The notes under the pieces were generated by a model. That model was given only the letters and a program-made list of their open reading frames with translations, had not been told where the DNA came from and did no database searches. Both the position numbers and the translations under genes were made by a program. Positions 1 to 64,000 of a stretch of DNA of 64,000 nucleotides are shown here, piece by piece (within the stretch, counting starts at the first letter, position 1; the number at the start of each line of letters is the position of its first letter). The stretch is from Allomuricauda sp. (GTDB taxonomy: Bacteria; Bacteroidota; Bacteroidia; Flavobacteriales; Flavobacteriaceae). The DNA lies in the NCBI GenBank assembly GCA_050303195.1, contig JBNLBG010000006.1:953-64952 (forward strand), given 5' to 3'.

Positions 1-480
1 ATGGGACTGACCATTCCATCGTATTCCCAAGTTGTTAAAACTGAAGAGCTTTCAGAAGTAATTGTCTATGCTACCAATTACAAGTATCTCAGCAATGTAA
101 ACTCACAAGAGGTTACATCAATTCCAGTGACTGCACTGGAACGAAAAGTTGCAGCGTATGATATCAAAAACTCCGACATCTACATGGATGAGTATGATTA
201 TTATACAGTGACCTTTTACATCCCTGAGGGAAAAATTTTGGCTGCTTATGATAAAGACGGCAAGATTATTAGAACTGCCGAAAAATTTAAGGACATCAAC
301 CTCCCCGTTACCGTAAAAGAAGCTGTGTTGGAAAGATTCCCTGAATGGACCATTACCAAAGATATTTATTTGGTAACCTACCATGAAGACAAGGGCATCA
401 ACAAAAAGTACAAACTTAAATTGGTCAACGGTGACAAAGTATTACGAGTAAAATTGGATGCTGGAGGTAACTTCCTGTAG
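1..480 (+). CDS. hypothetical exported protein, PepSY-like fold suspected; may continue upstream of the window
   Basis: ORF is open from base 1 to the stop at 478-480. The C-terminal ...KYKLKLVNGDKVLRVKLDAGGNFL resembles PepSY-like modules. No catalytic motif seen. Confidence 0.35.
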   Translation: MGLTIPSYSQVVKTEELSEVIVYATNYKYLSNVNSQEVTSIPVTALERKVAAYDIKNSDIYMDEYDYYTVTFYIPEGKILAAYDKDGKIIRTAEKFKDINLPVTVKEAVLERFPEWTITKDIYLVTYHEDKGINKKYKLKLVNGDKVLRVKLDAGGNFL

Positions 481-515
481 TCTTTACAAAACAATAACCT
501 AAAAGGTTTAAAACA

Positions 516-731
516 ATGTCAGTATTAAAAGTAATTGAAATCCTAGGAAACTCAACGGTGAGTTTTGAGGATGCCGTTCAGAACATTATCACGGAAGCGT
601 CAAAAACCGTGAGAGAAATCAAGTCTGTCTATATCAAGGACATGCAAGTAACTGTGGACAACAATAAAATTTCCCAATATCGTGTAAATGCGAAAGTTTC
701 CTTTGCTATTGCTGATGATATGGACAACTAA
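516..731 (+). CDS. dodecin family flavin-binding protein
   Basis: 71 aa. VIEILGNSTVSFEDAVQNIITEASKTVREIKSVYIKDMQVTV...YRVNAKVSF follows the dodecin pattern in size and beta-alpha-beta-beta layout. Followed by a strong terminator. Confidence 0.7.
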   Translation: MSVLKVIEILGNSTVSFEDAVQNIITEASKTVREIKSVYIKDMQVTVDNNKISQYRVNAKVSFAIADDMDN

Positions 732-738
732 CCATTTT

Positions 739-779
739 GGGCGCATTCTTTTTAGTGTGGAATGCGCCCGGATTTTTTT
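739..779 (+). terminator. Rho-independent terminator after the dodecin gene
   Basis: Perfect 10-bp GC-rich stem gggcgcattc (739-748) / gaatgcgccc (760-769), 11-nt loop, then a T7 run at 773-779. Confidence 0.85.
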
Positions 780-825
780 GCCCTGGGGTTACGTTGAATA
801 GGTCCCAAACCTTAAATCGTACTAT

Positions 826-1458
826 TTAGCTGAAATTCTGGGATTCCTCAAAATATCGTATGGCCTCTTCATCCGTCACTTTATCAAACTCATCATAAAA
901 TTGACCCACTGCCCTAAAATTGTTAGGCACCAAAAGACAAATGACCTCTTCAACATTGGTCGAGTTCTTTAGTTTTTGAATGGCACTTTTGGGAGCAACG
1001 GGAACGGCCACCACTATTTTATGAGGTTGTTGTTTCTTTACCAACTCCACCGATGCCAACAAAGTGTTGCCTGTAGCGATACCATCATCTAGGATGATCA
1101 CTGTTTTGTCTTTAAGGTTTTGAGGTTGTCTACCCTTATGGTATGAATCATGTAGTTCCCTTAACCTTTCCCGGATTCTTTGGGTTTCACGCGCAATATA
1201 GTCCCGTGTTACAGTGACCGCATCGTTTAGTATAATATCTTCAAGGCTTACGGCCCCAATAGCGTATTCTTTCTGAAAGGGATGGCCTATCTTTTTGGTG
1301 AGTACTACATCCAAAGGAGCTTTAAGGGCTTTGGCCACAATGCTCCCTAATGGAAGTCCCCCCCGGGGGATGGCCAATATCACCAAATTTTCTCCTTGAA
1401 AACCCTTCAATACTTCTGAAAGTTGTATGCCCGCATCAATCCTATTTTTAAACATCAT
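826..1458 (-). CDS. phosphoribosyltransferase family protein
   Basis: 210 aa. PRPP-binding motif VIILDDGIATGNT. Last gene of a three-gene minus-strand operon. Confidence 0.8.
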   Translation of the reverse strand: MMFKNRIDAGIQLSEVLKGFQGENLVILAIPRGGLPLGSIVAKALKAPLDVVLTKKIGHPFQKEYAIGAVSLEDIILNDAVTVTRDYIARETQRIRERLRELHDSYHKGRQPQNLKDKTVIILDDGIATGNTLLASVELVKKQQPHKIVVAVPVAPKSAIQKLKNSTNVEEVICLLVPNNFRAVGQFYDEFDKVTDEEAIRYFEESQNFS

Positions 1459-1466
1459 CCAGTTTT

Positions 1467-2114
1467 TTATTCAAGATATTGGGAAAACCATGCTGCTGTT
1501 AGTTCCGCTACTTCTTCAAGCTTGCCAGGTTCTCCAAACAAATGTGTTGCTTTTGGGATTATTTGAAGCTCACATTTGCACTGCAGTTTCTCCATAGCTT
1601 TCCTGTTGAGCTCCAATACCTCTTGGTCCCAACTCCCAACCAACAATAAAGTTGGCGCCAACACTTTATGCAAATAAGGCATGGCCAAATCAGGGCGTCC
1701 ACCACGTGATACCACAGCACCAATCTCTTCACCATAAAAAGCCGCTGCCCGCAATGCGGAAGCACTTCCTGTACTGGCCCCAAAGTAACCGATATGCATT
1801 TCCTTCGTCTCTTTCTGGGATTTTACCCAATGGGTAACATCAATCAAACGAAGTGTGAGAAGGTCAATGTTGAAACGGTTTTCATAAACCCGGTCCTCCT
1901 CTTCCGTTAGTAGATCAAAGAGTAAGGTAGCAAGGCCTTCTCTTTGTAATATCCCGGCCACAAAGTTGTTTCTGGAACTGAACCTACTGCTTCCGCTACC
2001 GTGGGAAAAAATGACAATGCTTGTGGCCCCCTCAGGAATGCAGAGATTACCCTGAAGTGCCAATCCATCCAACCTAATGGTCACTGGAATTTTTTTTGCT
2101 GCCAATGACATCAT
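1467..2114 (-). CDS. dienelactone hydrolase / alpha-beta hydrolase family protein
   Basis: 215 aa. Nucleophile elbow GASTG in YFGASTGSASAL and an HGSG oxyanion region. ATGA start/stop overlap with the upstream gene at 2111-2114. Confidence 0.75.
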   Translation of the reverse strand: MMSLAAKKIPVTIRLDGLALQGNLCIPEGATSIVIFSHGSGSSRFSSRNNFVAGILQREGLATLLFDLLTEEEDRVYENRFNIDLLTLRLIDVTHWVKSQKETKEMHIGYFGASTGSASALRAAAFYGEEIGAVVSRGGRPDLAMPYLHKVLAPTLLLVGSWDQEVLELNRKAMEKLQCKCELQIIPKATHLFGEPGKLEEVAELTAAWFSQYLE

Positions 2115-3295
2115 ACCACAACCGCTTTTGCATTACCTTTTTTCAGTACAAAGAGCAATATAATTCCGCCGTAAGCTACAGCCAATACGATTACGGAAAA
2201 CAAGAGTCCTATAAATGGTACCAGCGTCAATAATCGAAGTATCATTGCAATGGCAAGAGAGAGGAACAAAACACCCCAAAAACCCATTGAGCCCTTGTTT
2301 ACCAAATTCCAATAATGCGAGGCAATGGACGCTGCCACCAAGTGTCCAAAAAAGATGCTGAACAGGTAGAACGACAACAAGAACAAACCTATGGGAATAC
2401 CTATAATGATTACAAAGGTGATACCTATTACCAATGGAAAACCTAAAATATAGATCAGCCCATAACCAAACCCTCTCCAAAAGTCGCCCTCCAAGTTGTC
2501 AGCAGCCCTTTTAAAATATTTTCTGAAGGCCAAGTGCAATAACAACAATACCAAAAATGCGGAAAGCACATAAAAAATCCAGAAGCCCAGTGAAGCAATT
2601 CCAAGGGCTTTCCAAGAAAATTCATTCCGTTCTTTCATAAGGTCTTGGTTAAAATGTGCAGAAGAATTGACCAGTGTATTGCCAAAATCAATTTCACCTG
2701 CTTCCGCCCAGTATTCCACATCTCCAAAGAACTGGGCAGTCTCTCCTATCTTTATTTCATCGGCCACTATCTTGGATTTTCCGTGTATTTGTCCGCTAAT
2801 GCTGATATCTCCTCCGTAGAGTTCCATACCTTGGCCAACCTTTCCATTAAAATCCAAATCACCGCCATAGGCCTTTACCATACCATCTACCTCACCTTCC
2901 ACGGTAATTTTTCCTGAGAAATTCACCAAGTTTCCATGTATCTTGGCATTGTCAGTGACAAACACCTCTCCACCAAAAACAATGACATCATCGGCCACTT
3001 CGTTTGAAATAGTCAATTTTCCAGCCATGGCTCTGACGTCATCTCCAATGGGTCCCATGACCAATACATTACCCCCGGCCACTAACAAATCTTGTTGCAA
3101 GCTATCGCGAACCCTGATTTCACTTCCGGCCACCACGAAATCACCATTGATTTTGGATTCCATGTTAATGATTTCACCTGCTGCGTAAAGGTCGTCCTCC
3201 TGATTTTCAGATATGGTAATGGTTTCATCTGCCTTGAACTGCCCCCATAAAAATAATGGTGCAAAAATTGTCAAAAAGACTAGTTGTGTTCTCAT
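2111..3295 (-). CDS. membrane protein with an N-terminal bactofilin-like (polymer-forming) repeat region and a C-terminal multi-TM domain
   Basis: 394 aa. Signal-like N-terminus. About 200 aa of repeated G-x-V/I-x-G-D/N beta-helix-like units (INGDFVVAGSEIRV, VAGGNVLVMGPIGDDV, FGGEVFVTDNAKIHGNL ...), then 4-5 hydrophobic helices. Confidence 0.6.
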   Translation of the reverse strand: MRTQLVFLTIFAPLFLWGQFKADETITISENQEDDLYAAGEIINMESKINGDFVVAGSEIRVRDSLQQDLLVAGGNVLVMGPIGDDVRAMAGKLTISNEVADDVIVFGGEVFVTDNAKIHGNLVNFSGKITVEGEVDGMVKAYGGDLDFNGKVGQGMELYGGDISISGQIHGKSKIVADEIKIGETAQFFGDVEYWAEAGEIDFGNTLVNSSAHFNQDLMKERNEFSWKALGIASLGFWIFYVLSAFLVLLLLHLAFRKYFKRAADNLEGDFWRGFGYGLIYILGFPLVIGITFVIIIGIPIGLFLLSFYLFSIFFGHLVAASIASHYWNLVNKGSMGFWGVLFLSLAIAMILRLLTLVPFIGLLFSVIVLAVAYGGIILLFVLKKGNAKAVVV

Positions 3296-3347
3296 GAGCT
3301 TTTTTTTAAATGACCTTTAAAGTTCCTGATAATAAGCCACTAACGAA

Positions 3348-3361
3348 ATGACCTGCATCAG
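3348..3361. promoter_or_regulatory. FNR/CRP-type box ATGACCTGCATCAG (TGA-N6-TCA), candidate for the minus-strand operon starting at 3295
   Basis: Centre 3354.5 lies 29.5 nt from the first base of the -7-like octamer GAACTTTA read on the minus strand (3325-3318), 22 nt before the ATG at 3295. This is the weakest -7 match in the set. Confidence 0.4.
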
Positions 3362-3382
3362 TAGAACACTTTAATCATCCAA

Positions 3383-3396
3383 TTGACGATTGTCAT
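3383..3396. promoter_or_regulatory. FNR/CRP-type box TTGACGATTGTCAT upstream of the hemG-like gene
   Basis: TTGA-N6-TCA core. Centre 3389.5 lies 29.5 nt from the -7-like TACATTTA (3419-3426), which is 37 nt before the ATG at 3464. Confidence 0.55.
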
Positions 3397-3463
3397 TTCA
3401 GCAGCAAACAACATCTTTTACATTTACAACGATTCAATGCATTCAATCTAAAATCTTACACCC

Positions 3464-3985
3464 ATGAAAATTTTAATTGTTTATGCCACCGGTGAGGGAC
3501 AGACCCGGAAAATAGCCCGTTTTATGGAAGAGGTCCTTCAAGCTGAGAACCACAGCGTGGTAATTGCCGATGCCACCGAAGAGCCGCCATCACCGGAAAA
3601 TTTTGATGCGGTGCTGGTCGGTAGTTCCATTCATATTCAGAAGTATCACTCCTCCATTAAAGATTATGTCATGCAAAATGTGGATGAACTCAATAAAAAA
3701 CCGTCTGCCTTCTTTTCTGTTTCCATGGCCATAGCATCAGATATTGAGGAAGAACATAAAGAAGTGGAGAAAATAGCGCAGCGCTTTTTGGACCAAACGG
3801 GATGGAAGCCCAAGGAAATCAATCATATCGCCGGAGCGCTCAAGTATACCCAATACGACTATTTTAAAAGGCTTATTATGCGTATGATCGCCAAGAAAGA
3901 AGGGGGCTCCACAGATACTTCAAAAGATCACGAATATACAGATTGGGATGCGGTCCGGTCTTTTGTGCTGGATTTTGCCAAATAA
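3464..3985 (+). CDS. hemG: flavodoxin-domain protein, HemG-like (menaquinone-dependent protoporphyrinogen oxidase type)
   Basis: 173 aa. MKILIVYATGEGQTRKIA flavodoxin N-terminus. IAGALKYTQYDYFKRLIMRMIAKKEGGSTDTSKDHEYTDWDAV parallels the long-loop region of E. coli HemG as I recall it. Confidence 0.6.
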   Translation: MKILIVYATGEGQTRKIARFMEEVLQAENHSVVIADATEEPPSPENFDAVLVGSSIHIQKYHSSIKDYVMQNVDELNKKPSAFFSVSMAIASDIEEEHKEVEKIAQRFLDQTGWKPKEINHIAGALKYTQYDYFKRLIMRMIAKKEGGSTDTSKDHEYTDWDAVRSFVLDFAK

Positions 3986-4056
3986 ACTGGTTTCAATTTT
4001 CTGATTACTTTTAGGGATATTGTTCAATCTTTAAATTGACCTAAATCCACCATTGC

Positions 4057-4710
4057 ATGATAATCCATCGTTTTGATTCTGAAAACTCCATCCTCAATAC
4101 CTTCATGGCAGAAATACGGGATAAAAACATTCAGAAAGATGCCATGAGGTTCCGAAGGAACATTGAACGTATTGGTGAAGTGCTTGCTTATGAATTGAGC
4201 AAAACACTGGATTATAAAGCTGTTATGATCGAAACCCCATTTGGAACAAAGAAAAGCTCGCAAACTATAGATTCCTTGGTACTTTGCTCTGTACTCCGTG
4301 CTGGGTTGCCTTTACACCATGGTATTTTAAATTATTTTGATGGAGCAGAGAATGCATTTATTTCTGCCTACAGGCACCATCCTGATGGTGGAGACGACTT
4401 TGAGGTTATTGTAAAATATTTTGCAGCGCCTTCACTGGAGGGCAAAACCTTGGTTTTAACCGACCCTATGTTGGCAACGGGAAAGACTTTGGAAAATGTA
4501 TTGAAAGCTCTTAGTGGCCACGGCACACCAAAGAAAATCCATATCATTTCAGTAATTGGGTCCAAAGCGGGGGTAGCTCATGTACAAGAAGTTTTTCCAG
4601 GAGAGACCCAACTTTGGATAGCATCGATTGATGAAGAGCTCACCAGCAAGGGCTATATTATTCCAGGTCTTGGTGATGCGGGAGACCTATCCTACGGTGA
4701 AAAATTATAA
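4057..4710 (+). CDS. upp: uracil phosphoribosyltransferase
   Basis: 217 aa. LVLTDPMLATGKT PRPP motif and the C-terminal IIPGLGDAGDLSYG Upp signature. Confidence 0.9.
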   Translation: MIIHRFDSENSILNTFMAEIRDKNIQKDAMRFRRNIERIGEVLAYELSKTLDYKAVMIETPFGTKKSSQTIDSLVLCSVLRAGLPLHHGILNYFDGAENAFISAYRHHPDGGDDFEVIVKYFAAPSLEGKTLVLTDPMLATGKTLENVLKALSGHGTPKKIHIISVIGSKAGVAHVQEVFPGETQLWIASIDEELTSKGYIIPGLGDAGDLSYGEKL

Positions 4711-6075
4711 CAGGATTTCTACCACTTCATGAAGCACAGGAATATGGCAACGCCAACCATACGTTTCATGTATCTTGTCTTTGAAGGCATGTAAGGCATC
4801 ATTTTCCCCGTGGATCAAATAAACTTTTTCTGGAATGTTTTTAATAGAACCCATCCAATGCAGCAGTTCGCTTTGGTCTGCATGCGCGGATAGACTTTCC
4901 AAGTGTTCCACTTTTGCCTTCACGGGAATGAATTTTCCAAACATTTTCAATTCTTGGGCGCCTTCCAACAGTTTCCGCCCCCGGGTTTCTTCCGCTTGAT
5001 ACCCCACAAGCAAAACGGTAGTGGATTTTACATCCATTAATTGTTTTAAATAGGTTAACACCCTACCCCCTGTAACCATACCGCTCCCTGCGATCACAAT
5101 TTTGGGTCGTGGGTCATCAATGGTTTCCCAAGTTTCCCGATACGAACTTACTAAGTTTACATGGTTGCACATGTTGTGATATTCACTCATGGAAAGCTTG
5201 TGCCATTCTGGAAAGCTTCCAAATACCTCCAAAACATTGGTGCCCATGGGACTATCCACAAAAATGGGAATGTTGGGAATCTTGTTTTTGTCATACAGTT
5301 TCCAGAGCAAATACATTAAGGATTGTAAACGTTCCACCGCAAAAGAGGGAATAATCAAGGTGCTACGATTCTGCAGCGTTCGTTCAGCCAAATTTTTAAA
5401 AATGGCCTCCAAATCTTCTACAGGATGGTCTTTATCCCCGTATGTGCTCTCCACAAAAAGATAATCTGCCCATTCCGGTCGCAGAGGTGCATCCAACAAG
5501 TCATCTTTCAATCGGCCCACATCTCCAGAAAAGACAAGTACTTTCCCATGAATATTCAGTTCAATAAAAGTAGACCCGATAATGTGCCCATTGCGCTTAA
5601 AACATGCATTGTAATTTGGAGCTAGTTCAATGTTCTCCCCTTCTTCAATACTCTTAAAATACTTCAGGGTTCGTTTTACATCTTCTTGATCATAGAGTGG
5701 CAAAGCTGGGTCATGACTACTGTATCCCTCTTTGTTGGCCCTTTCGGCCTCTTCCTCATGTATTTTGGCACTGTCCTGCAATATAATTTCAGCAATGGCC
5801 AAGGTAGGGGCCGTTCCAAGAATATCCCCCACAAAACCCTGTTTTACCAAAAGAGGGAGGTACCCACAATGGTCCAAGTGTCCATGGGTCAACAACACTA
5901 GGTCTAGTTTGGAGACATCGATGGGAAGAGGCAGCCAATTTTGTTGTCGAAGCTCCTTACTTCCTTGGAACACACCACAATCCACCAATATATTGACATC
6001 TTCAGTCTGCAGATAAAATTTAGAACCGGTCACGGTGCCAGATCCTCCCAAAAAATGGACTTTTAGCTTTTTCAT
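4705..6075 (-). CDS. MBL-fold metallo-hydrolase, beta-CASP family (RNA/DNA-metabolising nuclease type)
   Basis: 456 aa. HGHLDHCG (HxHxDH) motif, a beta-CASP insert and the C-terminal SAHADQSELLHW motif. Its 3' end overlaps the convergent upp by 6 nt. Confidence 0.85.
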   Translation of the reverse strand: MKKLKVHFLGGSGTVTGSKFYLQTEDVNILVDCGVFQGSKELRQQNWLPLPIDVSKLDLVLLTHGHLDHCGYLPLLVKQGFVGDILGTAPTLAIAEIILQDSAKIHEEEAERANKEGYSSHDPALPLYDQEDVKRTLKYFKSIEEGENIELAPNYNACFKRNGHIIGSTFIELNIHGKVLVFSGDVGRLKDDLLDAPLRPEWADYLFVESTYGDKDHPVEDLEAIFKNLAERTLQNRSTLIIPSFAVERLQSLMYLLWKLYDKNKIPNIPIFVDSPMGTNVLEVFGSFPEWHKLSMSEYHNMCNHVNLVSSYRETWETIDDPRPKIVIAGSGMVTGGRVLTYLKQLMDVKSTTVLLVGYQAEETRGRKLLEGAQELKMFGKFIPVKAKVEHLESLSAHADQSELLHWMGSIKNIPEKVYLIHGENDALHAFKDKIHETYGWRCHIPVLHEVVEILL

Positions 6076-6084
6076 AGAGCGCGT

Positions 6085-6927
6085 TTAACCACTGCACAGT
6101 GATTTCATTTCTTTAATGATTCTTTCCTTTCTTCCATTGGAAACGCCCAAATGATCCAAATAGAATACTTCTTCCCGCAATTGCCGACAGAGTACCACAT
6201 TTCTATCCAAAAGAAATTGCTTTTCCCTGTTGGTGAGCAGGGTGGAAACGGTTATTGGATAGAGCCCCAAACAATCAATCCGGTCCTTCAGTCCATCGCC
6301 CATAGGATAATCCCAACTCAAGAGATACAATCCCACACATTTTCCGTATTGCAAGGCGTCTGCCGTAAAGCGTGTATTTGTTACCACCCAACCCAATGTA
6401 TCTTCGAAATCCTTATTCTTTTGGGCTTGAAGAAATCCTTTTACATCATTATATCGGGAGTTGATGTACAAGGGCACCTTTACATTGCAATTAAGGCCTC
6501 CCTCCCCATGGAACTTGCATTCGATGATGTTAAGGGTTCCATTTTTTATGGCCAGTACGTCGATTTCATGGGAAACACAATCACCCTGAAGCTCTTCACC
6601 AACCTTGGTCCGGTATCCGGAATAATGCAAAATTCCTGCAAGAAAACGTTCAAATGGAAATCCTGTGGGGCCCAACTCGTAAATGGCCTTTTTTAGTTTG
6701 TATTTTGAAGCATAGACCGATTTGGCCTTTTTTAATAAAGCAAATGCCCGATTGTAGATTTCCCCGGTTGTAATCTCTGGGTAAAGCTCGTCCATGACCT
6801 GATCCACAATTTTATTGACCACAGAATGAGTGGCTCCACTGGATTTTAGGGAGTTTCGTAACTTGTCAACAGAAAATTTGGTCTTTTCTCCCGTAGATTT
6901 TATAATATCGAATTCCTTCTCTTTCAT
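6085..6927 (-). CDS. ATP-cone domain fused to a PD-(D/E)xK (Mrr-like restriction endonuclease fold) domain
   Basis: 280 aa. The N-terminal about 90 aa (IIKSTGEKTKFSVDKLRNSLKSSG...IYNRAFALLKK) is ATP-cone-like. The core HEIDVLAIKNGTLNIIECKF supplies D...ExK. Ends 9 nt upstream of the beta-CASP gene. Confidence 0.7.
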   Translation of the reverse strand: MKEKEFDIIKSTGEKTKFSVDKLRNSLKSSGATHSVVNKIVDQVMDELYPEITTGEIYNRAFALLKKAKSVYASKYKLKKAIYELGPTGFPFERFLAGILHYSGYRTKVGEELQGDCVSHEIDVLAIKNGTLNIIECKFHGEGGLNCNVKVPLYINSRYNDVKGFLQAQKNKDFEDTLGWVVTNTRFTADALQYGKCVGLYLLSWDYPMGDGLKDRIDCLGLYPITVSTLLTNREKQFLLDRNVVLCRQLREEVFYLDHLGVSNGRKERIIKEMKSLCSG

Positions 6928-6986
6928 CTCTCTAAAATAGTATCAATTACAGTATGGCTCAAATTAAGGAAGTGATTTACAATTGG

Positions 6987-7967
6987 CTAATCCTTATTCT
7001 CCTTACTTGCCGCTTTTTCTTGTTTTCTAAAATACCTCCGGGTCAAAAAATTATGTTTTAGGGCTTCCATATTTTCATTAAAACGTGCCGTTCCTTCCTC
7101 TATGTTTTGCATGGTTCGTTCCAATTGGTTTACCAGAACAGTATCTGTCGCCAAGTAGTTTATGGTTCCTTTTCCTTTGGAAATCGTTGTGGAAAGACTA
7201 TCGAGCGTATGGGAAATTGACACCATTTTTTTGCTCGAAGCTTCCAAGTTTTCCAAAACACTTTTCATCTGCTGACCAGAAATAGAGTCGTTTAGCAGTA
7301 CATCGGCCACACTGTTTTCAAAATTAATGTCCGTTATGATGCCATTGAGCTTTTCAAGTGTGACATTTGCTTCCATGCTCATCTTTTTAAGATTGACAGA
7401 AGTTTGCAAAAGGTTATTAGACATTACCGTATCATTGAGCAATCTTCCCAAGGTGCCCTTGTTGTGTTTTAATTTCTCGGTTATTTCCAACAGGTCGGCT
7501 GTTAAAAGTGCAGCATTCTCATTAGTGACGTTCAAGGTGCTCAACATATCTTCCGCTCCTATCTTGCTGTAGGAAACAATTTGGTCTCCTGATGCAATGG
7601 GTGCGCCTGCTCCTTGCCCAGGTACAATGTTTACGATCATACTACCTACCAAACCATCTGAGCCGATACTGGCTATGGCATTCTTTCGGATATGTTGCAG
7701 CATTTTCTCTTGAATGACCATGGTAACCACAATGGTGGTGTCGTTGAACATTTCAATGGTGTTTACTGTACCAATATCAATACCGGAATACCGAACATTA
7801 TTGCCTTTCTGGAGACCATTCACATTTTTAAAAACCGCATTTATGGTAAAGGTGTTTCCAAACAGATTTTGTCTATTTCCTATAAAATAGGCCGCAAGAA
7901 CCAGCAAAATAGTCCCCAGTGTAACAAAAACCCCTAGTTTTATTTTTTCTGTTGTTGTTTTATCCAT
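6987..7967 (-). CDS. MlaD/MCE family protein (substrate-binding component of the Mla-like ABC system)
   Basis: I chose the ATG at 7967 (MDKTTTEKIKLGVFV... with a TM anchor), 4 nt after the upstream stop. The longer track ORF reaching 8054 would overlap the ATPase by 83 nt. MCE-domain-like GNNVRYSGIDIGTV. Confidence 0.8.
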   Translation of the reverse strand: MDKTTTEKIKLGVFVTLGTILLVLAAYFIGNRQNLFGNTFTINAVFKNVNGLQKGNNVRYSGIDIGTVNTIEMFNDTTIVVTMVIQEKMLQHIRKNAIASIGSDGLVGSMIVNIVPGQGAGAPIASGDQIVSYSKIGAEDMLSTLNVTNENAALLTADLLEITEKLKHNKGTLGRLLNDTVMSNNLLQTSVNLKKMSMEANVTLEKLNGIITDINFENSVADVLLNDSISGQQMKSVLENLEASSKKMVSISHTLDSLSTTISKGKGTINYLATDTVLVNQLERTMQNIEEGTARFNENMEALKHNFLTRRYFRKQEKAASKENKD

Positions 7968-7971
7968 CTCT

Positions 7972-8757
7972 TTATTTTTTAAAGAATGCCTGTACTTTTG
8001 GGTCATTGGAATTGGTAAGATCCTGAAAAGAGCCCTCAGCATAATTGATACCATCCACTAGAAGTATCATACGTTCCGAAATTACCCGGGCACAGTCCAC
8101 ATCGTGTGTAATGATCAATGAAGAGGTTCCATATTCCTTTTGGATGTTGCGCATCAGTTCTATGATTTCCTTTGAGGTGATAGGATCCAGCCCGCTTGTG
8201 GGTTCATCATACAAAATGATTTTTGGTCGCAATATGATGGCCCGTGCCAAGGCCACCCTTCTTTTCATACCGCCTGAAAGCTCTTCTGGCATCAAATCCA
8301 TGGTATGCTCCAAGCCAACACTTTTTAGCGCTTCCAAAACAAAAGGAGTGGTGTCGGTAACCACACCTATTTTCTTTTGGTGCCTTCTCATGGGGAATTC
8401 CAAGTTTTCCCTTACGGTCATGGAATCGTAAAGGGCACTTCCTTGGAACAAAAAACCAATATCCGCTCGTAGAATATCAAGTGCTTCTTGGTGGAGTTCA
8501 CTGATATCCTGTCCCATAACAATGATTTTACCAGCATCCGGTTGTTCCAAACCTACCAGACATTTTATCATGACAGATTTACCCGAACCTGATTTGCCCA
8601 TGACTACCAAATTTTCTCCTTCATACAGCCTCATGTTGAAGCCATTGAGCACGTGGTTATCCCCGAAACTTTTATGCAATCCCTCTATATGGATCATCTC
8701 CTTAAGGGTCTGTCCCGACGTGGATTTCATTGGTATTTCCTTTTCGCTTGACATCAT
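7972..8757 (-). CDS. ABC transporter ATP-binding protein (MlaF-like)
   Basis: Walker A GKSGSGKS, signature LSGGMKRRVALAR, Walker B ILYDEP. ATGA overlap with the permease gene. Confidence 0.9.
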   Translation of the reverse strand: MMSSEKEIPMKSTSGQTLKEMIHIEGLHKSFGDNHVLNGFNMRLYEGENLVVMGKSGSGKSVMIKCLVGLEQPDAGKIIVMGQDISELHQEALDILRADIGFLFQGSALYDSMTVRENLEFPMRRHQKKIGVVTDTTPFVLEALKSVGLEHTMDLMPEELSGGMKRRVALARAIILRPKIILYDEPTSGLDPITSKEIIELMRNIQKEYGTSSLIITHDVDCARVISERMILLVDGINYAEGSFQDLTNSNDPKVQAFFKK

Positions 8758-9533
8758 AGTTCATAAAAAATATCCGATATAAACACAGCTACAAAATCAA
8801 TCACAAACAATAGCATTGAGGTAAATACCACTGCGGTATTTGCGGCCATACCCACCCCAGCAGTCCCTTTTTTGCTGTAATACCCTTTGTAACATCCCAC
8901 AAGACCAATGGCAAAACCAAAAAAGAACGATTTTATGGTAGCGGGAATCAAATCACCATAGGTAAGGGCATTGAATACGGTATTAAAATACAGTTGAAAG
9001 GAAACATTACCCTTAAAATTCTCTACAAGTGCCGAGCCATACAGTGCTACGGCATCGCCCAAAATAACAAGAAGGGGCAACATTAGTGTGGTGGCCATAA
9101 TGCGTGTAACGACCAAAAATTTAAAGGGATTGGTCCCTGAGACCTCCATGGCATCAATCTGTTCCGTTACCCGCATTGACCCCAGTTCTGCTCCAATGCC
9201 CGATGCAATACGCCCAGCACAGACCAAGGCGGTTATCACGGGTCCAAGTTCCCGTACGATGGAAATGCCCACCATATTTGGCATCCAAGAAACGGCTCCA
9301 AACTCTATAAGTGTGGGTCGGGATTGTAAGGTGAGCACTAAACCAATAATAAATCCCGTGACCAAGACCAAGACCAAGGAGCGGTTTCCCATATTATAGC
9401 ACTGCCGCAAAAATTCCTTGAACTCAAAAGGTGGTCTAAAGCCTACTTTAAAAAAACGGCCAGCAAAATAAGATAGCTCCCCAATCTCAATGAAGAATTT
9501 TCGTATTTGTGAAATAGCCTGTGACACACGCAT
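8754..9533 (-). CDS. MlaE family ABC transporter permease
   Basis: 259 aa, multi-TM. RELGPVITALVCAGRIASGIGAELGSMRVTEQIDA is typical of MlaE/Ttg2B permeases. Confidence 0.85.
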   Translation of the reverse strand: MRVSQAISQIRKFFIEIGELSYFAGRFFKVGFRPPFEFKEFLRQCYNMGNRSLVLVLVTGFIIGLVLTLQSRPTLIEFGAVSWMPNMVGISIVRELGPVITALVCAGRIASGIGAELGSMRVTEQIDAMEVSGTNPFKFLVVTRIMATTLMLPLLVILGDAVALYGSALVENFKGNVSFQLYFNTVFNALTYGDLIPATIKSFFFGFAIGLVGCYKGYYSKKGTAGVGMAANTAVVFTSMLLFVIDFVAVFISDIFYEL

Positions 9534-9591
9534 GATTTTACCATTTGAAGGTAGCTATTTTCAAAAATATAACTTGAGATAGGTTATGGGA

Positions 9592-9605
9592 ATGATCGAA
9601 ATCAT
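9592..9605. promoter_or_regulatory. FNR-type box ATGATCGAAATCAT serving the minus-strand mlaE operon
   Basis: TGAT-N4-ATCA. Centre 9598.5 lies 29.5 nt from a perfect -7 element TATTTTTG read on the minus strand (9569-9562), 28 nt before the ATG at 9533. Confidence 0.6.
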
Positions 9606-9609
9606 ACTA

Positions 9610-9623
9610 CTGATCAATATCAT
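9610..9623. promoter_or_regulatory. FNR-type box CTGATCAATATCAT serving the plus-strand 128-aa ORF
   Basis: TGAT-N4-ATCA. Centre 9616.5 lies 29.5 nt from TAACTTTA (9646-9653), 23 nt before the ATG at 9677. Confidence 0.6.
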
Positions 9624-9676
9624 TTTGACAAAAAAGGGTAAAAACTAACTTTAAGAATCCTATAAAAACAAGTAAA

Positions 9677-10063
9677 ATGGAAACAAAAGCTATGTATAAC
9701 TCAGATTTGCACTTTGAACACCAGCAATGGGAAAAGGAGCTTGAATTTTGGGAAGATGAGCTTAGATCTTTTCAAAATAGGCTTGATGAGTTGGTAAACC
9801 GTTGGACAGATGAAAAGGTGTTGGCGGAATTAAGTGAGTTCCAAAACCAGTTTTTCATTCACAAATCCAAGATTGAGGAATTCAAGGAAAAGATCCACGA
9901 GCATGAACTCAATATCTCCAAACATTTGGAAGCCCAAGAGAACGTCATTAATCGATTGCATTTTGAGCACCATAAAAAAATTAGGGAGGGTATTGAAACA
10001 GAAAGAGGCATTTACCATGATTTGAAGAAGAAATTCTTCCGCTTCCTTTCCAAATACATGTAA
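9677..10063 (+). CDS. hypothetical all-helical, His/Glu-rich protein (two HFEH motifs); a metal-binding helical bundle is possible
   Basis: 128 aa. LHFEHQQWEKELEFW near the N-terminus and RLHFEHHKKIREGIE near the C-terminus, plus IHEHE. No family recognised with certainty. Confidence 0.5.
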   Translation: METKAMYNSDLHFEHQQWEKELEFWEDELRSFQNRLDELVNRWTDEKVLAELSEFQNQFFIHKSKIEEFKEKIHEHELNISKHLEAQENVINRLHFEHHKKIREGIETERGIYHDLKKKFFRFLSKYM

Positions 10064-10076
10064 CAGGAGAAAGAAT

Positions 10077-10391
10077 TTTTCTGTAAAACATACTATTGAC
10101 TGTATTTCCCTTAAGCCTGGAGAACAAGTTCAGTTCAATAAAGTTTCCAAAAAAATGGTCAAGAACCAATTTGATATAGATGGGGAAGTTGCCCCGAAAA
10201 ATGGAACCCTAATTTTTAATGAGGTGGGCTTTGAGAAATTCATTCATAAGTTGGAGCACTGGTATAGGGTAAGCTTTCACATTGTAGGAACTCCTCCCAT
10301 AGACACGCTTAATGGAATGAAATACAATTACGATTATGAAGGTAAAAACATAACAATAAGCTTTTTACCAAAGAAAAACGGCCAGCAATAA
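10077..10391 (+). pseudogene. C-terminal fragment of a FecR-family anti-sigma factor (DUF4974-like), N-terminal part missing
   Basis: The frame is open upstream of the track ORF (10155..10391). ...FSVKHTIDCISLKPGEQVQFNKVSKKMVKNQFDIDGEVAPKNGTLIFNEVGFEKFIHKLEHWYRVSFHIVG fits the FecR C-terminal pattern (L-x-pGe..., W-x-G-x-L-x-F-n, leR/HWY-x-V). No sigma-binding or TM part lies upstream. Confidence 0.55.
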
Positions 10392-10770
10392 AATTGCCAA
10401 CCGCTATAGTTAAATCAAAACCAAATTTCTGAATATAGATGTGACGGTCAATATTCAGATTTAGTATTAATCAAAATCACTTCAAAATTATAAAAAAATC
10501 AGTACGGCACCAACCCAACATGTGTAGGGGGTTCTTTTTACCCCTCGGCATATGTGTCAGTAGTACAAATGGCCTCAGAACAATACAAAAAAAGTAAAAA
10601 CATAGCGTCATTCCTTAACCAGACCATAACCATGAAAGAAGATACCAGTCCATTGAATACCAAAGGCCAAAAGATGTTTATAGAAAAGCAGCTTGAAACT
10701 ATTTTAGTTTTGTAGAAAATCTGTCCTAAAGATCGGGGTATCTTCAATGCTATTGTCCAATTTTCCTAGA

Positions 10771-11292
10771 CTATGGCATCAAACTATAAGTGAAACTAAT
10801 ATTTGTCTCTATTGTATTTCCACCGACATCTGTAATATTGAAATCATTGGAAAACACAAAACTGGTTTCACTGTCATTAAAGGTTATGGTTAAATTTTGA
10901 AGAATGCACGCATCAACAAAACTCAATGTATTTGAGGAGAGTTGCCAGGTGCCATCAAAAGTACCCTGATTTTGGCAATTTGTCCCGTTCTGTCCTTGTT
11001 TAAAAGTGTATGTTCTATCTGCATTGAACGTATAAATCGCATCTTTTTGACATTCTCCATATTGCGCAAAAAGATCGGTACTGGGGTTTTCTTGGTTATC
11101 ATCGGTTATATCCACAGCTTCATCGGCAACGATAGCGCTTAGCACCCATTCTCCAACCAATTTCTCTTCATTGGCTCCCAATGCCCCGGTAAAATCTTCA
11201 GGGCAACTAGAAGAACCATCATCTGTACTGCACGAAACAATAAATCCACTCATCATAAACAATGTACCAATACTAAAAATTATTCGCTTCAT
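10771..11292 (-). CDS. lipocalin-like lipoprotein of unknown function
   Basis: I chose the ATG at 11292 (MKRIIFSIGTLFMMSGFIVSCS lipobox); the track start at 11304 is a TTG codon. LVGEWVLSAI... and GTWQLSSNTLSF are lipocalin-like beta-barrel strands. Confidence 0.6.
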   Translation of the reverse strand: MKRIIFSIGTLFMMSGFIVSCSTDDGSSSCPEDFTGALGANEEKLVGEWVLSAIVADEAVDITDDNQENPSTDLFAQYGECQKDAIYTFNADRTYTFKQGQNGTNCQNQGTFDGTWQLSSNTLSFVDACILQNLTITFNDSETSFVFSNDFNITDVGGNTIETNISFTYSLMP

Positions 11293-11544
11293 AGTAAAAA
11301 TCAAAATTTAAGGTTTCTAATTTGATGAAATATTATCGAGATGGTTGCATCGATCATGTATAAAAATTTTTGTTGATTCATCAGGTAAAGTTTAATTATC
11401 TTACTATGAGACTAGCATCAGCTAATTCCAGTAAGATTTTTTACCATCCCACAAAAGCAATTCCCTGATCAAAGAAAGTTGATGTTTCTTTCAAGAAAGA
11501 CATATTTCAACCAATCCAAAAAAAGATGGCTCATGAATTAAAAT

Positions 11545-11871
11545 TTCATTTCCATGGGAAAACTCGGGTATGTGATGCTCTTTTTTCACCACCGGGTATC
11601 AATCCTACCACAAATTCCATATGTGGGCTGTTCGCTTTTTCCTCTTTTCCATCTTCTCTCTATAGTTCAAAGGTCCCATCGGCTCCTGTCCAAATTTTTA
11701 TAGTCGTGGGAGCATCAATTTCTTCATCTGTATACTGACGTATGGGATCCATGGGTATGATGGCTCCAGCACTGATGTAAATGGGCATTGTGGCCAAGTC
11801 AACTTCCCTTTGCATGGTTTTTCCGCCTTCTTCCAATTTTTGGGAGCAATTTATATCATAGAATTGGGTAT
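11545..11871 (-). pseudogene. relic of the C-terminal part of a GH31 glycoside hydrolase (alpha-xylosidase/alpha-glucosidase type)
   Basis: The minus-strand frame reads DTQFYDINCSQKLEEGGKTMQREVDLATMPIYISAGAIIPMDPIRQYTDEEIDAPTTIKIWTGADGTFEL, then an in-frame TAG (11661-11659), then REDGKEEK... This matches the GH31 C-terminal pattern WYDfwtG..ieGG..v..ap.d.iPlfvraGaIiP...qy..e....l.l.iy.G.dG.F.LYEDDG. No intact ORF exists, and more degraded sequence probably continues to about 11990. Confidence 0.6.
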
Positions 11872-12007
11872 CGGAACTATCTTATCCTTATAAGGTTTTA
11901 CGATTTGTACCAATTTCAAGAGCTGAAAAACCACAATTAGTGATCATCACCGGAGAAGGCAAGTGAGATTCTAAAAGTTTGTTCAGCAAAGAAGTACTTT
12001 TCTATAT

Positions 12008-12460
12008 TCAGTTCTTCTTCCTTTCAATGCTCTCGTCGATATAGCCAAAAACCACATTTATTACTACCACCAAAATGGTCAATATTCCCAATTCGATGTA
12101 CATTGAGGTGGCCGCCAAACACCCTGCTCCGGCACTGCACCATATGGTGGCTGCAGTGGTGAGTCCCTTGATTTTGTCTTCTTTTTGAAGAATGACCCCG
12201 GCTCCCAAAAATCCGATTCCTGTGACCACCTGGCTTAACACCCTGGTAACATCAGCATATTCCTCTCCAAAGAACCGCAATGAGATCAAAACATAGACAG
12301 CGGCCCCAAGGGATACCAATGCATTGGTCTTTAAACCTGCACTCTTTCCCTTGTATTCACGTTCCAACCCAATTAAGAGCCCCGCTATGGTGGCCAGACC
12401 AACTTTGATAGCAAAGTTGGTAATGTCTGCTGGATCATAGGTAAACAGTTCTGTCATCAT
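12008..12460 (-). CDS. MgtC/SapB family membrane protein
   Basis: 150 aa, 4-5 TM. GLEREYKGKSAGLKTNALVSLGAA and GIGFLGAGVIL are MgtC-family signatures. Confidence 0.85.
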   Translation of the reverse strand: MMTELFTYDPADITNFAIKVGLATIAGLLIGLEREYKGKSAGLKTNALVSLGAAVYVLISLRFFGEEYADVTRVLSQVVTGIGFLGAGVILQKEDKIKGLTTAATIWCSAGAGCLAATSMYIELGILTILVVVINVVFGYIDESIERKKN

Positions 12461-12710
12461 AAAAGTTGTTTAATAATAGCCTTCGAACCGGAACGTGAGG
12501 GCCATCTCTACGGTCTAAGAATACATTATTCTTACCAATTTCCTCTTTCAGTTCTTGTGTGGCTTTTCCGGTCTTCTGTTGCAATCTACCTAACATTTCA
12601 TCAAATTTACCATCGGAATAGGTTAAATCGCTATGGGTAAGCTCACCATATTTTTGTTTGAATTTACCTTTTACTTCTTTCCATTTGCCTTCTAACGAAT
12701 CATTCTTCAT
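12435..12710 (-). CDS. CsbD family general stress protein (with an unusual 30-aa C-terminal tail)
   Basis: GKWKEVKGKFKQKYGELTHSDLTYSDGKFDEMLGRLQQKTGKATQE is a classical CsbD domain. The tail overlaps the mgtC-like start by 26 nt. Confidence 0.75.
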   Translation of the reverse strand: MKNDSLEGKWKEVKGKFKQKYGELTHSDLTYSDGKFDEMLGRLQQKTGKATQELKEEIGKNNVFLDRRDGPHVPVRRLLLNNFYDDRTVYL

Positions 12711-13304
12711 AACTTCTATAAGTTAAGATTAATTACTATTTTTTCCTACACACAAACTTGGAGCACGCAATCTTGACCTTCGAAGTACATCAACCTTCTA
12801 ATTACCTTAACGGTTCTGCCCATAAAAAAGCCCCAATAAATTGGGACTTTTCTCTTAAATTTTCTTTTGTCCACTGTTCTAGTCATATTTTTTTGTATTT
12901 CAAATTTCAAAATCCGTTCTGGATTTACCTTAAACTACTAAATCCATTCCTCAACGCTTGACGGAAAAAATGCTGAGATTGACGTTGATGATAAAATCCA
13001 TCCAACTTTAATCATCCAATGCGTTAGTTCATTTAAAAGCATATCTAGAAATAGGATAATCTGTACCCTGTTCTACTTGATTTTTCAACCTATTGATAAA
13101 CCAAATATTAACTGGAACGTTGGTGTATGTTAGAAACATAACACGAATACATAAAGTAAGGTATTGACATATTTCAATCTAAAAATTCAATAAAATGACA
13201 ATACTGAAAGGTCAAATATGAGATATTCTAATTGTAAAGGTGATTATGCATCATATTTTACATGATATGCTTCATTTCTTTTAGTGCCCACAGAACACCA
13301 CCAA

Positions 13305-13312
13305 TATCTTTG
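13305..13312 (+). promoter_or_regulatory. candidate Bacteroidetes sigma-A -7 element TATCTTTG for the susC-like operon
   Basis: Exact TAnnTTTG match 45 nt upstream of the ATG at 13358. Confidence 0.4.
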
Positions 13313-13357
13313 TATTACAGTGCATATAACACATTGACTAACTTAAACTTGTAGATT

Positions 13358-16300
13358 ATGATTAAACTTAAACATGCGGTCATAACCCTATTAATTATGA
13401 TTGGGCCTTTGGCATATTCGCAATCATTGACCGTATCGGGAACTGTTACCGATGAAACGGGGTCTCCTCTTCCTGGTGCTTCAGTAGTGGTACTTGGAAC
13501 TACCAACGGGACCCAAACAGATTTTGATGGAAATTATACCTTATCTGATGTAGCTTCCAATGCCACTTTGGTGTTTAGTTATATAGGATATATAAGGCAA
13601 CAAATCGCTGTAAATGGCAGAACTTCCATCAACGTAAGCCTGGCCGAAGATTTACAGGCACTGGATGAAGTTGTAGTGGTGGCCTATGGTTCACAATCAA
13701 GATCTGAGGTAACCGGTGCCATTTCAACCGTTGGTGCTGAAGAAATTAGTGCGTTGCCCGTGGCAACTGCGGATCAAGCCTTACAAGGTAGGGCCGCAGG
13801 TGTAACCGTAACTAATAGTGGTGCACCTGGTGTCGCACCTGTTGTTCGTATAAGGGGTGTGGGTTCTCCGAATGGTGGTGATCCCCTAGTTGTAATAGAC
13901 GGTGTCATCTCCAGTGGACTTGGATCTATTAACCCTAACGATATTGAAAGTATCAACGTGCTTAAAGATGCTGCAACTGCGGCGGCTTATGGTTCACAGG
14001 CAGCCAATGGTGTTATCGTTGTAACCACAAAGCAAGGAAAGGCCGGTAAAACCGAGGTCACTTTCAACACATACACGGGCGTTCAATTCGTGACAGAGCG
14101 TTTTGACTTGTTGAACACGGAGCAATATTTGACTTTTATTGAGGAAGCCTTTGGTACGGTTCCTACAACACCTTTAAGTTCTTCTGGCAACGATACCGAT
14201 TGGCAAGATGCCATTTTTCAGACCGGTATATTGCAAAATTATGATATAGGCATGGCCGGGGGTAATGAAAATAGCAATTTCAGAGCTTCAGTGGGTATGC
14301 TAAAACAAGAAGGTACCATTATTGAAACTGGTTACAACCGATACAATACTCGTTTAAATAGTAACTTTAATGTTACCGATAAGTTCAAGGTTGGTCAAAC
14401 CTTGGCTGTAACTTTTAGGGATTTTACCCCAGAGGTCAATGGAAATAACACCAATAGATCGCTCATAGAGCACGCTATAAAAAGTGCACCATACCTGCCC
14501 ATTTATAACCCGGACAACCCCGGAGGTTTTCAAGGTCCCACATCAGCGTTGGATGGCCAAGATGCCGAAAACCCTGTGAGGATACAAAAAAATGGAAGCC
14601 GTAGTACCAAAGGCACCGAGATTTTTGGAAGTTTATTTGGGGAGTATGAGTTATTCAAAGGCTTGAAATTTAGGTCTCAGTTTGGTTTGGAATATAGCTA
14701 TAGCAACTTTGATAGTTTTACACCTTCCTTTGATGATGATAGCAATGGGCAATCAACACACGCGCAGACCTTTGCTTCGATTACGAAAAACTCTTCAACC
14801 TTTAGAAGATTTCTGTATACCAATAGCCTTAACTATAACATAAGTATCGATGGTGTGCACAATTTTGATGTATTGGCCTTGATTGAAAAAAATGAGGCCC
14901 GTTTTAACCAAGTGAACACTTCTTCCCAAAATTCGGTTACCAATGATATCACACAACATGGTCCAGATCAGGTTGTAGCAACATCAAATACCGACGAGGT
15001 TGACAAAATCGGCTATTTGGCACGACTAAACTACAATTATGACAACAAGTACCTTCTTTCTGGATCTATTCGTCGTGATGGTTCTTCCAGATTTGGACCC
15101 AACACCAAATGGGGTACGTTTCCATCGGTTTCAGCAGGTTGGAACATAGCAGGGGAAAACTTCATGGAGGATTCGGAATTAAATATCCTTAAATTAAGAG
15201 CTAGTTGGGGTACGACCGGTTTTGATGGCATTCCTAACTATAGATTCGCAACCACATTAAATCCCAATTGGATTTATGTCATAAATGGCAATGCAGTTGG
15301 GGGAACTTCTCCGGCAGGTATTCCAAACCCCGATGTAGCTTGGGAAGAAAGGGAAATGCTTAACATAGGTCTAGACATAGGATTGTTCAATAACAAGTTC
15401 ACAGGTGCCATTGAGTACTACAATAACAAGAGTAATGATTTATTGATTGATTTGCCCTTACCCGGATCTTTGGGTAGCTTGGCCTCTACCGTGCCAACGA
15501 ATATTGGTGATGCCGAGGTCAAAGGTTTTGAGGTGAGTTTGGGGTATAACGATTATGAGGGAGATTTTACCTGGTCTGCCAACCTTAATTTCTCTACCGC
15601 CAAAACCGAAATGCTAAGTAAAGGAACTGATGGTATTACCCAAGCATCCACATTTGAAGGATCCATAGTCAATGGTCTTGAAGCAGGTGCTCCGATTTAT
15701 GCCTTCTACGGGTATAAAACCGATGGCATCTACCAAAGTCAAGCTGAGGTAGAAGCTGTTTTGGGCACAGGACAAACTGCTATTCAACCAGGCGATATTC
15801 GTTTTGTGGATCAAAATGGTGATGGTCAAATCAATAATGATGACCTAGTACAGCTAGGCCAGCCCAACCCAGAAATTACCTATGGATTTAATCTGGATGC
15901 AAATTATAAAAATTGGGACTTTAACCTGTTTTTAAATGGGGCTGCCGGACATCAAATTTACAACACCAATATTTATGATTTAGAGGGTATGCCAAGAACG
16001 TTCAACGCTGGTGTGGCTGTTTTGGATAGATGGACCCCATCAAACCCATCCAATTCCATTCCACGTGCATTTGACGGAAACAATGGTATTAATACAGCTT
16101 CGTCCGATCGCTATATTGAAAGTGGTGATTTTACAAGATTAAAAAATGTAACCATAGGATATACCCTTGGAGACAATACAATACTTTCAGATTATTTCTC
16201 TCGATTGAGAATATATGTCAGTGGCCAGAACCTATTGACTTTTACAGATTACTCGGGCCTCGACCCTGAAGTAGGTAACGCAACAATTAACAATTCAGAG

Positions 16301-16369
16301 TTCGGTGTTGACAGAGGAAAATATCCACAACCAAAATCAGTATTGCTAGGATTACAAGTAACTTTTTAA
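13358..16369 (+). CDS. SusC/RagA family TonB-linked outer membrane protein
   Basis: 1003 aa. Signal peptide, CarboxypepD_reg-like TVSGTVTDETGSPLPGASVVVLGTTNGTQTDFDGNYTL, a plug with VVVVAYGSQ, and the C-terminal ...LLGLQVTF. Confidence 0.95.
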   Translation: MIKLKHAVITLLIMIGPLAYSQSLTVSGTVTDETGSPLPGASVVVLGTTNGTQTDFDGNYTLSDVASNATLVFSYIGYIRQQIAVNGRTSINVSLAEDLQALDEVVVVAYGSQSRSEVTGAISTVGAEEISALPVATADQALQGRAAGVTVTNSGAPGVAPVVRIRGVGSPNGGDPLVVIDGVISSGLGSINPNDIESINVLKDAATAAAYGSQAANGVIVVTTKQGKAGKTEVTFNTYTGVQFVTERFDLLNTEQYLTFIEEAFGTVPTTPLSSSGNDTDWQDAIFQTGILQNYDIGMAGGNENSNFRASVGMLKQEGTIIETGYNRYNTRLNSNFNVTDKFKVGQTLAVTFRDFTPEVNGNNTNRSLIEHAIKSAPYLPIYNPDNPGGFQGPTSALDGQDAENPVRIQKNGSRSTKGTEIFGSLFGEYELFKGLKFRSQFGLEYSYSNFDSFTPSFDDDSNGQSTHAQTFASITKNSSTFRRFLYTNSLNYNISIDGVHNFDVLALIEKNEARFNQVNTSSQNSVTNDITQHGPDQVVATSNTDEVDKIGYLARLNYNYDNKYLLSGSIRRDGSSRFGPNTKWGTFPSVSAGWNIAGENFMEDSELNILKLRASWGTTGFDGIPNYRFATTLNPNWIYVINGNAVGGTSPAGIPNPDVAWEEREMLNIGLDIGLFNNKFTGAIEYYNNKSNDLLIDLPLPGSLGSLASTVPTNIGDAEVKGFEVSLGYNDYEGDFTWSANLNFSTAKTEMLSKGTDGITQASTFEGSIVNGLEAGAPIYAFYGYKTDGIYQSQAEVEAVLGTGQTAIQPGDIRFVDQNGDGQINNDDLVQLGQPNPEITYGFNLDANYKNWDFNLFLNGAAGHQIYNTNIYDLEGMPRTFNAGVAVLDRWTPSNPSNSIPRAFDGNNGINTASSDRYIESGDFTRLKNVTIGYTLGDNTILSDYFSRLRIYVSGQNLLTFTDYSGLDPEVGNATINNSEFGVDRGKYPQPKSVLLGLQVTF

Positions 16370-16379
16370 AAAAATTGTC

Positions 16380-17849
16380 ATGAAAAATAAAATTTTAATA
16401 AGCTTAGTTTTTATCATAGCACTAATTGTTTCTTGTGATGAAGATGCTTTGTACAAAACCAATCCAAATGAGCTTTCTCCGGAAACCTTTTTTGCCACTG
16501 CGGCCCAAGTTGAGTCTGCCGTAAATTCAACATATGGATCTTTACAAGAGAGAGGACTCTATTCTCGTCATATGTTTTTTATGATGGACAATATGTCGCA
16601 AGAGAATGGTCGTAACCAACAGTTGGAATCTGATAAGGTAGAATATATCCAGTTCTCCTTCAATTCAAATCATGTGTCCATTCCATTATATTGGGATGCG
16701 TGTTATCGAGGCATAACTAATAGCAACTTGGTTATCAATAACGCAGAAAAAATCAATGCACTCCCCGATTCAGAACTCTCTGGACCAATGAAGGCCAAAT
16801 TTGTTGGTGAGGCCAAGTTTATGAGGGCTTTGTACTATTTCTTTTTGGTAACACGTTTTGGTGGTGTGCCCATAAATGATGGTAACAGCACCGAAGGACA
16901 GCCTAGGGCATCAGTAGATGACATCTACAATATTATTATACAAGATTTAACAGATGCCTCCGCTTCTTTGCGCTCCAAAAATGTTGAAGATACCGGCAGA
17001 GCTACGAAGGAAGCCGCAATAGCCTTGTTAGGAAAAGTGTATTTGTTCAGGAATAATAAATCTGCTGCATTAACCGAGTTTGAGAAAATATACGGTGCTT
17101 TCGAGTTGGAGGAAAACTATTTTGACAACTTTACAGAGGAGAATGAATTTGGAAAAGAGTCAATATTCGAAATAGTGTATGACGATGAAATAGGCGGGCA
17201 ACCATGGGGTATACCCTCAACAGGAACTGCAGAAGCAGGTTTTCGAGGTCAGGAATATGGTCTTCTAAACTGGTACAACGTGCACATTACCGATGATCTT
17301 TTGGATGAATATGAGCCCGGTGATGGGAGAATTAAAGATAATTTTTACCAACCCGGTGATGAGTATTGCTGTGGTACCATTCAAGAGAGTGATTTGGCCG
17401 ATGCCAGCGGTACAATCTACAGAGCAGGATGGAAAAAATACCAAAACTATCACGCTGAAGCCTCTGAGGACGCAGCCTCTGGTATTAACTTCAAATATCT
17501 TCGTTATTCAGACGTGCTGCTTATGATGGCCGAATGTGTATATGAAAATGACCCTGCAAGGGCCGTTGGCTATATTAATGAAGTGCGGACGCGGCCTAGT
17601 ACAGGATTGGCTCCATTGCCCACCACACTATCGTCATCGCAGGTTTTTGATGCCATAGTACATGAACGCAAGTGCGAATTGGCGGGTGAACAGGTACGCT
17701 TCAACGACATTTTGCGCTGGGGCATTGCCGATACAGAATTGGCCGGAAGCAACTTCCAAGCTGGCAAGCATGAGTTACTGCCAATACCTCAAGGGGAAAT
17801 CAATGCGAATTCGGCATTAACAGACGCTGATCAAAACCCAGGGTACTAA
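16380..17849 (+). CDS. RagB/SusD family nutrient-uptake outer membrane lipoprotein
   Basis: 489 aa. Lipobox LIVSCD, 10 nt after susC. Typical SusD segments (RALYYFFLVTRFGGVP, ERKCELAGEQVRFNDILRWG). Confidence 0.95.
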   Translation: MKNKILISLVFIIALIVSCDEDALYKTNPNELSPETFFATAAQVESAVNSTYGSLQERGLYSRHMFFMMDNMSQENGRNQQLESDKVEYIQFSFNSNHVSIPLYWDACYRGITNSNLVINNAEKINALPDSELSGPMKAKFVGEAKFMRALYYFFLVTRFGGVPINDGNSTEGQPRASVDDIYNIIIQDLTDASASLRSKNVEDTGRATKEAAIALLGKVYLFRNNKSAALTEFEKIYGAFELEENYFDNFTEENEFGKESIFEIVYDDEIGGQPWGIPSTGTAEAGFRGQEYGLLNWYNVHITDDLLDEYEPGDGRIKDNFYQPGDEYCCGTIQESDLADASGTIYRAGWKKYQNYHAEASEDAASGINFKYLRYSDVLLMMAECVYENDPARAVGYINEVRTRPSTGLAPLPTTLSSSQVFDAIVHERKCELAGEQVRFNDILRWGIADTELAGSNFQAGKHELLPIPQGEINANSALTDADQNPGY

Positions 17850-17892
17850 GATTTTTATTTTGAGTTAGTTTTTTTTGAATTAATTTTAGTTG

Positions 17893-17926
17893 AACAGCGT
17901 GTAAAAAAATACACGCTGTTTTTTTC
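17893..17926 (+). terminator. Rho-independent terminator between susD and the FG-GAP/VCBS gene
   Basis: Perfect 11-bp stem aacagcgtgta (17893-17903) / tacacgctgtt (17910-17920), A6 loop, then a T run through 17925. Confidence 0.85.
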
Positions 17927-17954
17927 TTATTTTATGTACAGAGTATTCACCTAT

Positions 17955-20900
17955 ATGAAAGTTGCCCACCTATTCTATCTTTTTTCAATCCTGATTATTT
18001 GCATCGGCTGCGAAAACAAAACTGCAAACAAAAAAAAGGATTCCAATACAAAAAGCATGTTTACCAGGTTAAGTGCTTCCGAAACAGGAATTGACTTTGA
18101 AAACCATGTGAATCAAACGAACGAATTTAACTGTGTGAACTACACCTATGCCCTTATTGGTGCTGGAGTTGCTACGGGCGATTTCAATAATGATGGCCTC
18201 CAGGATATTTATTTTGTATCCAACCAAAAAACAAACAAACTCTACATAAACAAGGGAGACTTTACTTTTGAGGATATCACCAAAACCTCAAATACCAAAG
18301 ATGATGCAGGCTGGTCAACCGGGGTAGCTACTATAGACATAAACAACGACGGCTGGCTGGATATTTATGTTTGTAAATCTGCCTCATTGAACGACCCTGA
18401 AGAAAGAAGAAATAAACTTTACGTAAACCAAAAGGATGGCACCTTTAGGGAGGAAGCAAAAAAATGGGGATTGGACCATAATGGTTTTTCCATCCAATCG
18501 TATTTTTTTGACTATGATAAGGATGGGGATTTAGATATGTACCTGGTCAATCATAGGGTAGATTTTGAGAATACCCTACGGATTGAGAACCGCAAGAGCC
18601 AAAAATTTTATCCTGAAACATCCGATCAATTGTTCAGAAATGATGGCAATTATTTTACAAACGTTACCCTAGCTTCTGGAATAACCAATAAAGCATGGGG
18701 CTTGAGTGCATCAATTGGCGATTTTAATAATGATGGGTGGCCCGATATTTATGTGGCCAATGATTATATAGCACCGGATATTCTGTATATAAACAGACGC
18801 AATGGTACTTTCTCAAATCAAATAAATACTCGCTTTAAGCACATTAGCTATAGTAGCATGGGCTCCGACTTTGCGGATATCAATAACGATTTCTTGCCGG
18901 ATCTCGTGGTTCTCGAAATGTCAGCCGAAGATCATGTAAGGAGTAAAGAAAATATGCCAACGATGGATGTTGCAAGCTTCAATACCATGGTCAGCAACGA
19001 ATATCATTACCAGTACATGTCCAATGTGCTGCAGCTCAACAATGGCAATGGCTCCTTTAGTGATATTGGCCAACTTGCCGGGGTTGCCAAAACGGACTGG
19101 AGCTGGGCCCCGTTGGTTGCCGATTTCGACAGTGACGGCCATAAAGACATTTTTGTAACAAACGGGATAGAAAGAAATTTCGGTAATCAAGACTATGTCA
19201 GAAAAGTAAAGGAAAATCTCGATGCCAACATCGCCATGACTAAAATGGAGGTCATCGAAATGATGCCTTCAGATAAATTGGAGAATTATTGTTATCGAAA
19301 TAAGGGCGATTTGACCTTTGAGAATATGACATTTGATTGGGGTTTTGGTGAAAAAATGAACTCCAACGGAGTGGCCTATGCCGATTTTGATAATGATGGT
19401 GATTTAGATTTGGTCATGAACAATATGTCGGACCAGGCTGCAGTATACAAGAATAACGCCTCCTACAATTTTATTTCAATTGAACTAGATGGAAATGCCA
19501 ATAACAGACTGGCCATTGGAGCCAAGGTAAAACTCTACCAGAAGAACAATGTTCAATATCAAGAATTGTACACAAGTAGAGGGTATATGTCCGCCGTTTC
19601 AAGCCGTTTGCTTTTTGGATTGGGCGATGATGATACCGTTGAAAGAATTGAAATCGAATGGCCCGATGGTAAAATTTCGTCCCTTAAAAATACTGAGGGC
19701 AACCAGCATTTGGTGGTTCGCCAAAGTGAGGCCGTTTTTGCTCCACCGTCGACTTTCCAAGCAAACCGAAAACTTAGGCCCATAAAGCCAGAAGCACTGG
19801 GTTTTGAGTATACCCATTCTGATAGTGGTTTTGATGACTTTGGTAAACAGGTCTTATTGCCACAAAAATTTTCACAATCAGGTCCGGCAATGGCAGTTGC
19901 AGATGTTAACAACGATGGTCTTCAAGACGTTTTTCTCGGGGGAGCTAGAAACCAAGCTGGCAGCATTTATGTTCAAAAAGATACCGGTTCATTTGAATTG
20001 TTGGCTCAAAACGCGCTCAAAAAAGACAAAGCGTATGAAGATACTGCAGCACTCTTTCTCGATTTTGACAATGATGGTGACCTAGACCTCTACGTTGCAA
20101 GTGGCAGCTATGAATTTGGGCAGAATAGCAGCATGCTGCAAGACCGTTTGTACATGAACGACGGCAGCGGAAATTATAGAAGCTCCTCGCTGTTGCCAAA
20201 TATAGCTTCGAATACAAAAACAGTTCATTCCTTGGACATTGATGACGATGGCCGTCTTGAAATTATAGTGGGTGGCCATGTAAAGTCTGGCCAGTATCCA
20301 TTGGCAGATAAGTCTTACGTTTTAAAATACGATGGGAAGAAGTTCGTAGATGCCACAGCAGAATTTATACCTGAGTTTTCAGAAGTGGGCATGGTCAATG
20401 CGATATCCGTTTCAGATTATGATGGCGATAATGATCTTGATATCATCGTGGCTGGAGAATGGATGCCCATAACCATTTTTGAGAACGTCCAGGGCGCGTT
20501 TGTCAAGGCAGACCTCCCTGAACTTGCCAATACCGAAGGGTGGTGGCAAAGCATTTCAGCAATCGATTTTGACAGAGATGGTGATATGGATTATTTTCTG
20601 GGTAATTTGGGCAAAAACAACAAATTTCATCCTTCCGCAGAAAAACCACTTCACGTCTATGGTAATGATTTTGATGAGGATGGTACTTTTGACATGGTGC
20701 TCAGCAAAACCTACAAGGGAAACCTAGTGCCCGTACGGGGGAAGGAATGTTCTACCCAGCAGAACAGTTTTATTTCAGAAAAACTCCCAACCTATAAAGA
20801 ATTCGCCAATGCCACTTTGATCGATATTTATGGTAAAGAAGAAATTGAAAATTCCGTTCACAAAATGGCAAAAACCTTTGGTTCGGTTTATTTGAGGAAT

Positions 20901-21242
20901 GATGGTCATGGAAATTTTTCTATCATAGATTTACCCAATCAGGCACAAATAGGCCCCATATTGGGCTTTGAATTTTTAGATGTGAACCAAGATGGCCTGA
21001 CCGATGTTTTAGGCATTGGGGGCATTTATGAAAGTGAGGTCGAGACCATAAGGTACGATGCCAATGTTGGTGTCATTTTGGCGAATGATGGAAACGGAGG
21101 TTTTAAACCCTACAAAGACATCAATTTTTATGTAGGCCGCAACGCAAAAAAAATTAAGGAAATAGTCATTAATAATGAAAAGTATTTGCTCATAGCCAAT
21201 AACAATGACAAGCTTACAATTTTTAAAGAAGGTGGAATTTGA
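17955..21242 (+). CDS. FG-GAP/VCBS repeat lipoprotein with an ASPIC/UnbV-like module (CRTAC1-like)
   Basis: Many D-x-D/N-x-D-G repeats (GDFNNDGLQDIYF, IDINNDGWLDIYV, ADFDSDGHKDIFV, ADFDNDGDLDLVM ...). The central segment RLAIGAKVKLY...YTSRGYMSAVSSRLLFGLG is UnbV/ASPIC-like. I chose the ATG at 17955 (MKVAHLFYLFSILIICIGC lipobox); the track start is 17934. Confidence 0.85.
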   Translation: MKVAHLFYLFSILIICIGCENKTANKKKDSNTKSMFTRLSASETGIDFENHVNQTNEFNCVNYTYALIGAGVATGDFNNDGLQDIYFVSNQKTNKLYINKGDFTFEDITKTSNTKDDAGWSTGVATIDINNDGWLDIYVCKSASLNDPEERRNKLYVNQKDGTFREEAKKWGLDHNGFSIQSYFFDYDKDGDLDMYLVNHRVDFENTLRIENRKSQKFYPETSDQLFRNDGNYFTNVTLASGITNKAWGLSASIGDFNNDGWPDIYVANDYIAPDILYINRRNGTFSNQINTRFKHISYSSMGSDFADINNDFLPDLVVLEMSAEDHVRSKENMPTMDVASFNTMVSNEYHYQYMSNVLQLNNGNGSFSDIGQLAGVAKTDWSWAPLVADFDSDGHKDIFVTNGIERNFGNQDYVRKVKENLDANIAMTKMEVIEMMPSDKLENYCYRNKGDLTFENMTFDWGFGEKMNSNGVAYADFDNDGDLDLVMNNMSDQAAVYKNNASYNFISIELDGNANNRLAIGAKVKLYQKNNVQYQELYTSRGYMSAVSSRLLFGLGDDDTVERIEIEWPDGKISSLKNTEGNQHLVVRQSEAVFAPPSTFQANRKLRPIKPEALGFEYTHSDSGFDDFGKQVLLPQKFSQSGPAMAVADVNNDGLQDVFLGGARNQAGSIYVQKDTGSFELLAQNALKKDKAYEDTAALFLDFDNDGDLDLYVASGSYEFGQNSSMLQDRLYMNDGSGNYRSSSLLPNIASNTKTVHSLDIDDDGRLEIIVGGHVKSGQYPLADKSYVLKYDGKKFVDATAEFIPEFSEVGMVNAISVSDYDGDNDLDIIVAGEWMPITIFENVQGAFVKADLPELANTEGWWQSISAIDFDRDGDMDYFLGNLGKNNKFHPSAEKPLHVYGNDFDEDGTFDMVLSKTYKGNLVPVRGKECSTQQNSFISEKLPTYKEFANATLIDIYGKEEIENSVHKMAKTFGSVYLRNDGHGNFSIIDLPNQAQIGPILGFEFLDVNQDGLTDVLGIGGIYESEVETIRYDANVGVILANDGNGGFKPYKDINFYVGRNAKKIKEIVINNEKYLLIANNNDKLTIFKEGGI

Positions 21243-21243
21243 T

Positions 21244-21941
21244 ATGCAGGTAATTAATAGACATTTTTCTTATGCCCTAAAGATTTTCTTGATTTTATGG
21301 GTTGTTTCCTGCGAAAAAAAACGGAGGAAAGACAATCCGAAAAAATATTTTCCCATTTAAAGCCAGCGGTTACAGGAATCCAATTTAAAAATCAGCTCGT
21401 AGAAAACGATTCCCTCAATTATTTCACCTACTCTTATCTCTATATGGGAGGTGGTGTGGCCACCGGCGATATCAACAATGATGGGTTTAATACATCTTTA
21501 TTTTACAGGCCACTCTGGTGGATGTTTATGGCGAAAAGCCTTTGGAATCTTCATTGCACTACCAAGTAAAATCATTTGCAAGTGTTCATCTGGAAAATAA
21601 GGATGGCAAGTTCATTATACATCAATTACAAGGGATGCACAACTTTCCAGTATCAACCAAATTTTGGTAGATGATTATGATAACGATGGTGCTTTGGATT
21701 TTCTGATTGCGGGAAATTTATATGTTTCTGAAGTGGAAACTCTTCGTAATGATGCTGGTTATGGACTTATACTAAAAGGTGATGGAAAAGGGAACTTTCA
21801 AGCCATAAAAGCATAAGAAAGTGGCTTCTTTGTCAAGGGGAATGTCAAAAAAAAAATATGAGCCCCATTGAGGTCAACAATAAAAAGTACCTTCTTGTTG
21901 CCAAAAATAACGACGCCATCCAGTATGAACGTATAAATTAG
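21244..21941 (+). pseudogene. gutted tandem paralog of the FG-GAP/VCBS gene (frameshifts, in-frame stop, large internal deletion)
   Basis: A lipoprotein start MQVINRHFSYALKIFLILWVVSC begins at 21244. The frame is lost in an A8 run (21314-21321), then runs ...SHLKPAVTGIQFKNQL...GGGVATGDINNDG. It then jumps directly to a segment (LVDVYGEKPLESSLHYQVKSFASVHLENKDGKF..., DDYDNDGALDFLIAGNLYVSEVETLRNDAGYGLILKGDGKGNF, VNNKKYLLVAKNNDAIQYERIN*) colinear with the last about 150 aa of the upstream gene. These segments are spread over three frames, with a TAA stop and an A10 run (21847-21856). Confidence 0.8.
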
Positions 21942-21990
21942 GAATGTTCCTCATTCAGAGCAACAATGCCTAGAAAAATACTTTCAAAAA

Positions 21991-23037
21991 TTAATGGGTA
22001 TATGGGTCCAATGTTTCAATAAAGCCATCGGCATTGTGCGTGATTTCAGCCACCTTTATGGATCTTAAGTGGGTCACCCCTTTGGAGAGACTGGAGTCAT
22101 GGTAAAACAAATACCATTTCCCTTCTACTTTACAAATAGAATGGTGAGTGGTCCAACCCACCACTGGGTTTAAGATTCGGCCCGCATAGGTAAATGGTCC
22201 GTATGGGTTTCTGCCTATGGCATAACAAATAAAGTGTGTATCCCCGGTAGAATAGGAAAAATAGTATTTTCCTTGGTGTTTGTGCATCCATGCCGCCTCA
22301 AAAAAGCGACGTTCATTATCTCCTGCCAAAAGTAATTCACCCTTCTCGTCCAAGATTTGGACTTGCTTTGGTTTTTCCGAAAATTCCAAAAGGTCATCGG
22401 TGAGTTTTGTCACTAAGGGCAACAGGGCGGGTTCATCATCTTTGGGCAAATATGCTGTGGGGCTTTCGGGCTGTTCTGATTTGAATTTTCCCGTTCTCCA
22501 ACGCTGAAGTTGTCCGCCCCACAATCCCCCAAAATACATATAATAGCTACCATCCTCGTCTTCAAAGACAGCCGGGTCAATTGAAAAACTATTCTTTATA
22601 GCCTCAGGCTGCGCTACAAACGGTCCTATTGGAGAATCACTTACGGCCACCCCTATCCTGAATATTCCATCAAAGTCTTTTGCCGGAAAATAGAGGTAAT
22701 ATTTACCGTTTTTATGGGCTGCATCGGGAGCCCACATTTGTTTTTCTGCCCAAGGTACATCATTTACATGCAGTGCAACACCATTATCCTTGGCATCTGA
22801 ATGTATGGAATCCATGGAAATTACATGATAGTCTTCCATGGCAAAATGGCTTCCCAAATCATCAAATGCTTCACCAGCATCTATATCATGTGAGGGATAA
22901 ACATATATTTTCCCATCAAAAACATGGGCAGAGGGGTCCGCCGTATAAATATGTTTTACCAAGGGCGAAGAAATGGCTTTTTCGTTCAATTTATCAAAAT
23001 CAATATGTTCAATGGATTCTTCAGGCATATTTAGCAA
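21991..23037 (-). CDS. GH43 family beta-xylosidase/alpha-L-arabinofuranosidase (no signal peptide, probably cytoplasmic)
   Basis: 348 aa. ADPSAHVFDGKIYVYPSHD, MWAPDAAHKNGKYYLYF, IDPAVFEDEDGSYYMYFGG and FEAAWMHKHQGKYYFSYS are GH43 five-bladed propeller motifs with the catalytic D/D/E context. Confidence 0.85.
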   Translation of the reverse strand: MLNMPEESIEHIDFDKLNEKAISSPLVKHIYTADPSAHVFDGKIYVYPSHDIDAGEAFDDLGSHFAMEDYHVISMDSIHSDAKDNGVALHVNDVPWAEKQMWAPDAAHKNGKYYLYFPAKDFDGIFRIGVAVSDSPIGPFVAQPEAIKNSFSIDPAVFEDEDGSYYMYFGGLWGGQLQRWRTGKFKSEQPESPTAYLPKDDEPALLPLVTKLTDDLLEFSEKPKQVQILDEKGELLLAGDNERRFFEAAWMHKHQGKYYFSYSTGDTHFICYAIGRNPYGPFTYAGRILNPVVGWTTHHSICKVEGKWYLFYHDSSLSKGVTHLRSIKVAEITHNADGFIETLDPYTH

Positions 23038-23045
23038 TTTATATT

Positions 23046-24503
23046 CTATTCGTTTCTTCTTTCATTCAATTCAGTCTCTATCTGTACTTCCATTTTCTTG
23101 TTTATTTCGTAAAAGAACAACAAGCCAATCCCGATTAAAAATGGAATTGCTGGATAGATGCTTACCAACATTCGTGTTCCTTGCACGGCACTTTCAGGTT
23201 GAACGATGGCTTCTCCAGCCACCGCGGCTTCCTTAGCAATGTAATGGTACAGTCCCAAAATCCAGGTGACCAATGCACTACCTATGCTCAATCCCCCTTT
23301 AAGCCCTACCATCATTGCTGAAAAAATAATGGCAGTAGCCCGTCGATTGTTCTTCCATTCTGAAAAATCGGCTACATCGGCAATCATGGCCCACAATAAT
23401 GGAATGGTGAGGCCATAGAAAAAGCCATGCAATATTTGTGAAATAAAAATCATTTCCACTGCCGTTTTGGGAAAGAAATAAAAGGCGATTATAAATACCG
23501 TTGATAGAAATAGAGCGATTCTGAACACATCCTTTTTCCCATATTTATCGGCAAACTGTTTTGAAAAGGTAATCCCCACAATCATAAAAATAATTCCTCC
23601 GGCATTGAACAGACCAAAACCAGCCGAAACTGGATTCTCACCAAAAAAATTGACACCTATATCTGATAGAGAATTTATAATGGGACTTATGAAATCCGAT
23701 AGCCTTTCTTTGTTGACGTAATTTTCAAAATAATAGACATATGACCCACCTTTCATTGCCAACGTGATAAAAACCAAGGTCGTTACCACCAACATAATGA
23801 CCCATGGTCTATTTTTGAACAAATCGGTCAAATCTTCTTTGAGGTTGGAATTTTGTTCTGGTTTGGGAACAATCCGTTCTTTGGTGGTCAAAAATGTAAT
23901 GACCAACATAACTGTGCCAATAATTGCCAGCCAGGTCATCACTATTTCTATTCCAACCGCCTTGTCACCGCCCCCCGCAGATTCGATTATGGGCAGCATG
24001 AACACCTGAACAAAGAATTGGGCGAACATTACCGCCACGAAACGATAAGAAGACAAGCTGTTTCTATCTGCCATATCGCCGGTAATCACCCCGCTCAATG
24101 CGGAATAGGGTAGATTATTGGCTGCATATAATAAAAGTAGCAAGGTATAGGTCACTGCCGCGTAAATGACCTTCCCCTTGTAGTCAAAATCGGGGGTGCT
24201 AAAGGCCAACAATGCAACCACGCCAAGGGGAATGGCGGTATATAATATCCAAGGCCTAAACTTTCCCCATCTGGATTTTGTCCTATCGGCCAATGCACCA
24301 ATAATAGGATTAAAACCGAATGCAGCTATAAGGCCCACGGTCAACATAATGGCCGAAGCGTGATTGGTTTCAAGGCCATAGATATCTGTGTAGAAATAGG
24401 CAAGATAGGTCATTAGGGTTTGAAAGACCAGATTGGCAGAAAGGTCTCCCAGACTATATCCGATTTTTTCCTTTACGGATAATTTTTGGGAATTTGTAGT
24501 CAT
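23046..24503 (-). CDS. MFS transporter, glycoside-pentoside-hexuronide (GPH):cation symporter family (xyloside/oligosaccharide uptake)
   Basis: 485 aa, 12 TM. GYSLGDLSANLVFQTLMTYLAYFYTD and ADRTKSRWGKFRPW are GPH family signatures. Confidence 0.85.
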   Translation of the reverse strand: MTTNSQKLSVKEKIGYSLGDLSANLVFQTLMTYLAYFYTDIYGLETNHASAIMLTVGLIAAFGFNPIIGALADRTKSRWGKFRPWILYTAIPLGVVALLAFSTPDFDYKGKVIYAAVTYTLLLLLYAANNLPYSALSGVITGDMADRNSLSSYRFVAVMFAQFFVQVFMLPIIESAGGGDKAVGIEIVMTWLAIIGTVMLVITFLTTKERIVPKPEQNSNLKEDLTDLFKNRPWVIMLVVTTLVFITLAMKGGSYVYYFENYVNKERLSDFISPIINSLSDIGVNFFGENPVSAGFGLFNAGGIIFMIVGITFSKQFADKYGKKDVFRIALFLSTVFIIAFYFFPKTAVEMIFISQILHGFFYGLTIPLLWAMIADVADFSEWKNNRRATAIIFSAMMVGLKGGLSIGSALVTWILGLYHYIAKEAAVAGEAIVQPESAVQGTRMLVSIYPAIPFLIGIGLLFFYEINKKMEVQIETELNERRNE

Positions 24504-24533
24504 TGAAGTATTGTAGTTGATTGTTTATGTTAA

Positions 24534-25673
24534 TCAGTTTGCTTTAAGTGAAAGTACACTATCATAAGCTTTTTTGGGCAGATATTTCCTATCAAAAAGC
24601 AAGGGGTAATTGGAACGCCCTCTTATTGGCCAATTATTTAGCCAGGTGTTTCCATCATTGATGCCCCAAAAAGTAATTCTTTCCATGCTTTCTTTATGTT
24701 TTAGGAAGATTTTAAAAATGTCTTTATACCGCTGTGCCAATTGTATTTTTACAGAGTCTGGCAATTCATTGGGATAAGGGTTCATCTTTTCACTATTTTC
24801 AAAGTTTTGACTGACTTCGGCGCCCTCAAGATCCCAAGGGTTGGGAAGAACAGTGATATCGAGCTCGGTAATGGATACCTTCACCCCTAAATCACTATAG
24901 GTCTTGATACTTTTTTCGATCTCGGTCAAAGAAGGTTGTGTTAACCCCCAGTGCCCCTGCATTCCCACACCATCTATTTTAATGCCTTTTTCTTGTAACC
25001 GTTTTACCAAACGAACCACACCTTCTCTTTTATCTGGGTTGCAAAGGTTATAGTCATTATATAACAATTTTGCATCGGGGTCGGCGGTAGCCGCAAGTTC
25101 AAAAGCGGTCTCAATATAATCTTCTCCCATTACCTTAAAAAAAACAGATTCCCTTAGAGTACCGTCTTCATTTAAGGCTTCATTGACCACATCCCAAGCA
25201 TCAACTTCACCTTTATATCTGTTGACAATGGTGTTGATATGGTTTTTGAGGTAAGTGGCCATAAGGGAGCTATCTATAGTTTGGGACATATAGTCCGCCA
25301 ATTGGCTATGCCAAACCAAGGTATGCCCCAATGTGAACAAATCGTTGTTTTTGCCCAAAGCCACATACCTATCCGATATATCAAAATAAAATGAATCAGG
25401 TTGGGGATGAATGTTCATCCATTTCATTTCATTTTCAGGGCTGATGGCGTTAAATTCTTTGATGAGCAACTGCATTCCCAAAGAATCCCTTTCTTCAATA
25501 AGTTGTCTGTTTATGGCCACTCCAATTAGAAAATCATTGGAAAAGGCTTTTTTAAGCGTCAATACTTCTTGGGTATCTCTATCCTTTGGGGTGTTGTTTT
25601 CACCGCAGGCATGTAGCATTACTAAAATGCCCATAAAACACAAAAACATGCCTTTCTTTCTATTCTTATTCAT
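24534..25673 (-). CDS. GH10 endo-1,4-beta-xylanase, lipoprotein
   Basis: 379 aa. Lipobox LHACG. GHTLVWHSQ, the acid/base motif WDVVNEA and the nucleophile motif VSITELDI. Confidence 0.9.
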   Translation of the reverse strand: MNKNRKKGMFLCFMGILVMLHACGENNTPKDRDTQEVLTLKKAFSNDFLIGVAINRQLIEERDSLGMQLLIKEFNAISPENEMKWMNIHPQPDSFYFDISDRYVALGKNNDLFTLGHTLVWHSQLADYMSQTIDSSLMATYLKNHINTIVNRYKGEVDAWDVVNEALNEDGTLRESVFFKVMGEDYIETAFELAATADPDAKLLYNDYNLCNPDKREGVVRLVKRLQEKGIKIDGVGMQGHWGLTQPSLTEIEKSIKTYSDLGVKVSITELDITVLPNPWDLEGAEVSQNFENSEKMNPYPNELPDSVKIQLAQRYKDIFKIFLKHKESMERITFWGINDGNTWLNNWPIRGRSNYPLLFDRKYLPKKAYDSVLSLKAN

Positions 25674-25786
25674 GGAATGATATTAAAAAAAGTCACTAAG
25701 GTTCCATTCATATCCATGAATAAAAACCTTGGCCATCTTACAAGTTCTCAAGCATTAAAGATTGCATAATTTAGGGAAAACCAATA

Positions 25787-25819
25787 CTACAAATGGGGCA
25801 GTGTATGAAACATTTGTAG
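25787..25819. repeat. perfect 9-bp inverted repeat ctacaaatg / catttgtag with a 15-nt spacer, between the HTCS 3' end and the GH10 start
   Basis: Arms at 25787-25795 and 25811-25819. Could be the HTCS terminator hairpin or an operator of the GH10 operon. Confidence 0.4.
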
Positions 25820-25936
25820 CATAACATAGGCATGGGACAAACCCGTAGGAAAAAGTATCTGTAACAAGTCCATACTTAAGTAGGCATGGAAAAAATTGTC
25901 CTTTACCCTGGGATACAAGCACACACAATGCTTTCC

Positions 25937-28900
25937 TTATTTCAATTCCGTAGGCAATACACCAAACTGTGCCTTAAAACATTTGGTAAAGTAGGATGGA
26001 GACGAAAATCCTACTTTGTAGCACACCTCACTTATCGACTCCGTGCCGTTTTCAATAAATCGCTTAGCATGTTCCAAACGTATTTTGCGCAAAAACTCTG
26101 TTACCGTAAGACCGGTCATTGCCTTGATTTTACGATACAACTGACTTCGGCTCAGGTGTAACTCTTCTGCCAAGGATTCAACATTGAGATTCTCATCTGC
26201 AATATTCTTTGTGATATAATTCAACACCTGGGTCATAAAATTCTTGTCCAAGGAGGAGGTGCTATCCGGAATTTTAAAGTTATCCGAATCACTTAAATAT
26301 TTATTGAACAAAACCTGTCTACTCTGAATTATCTGCTTGAGCTGCGCTCGAAGAACCTTCATCTCAAATGGTTTTCGTAAGTAAATATCCGCACCAGAAT
26401 CAATTCCCTTGACCCAATCCTCGGTCATTGCCTTTGCAGTCAACATCAGCACTGGGATATGGCTTGTTTTTAAATCCCGCCTGATCCGTTTACAAAACTC
26501 GAACCCATCCATTTCAGACATTATCACATCGGTAAGAATTAAATCTGGAAGTCTTTTTAGGGCAATTTCCAGCCCCTGTACCCCATTGACAGCCTCAAAT
26601 ATGGTGTATTCACCTTTAAGTTCATTCTTGAGGTACGTCCGTAATTCAGCATTGTCCTCTACAATGAGCAGTGTTCTGTTTGAACCAGTGCGGGTATATT
26701 CCACTTCAAGATTATCTTCGGGCAATGGTAAAACAGCGAGATTGTTTTCGGAGTCAGGAGGGCACAAAAGTTCATTATCTTTAAAATGATCTTTGCCCAA
26801 GGGCAGAAAAATCCTAAACTTAGTCCCAACGCCTTCTTCGCTCTCTACAATGACCTTACCCTTTAATAGATCCACAAAACTCTTGACCATTTCCAAGCCA
26901 ATACCTGTGCCTCCGTAATACTGGCTGTTCATTTCCTTTACTTGATAGAACCGTTCAAAGATTTTTTCAAGCTCCTCTTTTTTAATGCCAAGCCCTGTAT
27001 CCTCAATATATATCTCCAAAGTCTGTGCCTTTTCTTGACCATCAATTAATGGAAAAACAATTTCCTGTCCGGATCGAAAAACACCAATGGTAATAAATCC
27101 ATTATCCGGGGTTATTTTAAACGCATTGGAGAGAATGTTAAAAATAACTTTTTCCAAAAGTAAGGGATCACTCCATAAAGCTATCTGGTCATCATCTGAT
27201 TCTACCAAGAGAATAATGTTGCGTAATGCGGCTTCTTCTTGAAAATGCTCTGCAATCTCGGTAACAAATGATATGGCTTCCAGCTCAGAGGCCTTAGTGG
27301 AAAACTTATTGATCTCCAGCTTTCTAAAATCCATCAATTCGTCAATAAGACGTTTTAGCCTTGAGGTATTTTTGTGTATGGTCCGAAGTTTTTCATGGGT
27401 TATTCTAGACAGTTTATGCCTTGAATTGGAGAGTACATCTTCCAGCGGGTTTAAAATAAGTGTCAATGGAGTTCTAAACTCATGTGAAATGTTGGTGAAG
27501 AACTGTATCTTTTTATCATTCAGGGCCTCTTCCTGAGTTCTTCTTTCCCTTTCGGCCTCTACTGCTCTTTTTTCACGAATTCGTTGCGAAATGAACTTAG
27601 CTGAGAAATAGGAAATAAGAAGTATGAAGACTATGTAAGACACCAAAGCCAAATTGGTGGCCCACCAAGGGCTAAGAATGGTTATTCTCAAGGTTTTTGG
27701 TATTTCGTTCCATACTTCATCATTGTTCGCGGCCTTTACTTTAAACGTGTAGTCGCCAGGTGAGAGGTTGGTATAGGTAGCGCTTCGGGTTTGACCAACA
27801 TAGTTCCATGTATCGTCAAAACCTTCTAAAATATAAGCGTACTGGTTTTTTTTGGGTCTGGTAAAATTTATAGCGGCATATTCTATGGTAAATACGGATT
27901 GTTTGTGTTTTAATGTGAGTTCATCGGTCTGGGCAATTACCTTATCCAACGGAGATTCTTCATCATTCGGCCCCACTCTTTTATTGAAAAGTCTCAGGTC
28001 TGTGAAGTATACCTCCGGTTTATTGGTATTGGTCTTTACATGATCTGGATCGATATAATTGATTCCTCCGTAGTTTCCAAAATAAAGTAATCCATCACGA
28101 TCCTTAAACGCCGAATTAAAGTAAAAGTCATTTGCCAACAACCCATCATTGATATCGAAATTTTTAAACACTTGATTTTCAATATCCAAATGAGACAACC
28201 CATTGTTCCCTCCTATCCAAAGGTCTCCATTATCGTCTTCCAAGATTGAGGCAATGGTTTCTTGTTTTAAACCATCATTTTGCCCATACCACGAAAAACT
28301 GTCACTAAGGGGATCGTACTTACAAAGACCAGCGCCATCCGTACCGATCCAAATATTGCCCCGGCCATCTTCGTGCAAAGACACAACGGCATCAACAACA
28401 AGGGGGTTTCCCAAACTTTTATACATGGGAACCCTAAGTGGAATTGCTTTCTGTTTCTCTATGGGTGTCCCATTACCCTCAAGCTTATAGAGGCCTGCTG
28501 TGGTCCCCATCCAAATATTTTTGTTCTTATCAACAAGTACTATGCGCATATCACCTTCCCCAGGAGTTGGGTCATCAAATATCTGTTCATTGTGGTGAAC
28601 AAACCTTTTTTGTTTTGGATGATACGAGTGCAACCCTCCCACATAGGAGCCTATCCATATGGTTCCTTGTGCATCTTCCTCAAAACTCATGATGCGATCA
28701 GACTTTAGTCCCCCACCTGAGTTTGAAGCTGTATAATTGATAAAGGTTTTGGAACCGTTGGGCAAATAATAAATCCCTGAATTCCAAGTACCCACCCATA
28801 CATTATTGCCGCTATCAACAAAAAGAGCCATAACGTCCTCTGCACTTAAATAGGCACCGAAGGAATTTTTTGGATTGATCAGGTGCACTATATTTCGGGT

Positions 28901-30079
28901 TTTGGGATTATACACATCAACACCGCCCCCATCCAACCCAATCCACATTTTTCCGCTTCTATCACCTGCTATAGCACTCACTGATGGGGATTGCAAAGAA
29001 TTGTTCACATTGGCGAGGCTACGTATGTCCTTAAACTTGTCATAAAGTTTGTCATAGACACCTACCCCATTGTTGTAGTAACCAATCCAAATACGACCCT
29101 GTCTATCTACAAATATGGACCATATTGAGTTGGCCTTTATACTGTTTACATCAAATTTATTGTATCGATAGTGTTTCACCATATCCCCGCTCTTGTTCAA
29201 TGCAAAAAGACCATCGTTCTCTGTACCGCATAATATGTTACCATCTGGTGCTTGTGCAATGGAGAGGATGCGTTCACTACTTATCCTGTAGTTATGTGTT
29301 TTGAAAGCGTTAAAGGGGTTTATTTCAACTTTTATCAAGCCATTCTCAACAGTTCCAATCCATACAGACCCTTCATCGTCTTTGATCATTGATTCTATAT
29401 CATATGGAACATTGCTATCATCTTTTAAACCATCAAGACCCAATGAAACTTGAACCACTTTGTCCACTTCGTAGGAAAAAAGGCCTTTATTGGTGCCTAT
29501 GAGTAATTCTTTTTCCCTGTTCTTGATTATACTGTTTATCTCTAACGAGGATATATCGGTCTCTCCCATGGAAACATTTTGACCGACCAAGGTTTCTGGG
29601 TCTACTGAAAAAAGCCCACTATAGTGGGATCCCACAATAAGTTTACCCGTTGTGCACTCTTGAATGGCCCTGATGGGAACATTTTCCAAGGCTACTGAAT
29701 CCCTATAGAGTGTAACTTGTTTAAAAGTATCATTATCACGGTCATAAACGTTTAGACCTGCCTCGGTACCAATCCACAATCGATTGTGTTCATCGACAAA
29801 TGTTTTATAAATCAAGGAGCTGTTCAGTGAGGAGGAATCTTTAAAATCCTGTTTGTAAGAAACAAAATCAAACCCATTGTATTTTTGAAGACCAACTCCA
29901 TTGGTGCCCATCCAAATGAGACCCAGGCTATCTTGCACAATCGTAGAAACCGCACGCTGCGAATTTCTCTGGTCAATATTCACAAAATTGTACTCACTGT
30001 CTGAAATCTGTGCATTTAAGCCCACACATTTCAAGAATACAAACCCAAGGGCAATATTTAGCAGTTTAGTTGTTTTCAC
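25937..30079 (-). CDS. hybrid two-component system sensor histidine kinase/response regulator with AraC-type HTH output (HTCS)
   Basis: 1380 aa. Periplasmic beta-propeller/Y_Y_Y region (repeated WIGT/WIGS motifs), a TM segment, HisKA FFTNISHEFRTPLTLI, HATPase GTGIGL, a receiver with TDVIMSEMDG, and a C-terminal HTH_18 (AraC). Confidence 0.95.
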   Translation of the reverse strand: MKTTKLLNIALGFVFLKCVGLNAQISDSEYNFVNIDQRNSQRAVSTIVQDSLGLIWMGTNGVGLQKYNGFDFVSYKQDFKDSSSLNSSLIYKTFVDEHNRLWIGTEAGLNVYDRDNDTFKQVTLYRDSVALENVPIRAIQECTTGKLIVGSHYSGLFSVDPETLVGQNVSMGETDISSLEINSIIKNREKELLIGTNKGLFSYEVDKVVQVSLGLDGLKDDSNVPYDIESMIKDDEGSVWIGTVENGLIKVEINPFNAFKTHNYRISSERILSIAQAPDGNILCGTENDGLFALNKSGDMVKHYRYNKFDVNSIKANSIWSIFVDRQGRIWIGYYNNGVGVYDKLYDKFKDIRSLANVNNSLQSPSVSAIAGDRSGKMWIGLDGGGVDVYNPKTRNIVHLINPKNSFGAYLSAEDVMALFVDSGNNVWVGTWNSGIYYLPNGSKTFINYTASNSGGGLKSDRIMSFEEDAQGTIWIGSYVGGLHSYHPKQKRFVHHNEQIFDDPTPGEGDMRIVLVDKNKNIWMGTTAGLYKLEGNGTPIEKQKAIPLRVPMYKSLGNPLVVDAVVSLHEDGRGNIWIGTDGAGLCKYDPLSDSFSWYGQNDGLKQETIASILEDDNGDLWIGGNNGLSHLDIENQVFKNFDINDGLLANDFYFNSAFKDRDGLLYFGNYGGINYIDPDHVKTNTNKPEVYFTDLRLFNKRVGPNDEESPLDKVIAQTDELTLKHKQSVFTIEYAAINFTRPKKNQYAYILEGFDDTWNYVGQTRSATYTNLSPGDYTFKVKAANNDEVWNEIPKTLRITILSPWWATNLALVSYIVFILLISYFSAKFISQRIREKRAVEAERERRTQEEALNDKKIQFFTNISHEFRTPLTLILNPLEDVLSNSRHKLSRITHEKLRTIHKNTSRLKRLIDELMDFRKLEINKFSTKASELEAISFVTEIAEHFQEEAALRNIILLVESDDDQIALWSDPLLLEKVIFNILSNAFKITPDNGFITIGVFRSGQEIVFPLIDGQEKAQTLEIYIEDTGLGIKKEELEKIFERFYQVKEMNSQYYGGTGIGLEMVKSFVDLLKGKVIVESEEGVGTKFRIFLPLGKDHFKDNELLCPPDSENNLAVLPLPEDNLEVEYTRTGSNRTLLIVEDNAELRTYLKNELKGEYTIFEAVNGVQGLEIALKRLPDLILTDVIMSEMDGFEFCKRIRRDLKTSHIPVLMLTAKAMTEDWVKGIDSGADIYLRKPFEMKVLRAQLKQIIQSRQVLFNKYLSDSDNFKIPDSTSSLDKNFMTQVLNYITKNIADENLNVESLAEELHLSRSQLYRKIKAMTGLTVTEFLRKIRLEHAKRFIENGTESISEVCYKVGFSSPSYFTKCFKAQFGVLPTELK

Positions 30080-30308
30080 GAGGTTGACGAAAAATAAATT
30101 TTACAATTTAGTTTCAATAGGTTGAAAATTTTTAGCTAAAATTCTCAAAAAACGGTGTCGAACATTTCCTTTTTTGATATTGGCGCTTCCAGAGCATCAC
30201 AATTTAAACTCTCAAAATGTAACTTTTACCTGTATCCATTGCAGTAATATTTGCAATTTTTCATACAAATTAAATCTAATTTTGAATACCGAAAGGGCAA
30301 CAAAATTC

Positions 30309-30359
30309 GGATACATCAACACATCTAAAATTCCCAATTATGAATAGGTTGATGTATTC
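30309..30359. repeat. inverted repeat ggatacatcaac / gttgatgtattc (11 of 12 bp) with a 27-nt spacer, downstream of the GH43 gene
   Basis: Arms at 30309-30320 and 30348-30359. On the minus strand it is followed by GAATTTTGTTG, so it may be a terminator, although the loop is large. Confidence 0.3.
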
Positions 30360-30465
30360 ATTTAATTAACCGCGCTCATTATGTAATACCAGTCGGGTAA
30401 CATAAAAGAAAGGATACCAGCCTTGAAGAATAGAGTTTCATGTTAGTTTTTTTAGTTTATTAATT

Positions 30466-32124
30466 TTAGTTATTCAATTTACTCATTATTCTGAAATAGT
30501 CGAAATCTGCATATCCACCTGTTTCTTTTGTGGCATAATTAAAGAGCCCAAAACGATACCCCATAAAATGGGGCAAAGTGTATGACATTTTCAGTTGAGT
30601 TCCTATCTTAATCCATTTCTCTCCGTCTAAACTGTAATAGAAATTGGCTACATCTTCCTGATTGGTAAAATTGCAATTGGCTTTTAAGTAGACCACGTTT
30701 TGTTGTAGCGGTACACTTTCCATTTCTTCAAGCTGACCATTATTTACGCTTACCATGACCAGTTTCTTCTCCTCATTTTCAAATTTTACCCCAAGTTGCC
30801 CATAGTTTTTCTGAAGTAATGCCAAACCGGCAAAATCACCATTTTTCAAATTTGAAACATCCATAGAAATGGTTCCAGAACATACCGGACCAATAGTTCT
30901 TTGGGTAAGTGTATTCCTGGCCTGAACTAAAGTCTCATCCACACGTCCTGTCCGTAATCTCAGGTATCCTTTTCTATCATTAATTGACCACAAACTGTCC
31001 ACTGGATTGTGATTCCATTGCCAAGCCAATGGCAATTTGAGGTCATCGGCTTTTCTGTCAAATTCATCACTGGTCACAATATTTGGAATCAAACCCCTAC
31101 TTGCAGGTAGCTCCAAAGTATCGGGCACCTTGCCCCCAACACCCAAAACAGGCCATCCATCCTCCCATGTAACTGGTGCTAAATAAGGTATTCTACCCAC
31201 AGAACCATAATCCCTAAAAAGATAGGTGAACCATCTACCATCAGGAGTGTCAATCAATCCACCTTGCGCAATGCCCCTATCTTGCAATGCAACCTTGCCC
31301 TCATATGGGCCATTGATGGAGTCTGCACGATGTATCAACACGGTCCGCATGCCATTTCGGGGCCATGTAATGTTAAAAAGGTAATATTTTCCATTCACCT
31401 TGAACAACTGGGAACCTTCTGCGCCCAACATAATATCATCACCTGCTGGGGCACTGGCATTTTCAATAAGCACTCTTTCCGTACCTTCCTTTACACCGGA
31501 CAAATCATCTTTCAATTCAGCTATCATAAGCTTTCCGTTGCCCCAAATCATGTATACTTTTCCATCATCATCAAAATAAACGGTGAGGTCGTGATATGAA
31601 GGTTCAAAGGATTTCACCTCCCAGGGACCTTTTTCAATATTTGTTGTGGAATAGACATAGGTTTTTCCAGTGGTTGCTGCGAAAGTGAACACATAAAAAA
31701 TGCCATTATGATACCGAATACAACTGGCCCAAGACCCTCTTCCATAAGCGTTTTCACCATTCTTCAGATTAAGGGCATCAACATTGCCAAGGGTATCATA
31801 GGCGTAGTTGACCAATTCCCAATTGACCAAATCTTTTGATTTCATTATGGGGACTCCTGGACTCATGTGCATGGTTGTACTGCTCATGTAGTAGGTATCT
31901 TCCACTCGCACCATTGACATATCTGGAACATCGGCAAAAATGATGGGGTTTTGCGCTTTCTTGTTTTGGGCACTTCCCAAGTAAAAGATGAAAAACATAA
32001 AGAAAAGTGCCCTAAGTTCTTTTCCTGGAATTACAGGACATACTGAATTTATGGCCTTCTTAAAATAAGGTTCAATGGTGGTACTTTTTAACATCTGGTA
32101 AAAATGTATCTTTTGAACATCCAA
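30466..32124 (-). CDS. GH43 family glycoside hydrolase (beta-xylosidase type) with a C-terminal concanavalin-like beta-sandwich, secreted
   Basis: 552 aa. NPIIFADVPDMSMVRVEDTYYMSSTTMHMSPGVPIMKSKDLVNWE, a later EGSQLFKVNGKYYLF, and a C-terminal about 200-aa beta-sandwich. The true start is probably an internal Met, because the signal peptide LRALFFMFFIFYLGSAQ lies about 35 aa in. Confidence 0.85.
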   Translation of the reverse strand: MDVQKIHFYQMLKSTTIEPYFKKAINSVCPVIPGKELRALFFMFFIFYLGSAQNKKAQNPIIFADVPDMSMVRVEDTYYMSSTTMHMSPGVPIMKSKDLVNWELVNYAYDTLGNVDALNLKNGENAYGRGSWASCIRYHNGIFYVFTFAATTGKTYVYSTTNIEKGPWEVKSFEPSYHDLTVYFDDDGKVYMIWGNGKLMIAELKDDLSGVKEGTERVLIENASAPAGDDIMLGAEGSQLFKVNGKYYLFNITWPRNGMRTVLIHRADSINGPYEGKVALQDRGIAQGGLIDTPDGRWFTYLFRDYGSVGRIPYLAPVTWEDGWPVLGVGGKVPDTLELPASRGLIPNIVTSDEFDRKADDLKLPLAWQWNHNPVDSLWSINDRKGYLRLRTGRVDETLVQARNTLTQRTIGPVCSGTISMDVSNLKNGDFAGLALLQKNYGQLGVKFENEEKKLVMVSVNNGQLEEMESVPLQQNVVYLKANCNFTNQEDVANFYYSLDGEKWIKIGTQLKMSYTLPHFMGYRFGLFNYATKETGGYADFDYFRIMSKLNN

Positions 32125-32195
32125 TATAAGTGTTTATTTAACACATCAATGTTCAATACGCAACAAATTACCTGAATCTAGATTTTGGTCCGTTT

Positions 32196-34739
32196 TTATT
32201 CCCTTTCTTTTCTCAAAACAACAAGAGGAGAGCTACTCACAACACTCAGACTATTCCCAACTCCCAACATAAATACTAACAGAATTATTAGTGGCATAAT
32301 CACAAGGAACGGTACCAGAGAAGGGGCAAATGTCATGTCAAATAGCATCCATGCCAATAAAAAGTTAGCTAAAAGGGCCAGTACCACACCCATAAAAGCA
32401 CCTAGGAATCCTAAAATGGCATATTCAATAGATATTATGCTTAAAATCTGTGACCCTTTGGCCCCCAAGGTTCTCAGCAAAGCTCCCTGTTTTACACGTT
32501 GGTGCTTACTACTGTAAATGGCTCCCATAAGTACCGCCACCCCAACAAAAATGCTAAAGAAGGCCATGAAGTTTATCACCCAACTGATTTTACCCAAAAT
32601 ATCCTCCAAAAGCGTCAACATACGCTTCAGATCCAAAATAGAAACGTTGGGGAATGCTTTTACCAATTTTTGTTGCAGCTGTGCTGAACTTTCATCGTCC
32701 TTGGTCCTAGTGGTCATAACTTTAAACTGAGGGGCTCTTTCAAGTATTTCTGACGGAAAGACTATTGAAAAGTTAGGCTGCAATCTACTCCAATCCACAG
32801 TTCTTATACTTACTATACTTGTCTTCATTATCCTCCCCTGTACATTGAAGGTTACCTGCTCTCCCAATGATACTTGTGACATCCTTGCAAAATCTTCACT
32901 TACAGAAATGGGAATACCTGTGTACTGTCGTAAAGGTGGCCATTCACCCTCTATGTTTTGCTCAGAATTGATGAGACTATCCCGATAGGTGACCCTGAAT
33001 TCATGGTTTAATATCCAACGGCTTACTTGGGATGTAGTGTCCCTCCGGATTTCCTCCACATGCCTTCCTTTCAAGGTTTCTACCCTCATGGTAACAATGG
33101 GAATCAAATCTATTACGGGCAATCCTGAAGCCGTAATGGTATTGGCTACTTCATCAGTCTGCCCATTTTGAATATCCATTAAAATCATATTGGCACTATT
33201 GCCATTATCTTCAATGGAGGCTTTTTGTAAAAGCATATCCTTGGTAAAATATAGTGTACTGATCAAAAAGGTTCCAATTCCTATGGACAAGACCAAAATA
33301 AGGGTCTGGTTTTGCGGTCTGAACAAATTCCGTAATCCTTGTCTGGCCGTAAAGCTCCAGGAGTATGGAAAAAATCGTTTCAACAATGCCATAAAAAATT
33401 TGGCTACTCCGGTAAGAATTAGAAATACAGCACTCAAACCAATCACAAAAAATAGTGATCTCTCAAAATCTCCCAAAAGCCAAAATGAAAACCCAAGCAC
33501 AAAAAGGACTATGCCCGTACCCACAGCTATGGTTGCCCTAGAGGAGCGGGTCCCGCCCTCATCCACAACGCGCAAAGCTTGTAAGGGCGAAACATACAAC
33601 GTCTTGATCAAAGGGTATAGAGCAAACAAAACTGACATAGTGATACCTAAAGCAAGTCCTAAAAGGATATCTTGAAAGGAAAGGGATATACTAACATCAA
33701 TGGGCAGTAAATTTCCCAATAGTACTGGAAACAACCGTTGAACAAAAAAACCAGAAAAAGTACCCAACAGGCCACCAATCACACCCATACAGGCTATCTG
33801 AACGAAAAATATAAGGTAGCTCTGATATTTTGTTGCCCCCAAACATTTCAGCACCGCAATGGACTTTAGTTTCATCCGGATATAGATACTCATTCCGCTA
33901 GCAATACCCACACACCCCAGAAGAAGTGCTATAAACCCCACCAAGTTCAAGAACTTACCGAAGTTCTCGTATCGCCTACCCATTCGTCTTGCCTCCGAAA
34001 CATGGGTATCAATATCAGCATCTTCATTGTCCAGCACTGGATCAAGCTTATCTTCCAGTACCTCCATATTCTGGCCTTCTTGGGCGGTAAAATAATATTT
34101 GTAGTCAATACGGCTTCCCGTTTGTACGAGGCCCGTACCATCAATATAACTGAAAGGAATGAGTACAGGTGGAGCAATGGCTCCAAAAACCGAATTACTG
34201 CCAGGTACCGTTTTCAAACCTCCTGCAATGGGAAGTGTAACCGCACCCAACTTTATGCTATCGCCTACTTTTAGATCAAATTGGAGCATGGTAGTGGCAT
34301 CAACCAATGCTCCACCCTTTTGAAAATCTTTTATTGCCGTGGAGGGGTCGGTCTCCAACCCCCCATAAAAAGGGAAATCACCCTCAACACCACGTACCTC
34401 CATAAGTTTTGTTCCCTCATTGCCTGGAAATGCTCCCATGGAAAGAAAATTGATTTCCCTTGCATCAGCACCTCCCAAAGAGTCCATGATGCCCATTACC
34501 CGATCATTGACCGGTTTGTCGCTTTCAATCACAAAATCGGCGCCCAAAAGTTCTTTGGATTGCAATGCAATGTTTTCTTTGAGCAGTCCACTGAAGGAGT
34601 GAACGCTTACCACGGCTGCAACGCCAAGAGCAATGGAGAAAATGAACAACACTAATTTGCCATAGCTCGCTTTCCCATCACGCCATGCCATTTTGAACAA
34701 CCACAATACTCCTGTTCCTTTTTTCTGCCCTCTGCTCAT
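32196..34739 (-). CDS. FtsX-like ABC transporter permease (YbbP-like, duplicated FtsX domains)
   Basis: 847 aa with two 4-TM FtsX modules separated by large periplasmic regions. Its start overlaps the ATPase stop (TAATG). Confidence 0.85.
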   Translation of the reverse strand: MSRGQKKGTGVLWLFKMAWRDGKASYGKLVLFIFSIALGVAAVVSVHSFSGLLKENIALQSKELLGADFVIESDKPVNDRVMGIMDSLGGADAREINFLSMGAFPGNEGTKLMEVRGVEGDFPFYGGLETDPSTAIKDFQKGGALVDATTMLQFDLKVGDSIKLGAVTLPIAGGLKTVPGSNSVFGAIAPPVLIPFSYIDGTGLVQTGSRIDYKYYFTAQEGQNMEVLEDKLDPVLDNEDADIDTHVSEARRMGRRYENFGKFLNLVGFIALLLGCVGIASGMSIYIRMKLKSIAVLKCLGATKYQSYLIFFVQIACMGVIGGLLGTFSGFFVQRLFPVLLGNLLPIDVSISLSFQDILLGLALGITMSVLFALYPLIKTLYVSPLQALRVVDEGGTRSSRATIAVGTGIVLFVLGFSFWLLGDFERSLFFVIGLSAVFLILTGVAKFFMALLKRFFPYSWSFTARQGLRNLFRPQNQTLILVLSIGIGTFLISTLYFTKDMLLQKASIEDNGNSANMILMDIQNGQTDEVANTITASGLPVIDLIPIVTMRVETLKGRHVEEIRRDTTSQVSRWILNHEFRVTYRDSLINSEQNIEGEWPPLRQYTGIPISVSEDFARMSQVSLGEQVTFNVQGRIMKTSIVSIRTVDWSRLQPNFSIVFPSEILERAPQFKVMTTRTKDDESSAQLQQKLVKAFPNVSILDLKRMLTLLEDILGKISWVINFMAFFSIFVGVAVLMGAIYSSKHQRVKQGALLRTLGAKGSQILSIISIEYAILGFLGAFMGVVLALLANFLLAWMLFDMTFAPSLVPFLVIMPLIILLVFMLGVGNSLSVVSSSPLVVLRKERE

Positions 34740-35416
34740 TAACTATAGCTTTCCTCAATTTTACCGGACCTCAACCGGATACTTTTATCTGTTTTTTGGG
34801 CCAATTCCAAATCATGGGTCACAATGACCAGGGCCGTACCCTGTTCTTTGTTGAGCTCAAAAAGTAGTTTTTCAATCTTTGCCCCGGTTTCATCATCCAA
34901 ATTTCCTGTAGGCTCATCGGCAAATAATACAGCCGGTTTATTAGCAAAGGCTCGGGCCAACGCTACACGTTGTTGTTCTCCCCCCGATAACTGTGAAGGA
35001 TAATGTCCAGCCCTGTCCCCCAATCCAACTTTTGCCAATAGTTCTTTTCCTTGTTCGGTTGCTTTTTTAATTCCCCGGAGCTCTAAAGGAACAATTACAT
35101 TTTCCAATGCGGTAAGGGTTGGCAATAATTGAAAATCCTGAAAAACAAATCCAACCTTCTCATTTCTTAACCTAGCTCTTCCATCCTCATCAAGACCTGC
35201 CAAATCCTGACCACATAGCCAAATATCGCCTTCATTGGTACTATCCAGCCCGGCACATAATCCCAGCAATGTTGTCTTTCCACTTCCCGATGGCCCAACA
35301 ATGGCAAAAGTTTCACCACTGTCCACTTCAAAAGAAACATCGTTTAATACGGTGAGGTCATGTTCTCCACTCCTATAGGTTTTATGAAGGTGTTGAACTT
35401 TTAATATCTTTGACAT
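34739..35416 (-). CDS. ABC transporter ATP-binding protein (YbbA/LolD-like)
   Basis: Walker A GPSGSGKTT, signature LSGGEQQRVALAR, Walker B LFADEPTGNLD. Confidence 0.9.
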   Translation of the reverse strand: MSKILKVQHLHKTYRSGEHDLTVLNDVSFEVDSGETFAIVGPSGSGKTTLLGLCAGLDSTNEGDIWLCGQDLAGLDEDGRARLRNEKVGFVFQDFQLLPTLTALENVIVPLELRGIKKATEQGKELLAKVGLGDRAGHYPSQLSGGEQQRVALARAFANKPAVLFADEPTGNLDDETGAKIEKLLFELNKEQGTALVIVTHDLELAQKTDKSIRLRSGKIEESYS

Positions 35417-35493
35417 AAATGCTTTTGGTTAAAACTCTCAAAATACTAAAATTGACCTTCACCAAAAAAAATCCCAACCTTTCCAAGCAGTTA

Positions 35494-36159
35494 ATGTTTT
35501 GTTATTTTTTAACATTCCTACTATTAGGGTGCGGTGGCAAAAGCTCAGAAAAAAAAGAAACGGAAGAATCGAGAACAGAGGAAGAAACCATAACAATCGC
35601 CAGTGATTCCGAAAAGAAGATTCTTTTTTTTGGCGATAGCCTCACGGCGGGGTATGGTCTTGAACTGGGAGAGGCCTATCCATCTATCATTCAACAAAAG
35701 ATAGATTCATTGGGATTGGATTACCAGGTCATCAATGCTGGTCTAAGCGGTGAGACTACGGCCAGTGGGAAAAATAGATTGGAATGGGTGTTGGAAGAAG
35801 GCATCTCCATTGTGATCATTGAATTGGGCGCGAATGATGGACTTAGGGGTGTTCCACTCAAAGAAACCGAATCCAACTTACAGTCCATGGTGGATATGGT
35901 TCAGGAAAAGTTGCCCAATGCCGAAATTGTATTGGCCGGAATGAAGATTCCACCCAATATGGGACCAGAATACACCGCCACCTTTGAGGGTCTTTTTCCC
36001 GAACTGGCAGAAAAGGAAAACGTGTACCTTATTCCATTTCTTCTTGAAAATGTGGCGGGTATACCTGACCTCAACCAAAGTGATGGGATACATCCAACCG
36101 TTGAAGGGCAAAAAATAGTTGCCCAGAATGTTTGGGATGTATTGGGTCCGATTCTTTAA
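35494..36159 (+). CDS. SGNH/GDSL arylesterase-thioesterase lipoprotein (TesA-like)
   Basis: I chose the ATG at 35494 (MFCYFLTFLLLGCGG lipobox); the track start at 35419 would abut the divergent ATPase start. FFGDSLTAGYG block I, GANDG block III, DGIHP block V. Confidence 0.85.
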   Translation: MFCYFLTFLLLGCGGKSSEKKETEESRTEEETITIASDSEKKILFFGDSLTAGYGLELGEAYPSIIQQKIDSLGLDYQVINAGLSGETTASGKNRLEWVLEEGISIVIIELGANDGLRGVPLKETESNLQSMVDMVQEKLPNAEIVLAGMKIPPNMGPEYTATFEGLFPELAEKENVYLIPFLLENVAGIPDLNQSDGIHPTVEGQKIVAQNVWDVLGPIL

Positions 36160-36226
36160 TGGGTTATCAAAAATAGCAATCTCGATTCGTGCAATACTTC
36201 TTTGAAGTAGTTCAAATTATTGTACC

Positions 36227-37666
36227 CTAAACCATGGCAATTTCAACTTTCTGGAATTCGGATTTTTCCGCTCCGCAAACCAAACAGGTGTACTCTTCCG
36301 GTAAATCATCAAACTTGGTGTTTGCATCAATATTGGACTGGGGCTCCCCAATTGCCTCGTCATACACCGTTAAACAGTTTTGGCATTGGTAAACAATATG
36401 CATGGTCTGCTCCTTTTTTGCTGTTTTTTTCTCTTTTGTTGATCCTTCGTGCCCGAGTTGCAAAAAATACTGCTTGCTCAATTCAATAAGAAGATTGGGC
36501 AGTTCCTTTTGATCCACATCTTGGGCATAGATCAAATACTGTCTGGTATTGGGGTCGAAATTCTTAAAATGGCACACATTGTAGGTCGGCTTGGCGTTAA
36601 ACTTTTCCACCAATTGGGACAAAGGGTTCCTTTCAATTACAATAGAGGAAAAATGGGATTGTTTTCCCACATCTTTGCTGATGCCAAAAGTAAGGCCGTA
36701 GGTGCTTATATCGTTTTGGTCAAAGCTGTTCACCAAATATTTTTTAAGCTCCAATGCCTCTTGGTCATCAACAGGTAGATGCCAGTTCATTTCCAATTGT
36801 GAATGCCTTACATTGATTCCCCTTTGTCCTAAAAAACGCTCCAATTCTGGGCGACTCTCCTTGGGAATCCCTTTTATGATGAATGATTTCCATGGGGTGA
36901 TGCATATTTTTCCAATACTGTTGTCCAAACAAAACCCACAAAATTCCTTCAAAAATTTCAGGTCATACCGATTGTTTCTCCAATACAGCCCCAACCAAAA
37001 TTGATCAAGCCCCATACGGTTCATACCCTCATAATAAGGAAAGGTCAAAAAAGGAATGTGAAGCTCCTTATTGATGGCCTTATTGTTATGGGTCTGCATC
37101 CGCTGGTTCAACACCGTGAACAGCTGATCTACATTATCCATGGTATGGTACACTTCTTCAATAGCCCTGCATAGAGAGACTATATCCCAACTATAGATCA
37201 AAACAGGATAGTAGGCACTTTTCTTCCAATGGGGCAATTGTATGTTCAGGTACCAATAATCTTCCTGTTCCGAGGCCACAAAGTTGAGGTTGCCACTAAA
37301 AATGGGCACCAGTCGCTGCTTGGGATCGGTAATGTTTATTTTTAGTTTGGGCAGAAAATCAAACTGTTCCAATAAATACAGATAGGTTGATCCCTTTAAC
37401 CAATAGGTCGTATCAAAAATATCTACCGAAACATAGGAACATACAATATTTTGATACGATCGATTGGCTATGATATCCGTATTGTACTTAGATATTTTTT
37501 CCAGATGGTCCTTTTTTACATCGTTCAAGGGAAAAAGTAGGTCTTGGCGCGACCCAAAATAAACCTCGGACAACCCAGCGGCTTCCAGCATAGCTATACT
37601 GTCCTTGAGTTCTCCAGGGGAGGTAATGCCTCCTTTAATCAATATTCTGTGCAAATCGTCATTCAT
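36227..37666 (-). CDS. NiR/SiR(CobG)-like half-domain protein fused to a C-terminal rubredoxin
   Basis: 479 aa. The C-terminal YQCQNC...YTCLVCGAEKSEF is a rubredoxin (two CxxC knuckles). The N-terminal RILIKGGITSPGELKDSIAMLEAAGLSEVYFGSRQDLLF and KICITPWKSFIIKGIP...FLGQRGINV resemble nitrite/sulfite reductase ferredoxin-like half-domains. No canonical siroheme/4Fe-4S Cys motif found. Starts 3 nt after the nasA stop. Confidence 0.6.
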   Translation of the reverse strand: MNDDLHRILIKGGITSPGELKDSIAMLEAAGLSEVYFGSRQDLLFPLNDVKKDHLEKISKYNTDIIANRSYQNIVCSYVSVDIFDTTYWLKGSTYLYLLEQFDFLPKLKINITDPKQRLVPIFSGNLNFVASEQEDYWYLNIQLPHWKKSAYYPVLIYSWDIVSLCRAIEEVYHTMDNVDQLFTVLNQRMQTHNNKAINKELHIPFLTFPYYEGMNRMGLDQFWLGLYWRNNRYDLKFLKEFCGFCLDNSIGKICITPWKSFIIKGIPKESRPELERFLGQRGINVRHSQLEMNWHLPVDDQEALELKKYLVNSFDQNDISTYGLTFGISKDVGKQSHFSSIVIERNPLSQLVEKFNAKPTYNVCHFKNFDPNTRQYLIYAQDVDQKELPNLLIELSKQYFLQLGHEGSTKEKKTAKKEQTMHIVYQCQNCLTVYDEAIGEPQSNIDANTKFDDLPEEYTCLVCGAEKSEFQKVEIAMV

Positions 37667-37669
37667 AAG

Positions 37670-40600
37670 CTACACTGGAACAGTTTTTAATTGTCGATTT
37701 AAGATAGCCTTGACCTCGGGCTTACAACTTCCACATCCCAATCCAGCTCCGGTTTGGGAACATAATTGGGCAAAATCCGTACAGCCTCCGGCTATGGCAT
37801 CTTTAATATTCCCATCTCCTACTTGGCTACAGGAACAGATCAGACTTCCTTTAAGAGGTTCTGAATTGGACGCGCCCCGCAACAGTTCATCCCGCTTTTC
37901 CGAAAGTTCGATTTCCTCTTCAATGAGTCGTTTAAATTCTGCAAACTCATTTTTGTCTCCCATTAAAATGGCGCCTTTTAAGGTATCATCTTTTACAATA
38001 CATTTCTTGTAGAACCTTTTGCTGACATCCATCAAGAGAATCTCCTCATACGTAGGATCGTTCTTTGGCGCATTTACCATTCCAATACTACAAAGGTCGA
38101 GGTTTTCAAACTTTAGAATATTCATCAGTACAGAACCCCTGTAAATACTTCCCAAGTCGCCAAGGATATAATTTGCAGCTATATCGGCCTGTTGCTCTGC
38201 TGCTGATGTTATCCCGTACAACGCATTTTCAAATTCAGCGATTTCACCCAAGGCAAAAATGGAGGAATCACTGGTTTTTAAATAGGGGTCTACCAAAACG
38301 CCCCTTCGTGTTTCCAGACCGGCTTTTCTGGCCAAATCAATATTGGGGCGTGTTCCAATGGCATAGACCACGGCATTACTCCGCAAAGTTCGCCCAGTTT
38401 TAAGGTTGACCATAAGTGTATATTGGGATTCTTTTTCTTCAAAGATGGTGCTCACCTCGTTATCAAAAAATAATTGAATCCCCCTTTCGGAAACATCTTC
38501 GGCCAATAACCTACTGGAGATGGGGTCCAATTGCCGCTCCATCAATCTTGGGGCTCTTTGAATGATGCTAATATTTATATTTACCTTCTTTAATGCGGCT
38601 GCCAACTCCAGACCCAATAGTCCACCTCCCACAATAACCACGTGTTGTTCAACGGCTGGGAGTCCAGTTTCTGCCAAATAATTTTTGAGTCGGTCCGCAT
38701 CACCGCGTTCCCGCATGGTAAATCTGCCTGGAAGATCTATCCGAACATCACCGGGCACAAATGCACTGCTTCCCGTGGCCATGACCAATAAATCATAAGA
38801 ATGTACTTGTCCCTGATCATCGGTAACCGTCTTTTCCTGAGAATTAATTTTTTGGATGCCATTTTGGGGATATAGATCAACCCTTAGCTTTTCCAATTCC
38901 CCTTGCTTTAGTTTTTGAAGCGATTCCCATGGCAATTCTTCATTCACATATTCCGGCAATAAAACGCGATTGTAGAATGGATGCTCTTCCTTTGAAAACA
39001 CATGGAGTTCGTCTACCCTGTTCTTTTCGCGATAGGTTTGGATAAAACGGTATGCTGCGGCCCCTGCTCCAACGATAATTATTTTTTGCTTCGGTTTCTT
39101 GTATTTTTCCACTTGAACCGCGCAATACTTAAAATCAGGTTCTTTTGAAATGGGATCTACAATATCATTGGTAAGGTTATTGGCCCTACTAAAATCGTCA
39201 TTTAAAATTTTCCCCCAGTGCATGGGCAAAAAAACCACCCGCTCCCGAATGTCATAATTTATCTTGACCTTTACCCTAACACTGCCCCGCCTGCTCTTCA
39301 CCAAAGCGATGTCTCCTTCTTTGAGATTTCGCAAATAGGCATCCACTTTGTTCATCTCAAGATAAGGCGATGGAATATGGGTCAAAAGGCGTTTTACTTT
39401 CCCGGTTTTTGTGCGGGTATGCCATTGATCACGAACCCTTCCCGTATTCAATACCAGAGGAAAATCTGGGGTAGGTTCTTCTGATTTATTGTACAAATTT
39501 CTTGGGGCATTAAAATGTGCCTTCCCATTGGCGGTAAAATAGTCGTGATCTTCAAAGAGGCGAGGTGTACCCTTGTGATCAGGGGATGGCACGGGCCATT
39601 GGAAACTTCCCTCCCTTTTAAGTCGATTATGGGACAATCCTGAAATATCAATATTGGTCCCCTTTGTCATCAAGCAATATTCATCATAGACCTCAGCAGT
39701 ATTCTTATAATCAAATCCACCATACCCCATTTCTTGGGCAAAACGCCATAGGATTTCCACATCCGGCAAGGCCTCCCCGGGAGCATCAATTACTTTGGGC
39801 AAATAACTGATTCGTCGTTCAGAGTTGGTCATGGTGCCCTCTTTTTCCAACCATCCCGCTGCTGGCAATAGTAAATCAGCATATTTTGTGGTTTCTGAAT
39901 TATGGGAAATATCCTGAACGATAACAAAACTGGCTTTTTGGAGCGCCCGTTCAATTTTCTTGGCATTGGGCATACTCACAATGGGATTGGTACAAATAAT
40001 CCAAATGGCCTTCATTTTACCAGATTCCAACGCATCGAACATTTCGGTTGCCGTATAACCGGGGTCTCCATGTATTTCCTTTCCACCCCAGAATTCCTGT
40101 ACTTCTTTCCTGTGTGCCGGATTTCCCAAATCCCTATGTGCAGCCAATAGACTGGCCATACCTCCAACCTCGCGTCCACCCATGGCATTGGGTTGACCCG
40201 TCAACGAAAAAGGACCGGACCCAGGTTTTCCAATATGTCCGGTTAAAAGTGAAAGATTCAATAGGGAAACATTCTTGTCCACTCCAATAACGCTTTGGTT
40301 CAATCCCATGGTCCACATGCTGATGAACCCTTTTGCATCGGCTATCATTTTGGCCGCCTTGCGGATTTCATCGGCTGCTATGCCACACTTTTCCGCTGCT
40401 TGCCGGATGCTGAGTTCAAAGGCTACCTGCTTACAAGCTTCAAAATTGGAGGTGTGTTTTTGTATGAATGATTTATCAATTTTCTTCTTTTCAATGAGCC
40501 ATCTTGCCATGGCATTGAACAGAATGACATCAGTTCCCGGTAATATTTGTAAGTGAAGATCCGCCAAGGCACAGGTCTGTGTCTTACGTGGGTCTACCAC

Positions 40601-41203
40601 AATGATTTTGACCTTGGGATTCTGTTCCTTATGCTTTTCAATCCTACGAAATAAAATGGGGTGGCACCAAGCAGGATTGGCCCCGGCAATCAAAAAACAG
40701 TCGGCCAACTCAATATCTGCATATGAAATGGGAACAGCATCGTTGCCCACAGTTTTTTTATACCCAACTACGGCAGAACTCATGCAGAGCCTGGAGTTAG
40801 TATCGATATTATTGGTTCCTAAAAATCCTTTGGTGAGTTTGTTTGCCAAGTAATATTCTTCCGTAAGGCATTGCCCGGAAACATAGAGGCCAACACTATC
40901 TGGACCATCACGATCTATGATACTTTTGAAGACCGCGGCGGCCCTTTTTAGGGCAGTATCCCAAGTAACCCGCTGCATGGGGTGATTTCGGCTCCACCGC
41001 ATTTCTGGGTATAAAATCCGGTCTGTTGTGTCTTGGGCAACATAGTTCAGGGTCTTCCCTTTTGAGCATAACATACCCTTGTTCACAGGATAGTCCTCAT
41101 TGCCTTTTACGGTCAATACACCCTTGGCATCTTTGGTTACCTCGATGCCACATCCCACTCCACAATAGGAACAAATCGTATTGTATGTATCTTTTTTCTG
41201 CAT
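37670..41203 (-). CDS. nasA: assimilatory nitrate reductase: molybdopterin catalytic module fused to an FAD/NAD(P)H reductase module and a BFD-like [2Fe-2S] domain
   Basis: 1177 aa. N-terminal CSYCGVGCGIEV 4Fe-4S motif and MopB/NapA-like body. From about aa 706, KIIIVGAGAAAYRF and VVIVGGGLLGLELA Rossmann motifs. C-terminal CSCSQV...GCGSCKPEV BFD-like motif. Confidence 0.9.
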   Translation of the reverse strand: MQKKDTYNTICSYCGVGCGIEVTKDAKGVLTVKGNEDYPVNKGMLCSKGKTLNYVAQDTTDRILYPEMRWSRNHPMQRVTWDTALKRAAAVFKSIIDRDGPDSVGLYVSGQCLTEEYYLANKLTKGFLGTNNIDTNSRLCMSSAVVGYKKTVGNDAVPISYADIELADCFLIAGANPAWCHPILFRRIEKHKEQNPKVKIIVVDPRKTQTCALADLHLQILPGTDVILFNAMARWLIEKKKIDKSFIQKHTSNFEACKQVAFELSIRQAAEKCGIAADEIRKAAKMIADAKGFISMWTMGLNQSVIGVDKNVSLLNLSLLTGHIGKPGSGPFSLTGQPNAMGGREVGGMASLLAAHRDLGNPAHRKEVQEFWGGKEIHGDPGYTATEMFDALESGKMKAIWIICTNPIVSMPNAKKIERALQKASFVIVQDISHNSETTKYADLLLPAAGWLEKEGTMTNSERRISYLPKVIDAPGEALPDVEILWRFAQEMGYGGFDYKNTAEVYDEYCLMTKGTNIDISGLSHNRLKREGSFQWPVPSPDHKGTPRLFEDHDYFTANGKAHFNAPRNLYNKSEEPTPDFPLVLNTGRVRDQWHTRTKTGKVKRLLTHIPSPYLEMNKVDAYLRNLKEGDIALVKSRRGSVRVKVKINYDIRERVVFLPMHWGKILNDDFSRANNLTNDIVDPISKEPDFKYCAVQVEKYKKPKQKIIIVGAGAAAYRFIQTYREKNRVDELHVFSKEEHPFYNRVLLPEYVNEELPWESLQKLKQGELEKLRVDLYPQNGIQKINSQEKTVTDDQGQVHSYDLLVMATGSSAFVPGDVRIDLPGRFTMRERGDADRLKNYLAETGLPAVEQHVVIVGGGLLGLELAAALKKVNINISIIQRAPRLMERQLDPISSRLLAEDVSERGIQLFFDNEVSTIFEEKESQYTLMVNLKTGRTLRSNAVVYAIGTRPNIDLARKAGLETRRGVLVDPYLKTSDSSIFALGEIAEFENALYGITSAAEQQADIAANYILGDLGSIYRGSVLMNILKFENLDLCSIGMVNAPKNDPTYEEILLMDVSKRFYKKCIVKDDTLKGAILMGDKNEFAEFKRLIEEEIELSEKRDELLRGASNSEPLKGSLICSCSQVGDGNIKDAIAGGCTDFAQLCSQTGAGLGCGSCKPEVKAILNRQLKTVPV

Positions 41204-41230
41204 TGAAAATTGTACCGTATTTTTTCAATG
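41201..41230 (-). promoter_or_regulatory. 9-bp stem hairpin in the nasA leader that includes the start codon
   Basis: cattgaaaa (41201-41209) pairs with ttttcaatg (41222-41230). On the mRNA this is CAUUGAAAA-N12-UUUUCAAUG, whose final AUG is the nasA start. The stem is AU-rich and therefore weak. Confidence 0.35.
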
Positions 41231-41244
41231 TGAAATTAGAGAAT

Positions 41245-41266
41245 TACGTATAAATACGTAGTACGA
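41245..41266. promoter_or_regulatory. tandem TACGTA core motifs upstream of nasA (TACGTAtaaaTACGTAGTACGA)
   Basis: TACGTA at 41245-41250 and 41255-41260, with starts 10 bp apart, in the 133-bp spacer between the response regulator gene and nasA. Confidence 0.5.
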
Positions 41267-41336
41267 ATATGGTAAAAGTGATGCTTAAAATCGAAGTATT
41301 GGCAATAATTACCTAGAAAAGTTGACAAATTTAAAC

Positions 41337-42026
41337 CTACACCAGCTTGTATTTGTTCGCTTTTTTGGAGAGATCGATAAGATTTTTCACTTTCATTTTC
41401 TTCATTAGATTGAAGCGATGGGTCTCAATGGTGCGTTTGCTGTTCTGTAATTTTTCAGAAATCTCCTTATTGGTATAGCCCGCCAACACCAGTTCCAGCA
41501 CTTGAAGTTCTTTGTTGGTCAGATCAAAGGGATTGTTTTTGTCTTCTTTAGAAGAAGACTTACCATTGATGCTTTTTTCTGGATTGAACAAGTTGTTCAC
41601 CAGAACATTGGATATATCCCCACTAAAATATTTTCCACCTTCCTGTACCATGTGTATGGCCTTGACAAATTCAGTCTTGCCCGTATCTTTTAACAGATAA
41701 CCGCTGGCCCCAGCCTGTACAGATTTTAGAATGTATTCTTCTGAATCGTGCATGGAAAGGATGATGCACTTGGTCTTTCTGTTGCCCACAGAGTTTAAAC
41801 GCTCCACGGTTTCAATACCGCCCAATTCGGGCATACGGATATCAATAATTAAGATATCAGGGGATTTATCATCCACCATCTTCAGGGCCTCCAAACCGTT
41901 GGAAACCTCGCCGATGACATCCAAGTCCGGTTCTTCTTCAAGTAATGCACGTATGCCATCCCGAACCAAAGAATGGTCATCGGCCAATACAATGCTAATG
42001 GTGTGTTGAAGTCCAGATTCTTGCAT
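41337..42026 (-). CDS. NarL/LuxR-family response regulator
   Basis: 229 aa. Receiver (LADDHSLVRDGI..., DILIIDIRMPELGG) and a C-terminal LuxR HTH (LTNKELQVLELVLAGYTNKEISEKLQNSKRTIETHRFNLMKKM). Confidence 0.9.
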   Translation of the reverse strand: MQESGLQHTISIVLADDHSLVRDGIRALLEEEPDLDVIGEVSNGLEALKMVDDKSPDILIIDIRMPELGGIETVERLNSVGNRKTKCIILSMHDSEEYILKSVQAGASGYLLKDTGKTEFVKAIHMVQEGGKYFSGDISNVLVNNLFNPEKSINGKSSSKEDKNNPFDLTNKELQVLELVLAGYTNKEISEKLQNSKRTIETHRFNLMKKMKVKNLIDLSKKANKYKLV

Positions 42027-42128
42027 TACACAAAAATAATCGAATTATTGAAATACCCTAAGAACAAATGAAGGGCCGCTCCAATATAAAAAGGAACAGC
42101 CCCATCAAAGCAAAGCTAATCACTTAAA

Positions 42129-43415
42129 CTATTCCGCCTTGGCTGTGGTAAAAAGTTTTGGTTTAATAATCAACATGGCCCACGCCCAGTTTTGGGAGCT
42201 GGCCGCATCGGCCTCAGCCACACCCTTAAGCTCATACATACCGTCTGCAGGAAATAGGTGCGAGTATCCAATCTTTAGGGCATATCCCTTGAACTTTTGG
42301 GTAAATACCAAATCAACCTCGGTACCCAAGGCATTTTCTCCACTTGGAAGATCTTGTTCGCCCTTAAAGTTCCAGACCTTGGCCAATAGGCCAGATTTTT
42401 CACCTAATTTGAAATTCGCACTGGCATGAATATCGAATAGCCCAACAGAGTTGGCATGGTTGCCCACATAGAAATAATCCATAAGGCCATTGAACTTGTG
42501 GTTGGTACCATATAGTGGAAAGAAGGCACCGGTTTCCCCAGCAGTTTGTCCATCATTTCCACTGATAATCTCGACTCCTGCACCAAGACCAACTGTGCTT
42601 GATGCCTTATAGCTGAGGTCGAGTCCCAACAAATAAGCTCCTTTAACATCTAAACCACCTTGTCTTTCCCCAGTTTGAAGAAATGCATTGGCTGCAAACC
42701 CAAAACTTCCTTTTTTATAGGTTAAATGTGTACCTAAGGTCTGCAAGCTGCTCAACCCATCGGCATTGTCATTTTCATCAAAGTTCTGAAAGCCATTGTT
42801 GAGCAATATCAGACTAGCTGCAAAGCTCTCCCATTTTTGTTTCAGGTAGAGCATCTGCATGGTCTTGTAGCTGAAAAAGCCCGTTGTACTATAGGCATTC
42901 CCAACGGACTGGAAACCGCTAGGGTTGTCATAATCCTGATTAAAGGCAAAAGCAAAATCAAATAAGAAATTACCTTTGGAATATTTGAGCAAGGCTGCAT
43001 CATGGTTACGGGCCTGTTGTGTCCAATCCACGCCACCCAAAATACGCTGGTCGTCATAAGAGAGTATTTGTCTACCCAATTTTGTAGACCATCCAGAGCC
43101 TAAGTCGAGTTGGGCCCATGCTTCAAACACGGCAAAGGTGTCGTTTTCATCATCGGGACGCAGCTGGCGGTTTTCACCCCAAACCATTACATCCTGAAGG
43201 CTTAGATAAAACTTATACTTTTCGGCTTGGTATCCCGCATTTAATCGCGCCCGGGTAGAAGTGGCAAAGCCTGGGTCTGCGGCGTCAGGGATTAAACTGC
43301 CAAAACCGTTTCTGTATTCGGTTCTTGGCCTGAACTCACCATCCAATGTAAATTGTGAAAAAGTGAATTGGGCTGTTAAAATAGCCAAGGCGAGTAATAC
43401 ATATTGTTTTTTCAT
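42129..43415 (-). CDS. outer-membrane beta-barrel porin (alginate-export-like family), part of the nitrate uptake operon
   Basis: 428 aa. Signal peptide, FTLDGEFRPRTEYRNGF start, alternating amphipathic strands, and an aromatic-rich C-terminus. Family assignment is from memory of similar Bacteroidetes genes. Confidence 0.6.
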   Translation of the reverse strand: MKKQYVLLALAILTAQFTFSQFTLDGEFRPRTEYRNGFGSLIPDAADPGFATSTRARLNAGYQAEKYKFYLSLQDVMVWGENRQLRPDDENDTFAVFEAWAQLDLGSGWSTKLGRQILSYDDQRILGGVDWTQQARNHDAALLKYSKGNFLFDFAFAFNQDYDNPSGFQSVGNAYSTTGFFSYKTMQMLYLKQKWESFAASLILLNNGFQNFDENDNADGLSSLQTLGTHLTYKKGSFGFAANAFLQTGERQGGLDVKGAYLLGLDLSYKASSTVGLGAGVEIISGNDGQTAGETGAFFPLYGTNHKFNGLMDYFYVGNHANSVGLFDIHASANFKLGEKSGLLAKVWNFKGEQDLPSGENALGTEVDLVFTQKFKGYALKIGYSHLFPADGMYELKGVAEADAASSQNWAWAMLIIKPKLFTTAKAE

Positions 43416-43458
43416 GATTCTTTTGAGTTTATTGGTTTAAATTTTTATTAGGTCTTCA

Positions 43459-44292
43459 TCAATGTTCCAAAAAGTCGATAAGGTGTTTGCGATACTTGTA
43501 ATAATCGTTATGTTCCAACACTGCCTTTCTGGTTCTGGGACGTTCAAAATCTATGTTTAAAACATCGCCAATTTTGGCCCGTGGGCCACTGGTCATCATA
43601 ACCACACGGTCTGCCAAGAAAATGGCTTCATCCACATCATGGGTAATCATGACCGCAGTAATTTTTTCTTTGTTCCAGATTTCTATAAGAATATCCTGAA
43701 GTTCGCCCCGTGTTAGCGAATCCAACATTCCGAAGGGTTCATCCAAGAGCAGCACCTTGGGTTTAATGGCAAAGGCCCTTGCTATACCTACACGTTGTTG
43801 CATACCTTGTGACAATTCACTGGCCTTTTTATGGAATGCTCCATCAAGGCCCACTTTGTGTAGGTAATATTTAGCAATGTCCTTTTGTTGTGATCTACTG
43901 GCATTTGGAAACACACGGTTTACCCCCAGCAATACATTTTGCAAAGCTGTCATCCAGGGCATTAAGCTCGGGGCCTGAAAAATGACCCCGCGATCTGGTC
44001 CGGGCCCTTTTATGGTACTGCCCAAAACAGCAATATCTCCTCCTGAAATAGGGTTAAGACCCGCAATCATGGAGAGCATTGTGGTCTTGCCACAACCTGA
44101 ATGCCCAATGATGGTCACAAATTCTTCCTTTAGGATCTGTAGGTTCAGATGTTCAAGGACCACATAATCGCCCTTTGGAGTGGGGTAGACCTTTTTAAGG
44201 TCCCTCAAATCCAGCATAATCCTGTCCGATGGATAAGAAATACCATTTTCATGGGGTATGTTAACGGTCTTGTTTTCTATCTGCATTTCCAT
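43459..44292 (-). CDS. nitrate/sulfonate/bicarbonate-type ABC transporter ATP-binding protein
   Basis: Walker [10 protein letters not shown], signature [14 protein letters not shown], Walker [12 protein letters not shown]. Confidence 0.85.
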
Positions 44293-44314
44293 AATGCCTG
44301 TTTTTAAAATTATA

Positions 44315-45154
44315 CTATGCTACAAAGCTCTTTGGACTCAAATCAGGAAGCTCGTAGGTTTCCTGTGATACTGCCTTGCGCTCTTCACCAATCCCCATCA
44401 AATACTCAATAATGGCATTTCTGGTTTTTTTGTACTCCGGATCATCGTTCAATGCTGTTTTGTCTCTTGGACGTTCAATATCAATTTTGAACTCAGGACC
44501 CAATGTGGCCTTAGGGCCTGGTCGTAATGGTATGATCCTGTCAGCCATATAGATGCCTTCATCCACATCATTGGTGATGAGCAGTGCAGTGCGTTGGTCT
44601 TTGCTCCAGATTTTTAGGATTTCATCTTGAAGGTTCCCCCGTGTAAGCGCATCAAGGGCTCCTAAGGGTTCATCCATAATGATCATCTCCGGATTCATGG
44701 CCAATGCCCTTGCCACGGCAACACGCTGGCGCATTCCCCCGGACAGTTCCTTGGGCCTTTTGTTGCTGGCCGGCGTAAGGTTGACCATCTCTATATATTC
44801 TGCCACACGTTTCTTGATGGCCTTTTTGTTTTCCTTAGGAAAGGCTTCCTTTACTGCCATGGCCACATTTTGCCATACACTCAACCAGGGGAGCAGGGAA
44901 TAGTTCTGAAAAATGACCCCTCTTTCATGGCTGGTATCCACTACGGGGCTTCCCTTAAAAAGTACTTCACCGCTGGTGGGTTGCAACAATCCATTGATAA
45001 GGTTTACCAAGGTTGTTTTGCCACTTCCGGTGAAACCGACAATGGCCACAAATTCACCTTCTTCAATTTTGAGGTTGATATCGGTCAGCACTTCGGTACT
45101 ATTGATGCCTTCTCCGTAGGTCTTGCAAACATTGTTCAATTCTAAATATGCCAT
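44315..45154 (-). CDS. nitrate/sulfonate/bicarbonate-type ABC transporter ATP-binding protein
   Basis: Walker [10 protein letters not shown], signature [14 protein letters not shown], Walker [13 protein letters not shown] chose the ATG at 45154 (MAYLELNNV...); an alternative ATG at 45178 would overlap the permease gene. Confidence 0.85.
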
Positions 45155-45164
45155 AATCTTACTG

Positions 45165-46271
45165 TTAAGCGGTTGCATTTTTATTGAACGATACCATATT
45201 CTGGATCACCAACATGATTCTGTCCAGCAAGAATCCTATAATCCCTATAATGAACATGGCCACAATGATCTTTGAATTTGAATCATTGGCTCCATTTTGG
45301 AACTCTTCCCAAACGAAGGAACCCAAACCGGGACTCTGTGCCAAAAGTTCAATGGCTATCAGTACCATCCAAGCTACGGAAAGTGTTATCCGAAGTCCTG
45401 TAAAAATCAAGGGCAAGGATGATGGAAGGATCACTTTGAAGACTTTTTGAAATGGCCCAAGTTTCAATACCTTGGCAACATTGATATAGTCTTTATCCAC
45501 AGAAGAAACACCCATGGCCGTGTTCACCAAGGTTGCCCACATGGAGCAAAGCCCTACACTGATGAACGATATGATAAAGGCACTATCTTGATTGGAATCC
45601 TTGGTCATGGTCTTTACGATCATAAAAACCAACAACAACCAAACTACTGGAGACACGGGTTTAAAGATTTGGATCAGCCAATTGAACGAATTCCGCAATG
45701 TTTCGCTCAGACCAATAATGATACCAATAGGGACCGCAATGACCAAGGCCAACAGAAATCCTGCAAATACAGTTTCCAAACTAGTGAAAATTTGATCCAC
45801 AAATGATGGTCTTCCGGTATAGGTAATGGGGTCTTTGCCTTCGGCAACACGCTTTTTGTTGATGGCCGCCGTTTTTTCCTTGAAAGCCAACTTGTCGGCA
45901 CTGATTTTCTTATGGTCCGCAATCAACGTATTGAAAGATTCCCAAACCTGACCGGGGGATGGTAGTGTATTGGGCTGGCAACTTATATCACCAGACAGAA
46001 TACAGGCCTCCATTTGATCGGCGGCTGCCTGTCCTTGATCAGTTAAAGCTTTCTGGATTTTGTAGTCGGCCTCAATATTGTACAATGCTTTGGCGCCCAT
46101 GTGCCATACCCCTATAAATAGGACTATGGAGATCAAGGGAACAATAAATTTTTTGAAAACTGTCTTGAACTCCAGTTTTGGGGTCTTGACCTTCAATTTG
46201 GACAGGAGTGATTTTACCACTCCCATCCATTTGATGTCATTCACTTTAGTTGCAGTAATGCTTTGCTTCAT
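45165..46271 (-). CDS. nrtB: nitrate ABC transporter permease
   Basis: 368 aa. BPD-transport domain with a long periplasmic insert. EAA-like region [24 protein letters not shown]. Confidence 0.8.
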
Positions 46272-46283
46272 GATTTTTACTGT

Positions 46284-47669
46284 TTAAAGTGAGGAATCGT
46301 CCTTGTTCCCAATTTCAAAGCTGTTGATATAGCCTATGGGATCTTTGGCATCGTATGCGTTTCCATCGATGAAATCTGTAGTTGCAGGTTTGTAACCATC
46401 CGTTTCTGGAATATCCGCTGCGGGAATATGCCCTTCGGCTACCAAAAGCTTGGCCGCTTTTTTCCAGATATCAGGACGGTAGATGTCTTTAATAGTTTCT
46501 TCATACCAAGATGCTGGTTTTGGCTCAGGAATTTGGCCCCACCTTCTCATCTGGGTCAAGAACCAAATACCATCAGAATAAAATGGATAGGTAGCATTGT
46601 ACTTATAGAATACATTAAAGTCGGGCATGGACCGTTTATCTCCCTTTTCAAATTCAAAGGTTCCAGTCATTGAGTTGGCCAAAACAACTTCATCGGCTCC
46701 CACATATTGGGGCATGGATAGAATTTTAACAGCTTCTGCTCTATTGCCTGGCTCATCCAACCATTTTCCGGCACGAATCAACGCTTTGGTCACAGCAACA
46801 GCAGTGTTTGGATTTTCCTCAACAAACTTTTTGGTCATTACAAAGACCTTTTCAGGATTGTTTTTCCAAATGTCATAATTGGTGGTCACGGGAACTCCTA
46901 TTCCTTTAAATACGGCTTGTTGGTTCCAGGGCTCACCTACACAGTACCCATAAATGGTCCCAGCTTCTAAAGTAGCTGGCATCTGTGGAGGTGGCGTAAC
47001 CGATAACAAAACTTCGGCATCAATTTGTCCCTGCACATTATCGGCGGTGTACATTCCGGGATGGATTCCGGCCGCTGCTAACCAATATCTAATTTCGTAG
47101 TTGTGGGTAGATACCGGGAACACCATTCCCATTTTAAAAGGTTTTCCGCTGTTCTTATACGAGGAGATTACTGGTTTTAGGGCATCTGCCTTTATGGGGT
47201 GAACGGGTTTGCCATCTGCATCTTTGGGAACATTGGTTTTCATTTTGGACCATACATCGTTGGATACTGTTATGCCATTGCCATTCAGGTCCATTGAAAA
47301 TGGTGTGACCAGCTGGGCTTGTCGGCCAAATCCGGCTCCAGCTGCAATGGGTTGTCCGGCCAACATGTGCGAGCCATCCAATTGCCCGTCAATAACACGG
47401 TCGAGTACATTTTTCCAGTTGGATTGTGCCTCAACCGAAACAAAAAGACCTTCATCCTCGAAGAAGCCTTTTTCCTTGGCGATGGCCAAGGGAGCCATAT
47501 CGGTAAGTTTGATAAAGCCGAAGGTCAATTGAGGTTTTTCAATTTCCAGTGAAGTTTTAGGTACGTTTGCTTGGGCAGTTTCTGCTGTTTTTTTCTCAGT
47601 TTTCCCTCCGCACGCCATAAGGACTGCTGAGAGTAACCATGCGATTGATTTTAAAGTGATGTTTTTCAT
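46284..47669 (-). CDS. nrtA: CmpA/NrtA family nitrate ABC transporter substrate-binding lipoprotein
   Basis: 461 aa. Lipobox [32 protein letters not shown] and [13 protein letters not shown] are NrtA/CmpA signatures. Confidence 0.85.
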
Positions 47670-47683
47670 AATATTAAGCTTTC

Positions 47684-47697
47684 TACGTATTAGTACT
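47684..47697. promoter_or_regulatory. TACGTA core with flanking arm (TACGTAtTAGTACT) just upstream of nrtA
   Basis: Core at 47684-47689, 14 nt from the nrtA ATG (47669). The arm TAGTACT parallels TAATACT in the narK and nirB sites. Confidence 0.45.
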
Positions 47698-47881
47698 TAT
47701 TTATAGCAAATGTATACTGAGTAATGGAACTATTTTATGGGAAAGCCCATGGCTGCATATCTTTTTAATACATGAACTGTTATGTTACAAACCATGGAAA
47801 AACCTGTCAAAAAACATATTATTCTTTTAACTGACTGATTTATATTTAGATATGTATGGTTGAGGTTTACTGAGTCTGAGG

Positions 47882-47892
47882 TACGTAGTACT
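47882..47892. promoter_or_regulatory. TACGTA core (TACGTAGTACT) in the distal part of the nrtA upstream region
   Basis: Core at 47882-47887. The same TACGTAGTAC decamer occurs upstream of nasA (41255-41264). Flanked by TACTGAG repeats. Confidence 0.4.
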
Positions 47893-48073
47893 GAGAAGCT
47901 CTTCCAGTGCCACACTTATCCATTACAGGCACTAAAATTTGAGCTCATTAAGAATAATGGGGCGAATAAAAATCATTGCCTTAACCGTCCAGAAAGGTTC
48001 GGAATATTCTAATTGATAATGTAGTTGTTGGGAAAAAGTTATTGCCGAAAAGAGGTGACTTTGATATACTATA

Positions 48074-48838
48074 CTATCCGGCCAAATAGAAATTGTGCTC
48101 CAAGATTTCCCTTTTCAAGTAGTCTACATCAACAATGCCTATTCGCTTGCCTTTTGTATTGATAAGGTTTTCTCTTTTAAGTGCGGAAAACGTCCTGATG
48201 ACCTGTTCTTCGGTTGTTCCGGCATAATCGGCATAATCCCTTCGACTCAGGGGTACATCAAGAAAGCCATTGGATTGCCCAAATTTTCGGTTGATGTACA
48301 ATAAAGTATCAATGACCCGCTCCCTAACGGTCATTTGGGAGAGTGACTTTACCTTTGCTTCGCTTTTGTTGAGTTCGTTGGCATAAAAAAGCATTAGATC
48401 ATAGGCAAATGACGCGTCGCTCTTCAGCACTTCTTGGAGCAGGTCCTTTGAAAAGTAGCAAAGGGTTGAATCTTCAAGGGCGATTGCCCCAATGGGGTAG
48501 AATTCTTCGGTGCCAAAACCACGATGGCCAATGATTTCCCCTGCTTTGGCAAAGCGAACAATTTGTTCCCTTCCGTTGATACCAGTTCTAAAAACTTTCA
48601 CCTTGCCTTTTAGGATAAAGAACAATCCGTTTACCGGGGCCCCTTCAATAATGAACTGTTGCCCTTTTTTACACCGGATATCATTTTTACGTTCCATAAA
48701 CTTCGCAACAACGGGGGAGCCAATGTTTTTTTTCAACAAACAATATTCATTATTGCAACGGCTGCACGAGGTGTCTGACATGGATGGTTTTCCATGTCTC
48801 TCCTTGATTTTGGGTCCGTATGCCTCGTAAAATTGCAT
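48074..48838 (-). CDS. Crp/Fnr family transcriptional regulator with an FNR-type cysteine pattern
   Basis: N-terminal C-x2-C-x4-C (CSRCNNEYC) plus a Cys in ALEDSTLCYF, the position equivalent to E. coli FNR Cys122 (ALETSMVCEI). cNMP-like beta-roll. The C-terminal HTH contains EEQVIR. Alternative start at 48781. Confidence 0.75.
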   Translation of the reverse strand: MQFYEAYGPKIKERHGKPSMSDTSCSRCNNEYCLLKKNIGSPVVAKFMERKNDIRCKKGQQFIIEGAPVNGLFFILKGKVKVFRTGINGREQIVRFAKAGEIIGHRGFGTEEFYPIGAIALEDSTLCYFSKDLLQEVLKSDASFAYDLMLFYANELNKSEAKVKSLSQMTVRERVIDTLLYINRKFGQSNGFLDVPLSRRDYADYAGTTEEQVIRTFSALKRENLINTKGKRIGIVDVDYLKREILEHNFYLAG

Positions 48839-48848
48839 CAGGGTCTAA

Positions 48849-50267
48849 TTATTTTGACTTAACATAAACAGGCTTGGGTTGTCCGGCTTTTCCAATTTTC
48901 TCTTCTCTTTCATCGGCAGTTGAGAATTTAATGGCCAATGACATAAATGCCGTTACCACTACAAATGCACCTATAATAAAGTATCCGCTAGAAACGGCTG
49001 AAGATGCAGCTGAGGCTTGGGCCGCTTTTACAGCCTCTTCACCCAATGAAGCATTGACCTTTATTGCGGCTGTTTCTGCCAGGGCCGATTTCGATTTCAA
49101 CAAAAGGGCGGCCAAAAAAGCCCCTACATTACCCCCAGCTCCCACAATACCTGATATGGACCCAATTGCTTTCTTATTGATAAAGGGAACCACAGAGAAC
49201 GTTGCTCCTTCCGCCATTTGAACGGTTAAACTGAATGCCACCAAAAATAGTATTCCAAAAGCTATACTGGTGGTCACAGAAAAAATGGAGAGCATGATGC
49301 CCTCAACGCCCAAGATAAGTGCCAAGAAAAGTACACGCCCTCTCAGTCCTTTCATTTTTCCAAACCGATCACCAAAGAAACCGCCCAAGGTTCTGGCAAA
49401 AATATTCATCAAGGCAAATGACAGAACCAAGTTACCAGCGGTTGTTCTATTAAGGTGAAATGTGTTTTGGAGATAATCGTCCATAGTTCCATATACCGTA
49501 AGTTCCATTCCAAAGCAAGCGGCATAGACTATGAACAAAATCCACACCCTATAATCTGTAAGGGTTTTCAAGAATGGAATCTCATCTTTCTTTTTTATGG
49601 GCAATTCTCCCTTTTCCTTTAACTCGGAAAAATTTCCTTCGGGCGTATCCTGAGTGAAGAAATAATAAACAATCCCCATGACAAAACAGATGATACCTGC
49701 TATGACCATGGAATAACGCCAAGCTATTTCATCTGCCACACCAAAGCTCACCACAGCGGCAGCGATCAAGGGCATTCCTAAGCGGTTGGCCCCTCCACCG
49801 AGGTTTCCCCAACCTGCGGAAGTAGCATTGGCGGTTCCCACAATATTTGGAGCAAACATAATTGAGGTATGAAATTGGGTAATTACAAAAGAGGCTCCAA
49901 TAAATCCGATAAAAAGGCGACATACTAAAAATTGCAAAGGTGTTTGCACAAAACCAATAAGAATAACAGGTAGTGCCCCAATGGTCAACAAAAAGGTATA
50001 ACATAATCTTGGACCGTATTTATCACATAGTTTACCGATAAGAAGTCGTGCAAAAACGGTTCCTGTTACCGCTAAAATGACCGAATTCCATTTTTGGTTC
50101 GGTGTCAATCCCAAATCCCTTACTACATCCGGCATAAACGGAACAATACCGAACCAAGCAAAGAAGCAGGTGAAAAATGCTATTGAGGTAATCCAAAAAG
50201 TTCTGGTTGGAATACTTTTAAAGTTTAATAGATTTAAAGCAGTGGCTTTTTGAGATGTAACGGACAT
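48849..50267 (-). CDS. narK: NarK/NasA family MFS nitrate/nitrite transporter
   Basis: I chose the ATG at 50267; the track start at 50291 is TTG. 12 TM. GWGNLGGG and GIVGAGGNVG are the two nitrate-signature (NS) motifs. Confidence 0.85.
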   Translation of the reverse strand: MSVTSQKATALNLLNFKSIPTRTFWITSIAFFTCFFAWFGIVPFMPDVVRDLGLTPNQKWNSVILAVTGTVFARLLIGKLCDKYGPRLCYTFLLTIGALPVILIGFVQTPLQFLVCRLFIGFIGASFVITQFHTSIMFAPNIVGTANATSAGWGNLGGGANRLGMPLIAAAVVSFGVADEIAWRYSMVIAGIICFVMGIVYYFFTQDTPEGNFSELKEKGELPIKKKDEIPFLKTLTDYRVWILFIVYAACFGMELTVYGTMDDYLQNTFHLNRTTAGNLVLSFALMNIFARTLGGFFGDRFGKMKGLRGRVLFLALILGVEGIMLSIFSVTTSIAFGILFLVAFSLTVQMAEGATFSVVPFINKKAIGSISGIVGAGGNVGAFLAALLLKSKSALAETAAIKVNASLGEEAVKAAQASAASSAVSSGYFIIGAFVVVTAFMSLAIKFSTADEREEKIGKAGQPKPVYVKSK

Positions 50268-50296
50268 GATACTTAGCTTTGTTTGAAACAAAAATA

Positions 50297-50321
50297 AGTA
50301 TTAATACGTATTTTTACGTAC
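50297..50321. promoter_or_regulatory. AGTATTA arm plus tandem TACGTA cores upstream of narK
   Basis: AGTATTAaTACGTAtttttACGTAC. Cores at 50305-50310 and 50315-50320, 10 bp apart. The proximal core lies 8 nt from a perfect -7 element TATTTTTG read on the minus strand (50296-50289), 21 nt before the ATG at 50267. Confidence 0.55.
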
Positions 50322-50454
50322 TTTCTAAAGCCAAACTATAGATTGACGCCGATTTTTATGAAGTTCATAATCTAAGGGAAGAAAATAATGGAAATGAAAA
50401 AAATATTCCTTTTTTTATTCGGAATTGAGAAATTAAAATAGGTTGATTGTCTAT

Positions 50455-51219
50455 CTAAAAGGAAGAGTGCAAAACCCGCATAACTTCTTCTTCAAAAAAG
50501 GAAGGGTGGTCTGCCACCACATCACCCACAACAATGATTCCCGGTTTTGATACATCAATGGATTCAAGCATGGCTTTTGCATTGTTCAATGTGTCGGTAA
50601 TGCAGGATTCTGTGGCTAACGTTCCATTTTGAATTACTGCTATCGGAGTCATTCCGCTTCGGTATTGCCCTATTTTACAGGTGATTTCCGCGAATCTTCG
50701 TATGCCCATCAGTATAATAAGTGTTGCTGAAGATTGGGAGGCCAAGCTTAAATCTTCTGAAAATCCACCGTCTTTTCTCGTTCCTGTTACTACCCAAAAA
50801 CTGCTGCTAACCCCTCTTTTGGTCACGGGAATACCCTGGCTTTCGGGTACAGCAATGGCACTGCTAATCCCAGGAACCACATCAATGGGTATTCCAAAAG
50901 ATTCCACATAATCTATTTCTTCGGAGGCTCTACCAAACACAAAGGGGTCACCTCCTTTTAACCGTACGGCATGGCCATATTGAAACGCACTTTCCACAAT
51001 CAACCGGTTAATTTCATCTTGGCTATGACTGTGCTTTGAGCATCTTTTACCTACGTATATTTTCGGTATGCCAAAGTCAACCTCAGCAAGTAGGTCTTTA
51101 TTGGTCAAGGCGTCGTACAAAACAACATCTGCTGACTTCAAAGTCCTCAAACCCCTTACTGTTATTAGGTCTGGACTACCTGGCCCTGCTCCCACCAAAC
51201 TCACTTTAGCTTCCATCAT
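50455..51219 (-). CDS. cobA: uroporphyrinogen-III C-methyltransferase (siroheme branch)
   Basis: 254 aa. VGAGPGSPDLITVRGLRTLKSADVVLYDAL and RLKGGDPFVFGR are SUMT motifs. Confidence 0.9.
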   Translation of the reverse strand: MMEAKVSLVGAGPGSPDLITVRGLRTLKSADVVLYDALTNKDLLAEVDFGIPKIYVGKRCSKHSHSQDEINRLIVESAFQYGHAVRLKGGDPFVFGRASEEIDYVESFGIPIDVVPGISSAIAVPESQGIPVTKRGVSSSFWVVTGTRKDGGFSEDLSLASQSSATLIILMGIRRFAEITCKIGQYRSGMTPIAVIQNGTLATESCITDTLNNAKAMLESIDVSKPGIIVVGDVVADHPSFFEEEVMRVLHSSF

Positions 51220-51271
51220 ATCGCGGTATTTTGATTTTCAATAAAAATTTTTATGAATCTGACAACAAAAA

Positions 51272-51277
51272 TACGTA
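51272..51277. promoter_or_regulatory. TACGTA core overlapping a minus-strand -7 element for cobA
   Basis: The minus strand reads TACGTATTTTTG. TATTTTTG (51273-51266) is a perfect TAnnTTTG, 46 nt before the cobA ATG (51219). Confidence 0.45.
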
Positions 51278-51294
51278 ATTATTTTTAAATAATC

Positions 51295-51326
51295 AGTATT
51301 AAATTACGTAATAATACTTAGTTTTG
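51295..51326 (+). promoter_or_regulatory. nirB promoter block: AGTATTAaatTACGTAaTAATACT followed by the -7 element TAGTTTTG
   Basis: Core at 51305-51310, 8-nt spacer, -7 element at 51319-51326, ATG at 51351. 20 of 22 nt are identical to the narK promoter block. Confidence 0.55.
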
Positions 51327-51340
51327 AAATGTATTTCAAA
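51323..51340. promoter_or_regulatory. 8+2+8 palindrome TTTGAAATgtATTTCAAA overlapping the nirB -7 element and the expected transcription start
   Basis: Perfect arms at 51323-51330 and 51333-51340. The position suggests an operator. Confidence 0.35.
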
Positions 51341-51350
51341 TTTCATGTGT

Positions 51351-53870
51351 ATGAAAACTGTAATTGTAATAGGTAACGGTATGGTAGGGTATAAGTTCTG
51401 TGAGAAGTTCAGGGCTCATCCTGCAAATTCTTCATTCAGGCTTCTTGTTTTTGGTGAAGAACCTAGACCTGCATACGACCGGGTGCACCTAAGCGAGTTT
51501 TTTGAAAATCAAGATGCCAAAGCATTGGAATTGGCACCCGCTTCTTGGTACAAAGACAATAACATTGAACTTATTACAAATCAAAGAGTTACAGACATTA
51601 AGAGTGACTCCAAAGAAATACACACGATATCAGGTGATTCCTTTTCGTATGACCACTTGGTACTTGCTACAGGTTCTGTTCCTTTTGTGCCTCCTATCAA
51701 GGGTGTTGAAAAGGAAGGGGTTTTTGTGTACAGAACCATTGAAGACCTTGAAGGCATGTTGGCTTATGCTGCCCAGATAAAAGCCATTAAGCCAAACGGT
51801 AAAGCGGCTATACTGGGAGGTGGACTCCTAGGGCTAGAAGCGGGAAAAGCTGTTTTGGATATGGGATTGGAACCTCATGTAGTGGAATTTGCACCAAAAC
51901 TTATGCCCAGACAATTGGATGCGCGCAGTAGTAATGTATTACAACTAAAATTGGAATCCATGGGCATGCAGATTCACTTGGGCAAAGCCACCAACCAAAT
52001 ATTGGGTGATAAGGTCATAGAAGGAATGGATTTTGGTGAAGATGACCAATTGGATGTAGATATGCTCATTATTTCCGCAGGAATTCGTCCAAGGGACGAG
52101 CTTGGAAAAACCTGCGGATTGGAAATGGGTACGCGTGGCGGAATTGTAGTAAACAACAAAATGGAAACCTCCGAAAAAGATATATATGCCATAGGAGAGG
52201 TAGCCCTTTACAACCACATGATATATGGGCTGGTGGCTCCTGGTTACGAGATGGCCGATGTAGCCGTGAACCAGATTCTGGGAAATCCAGAAACTATGAT
52301 GCCAGATGAAATCGACATGTCTACTAAACTAAAATTAATGGGGGTTGATGTAGCCAGTTTTGGAACACCCTATATGCCCGCGGACAAAGGCCTTTCCATT
52401 ATTTTTGAGAACAAGACCAAGTTCCTCTATAAGCGCATCAATGTTAGTCACGATGGTAAAACATTGTTAGGCGGCATTTTGGTTGGGGATGCAACTGACT
52501 ACAACATTTTGCACCAGATGTACCTAAACAATATGCCTTTGCCCGACAATGCTGAGGAATTGATTGTGGGCTCCCGCGGTGAAGGTGGCTCCGCTTTTGG
52601 CAGTGCCATGGATTTACCGGATACGGCCCAAATCTGTTCCTGTGAAAGCATCAGCAAAGGAGATATCTGCAGTTCCCTTATTGAAGGTAAATGCAATTCC
52701 TTAAAAGAAGTTGTCGGTCTTACCAAAGCCACAACAGGATGTGGAGGTTGCAAACCCATGGTAACCGATTTGGTCAACGAAACTCTTAAATCCCTTGGAA
52801 AAGAAGTTAAAGATGTTATTTGTGAGCATTTTGAATACACCCGCCAAGAATTGTATGGCATAATAAAGGTCAAAAAAATAACAACCTATGATGAAGCTTT
52901 GGACAAATGTGGAAAAGGAGATGGTTGTGAGGTTTGCAAACCAGCATTGGCATCCATATTTGCCACCATATATAATGATACTGCCAACAAGGAAGAGGTT
53001 ATTCAAGATTCCAATGATCGATTCTTGGCCAACATCCAAAGAAATGGGTCCTATTCAGTGGTACCACGGATACCAGGTGGAGAAATTACACCGGAAAAAT
53101 TAATTGTCATTGGAGAAGTGGCCAAAGAATATAATCTGTATACCAAGATTACCGGCGGACAGCGTATAGACCTTTTTGGGGCCGAACTGAACGACCTTCC
53201 CGCCATATGGAAAAAATTAATCGATGCCGGTTTTGAAAGTGGTCACGCTTATGGTAAATCATTACGTACCGTAAAAAGCTGTGTGGGTTCCACTTGGTGC
53301 CGCTACGGAATGGATGAAAGCGTAAGTTTTGCCATTGAGCTTGAAGATCGCTATAAAGGATTGCGATCTCCCCATAAACTTAAAGGAGGGGTCTCTGGCT
53401 GCATTCGCGAATGTGCCGAAGCCCGGGGCAAAGACTTTGGTGTAATTGCGGTAGAGGGTGGTTGGAACCTTTATGTCTGTGGAAATGGGGGCGCTACTCC
53501 CAAACATGCACTCTTGCTCGCCGAGCAAATAGATAACGAAACCGTTATAAAATATTTGGATCGCTTTTTAATGTACTATATCCGTACCGCTGCACCTTTA
53601 ATGCGTACAGCCGCATGGTTGGAGAAGTTGGAAGGCGGAATAGAACAGCTTAAAAAAATTGTGGTGGATGACAGCTTAAACATCGCCGAAGAGCTGGAGA
53701 TAGAAATGCAATCCTTGGTCGATAAATACGAATGTGAATGGAAACAAGCTGTGGAAAATGAAGAAATCAAAAAACGTTTCTCACATTTTGTAAATACCGA
53801 TGACAGGGATGATAATATAGTTTTTGTGCCCATGCGTGAACAAAAAATGCCAGAACCATGGACCAACTAA
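51351..53870 (+). CDS. nirB: NAD(P)H-dependent assimilatory nitrite reductase large subunit
   Basis: I chose the ATG at 51351 (MKTVIVIGNGMVGYKF); the track start at 51324 is TTG. FAD/NAD Rossmann folds, BFD-like CSCE...GCGGCKP, and a siroheme/4Fe-4S region SCVGSTWCRYG ... GCIRECAEA. Confidence 0.95.
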   Translation: MKTVIVIGNGMVGYKFCEKFRAHPANSSFRLLVFGEEPRPAYDRVHLSEFFENQDAKALELAPASWYKDNNIELITNQRVTDIKSDSKEIHTISGDSFSYDHLVLATGSVPFVPPIKGVEKEGVFVYRTIEDLEGMLAYAAQIKAIKPNGKAAILGGGLLGLEAGKAVLDMGLEPHVVEFAPKLMPRQLDARSSNVLQLKLESMGMQIHLGKATNQILGDKVIEGMDFGEDDQLDVDMLIISAGIRPRDELGKTCGLEMGTRGGIVVNNKMETSEKDIYAIGEVALYNHMIYGLVAPGYEMADVAVNQILGNPETMMPDEIDMSTKLKLMGVDVASFGTPYMPADKGLSIIFENKTKFLYKRINVSHDGKTLLGGILVGDATDYNILHQMYLNNMPLPDNAEELIVGSRGEGGSAFGSAMDLPDTAQICSCESISKGDICSSLIEGKCNSLKEVVGLTKATTGCGGCKPMVTDLVNETLKSLGKEVKDVICEHFEYTRQELYGIIKVKKITTYDEALDKCGKGDGCEVCKPALASIFATIYNDTANKEEVIQDSNDRFLANIQRNGSYSVVPRIPGGEITPEKLIVIGEVAKEYNLYTKITGGQRIDLFGAELNDLPAIWKKLIDAGFESGHAYGKSLRTVKSCVGSTWCRYGMDESVSFAIELEDRYKGLRSPHKLKGGVSGCIRECAEARGKDFGVIAVEGGWNLYVCGNGGATPKHALLLAEQIDNETVIKYLDRFLMYYIRTAAPLMRTAAWLEKLEGGIEQLKKIVVDDSLNIAEELEIEMQSLVDKYECEWKQAVENEEIKKRFSHFVNTDDRDDNIVFVPMREQKMPEPWTN

Positions 53871-54259
53871 ACACAAATAATATGGAAACACTATTTCAAC
53901 AGTACGCTACTGTTGCTTTGGAAAAGGTAACCGTTTGGTTTAAAGCCTGCCATGAGCGGGACATACCAGAAAATGGTGGAGCATGTATTAAATATAAGGA
54001 CAAGCAAATAGCCGTATATCATTTTAAACGAAAACAAAAATGGTATGCCTGCCAAAACCTATGTCCCCACAAAATGGAAATGGTTTTGAGCCGTGGTATG
54101 ATCGGTGACGCGGAAGGGATAGCAAAAGTAGCCTGCCCCATGCACAAAAAAACATTCTCTTTGGAAACAGGAGAAAACCTCAACGGAGATTTGCCCTCAA
54201 TTGCCACTTTTCCCGTAAAAGTGGAAAATGGCTTTGTGTATATTGGTTTTTCTGAATAG
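53858..54259 (+). CDS. nirD: nitrite reductase small subunit (Rieske-fold)
   Basis: 133 aa. NLCPHKMEMVLSRG ... ACPMHKKTFSLETGE follows the NirD pattern. An alternative start at 53882 avoids the 13-nt overlap with nirB. Confidence 0.85.
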   Translation: MDQLNTNNMETLFQQYATVALEKVTVWFKACHERDIPENGGACIKYKDKQIAVYHFKRKQKWYACQNLCPHKMEMVLSRGMIGDAEGIAKVACPMHKKTFSLETGENLNGDLPSIATFPVKVENGFVYIGFSE

Positions 54260-54279
54260 CTTTAGAAAAATCATAAATC

Positions 54280-54870
54280 ATGGGCAAATCCAAAAAGCTT
54301 TTGGAAGCATTTCAATTATTTGATAAGGCCAATGCACAAGACCCCAATAAAGAAGTTTTTGAGGGTAAGGAATACGCCAAGGAACTTTTGTATGCACAGC
54401 GTATGACAGAAACCTTGAAGGAGTTTGAACCCAATGCCTCCGAAGCACTGCAGCTTACCGCGCGTTGCCAGCACATTTGCCGTTGGGAAATACCCCGGGA
54501 ATCCTATGAAATGAACCGAGTAGGCTATTTAAAATGGAGGCAGGACCTCAAAAAGTTTCACGCGGAAAAAGCAGGTGCCCTATTGAAAAAAGTAGGCTAC
54601 GATCAGGAAATTATAGACCGGGTCAGTTTTTTGCTCTTGAAAAAACAATTGAAGAAGGATGAAGAGACCCAAACTTTGGAAGATGTAATCTGCTTGGTTT
54701 TTTTAAAATATTACTACGAACCTTTCCTAATAAAGCACGATGATGACAAAATGATTTCCATTTTACAGAAAACTTGGAAAAAAATGTCGCCGAAGGGCCA
54801 TGCAGCCGCATTGGCACTATCTTTTTCCGATAGAGGTTCTGCCTTGGTCTCAAAAGCACTATCGGATTAG
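54280..54870 (+). CDS. DUF4202-like protein of unknown function
   Basis: 196 aa. RCQHICRWEIPRESYEMNRVGYLKWRQDLKKFHAEKAGALL resembles DUF4202 as I recall it. The family name is not verified. Confidence 0.5.
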   Translation: MGKSKKLLEAFQLFDKANAQDPNKEVFEGKEYAKELLYAQRMTETLKEFEPNASEALQLTARCQHICRWEIPRESYEMNRVGYLKWRQDLKKFHAEKAGALLKKVGYDQEIIDRVSFLLLKKQLKKDEETQTLEDVICLVFLKYYYEPFLIKHDDDKMISILQKTWKKMSPKGHAAALALSFSDRGSALVSKALSD

Positions 54871-54875
54871 CACAC

Positions 54876-54881
54876 TACGTA
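54876..54881. promoter_or_regulatory. single TACGTA core 17 nt upstream of the sensor kinase ATG
   Basis: cacacTACGTAatttgg lies in the 27-bp spacer after the DUF4202 gene. Confidence 0.3.
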
Positions 54882-54897
54882 ATTTGGATGTAAAGCA

Positions 54898-56733
54898 ATG
54901 AAAAAGAGCAATCAGCAGCAAGCATTGGATGTCTCAACATTTTTGAGAATCCGTAAATGGTATCTATTAGCCCTTTCTGCCATTGCCCTTACGGTTATCA
55001 TTGCCCAAATTCTGATACAACAGCACCTTAATTCCCAATTGAGCGATTCCCGTGTGATTAATGTGGCGGGTCGTCAACGCGCCTATAGCCAAAAATTGGT
55101 CAAGGAGGCTTTGCTGCTCAACCAAGAAAATCTTGGAGACAGCGAACAACAAGAACTCTTAGATAAGCTGAAAAACACACTTTATGTCTGGAAGACATCC
55201 CATGAAGGGCTCCAAAAGGGAAATGACAGCATTGGACTTCCCAAGGAGGAAAATGAAGCCATACTTCAACATTTTAAGGAGCTTTCCATACACCATAATG
55301 CCATGGTCAATGCCGTGGAGTCCATGCTATCGGAACAAGACTCATTGAAAAATCAAGCTCAATTGAACATTTTACTGGCCAACGAAGCCCCTTTTCTTGA
55401 GAAAATGGATGCCATTGTAAACGAGTATGATACCATCAGCAAGGAAAAACTACAGAATTTGAAGGTGAAGGAATATTTGCTGTTGGTCTTTTCACTATTG
55501 ATTTTAATCTTGGAAGTGCTCTTTATTTTTAGACCGCTTTCCATACAAATCAGGGAAACCATTCGGGATTTGGTGAAAAGTAAATTACGGTCAGATCAAG
55601 ATGCCAAGGAAATCAAGAAAATATTTGAAGAGAAGGAAAAATCCCTTCAAGAGTTGAAGGAGTTAAACTTTGTGATTGACAATGCTGCACTTTTTGCCAG
55701 TGCCCGTAGCGATGGTTCCGTTGTTTTTATCAGTAAAAAGTTCATGACGCTCCTGGAAGAAACCAAAATCCCACCAAATGTGCACTTATCTGAGATTTTG
55801 ACAGTGGATGAGGGGCAACGACAATACCTACATGAGGTTTTGACCAAGCCTCGCAAAAGCATCCGAACCGAGGAAATTGAGATAAATACCAAAGCTGGGA
55901 AAAAACTTTGGTTAGACATGTCCATTATCCCCATGCACCCCTCGAGTTTAAAACAAAGCGTTTTATTGTTGTGTTCGGACATCACCGAACGCATGAACAA
56001 TCAGAAAAAAGTGGAACAGCTCACACTTCAGAATTACGAAGACCGGATGCGTCAAAAACAATTGCAGGCCAGCCTTATTGTTGAAGGTCAGGAAGAAGAA
56101 CGAAAGCGAATTGCCAAGGACATTCACGATGGTATTGGACAAATGCTTACGGCATTGCGGTTCAACATTGAATCCATCAACCTAAAAAACAAGGAAAAGA
56201 CCAAGGAAAAAATTGATTACCTAAAAAGTCTCACCTCAGACCTCATCAAAGGGGTACGCACCGCAACTTTTAACCTAACCCCACCTGAACTGGGTGATCA
56301 CGGAATCTTTCCCGCTTTGCAAAAAATGACCTCTGAATTGAGCAAATTGACCGGAAAAAACATTTTATTTGAAAATAAGGCCGAGGAGAACATCCGTTTT
56401 GACTCGCTGGCCGAGACCAATATTTATAGAGTTACCCAAGAAGCGGTGAACAATGCCATAAAATACGCTGATGCCAATTATATTTTGGTGACCATTAACC
56501 ATACCGGGGATCTGTTGAGTGTGGTCATTGATGATGACGGAAAGGGGTTTGACCCATCCATTCTGGAAAAACCACCTAAAAATAGCAGCGATGGTGGAAT
56601 GGGTGTGTTTTTTATGAGGGAACGCATCAGTTATATTAATGGTAGGCTTTTCATCAATTCAACTCTAGGAGAAGGAACCCGGGTCACCATAAATTACCAT
56701 CTTGGTGAAACCCTGCAAGAAGTAGAACAATAA
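54898..56733 (+). CDS. NarX/NarQ-like sensor histidine kinase (PilJ/P-box-type periplasmic domain, PAS, HisKA_3, HATPase)
   Basis: 611 aa. [15 protein letters not shown] is a P-box-like motif after TM1. A second TM follows, then a PAS-like region, [22 protein letters not shown] (HisKA_3) and an N/G-box HATPase. Confidence 0.85.
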
Positions 56734-56744
56734 ATAAAACGGCT

Positions 56745-57122
56745 ATGAAAATTAGAATAAAAGGAAATTCGATTCGATATAGATTGACCAAGACTGAGGT
56801 GGAAACCTTTTCCAAAACAGGGTCGTACCAGGAAACTACCGATTTTGGAAACAATGTGTTCACCTACGTACTAAAAGCAAAAAAAGGCATTGATACTTTG
56901 GAGGCGTCTTTTGAGGAAAATACGATAACACTATATCTTTCCGACAAGGAACAGTCTGATTGGGCAATATCGGACAGGGTTGGTTTCAATAACACGATGG
57001 ACTTACCCAATGGAAAGCAACTTTCACTGCTTCTGGAAAAAGACTTTGTATGTTTAGATGAGACCATCGAAGATCAATCGGACAATTATCCAAACCCAAG
57101 AACCGACACCAACGCTTGCTAA
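56745..57122 (+). CDS. hypothetical protein (125 aa)
   Basis: Follows the kinase gene by 11 nt. No recognisable motif. Acidic C-terminal half. Confidence 0.5.
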   Translation: MKIRIKGNSIRYRLTKTEVETFSKTGSYQETTDFGNNVFTYVLKAKKGIDTLEASFEENTITLYLSDKEQSDWAISDRVGFNNTMDLPNGKQLSLLLEKDFVCLDETIEDQSDNYPNPRTDTNAC

Positions 57123-57195
57123 TCTTCAAAAGTTTAATGGGTATCATCTAACCATCAAGAATCTCAAAAGGAAAAATTGATATTGGTAAATAGCA

Positions 57196-57627
57196 CTACA
57201 ATGGAAAAAATTCCTCAATATCCTGTTTTCCTTCGATCAAATCCAAAATGGTTGTGCTTTCAAGCACGTTGATAAACTTGGATTTATTGGAACCTACAAG
57301 TTTGTGAAGTACACAAGGATGGTTCATATCACAATCCTTAATGCCCATGACACATGAGTTGACGCGTTTCTCCCCATCAATGACCTTAACAATATCCATT
57401 AATGTTCGTTGTCGATCATTTTCACTTAAATAGAACCCTCCCCGCGGCCCTCTAATAGACGAAATAATACCATGTCGGGATAATTCTTGCAGTAATTTGG
57501 CCAAATAAGCTTCGGGAACATGCACTACCTCAAATATATCCCTGACCATGATTTTATGGTTCCTGTCGGAGTTCAATGCTAAATAGAGCACCCCTTTAAT
57601 GGCATATTTGGATGAATTGGAAAGCAT
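57196..57627 (-). CDS. Rrf2 family transcriptional regulator with a three-Cys cluster motif (NsrR/IscR-like)
   Basis: I chose the ATG at 57627 (MLSNSSKYAIKGVLYLA...). A winged HTH, then C-x6-C-x5-C (CVMGIKDCDMNHPC). Confidence 0.8.
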   Translation of the reverse strand: MLSNSSKYAIKGVLYLALNSDRNHKIMVRDIFEVVHVPEAYLAKLLQELSRHGIISSIRGPRGGFYLSENDRQRTLMDIVKVIDGEKRVNSCVMGIKDCDMNHPCVLHKLVGSNKSKFINVLESTTILDLIEGKQDIEEFFPL

Positions 57628-57673
57628 GATAGTTTTATCACAACAAAGATTAAAAGACATTTTTATCCTTTTT

Positions 57674-57687
57674 ATGATTTATATCAT
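57674..57687. promoter_or_regulatory. FNR-type box ATGATTTATATCAT upstream of the cytochrome c-fasciclin-nosZ operon
   Basis: TGAT-N4-ATCA. Centre 57680.5 lies 29.5 nt from a perfect -7 element TACTTTTG (57710-57717), 26 nt before the ATG at 57744. On the other side AATCTTTG (57651-57644, minus strand) sits at the same 29.5-nt distance towards the Rrf2 gene. Confidence 0.6.
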
Positions 57688-57743
57688 GTTATAGGTTTGG
57701 GCCGCTACATACTTTTGGGGCATAATTTTTAACCAATTATGTC

Positions 57744-58256
57744 ATGAAAACAACAATAAAAGGAATAGCCCTTCTCTTTGCCCTCATCATCATGGGGTGT
57801 GGAGGAAAGAAAGAGGAAAAAAAAGAGGAAGGCTTCAGCGTACAACGGAAAAAAGCCAAAACGGAACAGCCCGCAGAGACAAACACCTCCGATGAAGTGA
57901 AGGCTTCCGAGCGTGTTGATATGACCACTAAAGGGGTCGGTCCCGTCACGTCTGTTGAATTGGCACCGGAAATTGACCAAGCATTGGCGACCAACGGAAA
58001 AGAAGTCTATGACCAAATGTGCTTGGCCTGCCATAGAATTGACAAAAAATTCATAGGACCACCACCAAATGGGGTTTTGGAAAGAAGAACTCCGGAATGG
58101 GTCATGAACATGATCTTGAACCCCCAAGAAATGGTGCAACAAGATCCTTTGGCGAAAGACCTGCTCCAAGAGTTCAACGGATCACCTATGTCCAATCAAG
58201 GCTTGACCGAAGATCAAGCCCGAGCTATTCTTGAATATTTTAGAACCTTAAAATAA
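57744..58256 (+). CDS. c-type cytochrome lipoprotein (mono-haem)
   Basis: 170 aa. Lipobox IIMGCGG, haem motif CLACH, and a distal Met region PMSNQGL. Confidence 0.85.
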   Translation: MKTTIKGIALLFALIIMGCGGKKEEKKEEGFSVQRKKAKTEQPAETNTSDEVKASERVDMTTKGVGPVTSVELAPEIDQALATNGKEVYDQMCLACHRIDKKFIGPPPNGVLERRTPEWVMNMILNPQEMVQQDPLAKDLLQEFNGSPMSNQGLTEDQARAILEYFRTLK

Positions 58257-58262
58257 ATCCGT

Positions 58263-58844
58263 ATGACATCCACCATTAAACTCAGTATGATGGGGTTATT
58301 CTTACTGTTTGCACTAAACACGAGCTGTAAGAACGGACCCAAAAACGAACCCACTACTTCGGACCAAAATACATCCGAGACTACTATGGAATACAATAAA
58401 GGACAGGCCTTTATTGAAGATGATGAATCCACCCCTAATGTATTACAGATTGCCATTGGATCACCGGACCACAGCACTTTGGTCGCTGCCGTGCAGGCCG
58501 CTCAATTGGAAAATGTTTTGGTAAATGCTGGGCCGTTAATGGTTTTTGCGCCTACCAATGATGCCTTTGGTGCCCTGCCCGAAGGAACTGTGGAAGACTT
58601 ATTGAAACCTGAGAACAAGGATGCTCTCGCAAACATCCTCAAGTACCATGTAACTCCCGGCAACTATTCCAAGGAATTTTTGAAAAATTTTAAAAAGCTG
58701 GGACAGGCCAATGATCAAAGCGTGTCCGTTGAAGTCAAGGGCGATGATGTCTTTGTTGGAGGGGCCAAAATTATGGCCAGTGTACCAGCCGGGAACGGTA
58801 TTGTCCATGTGGTGGACAAAGTCATCCTACCCCCTACTCAATAA
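58263..58844 (+). CDS. fasciclin (FAS1) domain lipoprotein
   Basis: 193 aa. Lipobox LNTSCK. TLVAAVQAAQLENVL, VFAPTNDAFGALPEGTVEDLL, LKYHV and NGIVHVVDKVILP are FAS1 H1/H2/YH motifs. Confidence 0.85.
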   Translation: MTSTIKLSMMGLFLLFALNTSCKNGPKNEPTTSDQNTSETTMEYNKGQAFIEDDESTPNVLQIAIGSPDHSTLVAAVQAAQLENVLVNAGPLMVFAPTNDAFGALPEGTVEDLLKPENKDALANILKYHVTPGNYSKEFLKNFKKLGQANDQSVSVEVKGDDVFVGGAKIMASVPAGNGIVHVVDKVILPPTQ

Positions 58845-58875
58845 CTAATACTAAAAACGAATAAATCCTAAAACA

Positions 58876-60828
58876 ATGAAAATCTATAATCATTTTATGA
58901 TGTCCATAGGAGCAGTGCTGATGCTGGTTTCCTGTGGTCAGCAAAATCAAAGCTCCAACGGGGCCCTGTCGTCCAGTGCCGCCGAAAAAGTGTATGTTGC
59001 CCCAGGCGAACAAGACGAATATTATGCCTTCCTATCCGGAGGATATAGCGGAAACCTCACGGTTTATGGTCTGCCTTCAGGAAGGATGTTTAAAGAGATT
59101 CCTGTATTCTCCCAATTCCCAACCTCCGGTTACGGTTATTCCGAAGAAACCAAGCCCATGTTGAACACTTCCCACGGATTTGTGCCATGGGACGATGCCC
59201 ACCACCCCGATATCTCCCAGACCAATGGAGAATTGGATGGACGGTGGATATTTATCAATGGTAACAACACACCAAGGATTGCCCGTATTGATTTGAGTAC
59301 TTTTGAAACTGAAGAAATCATCGAAGTGCCCAACAGTGCCGGTAACCACAGTTCCTCTTTCATTACAGAAAACACCGAATATGTAGTGGCGGGTACCCGA
59401 TTTTCCGTTCCTATTCCACAAAGGGACATGCCCATAAATGAATACAAGAGCAACTTTAAAGGATCCCTGTCCTTTATCAGTGTGGATCCAGAAAACGGGC
59501 ACATGGACTTGAAATTTCAATTGTTAATGCCCGGGTTCAACTATGATTTATCGCACCCAGGTAGGGATAAATCCCACGGATGGTTCTTCTTTACCACCTA
59601 TAACACTGAGGAAGCGCACACTTTACAAGAAGTGAATGCCTCACAAAACGACAAGGATTTTATCGCTGCGGTAAACTGGAAGAAAATTGAGGAGTATGTA
59701 AATAATGGTGGAGGCACCAAAATGCCCGCCAATTATGCACACAATGTGTATGATGAAGGCTCGCATACAGCAACCACCACTATGAAAAAAGAGGTGTTGA
59801 CCGTAGATCCTTTAAAGGTTCCCGGTGCTGTATATTTTTTACCAACGCCAAAATCACCACACGGTTGTGATGTGGACCCCACTGGGCAGTACATTATTGG
59901 AAATGGTAAACTTTCCGCCGACTTGACGGTACACTCTTTTGATAAGATGATAGCCGCCATTGAAGGTGAAAAATTTGATGGTGAAGCCTACGGTATTCCC
60001 ATTCTTAAATTCGAAGATGTATTGGCCGGACAGGTAAAAAGTGGAGGCCTTGGCCCATTACACACAGAGTTTGACGGTAAAGGCAATGCCTATACCACTT
60101 TCTTCATCTCTTCGGAAGTAGTAAAATGGAAATTGGGCACCTGGGAGGTGCTTGACAGAAAACCTACCTATTATTCCGTGGGACACTTAATGATTCCTGG
60201 AGGTAACTCAAGAAAGCCTTTCGGAAAATATGTGGTGGCCATGAACAAGATCACCAAGGATCGTTATTTACCCACAGGACCCGAGATGGAACACTCTGCA
60301 CAGATCTATGACATCTCCGGAGATAAAATGGAACTGATCTATGATTTCCCAACACATGGTGAACCACACTACGCTGCAGGTTGCCCTGCCGAACTGCTCG
60401 CTCCAAAATCACAGAAAATCTATCGGTTGGATGAGAACAAACACCCTTATGCCGTAACCTCACCCACCGGTTCCAAAGTGGTTCGCGAAGGAAACGAGGT
60501 GCATGTGTATATGTCCACTATCAGAAGCCACTTTACCCCAGATAATATTGAGGGCATTAAAGTGGGCGATAAGGTATATTTCCACATCACCAACCATGAG
60601 CAAGATTTTGATGTACCTCATGGCTTTGCAATGATAGGACAGAACACCTCCGAACTTTTGATCATGCCCGGACAGACCAAGACCTCGGTTTGGGAACCTA
60701 AGCAAGTGGGTGTATGGCCGTTCTACTGTACTGATTTCTGCTCTGCTCTGCACCAAGAAATGCAAGGATATGTCAGGGTTTCCCCTGCCAATTCCAATGT
60801 AGAACTGAAATGGTCACTTGGTGAGTAA
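58876..60828 (+). CDS. nosZ: Sec-dependent (clade II) nitrous-oxide reductase
   Basis: 650 aa. Sec/lipoprotein-type signal (LMLVSCGQ) with no twin-arginine. A His-rich beta-propeller and the CuA motif CTDFCSALHQEM. Confidence 0.95.
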   Translation: MKIYNHFMMSIGAVLMLVSCGQQNQSSNGALSSSAAEKVYVAPGEQDEYYAFLSGGYSGNLTVYGLPSGRMFKEIPVFSQFPTSGYGYSEETKPMLNTSHGFVPWDDAHHPDISQTNGELDGRWIFINGNNTPRIARIDLSTFETEEIIEVPNSAGNHSSSFITENTEYVVAGTRFSVPIPQRDMPINEYKSNFKGSLSFISVDPENGHMDLKFQLLMPGFNYDLSHPGRDKSHGWFFFTTYNTEEAHTLQEVNASQNDKDFIAAVNWKKIEEYVNNGGGTKMPANYAHNVYDEGSHTATTTMKKEVLTVDPLKVPGAVYFLPTPKSPHGCDVDPTGQYIIGNGKLSADLTVHSFDKMIAAIEGEKFDGEAYGIPILKFEDVLAGQVKSGGLGPLHTEFDGKGNAYTTFFISSEVVKWKLGTWEVLDRKPTYYSVGHLMIPGGNSRKPFGKYVVAMNKITKDRYLPTGPEMEHSAQIYDISGDKMELIYDFPTHGEPHYAAGCPAELLAPKSQKIYRLDENKHPYAVTSPTGSKVVREGNEVHVYMSTIRSHFTPDNIEGIKVGDKVYFHITNHEQDFDVPHGFAMIGQNTSELLIMPGQTKTSVWEPKQVGVWPFYCTDFCSALHQEMQGYVRVSPANSNVELKWSLGE

Positions 60829-60852
60829 TTCGGATTGAATCACCATTAACTA

Positions 60853-60889
60853 AAGCGGGCCGTCTTCATGACCTGCCCGCTTTTCTTTT
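60853..60889 (+). terminator. Rho-independent terminator/attenuator directly after nosZ
   Basis: 8-bp stem aagcgggc (60853-60860) / gcccgctt (60875-60882), 14-nt loop, then a ttttctttt tail. Confidence 0.7.
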
Positions 60890-60894
60890 ACAAA

Positions 60895-60908
60895 TTGAAG
60901 TATATCAA
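60895..60908. promoter_or_regulatory. near-consensus FNR box TTGAAGTATATCAA upstream of the nos accessory genes
   Basis: 9 of 10 matches to TTGAT-N4-ATCAA, centre 60901.5. The candidate -7 elements TCAGTTTG (60927-60934) and TAACTTAT (60935-60942) lie at 25.5 and 33.5 nt, not the 29.5 nt seen elsewhere. Confidence 0.5.
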
Positions 60909-60954
60909 CCCTTCTAAAAACCACTCTCAGTTTGTAACTTATAAATCTAAAAAA

Positions 60955-61566
60955 ATGAAAAAGGCTAGTATTTTAATGATAGTTGGCCCCCTCTTCTTAA
61001 TGGGATTGTACATCTTTCCGCTTTGGAATATCATGTTGGGAGCACCTCAATATCCTGATCCTTTGGGTTTGAACATCCATATCAATGGTCTTAAAGGTGT
61101 CAGCGAGTTTGACATTCAAAACATAGATGGCCTAAACCACTATATTGGGATGCAAACGCTTCCAAAAGTTGAAGACATGTGGGAGTTTGGAGCATTCCCT
61201 ATGATCATAGGAATTATGGTGGCCATTGGAGTTTTCATTGGATTTTTGGGGTACTTTAACAAAGTAAGCTATAAATGGTTTTTGGGTTGGTTTGCACTCA
61301 TGTCCATCATGGGCATATTGGGCATGTACGATTTCAATCAATGGATGGTAGACTATGGTACCAATCTTGATCCAAACGCCATTATAAAATTGACCAACCC
61401 CGATGGATCATCGATGACCTACAAACCTCCATTATTGGGTCATGTAAAAATGCTGAACTTTGATGTCACCTCGTTACCATCATCCGGAGCCTGGCTTATG
61501 TTTGTGGGTATGATGCTCACCTTGACCGGTGGTTTTTTGGGTTGGAAAAATGCTAAAAAACAATAA
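60955..61566 (+). CDS. four-TM membrane protein of the nos cluster (NosB-like by position)
   Basis: I chose the ATG at 60955 (MKKASILMIVGPLFLMGLYIF...); the track start at 60868 lies inside the terminator hairpin. Four hydrophobic helices with a periplasmic loop. The assignment rests on synteny only. Confidence 0.5.
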   Translation: MKKASILMIVGPLFLMGLYIFPLWNIMLGAPQYPDPLGLNIHINGLKGVSEFDIQNIDGLNHYIGMQTLPKVEDMWEFGAFPMIIGIMVAIGVFIGFLGYFNKVSYKWFLGWFALMSIMGILGMYDFNQWMVDYGTNLDPNAIIKLTNPDGSSMTYKPPLLGHVKMLNFDVTSLPSSGAWLMFVGMMLTLTGGFLGWKNAKKQ

Positions 61567-61577
61567 TCCCTATCCTT

Positions 61578-62012
61578 ATGAAACACCTTACTATACCCTT
61601 ATTTATTGTTTTCTGTTCAACTATTGGATGCTCCATAAGTCCCAAACCCATTGATTATGGCCATGTGGGCTGCCACTATTGCAGCATGACCATTGTAGAC
61701 AAACAACATGCCGCGCAATTGGTCACACAAAAAGGCAAGGTTTTCAATTTTGACGCGGTTGAATGTATGATGAACCAATTGAAAGATGAGGACGAATCTA
61801 CCATAGCCCTATTTTTAGTAAACGACTTTGACCAACCCGGAGTCTTGGTCGATGCTACAAGAGCCACCTATTTAATCAGTGAAAACATCCCCAGTCCCAT
61901 GGGTGAATATCTAAGCGCCTTTACCAATGAAGAAGCTGCAAAGGAAACTATGGTCAAGCATGGTGGCGAACTTTTTACATGGGAGGAAATTAATAAACGA
62001 TTTAAACTTTAA
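61578..62012 (+). CDS. nosL: NosL family copper chaperone lipoprotein
   Basis: 144 aa. Lipobox STIGCS and the CHYCSM metal motif. The C-terminal SPMGEYLSAF is typical of NosL. Confidence 0.85.
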   Translation: MKHLTIPLFIVFCSTIGCSISPKPIDYGHVGCHYCSMTIVDKQHAAQLVTQKGKVFNFDAVECMMNQLKDEDESTIALFLVNDFDQPGVLVDATRATYLISENIPSPMGEYLSAFTNEEAAKETMVKHGGELFTWEEINKRFKL

Positions 62013-62014
62013 AC

Positions 62015-62482
62015 ATGAGCATGATTGCAGATTTGGAACCCGTAAAATGTAACGGCCTTTTGGCAGACAATTATGTGGGACACTTGGCCTACATTGCCGA
62101 CAATGAACCGCATGTGATACCCTCAACCTATTTTTTTGATGAGGAGCAAAAGTGTATCTTGTGTTTCGCTTCCGACGGGCACCGGATAAACGCTCTTAGA
62201 AAATGTAATAAAATTTCTTTACAAGTCGATAGTATTCAGTCGTTTCGCCATTGGCAATCGGTACAAGTGCATGGTACTTTTCAAGAGCTTACTGGAGATT
62301 GTGCCAAGCAAGGTCTAAAACGTTTTGCGGACGGCGTACAGCAAACCATAGACAATAAAAATGCCGAACGCCCCCATTTTTTAAGTCATTTTTCCGGTAG
62401 GTTGCAAGAAACGGAAATGCCAGTGGTGTATCGTATTGCAGTGACCAAAATAACAGGAAAATCCGTAGAGGATTTTACGTAA
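62015..62482 (+). CDS. pyridoxamine 5'-phosphate oxidase-like (split-barrel flavin-binding) family protein
   Basis: 155 aa. LLADNYVGHLAYIADNEPHVIPSTYFFDE...ILCFASDGHRINALRK fits the PNPOx/general stress protein 26-like split barrel. No signal peptide. Confidence 0.6.
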   Translation: MSMIADLEPVKCNGLLADNYVGHLAYIADNEPHVIPSTYFFDEEQKCILCFASDGHRINALRKCNKISLQVDSIQSFRHWQSVQVHGTFQELTGDCAKQGLKRFADGVQQTIDNKNAERPHFLSHFSGRLQETEMPVVYRIAVTKITGKSVEDFT

Positions 62483-62663
62483 ATCTGATAAAATGGAAAT
62501 TAAGAAAGAAAAGTTTCAAATTTTTTTTGCTGTCGTTTATGGAGGGGGTTCATCCCCGTTTTTTCTTGATTCCCAAAAAAAGAAATTATGACTCTCGGCA
62601 TGGCACCAGTATTTCGGTCTTGTTTATATTGGTAAAATTTAGTGCGCGAAGTACAGGTATATT

Positions 62664-63914
62664 ATGAGATTCAATTTACAACATATAAAATGTATTCTAG
62701 GATTCGCTTTTTTGATGGGACTTCAAATAGGATGGGCAAACACTTGGACCATTTGCAATACCTGTGAAAACAGTTCCATTAAGGAAACCATTCTACGCGC
62801 TGCTCCCCACGACACCCTTTTGATTGAAAAAGGCACCTACAAAGAATTTGAAATATTGGTGGATAAACCTTTGGTCATCAAAGGCAAAGGCTACCCCATT
62901 GTGGACGGGGAAAAGAAAGGGGAAATCTTCAAGGTCACATCGGACAATGTTACTTTGGATGGACTTTTCATTATCAATGTAGGGGTAAGCTATACCAAGG
63001 ACAATGCAGCTATTCGAGTAACACAGAGTAAAAATTTTCTCATCCAAAATATGGTATTGGAACAGTTGTTTTTTGGTATCTACTTGGAAAAATCGTCCCA
63101 TGGCAAGGTGTACCACAATAGGATCATTGGGGAGGCCGTGGACGAATACAATTCTGGCAACGGTATTCAACTTTGGTATTCTTCGGATGTAGAAGTGAGT
63201 AAAAACCATGTACAAGGTACTCGGGATGGCATCTACTTGGAATTTTCGGACCAAATCACCATTACTGATAATGTAAGTATGGGCAATCTTCGATACGGGC
63301 TGCATTTTATGTTCTCAAATAATGATGTCTACACCAACAATACCTTTGAAAATAATGGGGCGGGAGTTGCTGTGATGTTCTCCAAGTTTATCACCATGAA
63401 AAACAATACATTTCGCAAAAATTGGGGAACAGCGGCTTATGGGATGCTGCTAAAGGAAATCAATGATGCGGAAATCAGTGGGAACACCTTTGAGGAAAAT
63501 ACCATCGGTATCAATATCGAGGGGTCTAACCGAATCAAATATATAAATAACGACTTTATCGGCAACGGTTGGGCCATTCGTGTGATCGGAGCCTGCTATA
63601 CCAACAGTTTTAAAGGCAACAATTTCTTGTACAATTCTTTTGACATCTCCTATAACAGCAAATTGAACGATAATGTATTTGAAGGGAATTTTTGGAGCAG
63701 TTATACGGGTTATGATCTGGATAAGAATGGTATTGGCGATGTACCCTATCGACCTGTAAAATTATTTTCCTATGTGGTGAACCGTACTCCCGAAACCATT
63801 GTCCTGCTGCGAAGCCTGTTTATGGATATCATTGATTTCTCCGAACGGGTCTCTCCTGTTTTCACGCCTGATAATTTAAAAGATGCCCAACCTTTAATGA
63901 AAATACGATCATGA
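62664..63914 (+). CDS. nosD: nitrous oxide reductase maturation protein NosD (periplasmic right-handed beta-helix)
   Basis: 416 aa. Signal peptide, repeated parallel beta-helix units (NGIQLWYSSDVEVSKN, DGIYLEFSDQITITDN, YGLHFMFSNNDVYTNN ...) and the C-terminal GIGDVPYRP. Confidence 0.9.
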   Translation: MRFNLQHIKCILGFAFLMGLQIGWANTWTICNTCENSSIKETILRAAPHDTLLIEKGTYKEFEILVDKPLVIKGKGYPIVDGEKKGEIFKVTSDNVTLDGLFIINVGVSYTKDNAAIRVTQSKNFLIQNMVLEQLFFGIYLEKSSHGKVYHNRIIGEAVDEYNSGNGIQLWYSSDVEVSKNHVQGTRDGIYLEFSDQITITDNVSMGNLRYGLHFMFSNNDVYTNNTFENNGAGVAVMFSKFITMKNNTFRKNWGTAAYGMLLKEINDAEISGNTFEENTIGINIEGSNRIKYINNDFIGNGWAIRVIGACYTNSFKGNNFLYNSFDISYNSKLNDNVFEGNFWSSYTGYDLDKNGIGDVPYRPVKLFSYVVNRTPETIVLLRSLFMDIIDFSERVSPVFTPDNLKDAQPLMKIRS

Positions 63915-64000
63915 TCATTGAAATTAACAATCTTCATAAGCGATTTGGTAAAAATCAAGTACTGAAAGGGATTGACCTTAGTATTGAGGAGGGCCATATT
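63911..64000 (+). CDS. nosF: ABC transporter ATP-binding protein NosF (5' end only; continues beyond the window)
   Basis: ATGA overlap with the nosD stop. MIIEINNLHKRFGKNQVLKGIDLSIEEGH is a typical ABC ATPase N-terminus. The name follows from synteny. Confidence 0.7.
   Translation, partial: MIIEINNLHKRFGKNQVLKGIDLSIEEGHI

Follow-up and report, generated by a model that had tools for sequence, protein, structure and literature searches.

Bacillus subtilis Fnr, a member of the Crp family, binds a [4Fe-4S] cluster through a CxxCx4C triad, and NarR of Paracoccus is an FNR-family regulator encoded next to narK. Nitric oxide (NO) attacks the iron-sulphur (Fe-S) clusters of both FNR and NsrR, and FNR induces the Vitreoscilla globin when oxygen is scarce. 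In cyanobacteria the Crp-family protein NtcA switches on the nitrate transporter operon nrtABCD, whilst the binding sites of the response regulator NarL follow a 7-2-7 heptamer arrangement. For marine heterotrophs, assimilating nitrate carries a high cost in iron and reductant, and to our knowledge essentially nothing has been described of how the process is regulated in Bacteroidota; a literature search for the family of the regulator treated here returned no paper on it in Flavobacteriaceae. We analysed a window of 64,000 nucleotides (the whole stretch of Allomuricauda sp. DNA under study) in which a Crp/Fnr-type gene lies within a nitrate-assimilation gene cluster. Our preferred reading, which we put at slightly better than even odds (about 0.55), is that its product is an FNR-like sensor serving as a local, dedicated regulator of nrtABCD and, in other genera, of a globin gene, and not as the global regulator of TGAy-N4-rTCA boxes (nosZ, hemN, cbb3). 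The gene and the elements of its product are as follows.

48074..48838, minus strand: Crp/Fnr-family regulator gene of the Bacteroidota CxxCx4C subfamily, a 254-aa ORF with an ATG start (Pfam, orthologues, AF2 model)
48740..48766, minus strand: codons of Cys25, Cys28 and Cys33 (C-x2-C-x4-C), predicted N-terminal cluster ligands (read from the sequence; conservation)
48671..48673, minus strand: codon of Cys56, invariant in the orthogroup, with Cys in only 15/73 of the wider subfamily
48458..48460, minus strand: codon of Cys127, counterpart of FNR Cys122 (HMMER alignment to FNR chains 5cvr/8qto)
48173..48244, minus strand: helix-turn-helix, residues 199-222, with recognition helix T-E-E-Q-V-I-R (Glu211, Ile214, Arg215; model secondary structure and FNR alignment)

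The protein is a member of the Crp/Fnr superfamily, with Pfam matches to PF00027 (cNMP_binding, 2.5e-19) and PF13545 (HTH_Crp_2, 5e-15). Its orthologues are 56-86 % identical, and the start at Met1 is backed by the 86 %-identical one, which has Val at its position 20. Scores fell below the cut-offs of the family models for FNR (NCBIfam NF008365, 73.3 bits against 228) and NtcA (TIGR03697, 38.9 bits against 244.95) and far under those for FixK, FnrL and CRP; CxxCx4C Crp/Fnr proteins made up 57 of the 150 closest 50 %-identity clusters. An AF2 model computed from a 73-sequence alignment (pLDDT 91.7), superseding a poor one based on 24 near-identical sequences (pLDDT 67), displayed a beta-barrel of the cNMP-binding type, a long dimerisation helix and a C-terminal Crp-type helix-turn-helix, and matched many Crp/Fnr structures with Z of 21-26.

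The earlier note had proposed an FNR-type, [4Fe-4S]-binding regulator on the strength of the C-x2-C-x4-C motif and a fourth cysteine in ALEDSTLCYF, and both the cysteine pattern and the predicted cluster gained support. Because the four positions were kept across 73 subfamily members that are mostly just 30-40 % identical (Cys25 in 73/73, Cys28 in 73/73, Cys33 in 69/73 and Cys127 in 72/73), the motif is more than a chance occurrence. The subfamily profile aligned to FNR with an E-value of 9e-40, bringing the first two cysteines and the central one into register and placing the third one residue short of its counterpart in Aliivibrio fischeri FNR (x4 against x5); HMMER likewise paired ALEDSTLCYF with ALETSMVCEI of the A. 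fischeri protein. The comparison of a predicted structure with FNR, which the note had called for, showed the model superposing on holo-FNR from residue 22 onward (9qll and 5e44; Z 24.6-25.3, rmsd 2.5-2.6 Å over 224-225 residues). Residues 22-248 matched FNR 17-246, setting Cys25/28/127 on FNR 20/23/122 with an offset of 5, and in the superposition (Z 25) the four cysteines fell on Cys20/23/29/122. Cluster-bound forms of FNR matched the N-terminal arm of the model, whereas apo or degraded forms, in which the arm is not resolved, aligned only from residue 45-51. An Fe-S sensor of the FNR type is thus well supported by sequence and model, and the predicted cluster is most likely [4Fe-4S]. Since FNR Asp154, in the dimer helix, aligns with Ser159 (HMMER), the monomer-dimer switch may differ between the two proteins; Asp130 and Arg140, the relay residues of FNR, are not conserved. 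In the recognition helix, TEEQVIR pairs with VETISR of FNR (HMMER), so that the Glu and Arg reported earlier are indeed retained (Glu211 and Arg215), whilst Ile replaces the FNR Ser and the helix reads E-Q-V-I-R rather than the FNR-type E--SR. This helix is invariant in the orthogroup; across the wider subfamily the Ile214 position is Ser in 30/73 and Ile in 32/73.

Orthologues of the regulator were found in 27 of 201 Flavobacteriaceae genera, and matches to it came from Zobellia, Cellulophaga, Polaribacter and Maribacter relatives. The regulator occurs together with NrtA in 25 genera, alone in two, and NrtA alone in four, counts that overstate independence as the sampled genomes are related. 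The two genes were adjacent or within about 11 kb of each other in 22 of the 24 other genomes having both. The nrtABCD operon next to the regulator gene is preceded by a composite promoter comprising the elements below.

43459..47669, minus strand: nrtABCD (ABC-type nitrate transporter), predicted target operon (ORFs; co-occurrence with the regulator)
47737..47750, minus strand: predicted regulator box ATGGGCTTTCCCAT in the nrtA promoter, centred at about -41 (sequence; conserved spacing)
47707..47714, minus strand: nrtABCD -7 element TACATTTG, fitting the Bacteroidota TAnnTTTG consensus, at a fixed 22-nt spacing from the box
47684..47699, minus strand: 16-bp palindrome TAAGTACTAATACGTA downstream of the -7 element, a candidate nitrate-cluster operator rather than the regulator's site

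TAnnTTTG is the -7 consensus of Bacteroidota, and the centre of the box at -41 is reckoned from a transcription start predicted with it. A 14-mer box lay exactly 22 nt upstream of TAnnTTTG at nrtA in 23 of 25 regulator-bearing genomes, in each case in the order box, 22 nt, TAnnTTTG, 7-10 nt and palindrome; one genome (G034) has the regulator but no box in its nrtA promoter, and two more (G003 and G155) also deviate. Within the 23 boxes, A/T/G at positions 1-3 and C/A/T at positions 12-14 were kept in 20-23. All four nrtA-bearing genomes that lack the regulator also lack the box at nrtA, although two of them have a cbb3-linked paralogue. Whole-genome scans of five regulator-bearing genomes recovered the composite promoter only at nrtA (5/5) and the globin gene (2/2), whilst a reversed control pattern gave zero matches in the same five genomes. 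The globin gene is present in 13/201 genera and adjoins the regulator in 12 of them; its operon likewise has a -7 element preceded by an ATG-N8-CAT box at a distance of exactly 22 nt, and the source genome itself has no globin gene. The predicted site ATGnn-N4-nnCAT shares the geometry of an FNR site, is centred near -41 and retains the T-G and C-A of the FNR half-sites; its first letter is A or C. In the nrtA and globin boxes the left half is weak, with G, T or C at position 4 against A in 23/23 nos boxes, and these boxes could instead be bound by the cbb3-linked paralogue, whose recognition helix shows the same E--IR pattern. The regulator probably acts on the promoter of the adjoining nrtABCD operon and, in other genera, on that of the globin operon.

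The regulator gene follows narK, for which two further features were defined.

48849..50267, minus strand: narK, MFS nitrate/nitrite transporter (PF07690), ending 10 nt before the regulator gene
50289..50320, minus strand: narK-fnr promoter, a -7 element TATTTTTG fused to two overlapping 16-bp palindromes of the TAAGTA/TACGTA-N4-TACGTA type (sequence)

The ATG at 50267 is the likelier narK start, because the listed TTG start at 50291 falls inside the -7 box. With the narK stop codon ending at 48849 and the regulator ATG at 48838, the 10-nt gap suggests that the two genes are probably co-transcribed, and this part of the cobA-narK-fnr transcription unit previously put forward stands. The inclusion of cobA does not: a gap of 163-187 nt with its own promoter sets it apart, so the unit is better described as narK-fnr, although read-through from cobA into narK is possible. 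A terminator/promoter consensus scan of this gap gave nothing decisive. The narK-fnr order was seen in the source genome and in 2/26 other orthologue genomes, nrtA being the conserved partner. Palindromes of the narK-fnr type number six genome-wide, five of them in the nitrate cluster, and in other genera the orthologue's own promoter shows the same fusion of palindrome and -7 element. The presence of the palindrome in the regulator's own promoter suggests a nitrate-then-redox cascade. We weighed a hairpin-like CTG-N8-CAG element with a T-run, downstream of the regulator gene, as a possible second box but read it as a terminator, since the source genome does not maintain its distance to the box.

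The mechanism we propose is as follows. Cys25, Cys28, Cys33 and Cys127 would hold an Fe-S cluster, which is most likely [4Fe-4S], and the N-terminal arm bearing it would pack against the beta-barrel in the manner of holo-FNR. The cluster-bearing dimer would bind the FNR-related box ATGnn-N4-nnCAT, centred about 41 bp upstream of the start of nrtABCD and, in other genera, of the globin/haem-lipoprotein operon; from this position the regulator would act by class II activation rather than by repression. It would be turned off when the Fe-S cluster is lost or damaged, by oxygen and possibly by NO or iron shortage. Its synthesis would be driven from the palindrome promoter, to which the NarX/NarL-like pair of the nitrate gene cluster probably binds, so that high-affinity nitrate uptake would need both a nitrate signal and an intact Fe-S cluster.

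The earlier note had instead cast the protein as the master oxygen sensor of a whole boxed regulon, with nosZ, the hemG-like gene and other TGA-N6-TCA promoters as its distant targets. The nosZ element in question is given here.

57674..57687, plus strand: nos-operon box ATGATTTATATCAT of the general low-oxygen regulon, conserved across nosZ loci, which a different member of the Crp/Fnr family probably serves

An FNR-like helix (E--xR) and the cysteines would suit a master sensor, the nos box also fits ATG-N8-CAT, and there is a real regulon to be controlled, in that about 15 promoters of the source genome, the nos operon included, carry the box exactly 22 nt upstream of TAnnTTTG. The distribution of the regulator nonetheless makes this role very unlikely: orthologues occur in 27/201 genera and nosZ in 110/201, yet both are found in only 13, and the regulator is uncorrelated with nosZ (13/27 regulator genera against 110/201 overall). 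Moreover, the nos box ATGAy-N4-rTCAT was kept in 20/20 nosZ loci, including all 18 examined from genomes lacking the regulator, and the composite promoters tied to the regulator are those of nrtA and the globin gene only. As a bare pattern, TGA-N6-TCA was not enriched in the window (26 against 23 expected); the same was true there of TTGA-N6-TCAA (4 against 3) and of TTGAT-N4-ATCAA with one mismatch allowed (5 against 6.7), and boxes proved informative only where the fixed 22 nt separated them from a -7 element. A second Cys-bearing paralogue in the source genome (G000:C2:91720-92436) is a stronger candidate than the regulator for control of the general low-oxygen regulon. It stands divergently next to ccoI-ccoNO-ccoP, with a TGAT-N4-ATCA consensus box between it and the cco genes in its own promoter region, and is found in about 122/201 genera, often within about 25 kb of nosZ. 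A REC-Crp fusion whose helix again reads E--IR is also encoded in the source genome. Control of the boxed promoters by a different Crp/Fnr paralogue, an outcome that the note itself had set against its proposal, is the likelier case.

Other alternatives keep the regulator local but change its signal, its chemistry or its site. The same protein and targets might answer to NO or nitrite stress and not to oxygen, with NO, a by-product of assimilation nitrite, nitrosylating the cluster and the regulator controlling both NO detoxification by globin and uptake. The known reactivity of FNR and NsrR clusters is in keeping with this, as are the aerobic habit of the hosts and the fact that the most specific neighbour after nrtA is a globin with a haem-c (CxxCH) Tll0287-like lipoprotein, nearly confined to the vicinity of the regulator. 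We regard it as unlikely, however: NO destroying the cluster of an activator would turn the globin off when it is needed, which works only if the protein is a repressor or the apo form is active, the source genome lacks the globin gene, and the Vitreoscilla precedent means that a globin target fits oxygen equally well. Alternatively, the cysteines could form a thiol/disulphide or zinc site, or the barrel could sense a small molecule such as 2-oxoglutarate, as NtcA does. The x4 spacing is unlike the x5 of FNR, a fifth Cys six residues further on in 39/73 relatives yields CxxC...C...C arrays also found in zinc sites, and the role parallels that of NtcA as a Crp-family class II activator of nrtABCD. 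Yet the four conserved positions are exactly the four ligands of FNR, including the distant central Cys, the model takes the arm conformation of holo-FNR, B. subtilis Fnr holds its [4Fe-4S] cluster with the same spacing, and the NtcA family score (38.9 bits against a cut-off of 245) is far too low, making a cluster-free protein a distinctly improbable reading. Finally, the regulator could bind the 16-bp TAAGTA/TACGTA-N4-TACGTA palindrome itself, and so autoregulate and control all assimilation operons. The palindrome is of a size to suit a Crp dimer, its 5-N4-5 geometry with G at the third position resembles Crp/Fnr sites and such a site precedes the regulator's own gene, but it was present at promoters of 15/15 examined nitrate clusters of genomes lacking the regulator, all encoding a NarX/NarL-like pair, and it equally fits the heptamer arrangement of NarL. 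We rejected it as the regulator's own site on the grounds that it persists where the NarL-like protein is present and the regulator is not, and the idea as a whole is scarcely credible.

We return to a local, FNR-like regulator of nrtABCD and, in other genera, globin. More broadly, and only tentatively, at somewhat under even odds, we suggest that in aerobic marine Flavobacteriaceae an Fe-S Crp/Fnr sensor, induced by a nitrate two-component system, ties ATP-driven, high-affinity nitrate uptake and a companion globin to oxygen, NO or Fe-S status. If true, this would be a previously undescribed feed-forward link from redox or iron state to nitrogen assimilation, and the regulator would give the very large Bacteroidota CxxCx4C Crp/Fnr family its first member with an assigned functional role. 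The analysis offers a testable circuit, running from the nitrate two-component system through the Fe-S Crp/Fnr protein to nrtABCD and globin, with a predicted operator and position, and flags a large uncharacterised Bacteroidota family of probable Fe-S transcription factors. The split between a local regulator and a paralogue that is the more probable controller of nosZ also matters for predicting when flavobacteria consume N2O.

Compared with described systems, the regulator resembles FNR of E. coli and A. fischeri in its two-domain fold (VIA-align Z about 25), N-terminal Cys triad with central Cys, helix Glu and Arg, predicted class II box of 14 bp (5-N4-5, centred at about -41.5) and apparent partnership with a NarL-type system, of the kind that operates at nirB and narG in E. 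coli. It differs in an identity of about 24 %, CxxCx4C against CxxCx5C, Ile for Ser212 and Ser for Asp154, and its predicted box begins with A or C where that of FNR begins with T, and has a degenerate left half. FNR is a global anaerobic switch, whereas this protein appears to act locally on an assimilatory uptake operon in an aerobe. B. subtilis Fnr shares the triad spacing and a narK-fnr operon, but its triad is C-terminal with Asp as fourth ligand, in contrast to the N-terminal triad and central Cys found here. NtcA (VIA-align Z about 22 against the model) is likewise a class II activator at -41.5, switching on nrtABCD and other nitrate-assimilation genes, but it senses 2-oxoglutarate, lacks a Cys cluster and binds GTA-N8-TAC, a site unlike the predicted box. 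NarR of Paracoccus, too, couples a Crp/Fnr regulator to a NarK transporter and nitrate metabolism, yet has no cysteines, responds to nitrate/nitrite and controls respiratory nitrate reductase. The cbb3-linked Flavobacteriaceae paralogue is 31 % identical and shares the N-terminal CxxC, central Cys and E--IR helix, but lacks the third Cys and likely runs the general box regulon.

The regulator gene is intact and lies in a nitrate-assimilation island:

48074-48838, minus strand: Crp/Fnr-family regulator (fnr), ORF of 254 codons.

The host assembly (Flavobacteriaceae, 3.5 Mb, 245 contigs) is referred to as G000. The predicted protein comprises a cNMP-binding-type barrel (Pfam PF00027, 2.5e-19) and a Crp-type helix-turn-helix (PF13545, 5e-15), and reached the cut-off of no curated NCBIfam model (FixK 78.6 bits versus 300, Fnr 73.3 versus 228, NtcA 38.9 versus 245). 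The surrounding island in the window includes a fused NAD(P)H nitrate reductase and a NiR-like rubredoxin protein, the transport genes nrtABCD, porin and narK, as well as cobA, nirBD, DUF4202 and a NarX-like kinase paired with a NarL-like response regulator. Beyond it lie an Rrf2 regulator gene and a clade II nos cluster.

The FNR-like features previously proposed for this protein, namely an N-terminal cysteine triad, a fourth cysteine and a recognition helix retaining Glu and Arg, were all recovered. The triad Cys25-x2-Cys28-x4-Cys33 is read straight from the sequence, which also shows Cys56 and Cys127, and HMMER aligned the Cys127 context to that of Cys122 in A. fischeri FNR and T-E-E-Q-V-I-R to V-E-T-I-S-R, with Ser replaced by Ile. 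All five cysteines are retained in orthologues of 56-86 % identity. Among 1.84 billion cluster representatives, 120 relatives were found at E <= 1e-30, and the N-terminal CxxCx4C was present in 57 of the best 150. Across 73 aligned subfamily members, most of them sharing 30-40 % identity, Cys25 and Cys28 were invariant, Cys33 was present in 69 and Cys127 in 72; Cys56 was restricted to the orthogroup, and 39 members carried an extra cysteine six residues past the third. The subfamily profile matched FNR at 9e-40, aligning the leading cysteine pair and the central cysteine with their FNR counterparts and leaving the third off by one residue. An AlphaFold2 model built on this alignment (pLDDT 91.7; residues 21-40 at 82-94) superposed on holo-FNR structures 9qll, 9qly, 9qmc, 8qto and 5e44 with Z 24.6-25.3 and rmsd 2.4-2.6 Å over 224-225 residues (VIA-align), model residues 22-248 spanning FNR 17-246; the five-residue offset puts Cys25, Cys28 and Cys127 on FNR 20, 23 and 122. 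Alignments to apo or degraded FNR began only at model residue 45-51, because the arm is disordered in those forms. The cysteine motif is thus confirmed, far beyond chance, and the four conserved positions correspond to the four FNR ligands.

We surveyed 201 genera of Flavobacteriaceae, one genome each. Matches to the regulator fell into two groups: 27 genomes had true orthologues (E <= 1e-83), and most others had members of a paralogue class (E about 1e-20 to 1e-40). In counts drawn from related genomes, and hence not independent, NrtA occurred in 29 of the 201 genera and 25 of the 27 orthologue genomes, NarK in 33 and 22, a 138-aa globin in 13 and 12, and nosZ in 110 and 13, the last showing no association with the regulator across the survey. 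Eleven NarK genomes without the regulator had clusters of kinase, response regulator, nirBD, cobA, narK, porin and nasA, and nrtABCD was absent from these clusters. Of 24 other genomes with both, 22 had NrtA next to the regulator or no more than ~11 kb away, the remaining two having them on separate contigs; nrtABCD occurred without the regulator in four genomes. The globin gene, followed by that of a 270-aa lipoprotein bearing CxxCH and a Tll0287-like domain, lay directly downstream of the regulator in 12 of 13 globin-bearing genera. Co-occurrence and linkage together point to nrtABCD and the globin operon as the conserved partners, rather than narK or nosZ. The globin-lipoprotein operon (loci L006, L008, L010-L012, L014-L018, L021 and L023) was found almost only beside the regulator, and none was present in G000.

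One nrtA promoter architecture was shared by 23 of 25 regulator-bearing genomes. From the 5' end, it consists of a short hairpin plus T-run that probably terminates transcription of the regulator gene; a conserved AAAAAGAGG block; an FNR-related 14-mer (the box); a spacer of exactly 22 nt; a -7 element, TAnnTTTG; a spacer of 7-10 nt; a 16-bp palindrome of the TAAGTA/TACGTA-N4-TACGTA type; and the ATG. The G000 elements are:

about 47753-47764: AAAAAGAGG block, 6-7 nt upstream of the box
47737-47750: nrtA box, perfect palindrome ATGGGCTTTCCCAT, a site predicted from sequence
47707-47714: -7 element TACATTTG, 3' of the box
47684-47699: 16-bp palindrome, 3' of the -7 element

The AAAAAGAGG block, kept in ~20 genera, may represent an UP-like element or bind an additional factor. 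Across 23 genomes, box positions 1-3 were A (20), T (23) and G (22) and positions 12-14 C (23), A (23) and T (22), with position 4 G14/T6/A3 and position 11 T15/C5/A2/G1. By promoter consensus the -7 element begins near -11 or -12, which would centre the nrtA box at about -41; a -33 TTG is absent from the nrtA spacer. The predicted layout matches a class II promoter that depends on an activator. The same layout recurred at globin promoters, with boxes CTGyn-N4-TTCAT. When five regulator-bearing genomes were searched in full for the composite promoter pattern, matches were confined to nrtA (5/5) and the globin gene (2/2), and the reversed control pattern gave zero matches.

The box was absent from all four nrtA genomes without the regulator, where the palindrome lies ~10 nt upstream of the -7 element. 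Two of these (G044 and G098) nevertheless encode the paralogue, so presence of the nrtA box follows the orthologue rather than the paralogue. Among the genomes nearest to G000 by NrtA and NarK identity, regulator and box vary together: G000 and G149 have both, and G044, G091 and G098 have neither. One exception, G034, has the regulator, but its nrtA promoter is box-less and on another contig. The palindrome is upstream rather than downstream of the -7 element in G044, G091, G098, G114 and G034, placing one operator in activator-like and repressor-like positions by lineage. At locus L025 (G003:C1:217862-219442; genome of 1.8 Mb), two tandem orthologue copies, 57-58 % identical to the G000 regulator, sit between nirB and nrtA, and the usual nrtA promoter architecture is missing.

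The earlier note had proposed the regulator as candidate master of the box regulon, acting at a distance on nosZ, the hemG-like gene and the other boxed promoters. Fifteen intergenic promoters in G000 carry a box 21-22 nt upstream of TAnnTTTG (22 nt in 13), for example at C2:79283, C2:72299, C2:66586, C7:19623 and C53:8534; 11 have the full TGAy-N4-rTCA box, nrtA being among the other four. By N-terminal sequence, some of the genes downstream resemble hemN, usp (universal stress protein), hpf (ribosome hibernation factor), an ATP-cone (NrdD-like) gene, mdh (malate dehydrogenase), a DoxX-like gene and the mlaE operon; by Pfam, the nos operon is a further member. This predicted set is a typical, coherent low-oxygen (hypoxia-type) regulon in an aerobic flavobacterium. 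A hemG-like flavodoxin gene has a similar box (window 3383-3396) followed by 22 nt and TACATTTA, a TAnnTTTA element. The box at window 9592-9605 is 22 nt from a minus-strand -7 element and so serves the mlaE operon, not the plus-strand gene at 9677.

The nos box, ATGAy-N4-rTCAT, was conserved in 20 examined loci, mostly ~1.25 kb from nosZ on its upstream side and otherwise at 700-1500 bp; 18 of these loci belong to genomes without the orthologue. The G000 paralogue (C2:91720-92436, 238 aa, 31 % identity to the regulator) has CxxC and the central cysteine without the third, and its helix reads E-S-A-I-R. Its gene and ccoI-ccoNO-ccoP are divergently oriented, and the TGAT-N4-ATCA box between them lies 35 nt from the start of the paralogue gene; the paralogue occurs in about 122 of the 201 genera, often within ~25 kb of nosZ. 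A conserved nos box without the orthologue, and a paralogue with its own box, leave the master role of the window gene unsupported; the general low-oxygen regulon, nosZ included, is likely controlled by the paralogue. The cbb3 oxidase cluster and paralogue span C2:85602-92436, outside the window (locus L090). G000 also encodes a 350-aa receiver-domain/cNMP/HTH_Crp fusion with the E--IR recognition helix also seen in the regulator (C31:12929-13981), near several TGAT-N4-ATCA boxes.

The proposed cobA-narK-fnr transcription unit is supported in its distal part, narK-fnr; read-through from cobA may occur. The gap from narK to the regulator is 10 nt and the narK 3' end contains no promoter-like element, making it likely, on sequence grounds, that both share one transcript. 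The cobA-narK spacing is 163 nt, or 187 nt with a narK start at the ninth codon, as favoured by homologues, and contains:

50289-50296, minus strand: -7 element TATTTTTG, Bacteroidota type, fused to two overlapping 16-bp palindromes

This gives narK-fnr its own predicted promoter; a terminator/promoter consensus scan found no clear terminator after cobA. The listed narK TTG start (50291) falls inside this -7 element, and homologues align from residue 5-13, making the ATG at 50267 the likelier start. Beyond G000, narK-fnr adjacency was seen in 2 of 26 other orthologue-bearing genomes (G149 and G155).

The palindrome occurs six times in G000, five within the nitrate cluster, and in most genera it precedes the gene of the orthologue itself. 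It was rejected as the regulator's own site, being present at promoter positions in 15/15 examined nitrate clusters without the regulator, all from genomes encoding a NarL-like response regulator. Read as the site of another factor and lying in front of the regulator gene, it makes the regulator a member of the palindrome regulon, not its master, which suggests a cascade.

From sequence and analogy, the most economical reading is that the regulator would be an Fe-S sensor of the FNR type that activates nrtABCD, plus the globin operon where present, in class II fashion, with its synthesis dependent on the nitrate system; the signal may be O2, as the FNR analogy suggests, NO or iron-sulfur status. 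The earlier observation is confirmed and its interpretation partly supported. The precedents are established ones: FNR acts with NarL/NarP at the E. coli nirB promoter, the Vitreoscilla globin is FNR-induced, NtcA acts at nrtABCD, and B. subtilis Fnr has a CxxCx4C triad and is encoded in a narK-fnr operon.

Follow-up and report, generated by a model that had tools for sequence, protein, structure and literature searches.

A palindromic element fused to the -7 box of nitrate-assimilation promoters in Allomuricauda sp. is most likely the operator of a Bacteroidota nitrate two-component system

The promoters of narK and nirB in a nitrate-assimilation cluster of Allomuricauda sp. share a block of 22 nt, which raises the question of what this block is, which protein reads it and to what effect. 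Much nitrate is consumed by marine and soil Flavobacteriaceae, and the regulation of its assimilation in this family is, to our knowledge, essentially uncharacterised. A first-pass annotation of the window (the whole stretch of 64,000 nucleotides analysed here) had proposed that the block is under selection and, from its place inside the core promoter, that it is a repressor operator or an unusual extended promoter element. Our analysis supports selection and the operator reading and extends them with a dimer-site palindrome, a likely binder and the extent of the regulon: judged from its sequence, the element is most likely the operator of an uncharacterised Bacteroidota nitrate two-component system.

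Recomputed from the window sequence, the narK copy (TACGTATTAATACTTATTTTTG, minus strand, 50310 to 50289) and the nirB copy (TACGTAATAATACTTAGTTTTG, plus strand, 51305 to 51326) are identical at 20 of 22 positions and lie where they had been annotated. Both finish with TAnnTTTG, whose final G is found 21 nt 5' of the narK ATG (50268) and 25 nt 5' of the nirB ATG (51351), with 24 nt between in the latter case. The annotated distances of 21 and 24 nt to the ATG hold, as does that of 11.5 nt from the centre of the upstream TACGTA to the first T of the -7 box. In both promoters, TAnnTTTG stands at a plausible distance from the start codon for a Bacteroidetes sigma-A -7 element. The TTG at 50291, listed as a possible narK start, sits within this box and is unlikely to be a start. 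Allowing up to three mismatches, the 22-mer has four matches in the 64-kb window, including an additional one directly 5' of nrtA, compared with a mean of 0.00 in 100 dinucleotide-preserving shuffles. The hexamer TACGTA itself is about threefold over-represented in the window, with 16 occurrences observed and 4.7 expected.

The block lies in the following cluster, with gene products assigned by Pfam:

37670-41203, minus strand: nasA, fused nitrate reductase
41337-42026, minus strand: response regulator of the NarL/FixJ family, REC and GerE/LuxR helix-turn-helix domains
42129-43415, minus strand: porin
43459-47669, minus strand: nrtDCBA
48074-48838, minus strand: Crp/FNR-type regulator, after narK in the narK operon
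48849-50268, minus strand: narK
50455-51219, minus strand: cobA
51351-54259, plus strand: nirBD
54280-54870, plus strand: DUF4202 protein
54898-56733, plus strand: NarX/NarQ-like sensor kinase, with PilJ/NarX sensor, PAS, HisKA_3 and HATPase domains

The sensor kinase gene is the last but one of the nirBD operon. In nearly all related clusters, it is flanked by the DUF4202 gene (54280-54870) and a DUF7009 gene (56745-57122).

The anatomy of the block was analysed over 80 related loci, one genome per species, which were scanned with an alignment of the response regulator and were thus all chosen by that protein. They span Flagellimonas, Croceitalea, Maribacter, Zobellia, Arenibacter, Cellulophaga, Aquimarina, Lutibacter, Flavobacterium and others, and include one Saprospiraceae MAG. 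The 22-nt block combines a 16-bp palindromic operator with the remainder of a -7 box of the Bacteroidetes type, TAnnTTTG. Its initial 16 nt form an imperfect palindrome, TACGTAww-wwTACTTA, in which two TACGTA-like hexamers are placed at a distance of 10 bp; the operator ends in a TA that doubles as the TA of the -7 box, and the remaining 6 nt of the block complete TAnnTTTG. Over the 80 loci, the consensus is the inverted repeat TAMGTA-N4-TACKTA, with T-W-W-A at positions 7-10 and an equivalent 7-2-7 reading, TAMGTAT-WW-ATACKTA. Hexamer pairs are enriched at a spacer of 4 nt only, and at this spacer TAAGTA/TACTTA pairs occur 43 times as the inverted TAAGTA-N4-TACTTA, four times as direct repeats and never everted, while mixed pairs fit the inverted repeat in 101 cases against 7 that do not. 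Orientation and spacer counts therefore identify a true 16-bp palindrome, the format expected of a dimeric helix-turn-helix protein. The centres of its half-sites are one helical turn apart in either reading (7-2-7 or 6-4-6), as in operators of the NarL/FixJ family, and additional single hexamers near the operators are phased at about 10 bp.

The sites and -7 boxes in the window are:

41245-41260: nasA operator, the perfect palindrome TACGTATTTATACGTA
41238-41231: nasA -7-like box, TAATTTCA, with the operator 6 nt upstream
47684-47699: nrtA operator, TAAGTACTAATACGTA in gene orientation
47714-47707: nrtA -7 box, TACATTTG, with the operator 7 nt downstream
50289-50296, minus strand: narK -7 box, TATTTTTG
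50295-50310: narK proximal 16-bp operator, TACGTATTAATACTTA in gene orientation, its last TA being the TA of the -7 box
50305-50320: narK second, overlapping 16-mer, TACGTAAAAATACGTA in gene orientation
50315-50320: narK third hexamer, which creates the second 16-mer
51273-51266, minus strand: divergent cobA -7 box, TATTTTTG, its TA shared with the following hexamer
51272-51277: single TACGTA hexamer of the cobA/nirB region, 33 nt 5' of the nirB operator
51305-51320: nirB 16-bp operator, TACGTAATAATACTTA
51319-51326, plus strand: nirB -7 box, TAGTTTTG, its TA common to the operator
54876-54881: single TACGTA hexamer in the 27-nt gap after the DUF4202 gene, 17 nt 5' of the kinase ATG and followed by TAATTTGG

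The hexamer before the kinase gene may be a weak internal promoter or a half-site. An 8+2+8 palindrome, TTTGAAATGTATTTCAAA, is also found at 51323-51340, where it begins within the nirB -7 box and extends across the predicted start site. Folding gives a hairpin of 6 bp, and the 'tatttcaaa' part is kept within the genus; the palindrome may act as a second operator or form a structure in the leader.

Is the block specific to nitrate genes, or is it a promoter variant of general use? The strict motif TAMGTA-N4-TACKTA has six exact matches in the 3.5-Mb assembly. Five of them stand between genes of the nitrate cluster, one each before nasA, nrtA and nirB and an overlapping pair before narK. The sixth (C19:1417) falls within a 789-aa ORF on another contig. 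When a weight matrix built from the related loci was scanned over the whole genome, 11 matches exceeded 12 bits; the top five are the cluster sites and the next two are located within long ORFs. The strict site at C19:1417 and the match on contig C26 are taken as chance, both being inside long ORFs. Separately, the scan shows a weak intergenic match of 15 bits, TACGTAATACTACTAA, at position 98406 of contig C6, about 33 kb past the end of the window, which is the sole intergenic match above 13 bits outside the cluster.

The first-pass annotation had also considered that the 22-mer could be a generic strong-promoter variant, common at unrelated promoters. This is at odds with the whole-genome matrix scan, in which the intergenic high scorers are confined to the nitrate cluster. 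Moreover, the short part TACKTAnnTTTG accounts for 25 of the 3509 TAnnTTTG boxes in the genome, which is the background frequency; the specific element is therefore the 16-mer and not a promoter variant, and a generic extended -7 element was ruled out on the same count. Of the two roles first proposed for the block, a repressor operator or an extended promoter element, the operator stands, while the extended element is left unsupported because the generic-promoter reading fails. It is hardly credible that no dedicated regulator is involved at all, the block being a generic strong promoter, a chance similarity or a leader RNA hairpin. Intergenic DNA is AT-rich here, TACKTAnnTTTG alone does occur 25 times in the genome and the palindromes are able to form short hairpins; against this, the 16-mer is missing from the other promoters of the genome, the window shuffles yield no 22-mer match, and the 16-mer is kept across genera between divergent flanks. 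The hairpin reading was rejected after folding four sites as RNA, since the energies are unremarkable (z from -1.6 to +0.9) and most sites are upstream of the predicted start.

Conservation was then compared with gene content. Within the genus, 6 of 18 other sampled genomes have clustered sites, all with the same cluster, and these sites precede nirB, the transporter operon and nasA. The six are exactly those of the 18 with a kinase ortholog, giving seven kinase genomes in all with clustered sites; the other 12 have no such site cluster, and one of them, the kinase-less genome G007, contains two TAAGTA-type sites separated by 4 kb. When upstream regions are aligned, the sites prove to be kept while the flanks have diverged. 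A class-level draw of 401 genomes contained 21 with nirB. Sites are carried by all nine nirB genomes with the kinase, while the 12 nirB loci from genomes without the NarX-like kinase and the NarL/FixJ-type response regulator contain no strict site in about 230 kb and, apart from one isolated exception, no TACGTA-like hexamer before nirB. In one of these 12, L130 (G427:C23:58000-77900), the pair of kinase and regulator beside nirBD is a different one, with 32-39% identity; TAMGTA-N4-TACKTA sites are missing, and the locus presumably represents an independent regulatory solution. With kinase orthologs of only 40-49% identity, from other genera and two other families, the motif is found again before nirB, porin-nrt or nasA.

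The 80 loci contain 224 strict sites in 1.4 Mb, only one of which is within an identified gene. A site precedes nirB in 54/54 cases, nasA in 55/60, nrtA in 27/31 and narK in 22/26, and nearly all of 25 initially unassigned sites stand before further MFS NarK-type transporters. Three Maribacter loci (L063:478-891, L065:476-889 and L068:535-948) carry a gene for a 137-aa single-domain globin with a strict operator 55-59 nt upstream, which suggests that detoxification of NO or nitrite is part of the same regulon in Maribacter. Fifty non-redundant nirB promoters from many genera retain the fusion of 16-mer and -7 box, bearing out the selection that had been proposed from two promoters of one genome. 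All same-genus loci and most of the distant ones have the regulator gene within the cluster; in G090 and G167, it is absent from the 20-kb locus examined. What the motif co-occurs with is the cluster type as a whole and not just the regulator.

Which protein binds the operator? Sequence comparison points, with good confidence, to the NarL/FixJ-family response regulator encoded at 41337-42026 as the probable binder. Its best solved relative is NarL (E 4e-33), and its DNA-binding domain is closest to those of SsrB, EsrB and FixJ. The FixJ C-terminal domain (1x3u) matches it with an E-value of 3.6e-9 and with the recognition helix aligned (RTIETHRFNLMKKM in the regulator, RTVEVHRANVMAKM in FixJ). 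Residues D16, D17, D62 and K113 are invariant in eight orthologs, and the Pfam domains are Response_reg and GerE for the regulator and HisKA_3 for the kinase, as in a cognate pair with an intact phospho-acceptor. Matching the base-contact residues of NarL to the motif was abandoned for the FixJ comparison: these residues, which we take to be K188, V189 and K192, are not conserved in the regulator. Because of this, the argument for the binder rests on likeness to FixJ and on co-occurrence. The operator itself carries a TAMGTA core in a 16-bp frame, as do published FixJ sites, which comprise the SELEX class GTAMGTAG and the 16-bp fixK site TAAGTAATTTCCCTTA (PMC4999443). The E. coli NarL heptamer is TACYYMT (PMC4886647); the operator lacks its pyrimidines at positions 4 and 5, position 4 being G by the definition of the motif, and the site logo is better fitted by the FixJ-type TAMGTA.

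The putative partner kinase keeps the periplasmic P-box of NarX/NarQ, VINVAGRQR, with the conserved Arg of the pattern I-N-x-A-G-x-x-R, as expected of a NarX/NarQ sensor. Its transmitter module differs, with no match to HAMP or GAF in Pfam and PAS_9 instead. This agrees with the HAMP-less, PAS-containing class of Bacteroidetes kinases described in a review of nitrate-sensing kinases, which named Bacteroidetes kinase/regulator pairs narHK/narRR from gene order alone (PMC8199190).

Binding of the palindrome by another protein, either the FNR-like Crp-family regulator (48074-48838) or a global nitrogen regulator, is improbable. The Crp/FNR gene is located in the narK operon, its ortholog adjoins triple-hexamer sites in several genera, Crp-family sites likewise have a 16-bp palindrome format, and the co-occurrence of motif and response regulator is partly forced by the choice of loci. 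Against this neighbour as binder, five genomes that keep the motif (G002, G014, G016, G005 and G265) have only Crp paralogs, 25-31% identical, compared with 55-57% for true orthologs elsewhere, and it was rejected for want of an ortholog there. The motif also differs from TTGAT-N4-ATCAA, while a proper FNR box is present elsewhere in the window, and the half-site of the motif equals the FixJ half-site TAMGTA. A global regulator is also made less likely by a regulon that does not reach beyond the cluster. With N4 between GTA and TAC, the motif departs from the N8 of NtcA. An NtcA-like GTA-N8-TAC was discarded for this reason, N8 arising only by accident at the narK triple hexamer. By eye, a sigma-54 reading of the TTGC that follows some sites was also dropped, there being no GG at -24.

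Given a response regulator as the probable binder, does it repress or activate? To compare site positions, the T of TAnnTTTG was set at -12, with the -7 boxes taken as consensus matches and the starts assumed from them. As a calibration, the FNR-type box ATGATTTATATCAT (57674-57687) before the cytochrome c-fasciclin-nosZ operon is centred at exactly -41.5 relative to the start predicted from the -7 box TACTTTTG (57710-57717), and ordinary class II geometry therefore holds in Allomuricauda sp. On this scale, the operators of the cluster are positioned as follows:

nirB and narK proximal operators: -26 to -11, centre -18.5
narK third hexamer: -36 to -31
nasA operator: about -34 to -19, centre -26.5
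nrtA operator: about +4 to +19, centre +11.5

The two narK 16-mers together present three hexamers in 10-bp phasing over about -36 to -11. The placement of the block inside the core promoter, as first annotated, is thus borne out at narK and nirB by the overlap of the operator with the -7 box. Across the 80 loci, sites range from -38 to +19, always inside the polymerase footprint, and cover the TA of the -7 box or the start site.

The fusion is most regular at nirB, where the -7 box begins at a fixed offset, site position 14, in 35 of 55 records exactly; counting TAnnATTG variants as well raises this to 98%. Of 50 nirB promoters, 98% have the G of the -7 TTG at site position +21, while only 11% have its symmetric counterpart, a C at -6; the TTG is therefore a separate, promoter-specific element. 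The fusion recurs at narK, in other genera too, at cobA and in subsets of the nasA, nrtA and porin promoters. A hexamer at -33 is found in 27 of 50 non-redundant nirB promoters, and the flank caacaagaaTACGTA of the cobA-side hexamer is kept in the nirB promoter alignment. The alignments of nirB, narK and nrtA promoters show no TTG where a -33 element would be expected, about 19 nt upstream of the -7 box; the lack of this element is typical of activator-dependent promoters. A scan for sigma-70-type promoters over 50200-51400 gave no more hits than shuffles, with a model that is uninformative for Bacteroidetes promoters.

With the regulator as binder, the geometry makes repression the more likely sign. 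Unusual activation would then be the rather unlikely alternative, the remainder falling to dual or context-dependent action. The opposite sign from the same protein, taken as a complete explanation, is doubtful: the phosphorylated regulator would be a nitrate-dependent activator at an unusually promoter-proximal site. From there, it would replace the missing -33 contact or touch sigma beside the -7 box, as the pho box replaces the -35 element. The physiological logic would be natural, with nitrate sensed and nitrate genes on; NarL and FixJ, to which the regulator is related, activate regulons of nitrogen oxides or oxygen; a -33 TTG is missing from the promoters; and the presence of the kinase and regulator genes within the regulated operons would create the positive feedback common in two-component systems. 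The fixed register of hexamer and -7 box at nirB, narK, cobA and some nasA, nrtA and porin promoters also speaks for activation. The exact coincidence of hexamer TA and -7 TA at several promoters could reflect contact between protein and polymerase instead of competition. The register is weak evidence of such contact, because it is the sole overlap of TACKTA and TAnnTTTG that spares both consensuses.

Activation is harder to reconcile with the sites at and beyond the start. The nrtA layout of hexamer, TAnnTTTG, 7 nt and full site is shared by 12 loci from several genera, this window included, which places a full dimer site at about +4 to +19, downstream of a conserved -7 box, with 17-23 nt between the full site and the ATG. 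At nirB, an extra hexamer lies over the start site (about -3 to +3 or +5 to +10) in 26 of 50 non-redundant promoters, compared with 2.3 expected from shuffles, and at least two lineages contribute to this excess. Finally, the spread of positions from about -38 to +19 offers no single activating position, while the canonical -41.5 of the FNR box in the same genome shows that ordinary activator geometry applies.

As a whole, the explanation that the regulator binds the 16-mer and represses from the core promoter has a slightly better than even chance. A dimer of the response regulator of the cluster would occupy the operator, its partner being the HAMP-less NarX-like nitrate sensor kinase (54898-56733). 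The predicted regulon is the nitrate-assimilation cluster: nasA, nrtABCD-porin, narK, cobA and nirBD-DUF4202-kinase. Since operators and extra hexamers lie over the -7 box, the start site or the -33 region, the DNA-bound regulator should exclude RNA polymerase. The bound state would then be OFF, and expression would come on when a signal, presumably nitrate or nitrite, reduces occupancy. In NarL-type regulators, it is normally the phosphorylated form that binds DNA. Repression would therefore require either a kinase of reversed polarity, shifted towards phosphatase activity by nitrate, or an unphosphorylated regulator that binds DNA. A nitrate sensor that turns nitrate assimilation off via its regulator is the reverse of the usual NarXL and FixLJ logic. 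We tentatively suggest, as a possibility below even odds, that Flavobacteriaceae and some other Bacteroidota use an inverted-logic NarX-like system, in which a FixJ-like core-promoter repressor controls all nitrate-assimilation operons, those with its own gene and the kinase gene included, and nitrate, by binding the HAMP-less kinase, lowers the occupancy of the regulator and derepresses them.

The role of the HAMP-less sensors of Bacteroidetes is posed as an open question in the nitrate-kinase review (PMC8199190). With the proposed operator, this sensor class gains an output, a complete small regulon and a testable rule, the overlap of operator and -7 box. If the repressor reading is true, a NarX-type sensor can be wired with opposite polarity, which bears on HAMP-less signalling. 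If the inverted logic is true, the system would be a nitrate-responsive two-component repressor switch without a described counterpart among NarXL-type systems. For Bacteroidota genetics, the operator with its -7 box could supply a small expression switch that responds to nitrate. In the literature searched, where the nitrate-kinase review alone was relevant to such a Bacteroidetes regulator, no description of the motif, regulon or geometry was found; subscription journals or regulon databases may hold one.

Compared to known systems, the closest likeness is to NarXL and FixLJ. NarL sites have a 7-2-7 layout, and NarL represses where heptamers overlap the -10 or +1 region, as at frdA, dmsA and nrfA. 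The P-box of E. coli NarX/NarQ is also present in the sensor described here, and the REC and GerE domains of NarL, the best solved relative, in the regulator. NarL sites are tail-to-tail heptamer pairs with a 2-bp spacer and T-A-C at positions 1-3 and T at 7, as in this operator, and the extra single heptamers found near pairs for NarL/NarP resemble the single hexamers here. However, position 4 of the NarL heptamer is Y and here an invariant G; NarXL targets respiratory genes, whereas the targets here are assimilatory; and the promoters are of the Bacteroidetes -33/-7 type, unlike the E. coli targets of NarL. NarX/NarQ also have HAMP and GAF-like domains, in the place of which the kinase here has PAS, as the review describes for its class (PMC8199190). 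The S. meliloti FixJ site at fixK (TAAGTAATTTCCCTTA) has the same TAMGTA half-site and 16-bp 6-4-6 frame, and the recognition helix of FixJ is very similar to that of the regulator. FixJ differs in being driven by the oxygen sensor FixL and not by a NarX-like kinase, in activating from about -69 to -31 and not from sites in the core promoter, and in having an only half-palindromic site at fixK, whereas the operator here is palindromic.

Pathway-specific control of nas/nir genes by nitrate, nitrite or nitrogen status is also exerted by NasS-NasT, NasR, NtcA, TnrA/GlnR and NreBC. Unlike the system here, NasT and NasR act on RNA, and the motif of NtcA, GTA-N8-TAC, differs from TAMGTA-N4-TACKTA. 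The motifs of TnrA and NreC differ from it as well, and none of these systems is a NarX-like kinase with a FixJ-like regulator at the core promoter. The narHK/narRR pairs of Flavobacteriales and Cytophagales have the same HAMP-less, PAS-containing kinase class and the same regulator beside nitrate genes, and neither a DNA motif nor a regulon or promoter geometry is given for them in the passages of the review consulted (PMC8199190). Taken together, the predicted system belongs by its domain content to the broad NarXL/FixLJ family, with a putative operator that is FixJ-like in sequence and NarL-like in layout, and it departs from that family in four ways: a HAMP-less sensor, assimilatory targets, Bacteroidetes -7-type promoters and placement in the core promoter.

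Follow-up and report, generated by a model that had tools for sequence, protein, structure and literature searches.

The promoter of the cytochrome c-fasciclin-nosZ operon of Allomuricauda sp. carries a dyad-symmetric element (hereafter Box 2) whose spacing to the -7 box is kept to the nucleotide in nearly all related nosZ loci, and which probably constitutes a deeply conserved site to which an activator of the FNR family is predicted to bind. A second palindrome (Box 1) lies next to it and is likely the operator of an Rrf2-family regulator that is encoded divergently. In the literature that we searched no cis-element has been described for the nos genes of Flavobacteriaceae, nor has this two-box architecture, while control through an FNR-type box is in itself of a known kind. 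The window analyzed is a stretch of 64,000 nucleotides and its relevant elements in the nos-rrf2 region are:

57196-57627, minus strand: Rrf2-family regulator of 143 aa (Pfam Rrf2 PF02082; in NCBIfam a superfamily match only)
57644-57651, minus strand: -7-like box AATCTTTG of the rrf2 promoter, 7 of 8 positions matching, with a predicted transcription start at about 57639
57652-57671, no strand: Box 1, AAAAGACATTTTTATCCTTT, with the core GAY-N6-RTC at 57656-57667 and its centre at 57661.5
57673-57688, no strand: Box 2, TATGATTTATATCATG, a 16-bp dyad, proposed site of a Crp/Fnr-family activator
57674-57687: ATGATTTATATCAT, the inner part of Box 2, with its centre at 57680.5
57689-57692, plus strand: conserved T-tract (TTAT in the window, consensus TTTT), at about -33 to -30
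57710-57717, plus strand: -7 box TACTTTTG of the operon promoter, a perfect TAnnTTTG
57722, plus strand: predicted transcription start of the nos operon, taking the G at 57717 as -5
57744-60828, plus strand: first three genes of the nos operon (Pfam, NCBIfam; gene order kept in the 80 loci compared)
57744-58256, plus strand: cytochrome c gene (Pfam/NCBIfam)
58263-58844, plus strand: gene of a fasciclin-domain protein (Pfam/NCBIfam)
58876-60828, plus strand: gene of a clade II, Sec-dependent NosZ (Pfam/NCBIfam)

The operon goes on with genes for a membrane protein, NosL, a PPOX-like protein and NosD, up to the end of the window. The positions that an earlier note on this DNA had given for the box, both -7 elements and both ATGs were all correct, and the identities of Rrf2, cytochrome c, fasciclin, clade II NosZ, NosL, NosD and the Crp/Fnr protein were borne out.

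Conservation and phasing of Box 2

The TGA-N6-TCA core of Box 2 (57675-57686) is the inner part of a symmetric 16-bp dyad, and its centre is 29.5 nt from the first base of TAnnTTTG; TACTTTTG in turn lies 26 nt before the cytochrome c ATG (57744). Because TAnnTTTG spans -12 to -5 in the transcription start map of Flavobacterium (PMC9723704), the centre of the box should fall at -41.5 of the nos promoter. By the window alone Box 2 is no better than chance: TGAT-N4-ATCA is found three times against 1.92 expected, a number reached in 33 of 100 shuffles, and neither ATGAT-N4-ATCAT nor TTGAT-N4-ATCAA (mismatches allowed) was significant by in-window statistics alone. The repeat finder reported nothing for 57620-57750, since the arms of Box 2 are only 5 nt long, and Rfam yielded no RNA family match within 56500-58500. 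It is only via conservation, i.e. by comparative evidence between sequences, that Box 2 is highly significant.

We compared 80 related nosZ loci of Flavobacteriaceae and Cytophagales, representing many genera and two orders, and defined a phased pair as TGA-N6-TCA located exactly 35 nt (start to start) upstream of TAnnTTTG. Such a pair was present in 74-75 of the loci (75 if one weak case is counted), the -7 box at that offset being perfect in 70 and matching at 5 of 6 positions in five, where shuffled upstream regions give a rate of 0.19% per locus. That an FNR-type box precedes this operon at class II distance, as had been proposed earlier, is thereby strongly supported. Within the 64 non-redundant loci the core was invariant and the spacer was not conserved, and the bases that flank the core and were not used for anchoring were kept as well (A57674 in 63 and T57687 in all 64). 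The resulting consensus is TATGAY-N4-RTCAT, followed by a T-tract. The base that precedes TGA was A in 69 of 70 nos promoters, and almost never T; in the other phased promoters it was A or C in 23 out of 24 and T once. The half-site is ATGA and not the TTGA of FNR, and Box 2 matches the canonical consensus TTGAT-N4-ATCAA at 8 of 10 positions. The label 'FNR-type' that was used before consequently holds in the sense of a Crp/Fnr-type box, but not in that of a canonical FNR box.

For Bacteroidetes sigma-A, the -33 element was taken to be a TTTG that precedes the -7 box by about 19 nt. A canonical TTTG at a spacing of 17-21 nt was found in one of the 70 nos promoters and in none of the 24 other phased promoters, and the window reads TGTT/TTAT at the position concerned. 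The T-tract takes the place of this element: T occupies +14 to +17 after the start of the box in 62-68 of 70 nos promoters (+16 is weaker, 48/70) and in 17-22 of 24 non-nos phased promoters. As the -7 box is perfect and the -33 TTTG is lacking, RNA polymerase would be expected to need an activator.

The phased box, with the exact 35-nt spacing, also precedes 21-24 other promoters, including those of hemN, usp and RIC, so that the claim of identical phasing at unrelated promoters was upheld. The distribution of distances has a sharp peak at exactly 35 nt, where 21 non-nos sites fall while chance predicts about 0.06 for each distance; a peak at a spacing of 81 nt was discarded, as it represents conserved coding sequence of nosL. 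The genes involved included hemN (10 loci), USP (4 loci), RIC (2 loci) and, in the window, hemG. The hemN products score above the curated cut-off, like the window HemG does for its equivalog, and both RIC/ScdA and DUF2249-type genes are among those preceded by the box. The phased scan recovered 10 sites in the window against 1.8 expected, among which:

3384-3395, plus strand: Box 2-like site TGACGATTGTCA, 35 nt before TACATTTA, upstream of HemG (3464-3985)
9593-9604 and 9611-9622, no strand: two Box 2 sites, 18 bp apart

The latter two each have a -7 box at 35 nt, one on either strand, and the pair faces an mlaE-mlaF-mlaD-like operon (MlaE, ABC and MlaD domains) on one side and a 128-aa ORF on the other. 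The phased box at hemN, hemG, the universal stress proteins and RIC appears to mark a low-oxygen regulon. Since box and phasing are the same at hemN and hemG, which serve haem synthesis without O2, and at usp and RIC, the regulator may well be a global low-oxygen (or low-oxygen/NO) switch, with nosZ as part of its regulon.

Candidate regulators of the two boxes

The window encodes one candidate trans-factor for Box 2:

48074-48838, minus strand: Crp/Fnr-family protein (Pfam PF00027 and PF13545)

It combines a cNMP-binding-like sensor domain with a C-terminal Crp-type HTH and contains the cysteines C25-x2-C28-x4-C33 plus C127, the last of which aligns with C122 of FNR. Its recognition helix is EEQVIR, that is E-x-x-I-R as compared to the E-x-x-S-R of FNR, with Ile for Ser212. 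The homologs in Flavobacteriaceae are 70-80% identical, and across 15 genera C25, C28 and C33 are nearly invariant and C127 and the EEQVIR helix are invariant. The protein scores 73.3 bits with the curated Fnr model NF008365 (cut-off 228) and also stays far under the cut-offs of the FixK and FnrL models. The gene directly follows narK (48849-50291), within a nitrate-assimilation operon. Homologs lie inside nitrate-assimilation clusters in Polaribacter and Zobellia too, and in Seonamhaeicola the homolog adjoins genes for a globin, a reductase and a multihaem cytochrome. A search of the nitrate-assimilation promoters in the window and in Polaribacter, Zobellia and Seonamhaeicola yielded no Box 2, so that neither autoregulation nor control of the nas genes nor a genomic link between this protein and the regulon is supported. 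On its sequence features it is the most likely candidate for the Box 2 binder in the genome of the window, and nosZ may be under O2 control, as the earlier note had suggested.

The only Crp/Fnr genes that are linked to Box 2-preceded genes encode short, Cys-less, DNR-like proteins and belong to Cytophagales. In three Cytophagales loci (L051, L054 and L056) such a gene lies beside genes preceded by Box 2, and neither Rrf2 nor Box 1 is present. These proteins are closest to DNR of P. aeruginosa (3dkw) and have an E-T-V-I-R/K helix; in a search for orthologs of the short regulator in Flavobacteriaceae, the matches listed (at least 120) were all Cytophagales-like. In the Flavobacteriaceae no Crp/Fnr gene was found near nosZ or in the Box 2-rich islands (L015, L019, L077).

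The adjacent Rrf2 gene appears to be connected to Box 1, which the earlier note had missed. This 20-bp dyad has the general form TTCGGAYA-N4-TRTCCGAA and its centre is 19 bp upstream of that of Box 2, which corresponds to -60.5 relative to the predicted nos start and to -22.5 relative to that of rrf2. Of 58 loci with Rrf2, 54 have Box 1 at 19-20 bp (centre-to-centre) from Box 2; in the remaining ones it is displaced to 28 bp (two loci) or has one mismatch (two loci). Six loci lack both Box 1 and Rrf2, and in 11 loci Box 1 is present with no Rrf2 within 5 kb. The co-occurrence has p = 0.0013, a value that is not corrected for phylogeny. In Cytophagales operons with a co-directional rrf2, the full palindrome is found upstream of that gene in L049 and L053 and a variant in L058. 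Judged by the predicted starts, Box 1 falls between the rrf2 -7 box and the corresponding -33 region in every arrangement that was examined, and it covers the -33 region in L049 and L053. Because it co-occurs with the Rrf2 gene and because of its position in the rrf2 and nos promoters, Box 1 is likely the Rrf2 operator. The suggestion that Box 2 could serve as such is not sustained, as it is the separate palindrome that tracks the gene.

The bidirectional function that had been put forward is weakly supported. The mirror-image 35-nt phasing towards rrf2 stands for the Flagellimonas group, and there with an imperfect -7 box: AATCTTTG is 16 nt before the Rrf2 ATG (57627), and this imperfect box is kept in that group and in L037. 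It does not extend to other genera, where a perfect TAnnTTTG of rrf2 occurs at variable distance (36, 41, 46 or more nt); a rigid mirror-image phasing was therefore rejected as a conserved feature. The mechanical ORF start of Rrf2 at 57660 was likewise rejected as too long, for the homologs begin at the methionine of MLSNSSKY.

The best solved relative of the window Rrf2 is NsrR (5n07). Three of its cysteines align with the cluster ligands C93, C99 and C105 of S. coelicolor NsrR, and the Asp8 ligand of that protein is not conserved. With the NsrR equivalog NF008240 it scores 52.9 bits (cut-off 182); the IscR and RirA models score above NsrR, yet below their own cut-offs. The NsrR consensus is an 11-1-11 inverted repeat, and Box 1 does not conform to an operator of this AAGATGCATTT-type. 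The window rrf2 is monocistronic, and rrf2-RIC(-globin) operons are found in L015, L049 and L053, of which the rrf2-RIC-globin operon of L015 would fit an NO-responsive role of Rrf2.

Proposed mechanism and its alternatives

We consider it likely, on comparative grounds, that an activator acts at Box 2 and Rrf2 at Box 1. A dimeric Crp/Fnr-family activator would bind Box 2 at -41.5 and, by occupying the -33 contact position, bring about class II activation of the nos operon. The FNR-like protein encoded at 48074-48838 could be this activator, its E-x-x-I-R helix suiting an ATGA rather than a TTGA half-site. The presumed Fe-S Rrf2 would bind Box 1, which at -22.5 lies in its own core promoter and would lead to autorepression, and which at -60.5 of the nos promoter abuts the activator site and could lead to anti-activation. 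Loss of the cluster, most plausibly via NO, would then release both promoters. An operator at -60.5 would be out of the ordinary for a simple repressor, which makes the sign of any Rrf2 effect on nos uncertain.

Several other explanations were weighed against this mechanism. Box 2 might be recognised by an NO-sensing DNR/NnrR-like paralog whose gene lies in another part of the genome, or by O2 and NO sensors jointly, as in Anr/Dnr, in which case the Cys-cluster protein embedded in the nas operon would not be the binder and nosZ would be primarily NO- and not O2-controlled. In its favour speak the Crp/Fnr proteins without a Cys cluster whose genes adjoin Box 2-preceded hemN, RIC and nos in Cytophagales, the RIC and DUF2249-type genes in the regulon and the missing genomic link between the Cys-cluster FNR and Box 2. 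We nevertheless regard it as less likely than not, because neither the window nor the 5 kb around nosZ in any Flavobacteriaceae locus encodes a short paralog, hemN and hemG are classic targets of O2 limitation, and the Cys-cluster protein shows extreme conservation, its helix, which is predicted to read the TGA core, being invariant. That the -33 region is merely occluded, by a repressor or by a factor from a different family, with a spacing that then reflects promoter overlap, is improbable: Box 2 does overlap this region, but occlusion does not need an exact single-nucleotide phasing over about 95 promoters, and the systematic absence of the -33 TTTG is what one would expect if an activator substitutes for it. 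The 5-6-5 geometry of TGA-N6-TCA and the linked Crp/Fnr genes moreover fit the Crp/Fnr family.

Very improbable is that the adjacent Rrf2 has its operator in Box 2, with Box 1 serving some other factor. Rrf2 proteins bind AT-rich dyads and those of the RirA type recognise TGA-N9-TCA, which together with the proximity of rrf2 to Box 2 and the weak similarity of the window Rrf2 to the RirA and IscR models could point in that direction. However, Box 2 is kept at the nos promoters of loci without Rrf2 (L019, L021, L054, L065, L068, L077) and occurs, with no Box 1 beside it, at over 20 unrelated promoters, whereas it is Box 1 that is lost together with Rrf2 and that accompanies rrf2 where the operons are co-directional. 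A Crp/Fnr-type activator is also what the rigid class II phasing and the lack of a -33 element suggest. To the possibility that Box 2 is a chance AT-rich dyad without function we assign virtually no weight: its in-window frequency is at chance level and the repeat finder was blank, but the comparative data (the 74-75 of 80 loci against the 0.19% null, and flanks that are conserved where the spacer is not) already refute it.

Building on activation through Box 2, a broader reading with four parts is offered tentatively, and taken jointly we hold it to be possible rather than probable. Bacteroidota would possess an uncharacterised FNR lineage of their own, with an N-terminal Cys cluster, an E-x-V-I-R helix and an ATGA-N6-TCAT box; this lineage would control a low-oxygen regulon typical of the phylum (hemN, hemG, usp, nos) by class II activation of -7/-33 promoters; in Flavobacteriaceae the regulator would come from the narK-fnr nitrate-assimilation operon, which would make N2O respiration conditional on nitrate and low O2; and a new Rrf2 subfamily would act at the nos promoters through a 20-bp operator abutting the activator site, as autorepressor and anti-activator, a role that would be handled differently in NosR-containing clade I systems.

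Bacteria with a clade II nosZ, among which are many Bacteroidota, count as important sinks for N2O. The two-box motif should allow one to predict from sequence which Flavobacteriaceae and Cytophagales switch on nosZ at low oxygen and/or NO and which genes are co-regulated with it, and it provides the exact bases to mutate. The pair of boxes thus offers a testable rule for when N2O is consumed by marine flavobacteria, and the phased promoters form a large and clean set of class II candidates for the study of contacts between an activator and RNA polymerase with the Bacteroidetes sigma-A.

Comparison with known systems

The regulation of clade II nosZ is poorly known outside the Proteobacteria (PMC6264515), and a meta-regulon study reported no CRP/FNR control of denitrification in one Flavobacteriales genome (PMC8510549). 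The closest parallel is formed by the class II promoters of Proteobacteria that depend on FNR, Anr, Dnr or FnrP-NNR (TTGAT-N4-ATCAA at -41.5; nosZ, nirS/K, norB, hemN). These share with the promoters described here the 16-bp dyad, the TGA-N6-TCA core, the position at -41.5, a weak or absent upstream promoter element and a regulon of nos, hemN and stress-protein genes, and in such systems one box may serve both O2 and NO sensors (Rodionov et al. 2005, PMC1274295). They differ in the half-site, which is (A/C)TGA here, and in the -7 element, which is the TAnnTTTG of Bacteroidetes sigma-A. Also, the candidate regulator has Ile for Ser212 and stays below the cut-off of the Fnr model, and nosZ is of clade II, Sec-dependent and without NosR.

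Clade II nos clusters without NosR are under the control of Crp/Fnr-family regulators in Campylobacteria as well: the nos genes of Wolinella succinogenes are regulated by NssA/B/C, and a regulation of the Nss-family (Crp/Fnr) type reportedly applies to the clade II nosZ of Nitrosophilus labii. The phylum, the regulator lineages and the box are different here, and an Rrf2 partner is not described there. In B. subtilis, fnr lies immediately downstream of narK, just as the fnr-like gene of the window follows narK, with which it is probably co-transcribed; here genes for assimilatory nitrate transporters follow in the operon, and the Cys cluster lies at the N-terminus, like that of E. coli FNR, and not at the C-terminus like that of the B. 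subtilis Fnr.

The combination of an FNR-type site with an operator for an Fe-S Rrf2 is known from promoters under dual control of FNR and NsrR (Neisseria aniA/norB; E. coli hcp, ytfE and hmp; B. subtilis nasD/hmp). The Rrf2 protein described here likewise has three cysteines that align with NsrR ligands, and its relatives head rrf2-RIC-globin operons. In contrast to those systems, Box 1 is unlike the NsrR consensus and the protein, which is without Asp8, scores below the NsrR cut-off; and where the operator would cover the core promoter there, in the Flavobacteriaceae it is situated upstream of the activator site, at -60.5, and not over the core nos promoter.

Phased box in front of the nos operon

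A sequence check of the region between the nos operon (cytochrome c-fasciclin-nosZ onward) and the divergent rrf2 gene (57196-57627, minus strand) confirmed the box and the two -7 boxes (the Bacteroidetes sigma-A element TAnnTTTG) where an earlier note had placed them, and recovered a second dyad, Box 1, that this note had overlooked:

57674-57687: ATGATTTATATCAT, box proposed for a Crp/Fnr-family activator (Box 2), centre 57680.5
57710-57717: TACTTTTG, nos -7 box, 26 nt ahead of ATG 57744
57651-57644, minus strand: AATCTTTG, imperfect -7 box predicted for rrf2, 16 nt ahead of ATG 57627
57652-57671: AAAAGACATTTTTATCCTTT, Box 1, conserved dyad with core GAY-N6-RTC, 19 bp upstream of the Box 2 centre

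The gene identities hold as well: an Rrf2 regulator, cytochrome c, a fasciclin-domain protein, a Sec-dependent (clade II) NosZ, NosL and NosD, and, within the nitrate-assimilation block, a Crp/Fnr protein (48074-48838). The Rrf2 reading frame starts at 57660 in a mechanical ORF list; the true start is 57627, since the MLSNSSKY methionine is the first residue of the homologs in 58 related loci. Within the nos cluster, nosL and nosD have between them a PPOX/Nim-like gene (pyridoxamine-phosphate-oxidase class, 62015-62482); the Winogradskyella homolog (locus L015, 753-1208) is a lone gene that has a phased Box 2 (i.e. 35 nt before a -7 box) to itself.

By itself the palindrome is at chance level, as TGAT-N4-ATCA occurs three times in the whole window versus 1.9 expected. 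The comparison set comprised 80 loci obtained by scanning reference genomes with NosZ, the nearest being Flagellimonas/Muricauda (96% identity) and the rest many Flavobacteriaceae genera and several Cytophagales; rrf2 is divergent from cytochrome c-fasciclin-nosZ in about 54 of them. Ahead of the first nos-operon gene, 75 of the 80 loci (one weak) have TGA-N6-TCA at a start-to-start distance of exactly 35 nt from a downstream TAnnTTTG-type box; in shuffles of those upstream regions the rate of such a pair is 0.19%. The 21-nt spacer between Box 2 and the -7 box carries no information among 64 non-redundant sequences, and flanking positions that were not used in the anchoring are conserved (T57673 in 59, A57674 in 63, T57687 in 64 and T57689 in 62 of the 64). 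The element therefore reads TATGAY-N4-RTCAT, followed by a T-tract.

In the transcription-start map of Flavobacterium psychrophilum the TAnnTTTG box occupies -12 to -5 (PMC9723704), which puts the predicted nos start at 57722 and the centre of Box 2 at -41.5. In class II FNR and CRP promoters, too, the downstream promoter element begins 29.5 nt from the site centre. A canonical -33 TTTG (17-21 nt spacing) is present in only one of 70 nos promoters and none of 24 other phased promoters; a T-tract takes its position, as expected of promoters that rely on an activator sited over the upstream element. Phasing and predicted centre thus bear out the class II box that had been proposed before the operon, and on every comparative criterion Box 2 is, as judged from sequence, a real and functional site of the Crp/Fnr class II type.

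Box 1 and the Rrf2 regulator

Each of the 58 Rrf2-carrying loci has Box 1 (exact in 56, one mismatch in two); it lies 19-20 bp from Box 2 in 54 of them and 28 bp away in two. None of the six loci without Box 1 (L019, L021, L054, L065, L068, L077) carries rrf2. In eleven loci Box 1 is present with no rrf2 inside 5 kb, and two more carry rrf2 elsewhere in the locus; the co-occurrence gives a Fisher p of 0.0013 with the loci treated without phylogeny correction. The distribution of Box 1 thus follows that of the rrf2 gene. In Cytophagales with a co-directional rrf2-RIC-cytochrome c-fasciclin-nosZ arrangement, the full palindrome TTCGGAYA-N4-TRTCCGAA lies immediately ahead of rrf2 over the -33 region, flanked by a Box 2 on one side and the -7 box on the other.

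Relative to the predicted starts of rrf2 and nos, the Box 1 centre in the window falls at -22.5 and -60.5, respectively. The straightforward reading of this placement is autorepression of rrf2. We favour, with some uncertainty, a further effect in which Rrf2 on Box 1 would crowd the adjoining activator site and so cause anti-activation of nos. Repression via Box 1 is supported by locus L028, where an additional Box 1 (3715-3728) lies between Box 2 and the nos -7 box. Locus L004 has an extra pair of Box 1 and Box 2 downstream of rrf2 (3262-3296), with a perfect minus-strand -7 box and no obvious gene.

The nearest solved relative of the window Rrf2 is Streptomyces coelicolor NsrR, with three of three cluster cysteines aligned. 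The window protein falls under the NsrR equivalog score in profile comparison, and the NsrR consensus does not resemble Box 1. An NO-related role would fit the rrf2-RIC-truncated-globin operon of L015, in which rrf2 comes first; RIC and truncated globin together with rrf2 form a classic NO-response gene set. Two Rrf2 subtypes, 33-40% identical and with the N-termini MLSNSSKYA... and MFSKACEYG..., both accompany Box 1, and the latter leads the rrf2-RIC(-truncated globin) operons (L015 2067-3705; L049 2675-3873; L053 2551-3750).

The suggestion that Box 2 also acts towards rrf2 is weakly supported. The order on that side (Box 2, Box 1, -7 box) is as in the Cytophagales operons, and the Flagellimonas group has the mirror-image 35 nt with an imperfect box, but the distance from Box 2 to the rrf2 -7 box is 36 nt in eight other loci, 41 nt in six, 45-46 nt in five and larger elsewhere, so that across loci no rigid phasing like that of the nos side was found. 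The Box 2 factor may nevertheless activate rrf2, as this promoter also lacks the -33 TTTG.

Box 2 beyond the nos promoter

Within the loci compared, phased Box 2 sites precede hemN (TIGR00538, above cut-off) in ten loci, universal stress proteins in four and RIC/ScdA in two, and further a FixI-like ATPase fragment, thioredoxin-like proteins, ModE-like regulators, a PPOX/Nim-like protein and, in three genera, a small Cys-rich membrane protein (123-131 aa, no family match; L062 300-335, L070 10926, L080 10891). The L062 promoter of the latter also has Box 1, with the 19-20 bp spacing seen at nos, making it a second full two-box promoter. Around non-nos Box 2 cores, perfect -7 boxes peak at exactly 35 nt (21 sites versus ~0.06 expected per distance). 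A second peak at 81 nt was discarded as it falls in conserved nosL coding sequence (TGAY-N4-RTCA plus TAnnTTTG at ~7800-7900 in L014, L023, L027, L033, L035, L040, L044, L079 and L080); when the loci compared are homologous, a peak in motif distance can arise from coding sequence. The window has ten phased sites versus 1.8 expected, including:

3384-3395: TTGACGATTGTCAT, Box 2-like site upstream of HemG (gene 3464-3985), 35 nt before TACATTTA
9593-9604 and 9611-9622: Box 2 pair sharing an intergenic region, 18 bp from each other; either site has a -7 box at exactly 35 nt, the two boxes being on opposite strands, with TATTTTTG facing an mlaE-mlaF-mlaD-like operon and TAACTTTA facing a 128-aa ORF (no family match)

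The back-to-back pair looks like divergent class II promoters. HemG (menaquinone-dependent protoporphyrinogen dehydrogenase; NF008316, above cut-off) performs an O2-independent step of haem synthesis, and its site parallels the hemN sites of related loci. O2-independent haem synthesis (hemN, hemG) combined with nos and stress proteins is the characteristic content of a low-oxygen regulon of the FNR/Anr type. The F. psychrophilum study reports that oxygen limitation induces cbb3 oxidase and haem synthesis, and it names no regulator (PMC9723704).

Candidate regulators and relation to known systems

The window encodes one Crp/Fnr protein (48074-48838, minus strand), with the cysteines C25-x2-C28-x4-C33 and C127, the last aligned to FNR C122. 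This Cys-cluster protein is 70-80% identical across Flavobacteriaceae, and its cysteines and helix E-E-Q-V-I-R are kept in 15 genera. Compared with FNR, the helix retains Glu and Arg and has Ile for Ser212, which fits a box with a TGA core preceded by A or C, not T (A in 69 of 70 nos promoters). Counting against it as binder, it scores far under the curated Fnr profile, its gene also sits in nitrate-assimilation clusters in Polaribacter and Zobellia, and no Box 2 was found near this gene in the window, Polaribacter, Zobellia or Seonamhaeicola (in the latter it is followed by globin, ferredoxin reductase and multihaem cytochrome genes). Three Cytophagales loci (L051, L054 and L056) have a Crp/Fnr gene directly adjoining Box 2-preceded hemN, RIC or nos genes; the encoded proteins are short, without Cys cluster, have a recognition helix E-T-V-I-R/K and are nearest to the NO sensor DNR. 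On balance we lean slightly towards the Cys-cluster protein as the binder of Box 2, and two sensors may share this one box, like Anr and Dnr.

The Cys-cluster gene directly follows narK in the window (48074-50291), like in the B. subtilis narK-fnr operon; the loci compared from Polaribacter, Zobellia and Seonamhaeicola are L081, L082 and L083. Both nitrate-assimilation promoters of the window, those of narK-fnr-nrtABCD and nirBD (-7 box TAGTTTTG at 51319-51326), have paired TACGTA hexamers (50305-50310 and 50315-50320; 51272-51277 and 51305-51310), and in Seonamhaeicola (L083, ~4975) TTACGTA lies immediately ahead of the -7 box of the fnr-like gene. These hexamers may be bound by a nitrate/nitrite regulator, which could be the partner of the NarX-like kinase (54898-56733).

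Rodionov et al. (2005) described boxes for FNR-like DNR, NnrR and HcpR and sites for NsrR, with Flavobacteria outside their coverage (PMC1274295). Rrf2 genes were found enriched on clade II nos scaffolds in a metagenome study that did not identify sites (PMC6264515), a CRP/FNR meta-regulon study reported no control of denitrification for a Flavobacteriales genome (PMC8510549), and for Campylobacteria it has been proposed that Crp/Fnr regulators control clade II nosZ (PMC11539149). Within the searchable literature we found no published description of Box 1 and Box 2. The two-box promoter opens the regulation of an N2O sink of environmental importance to direct tests. The mechanism proposed for Box 2 is conventional; what is distinctive is the variant half-site, the unusual sigma context and the new companion operator proposed for Rrf2.
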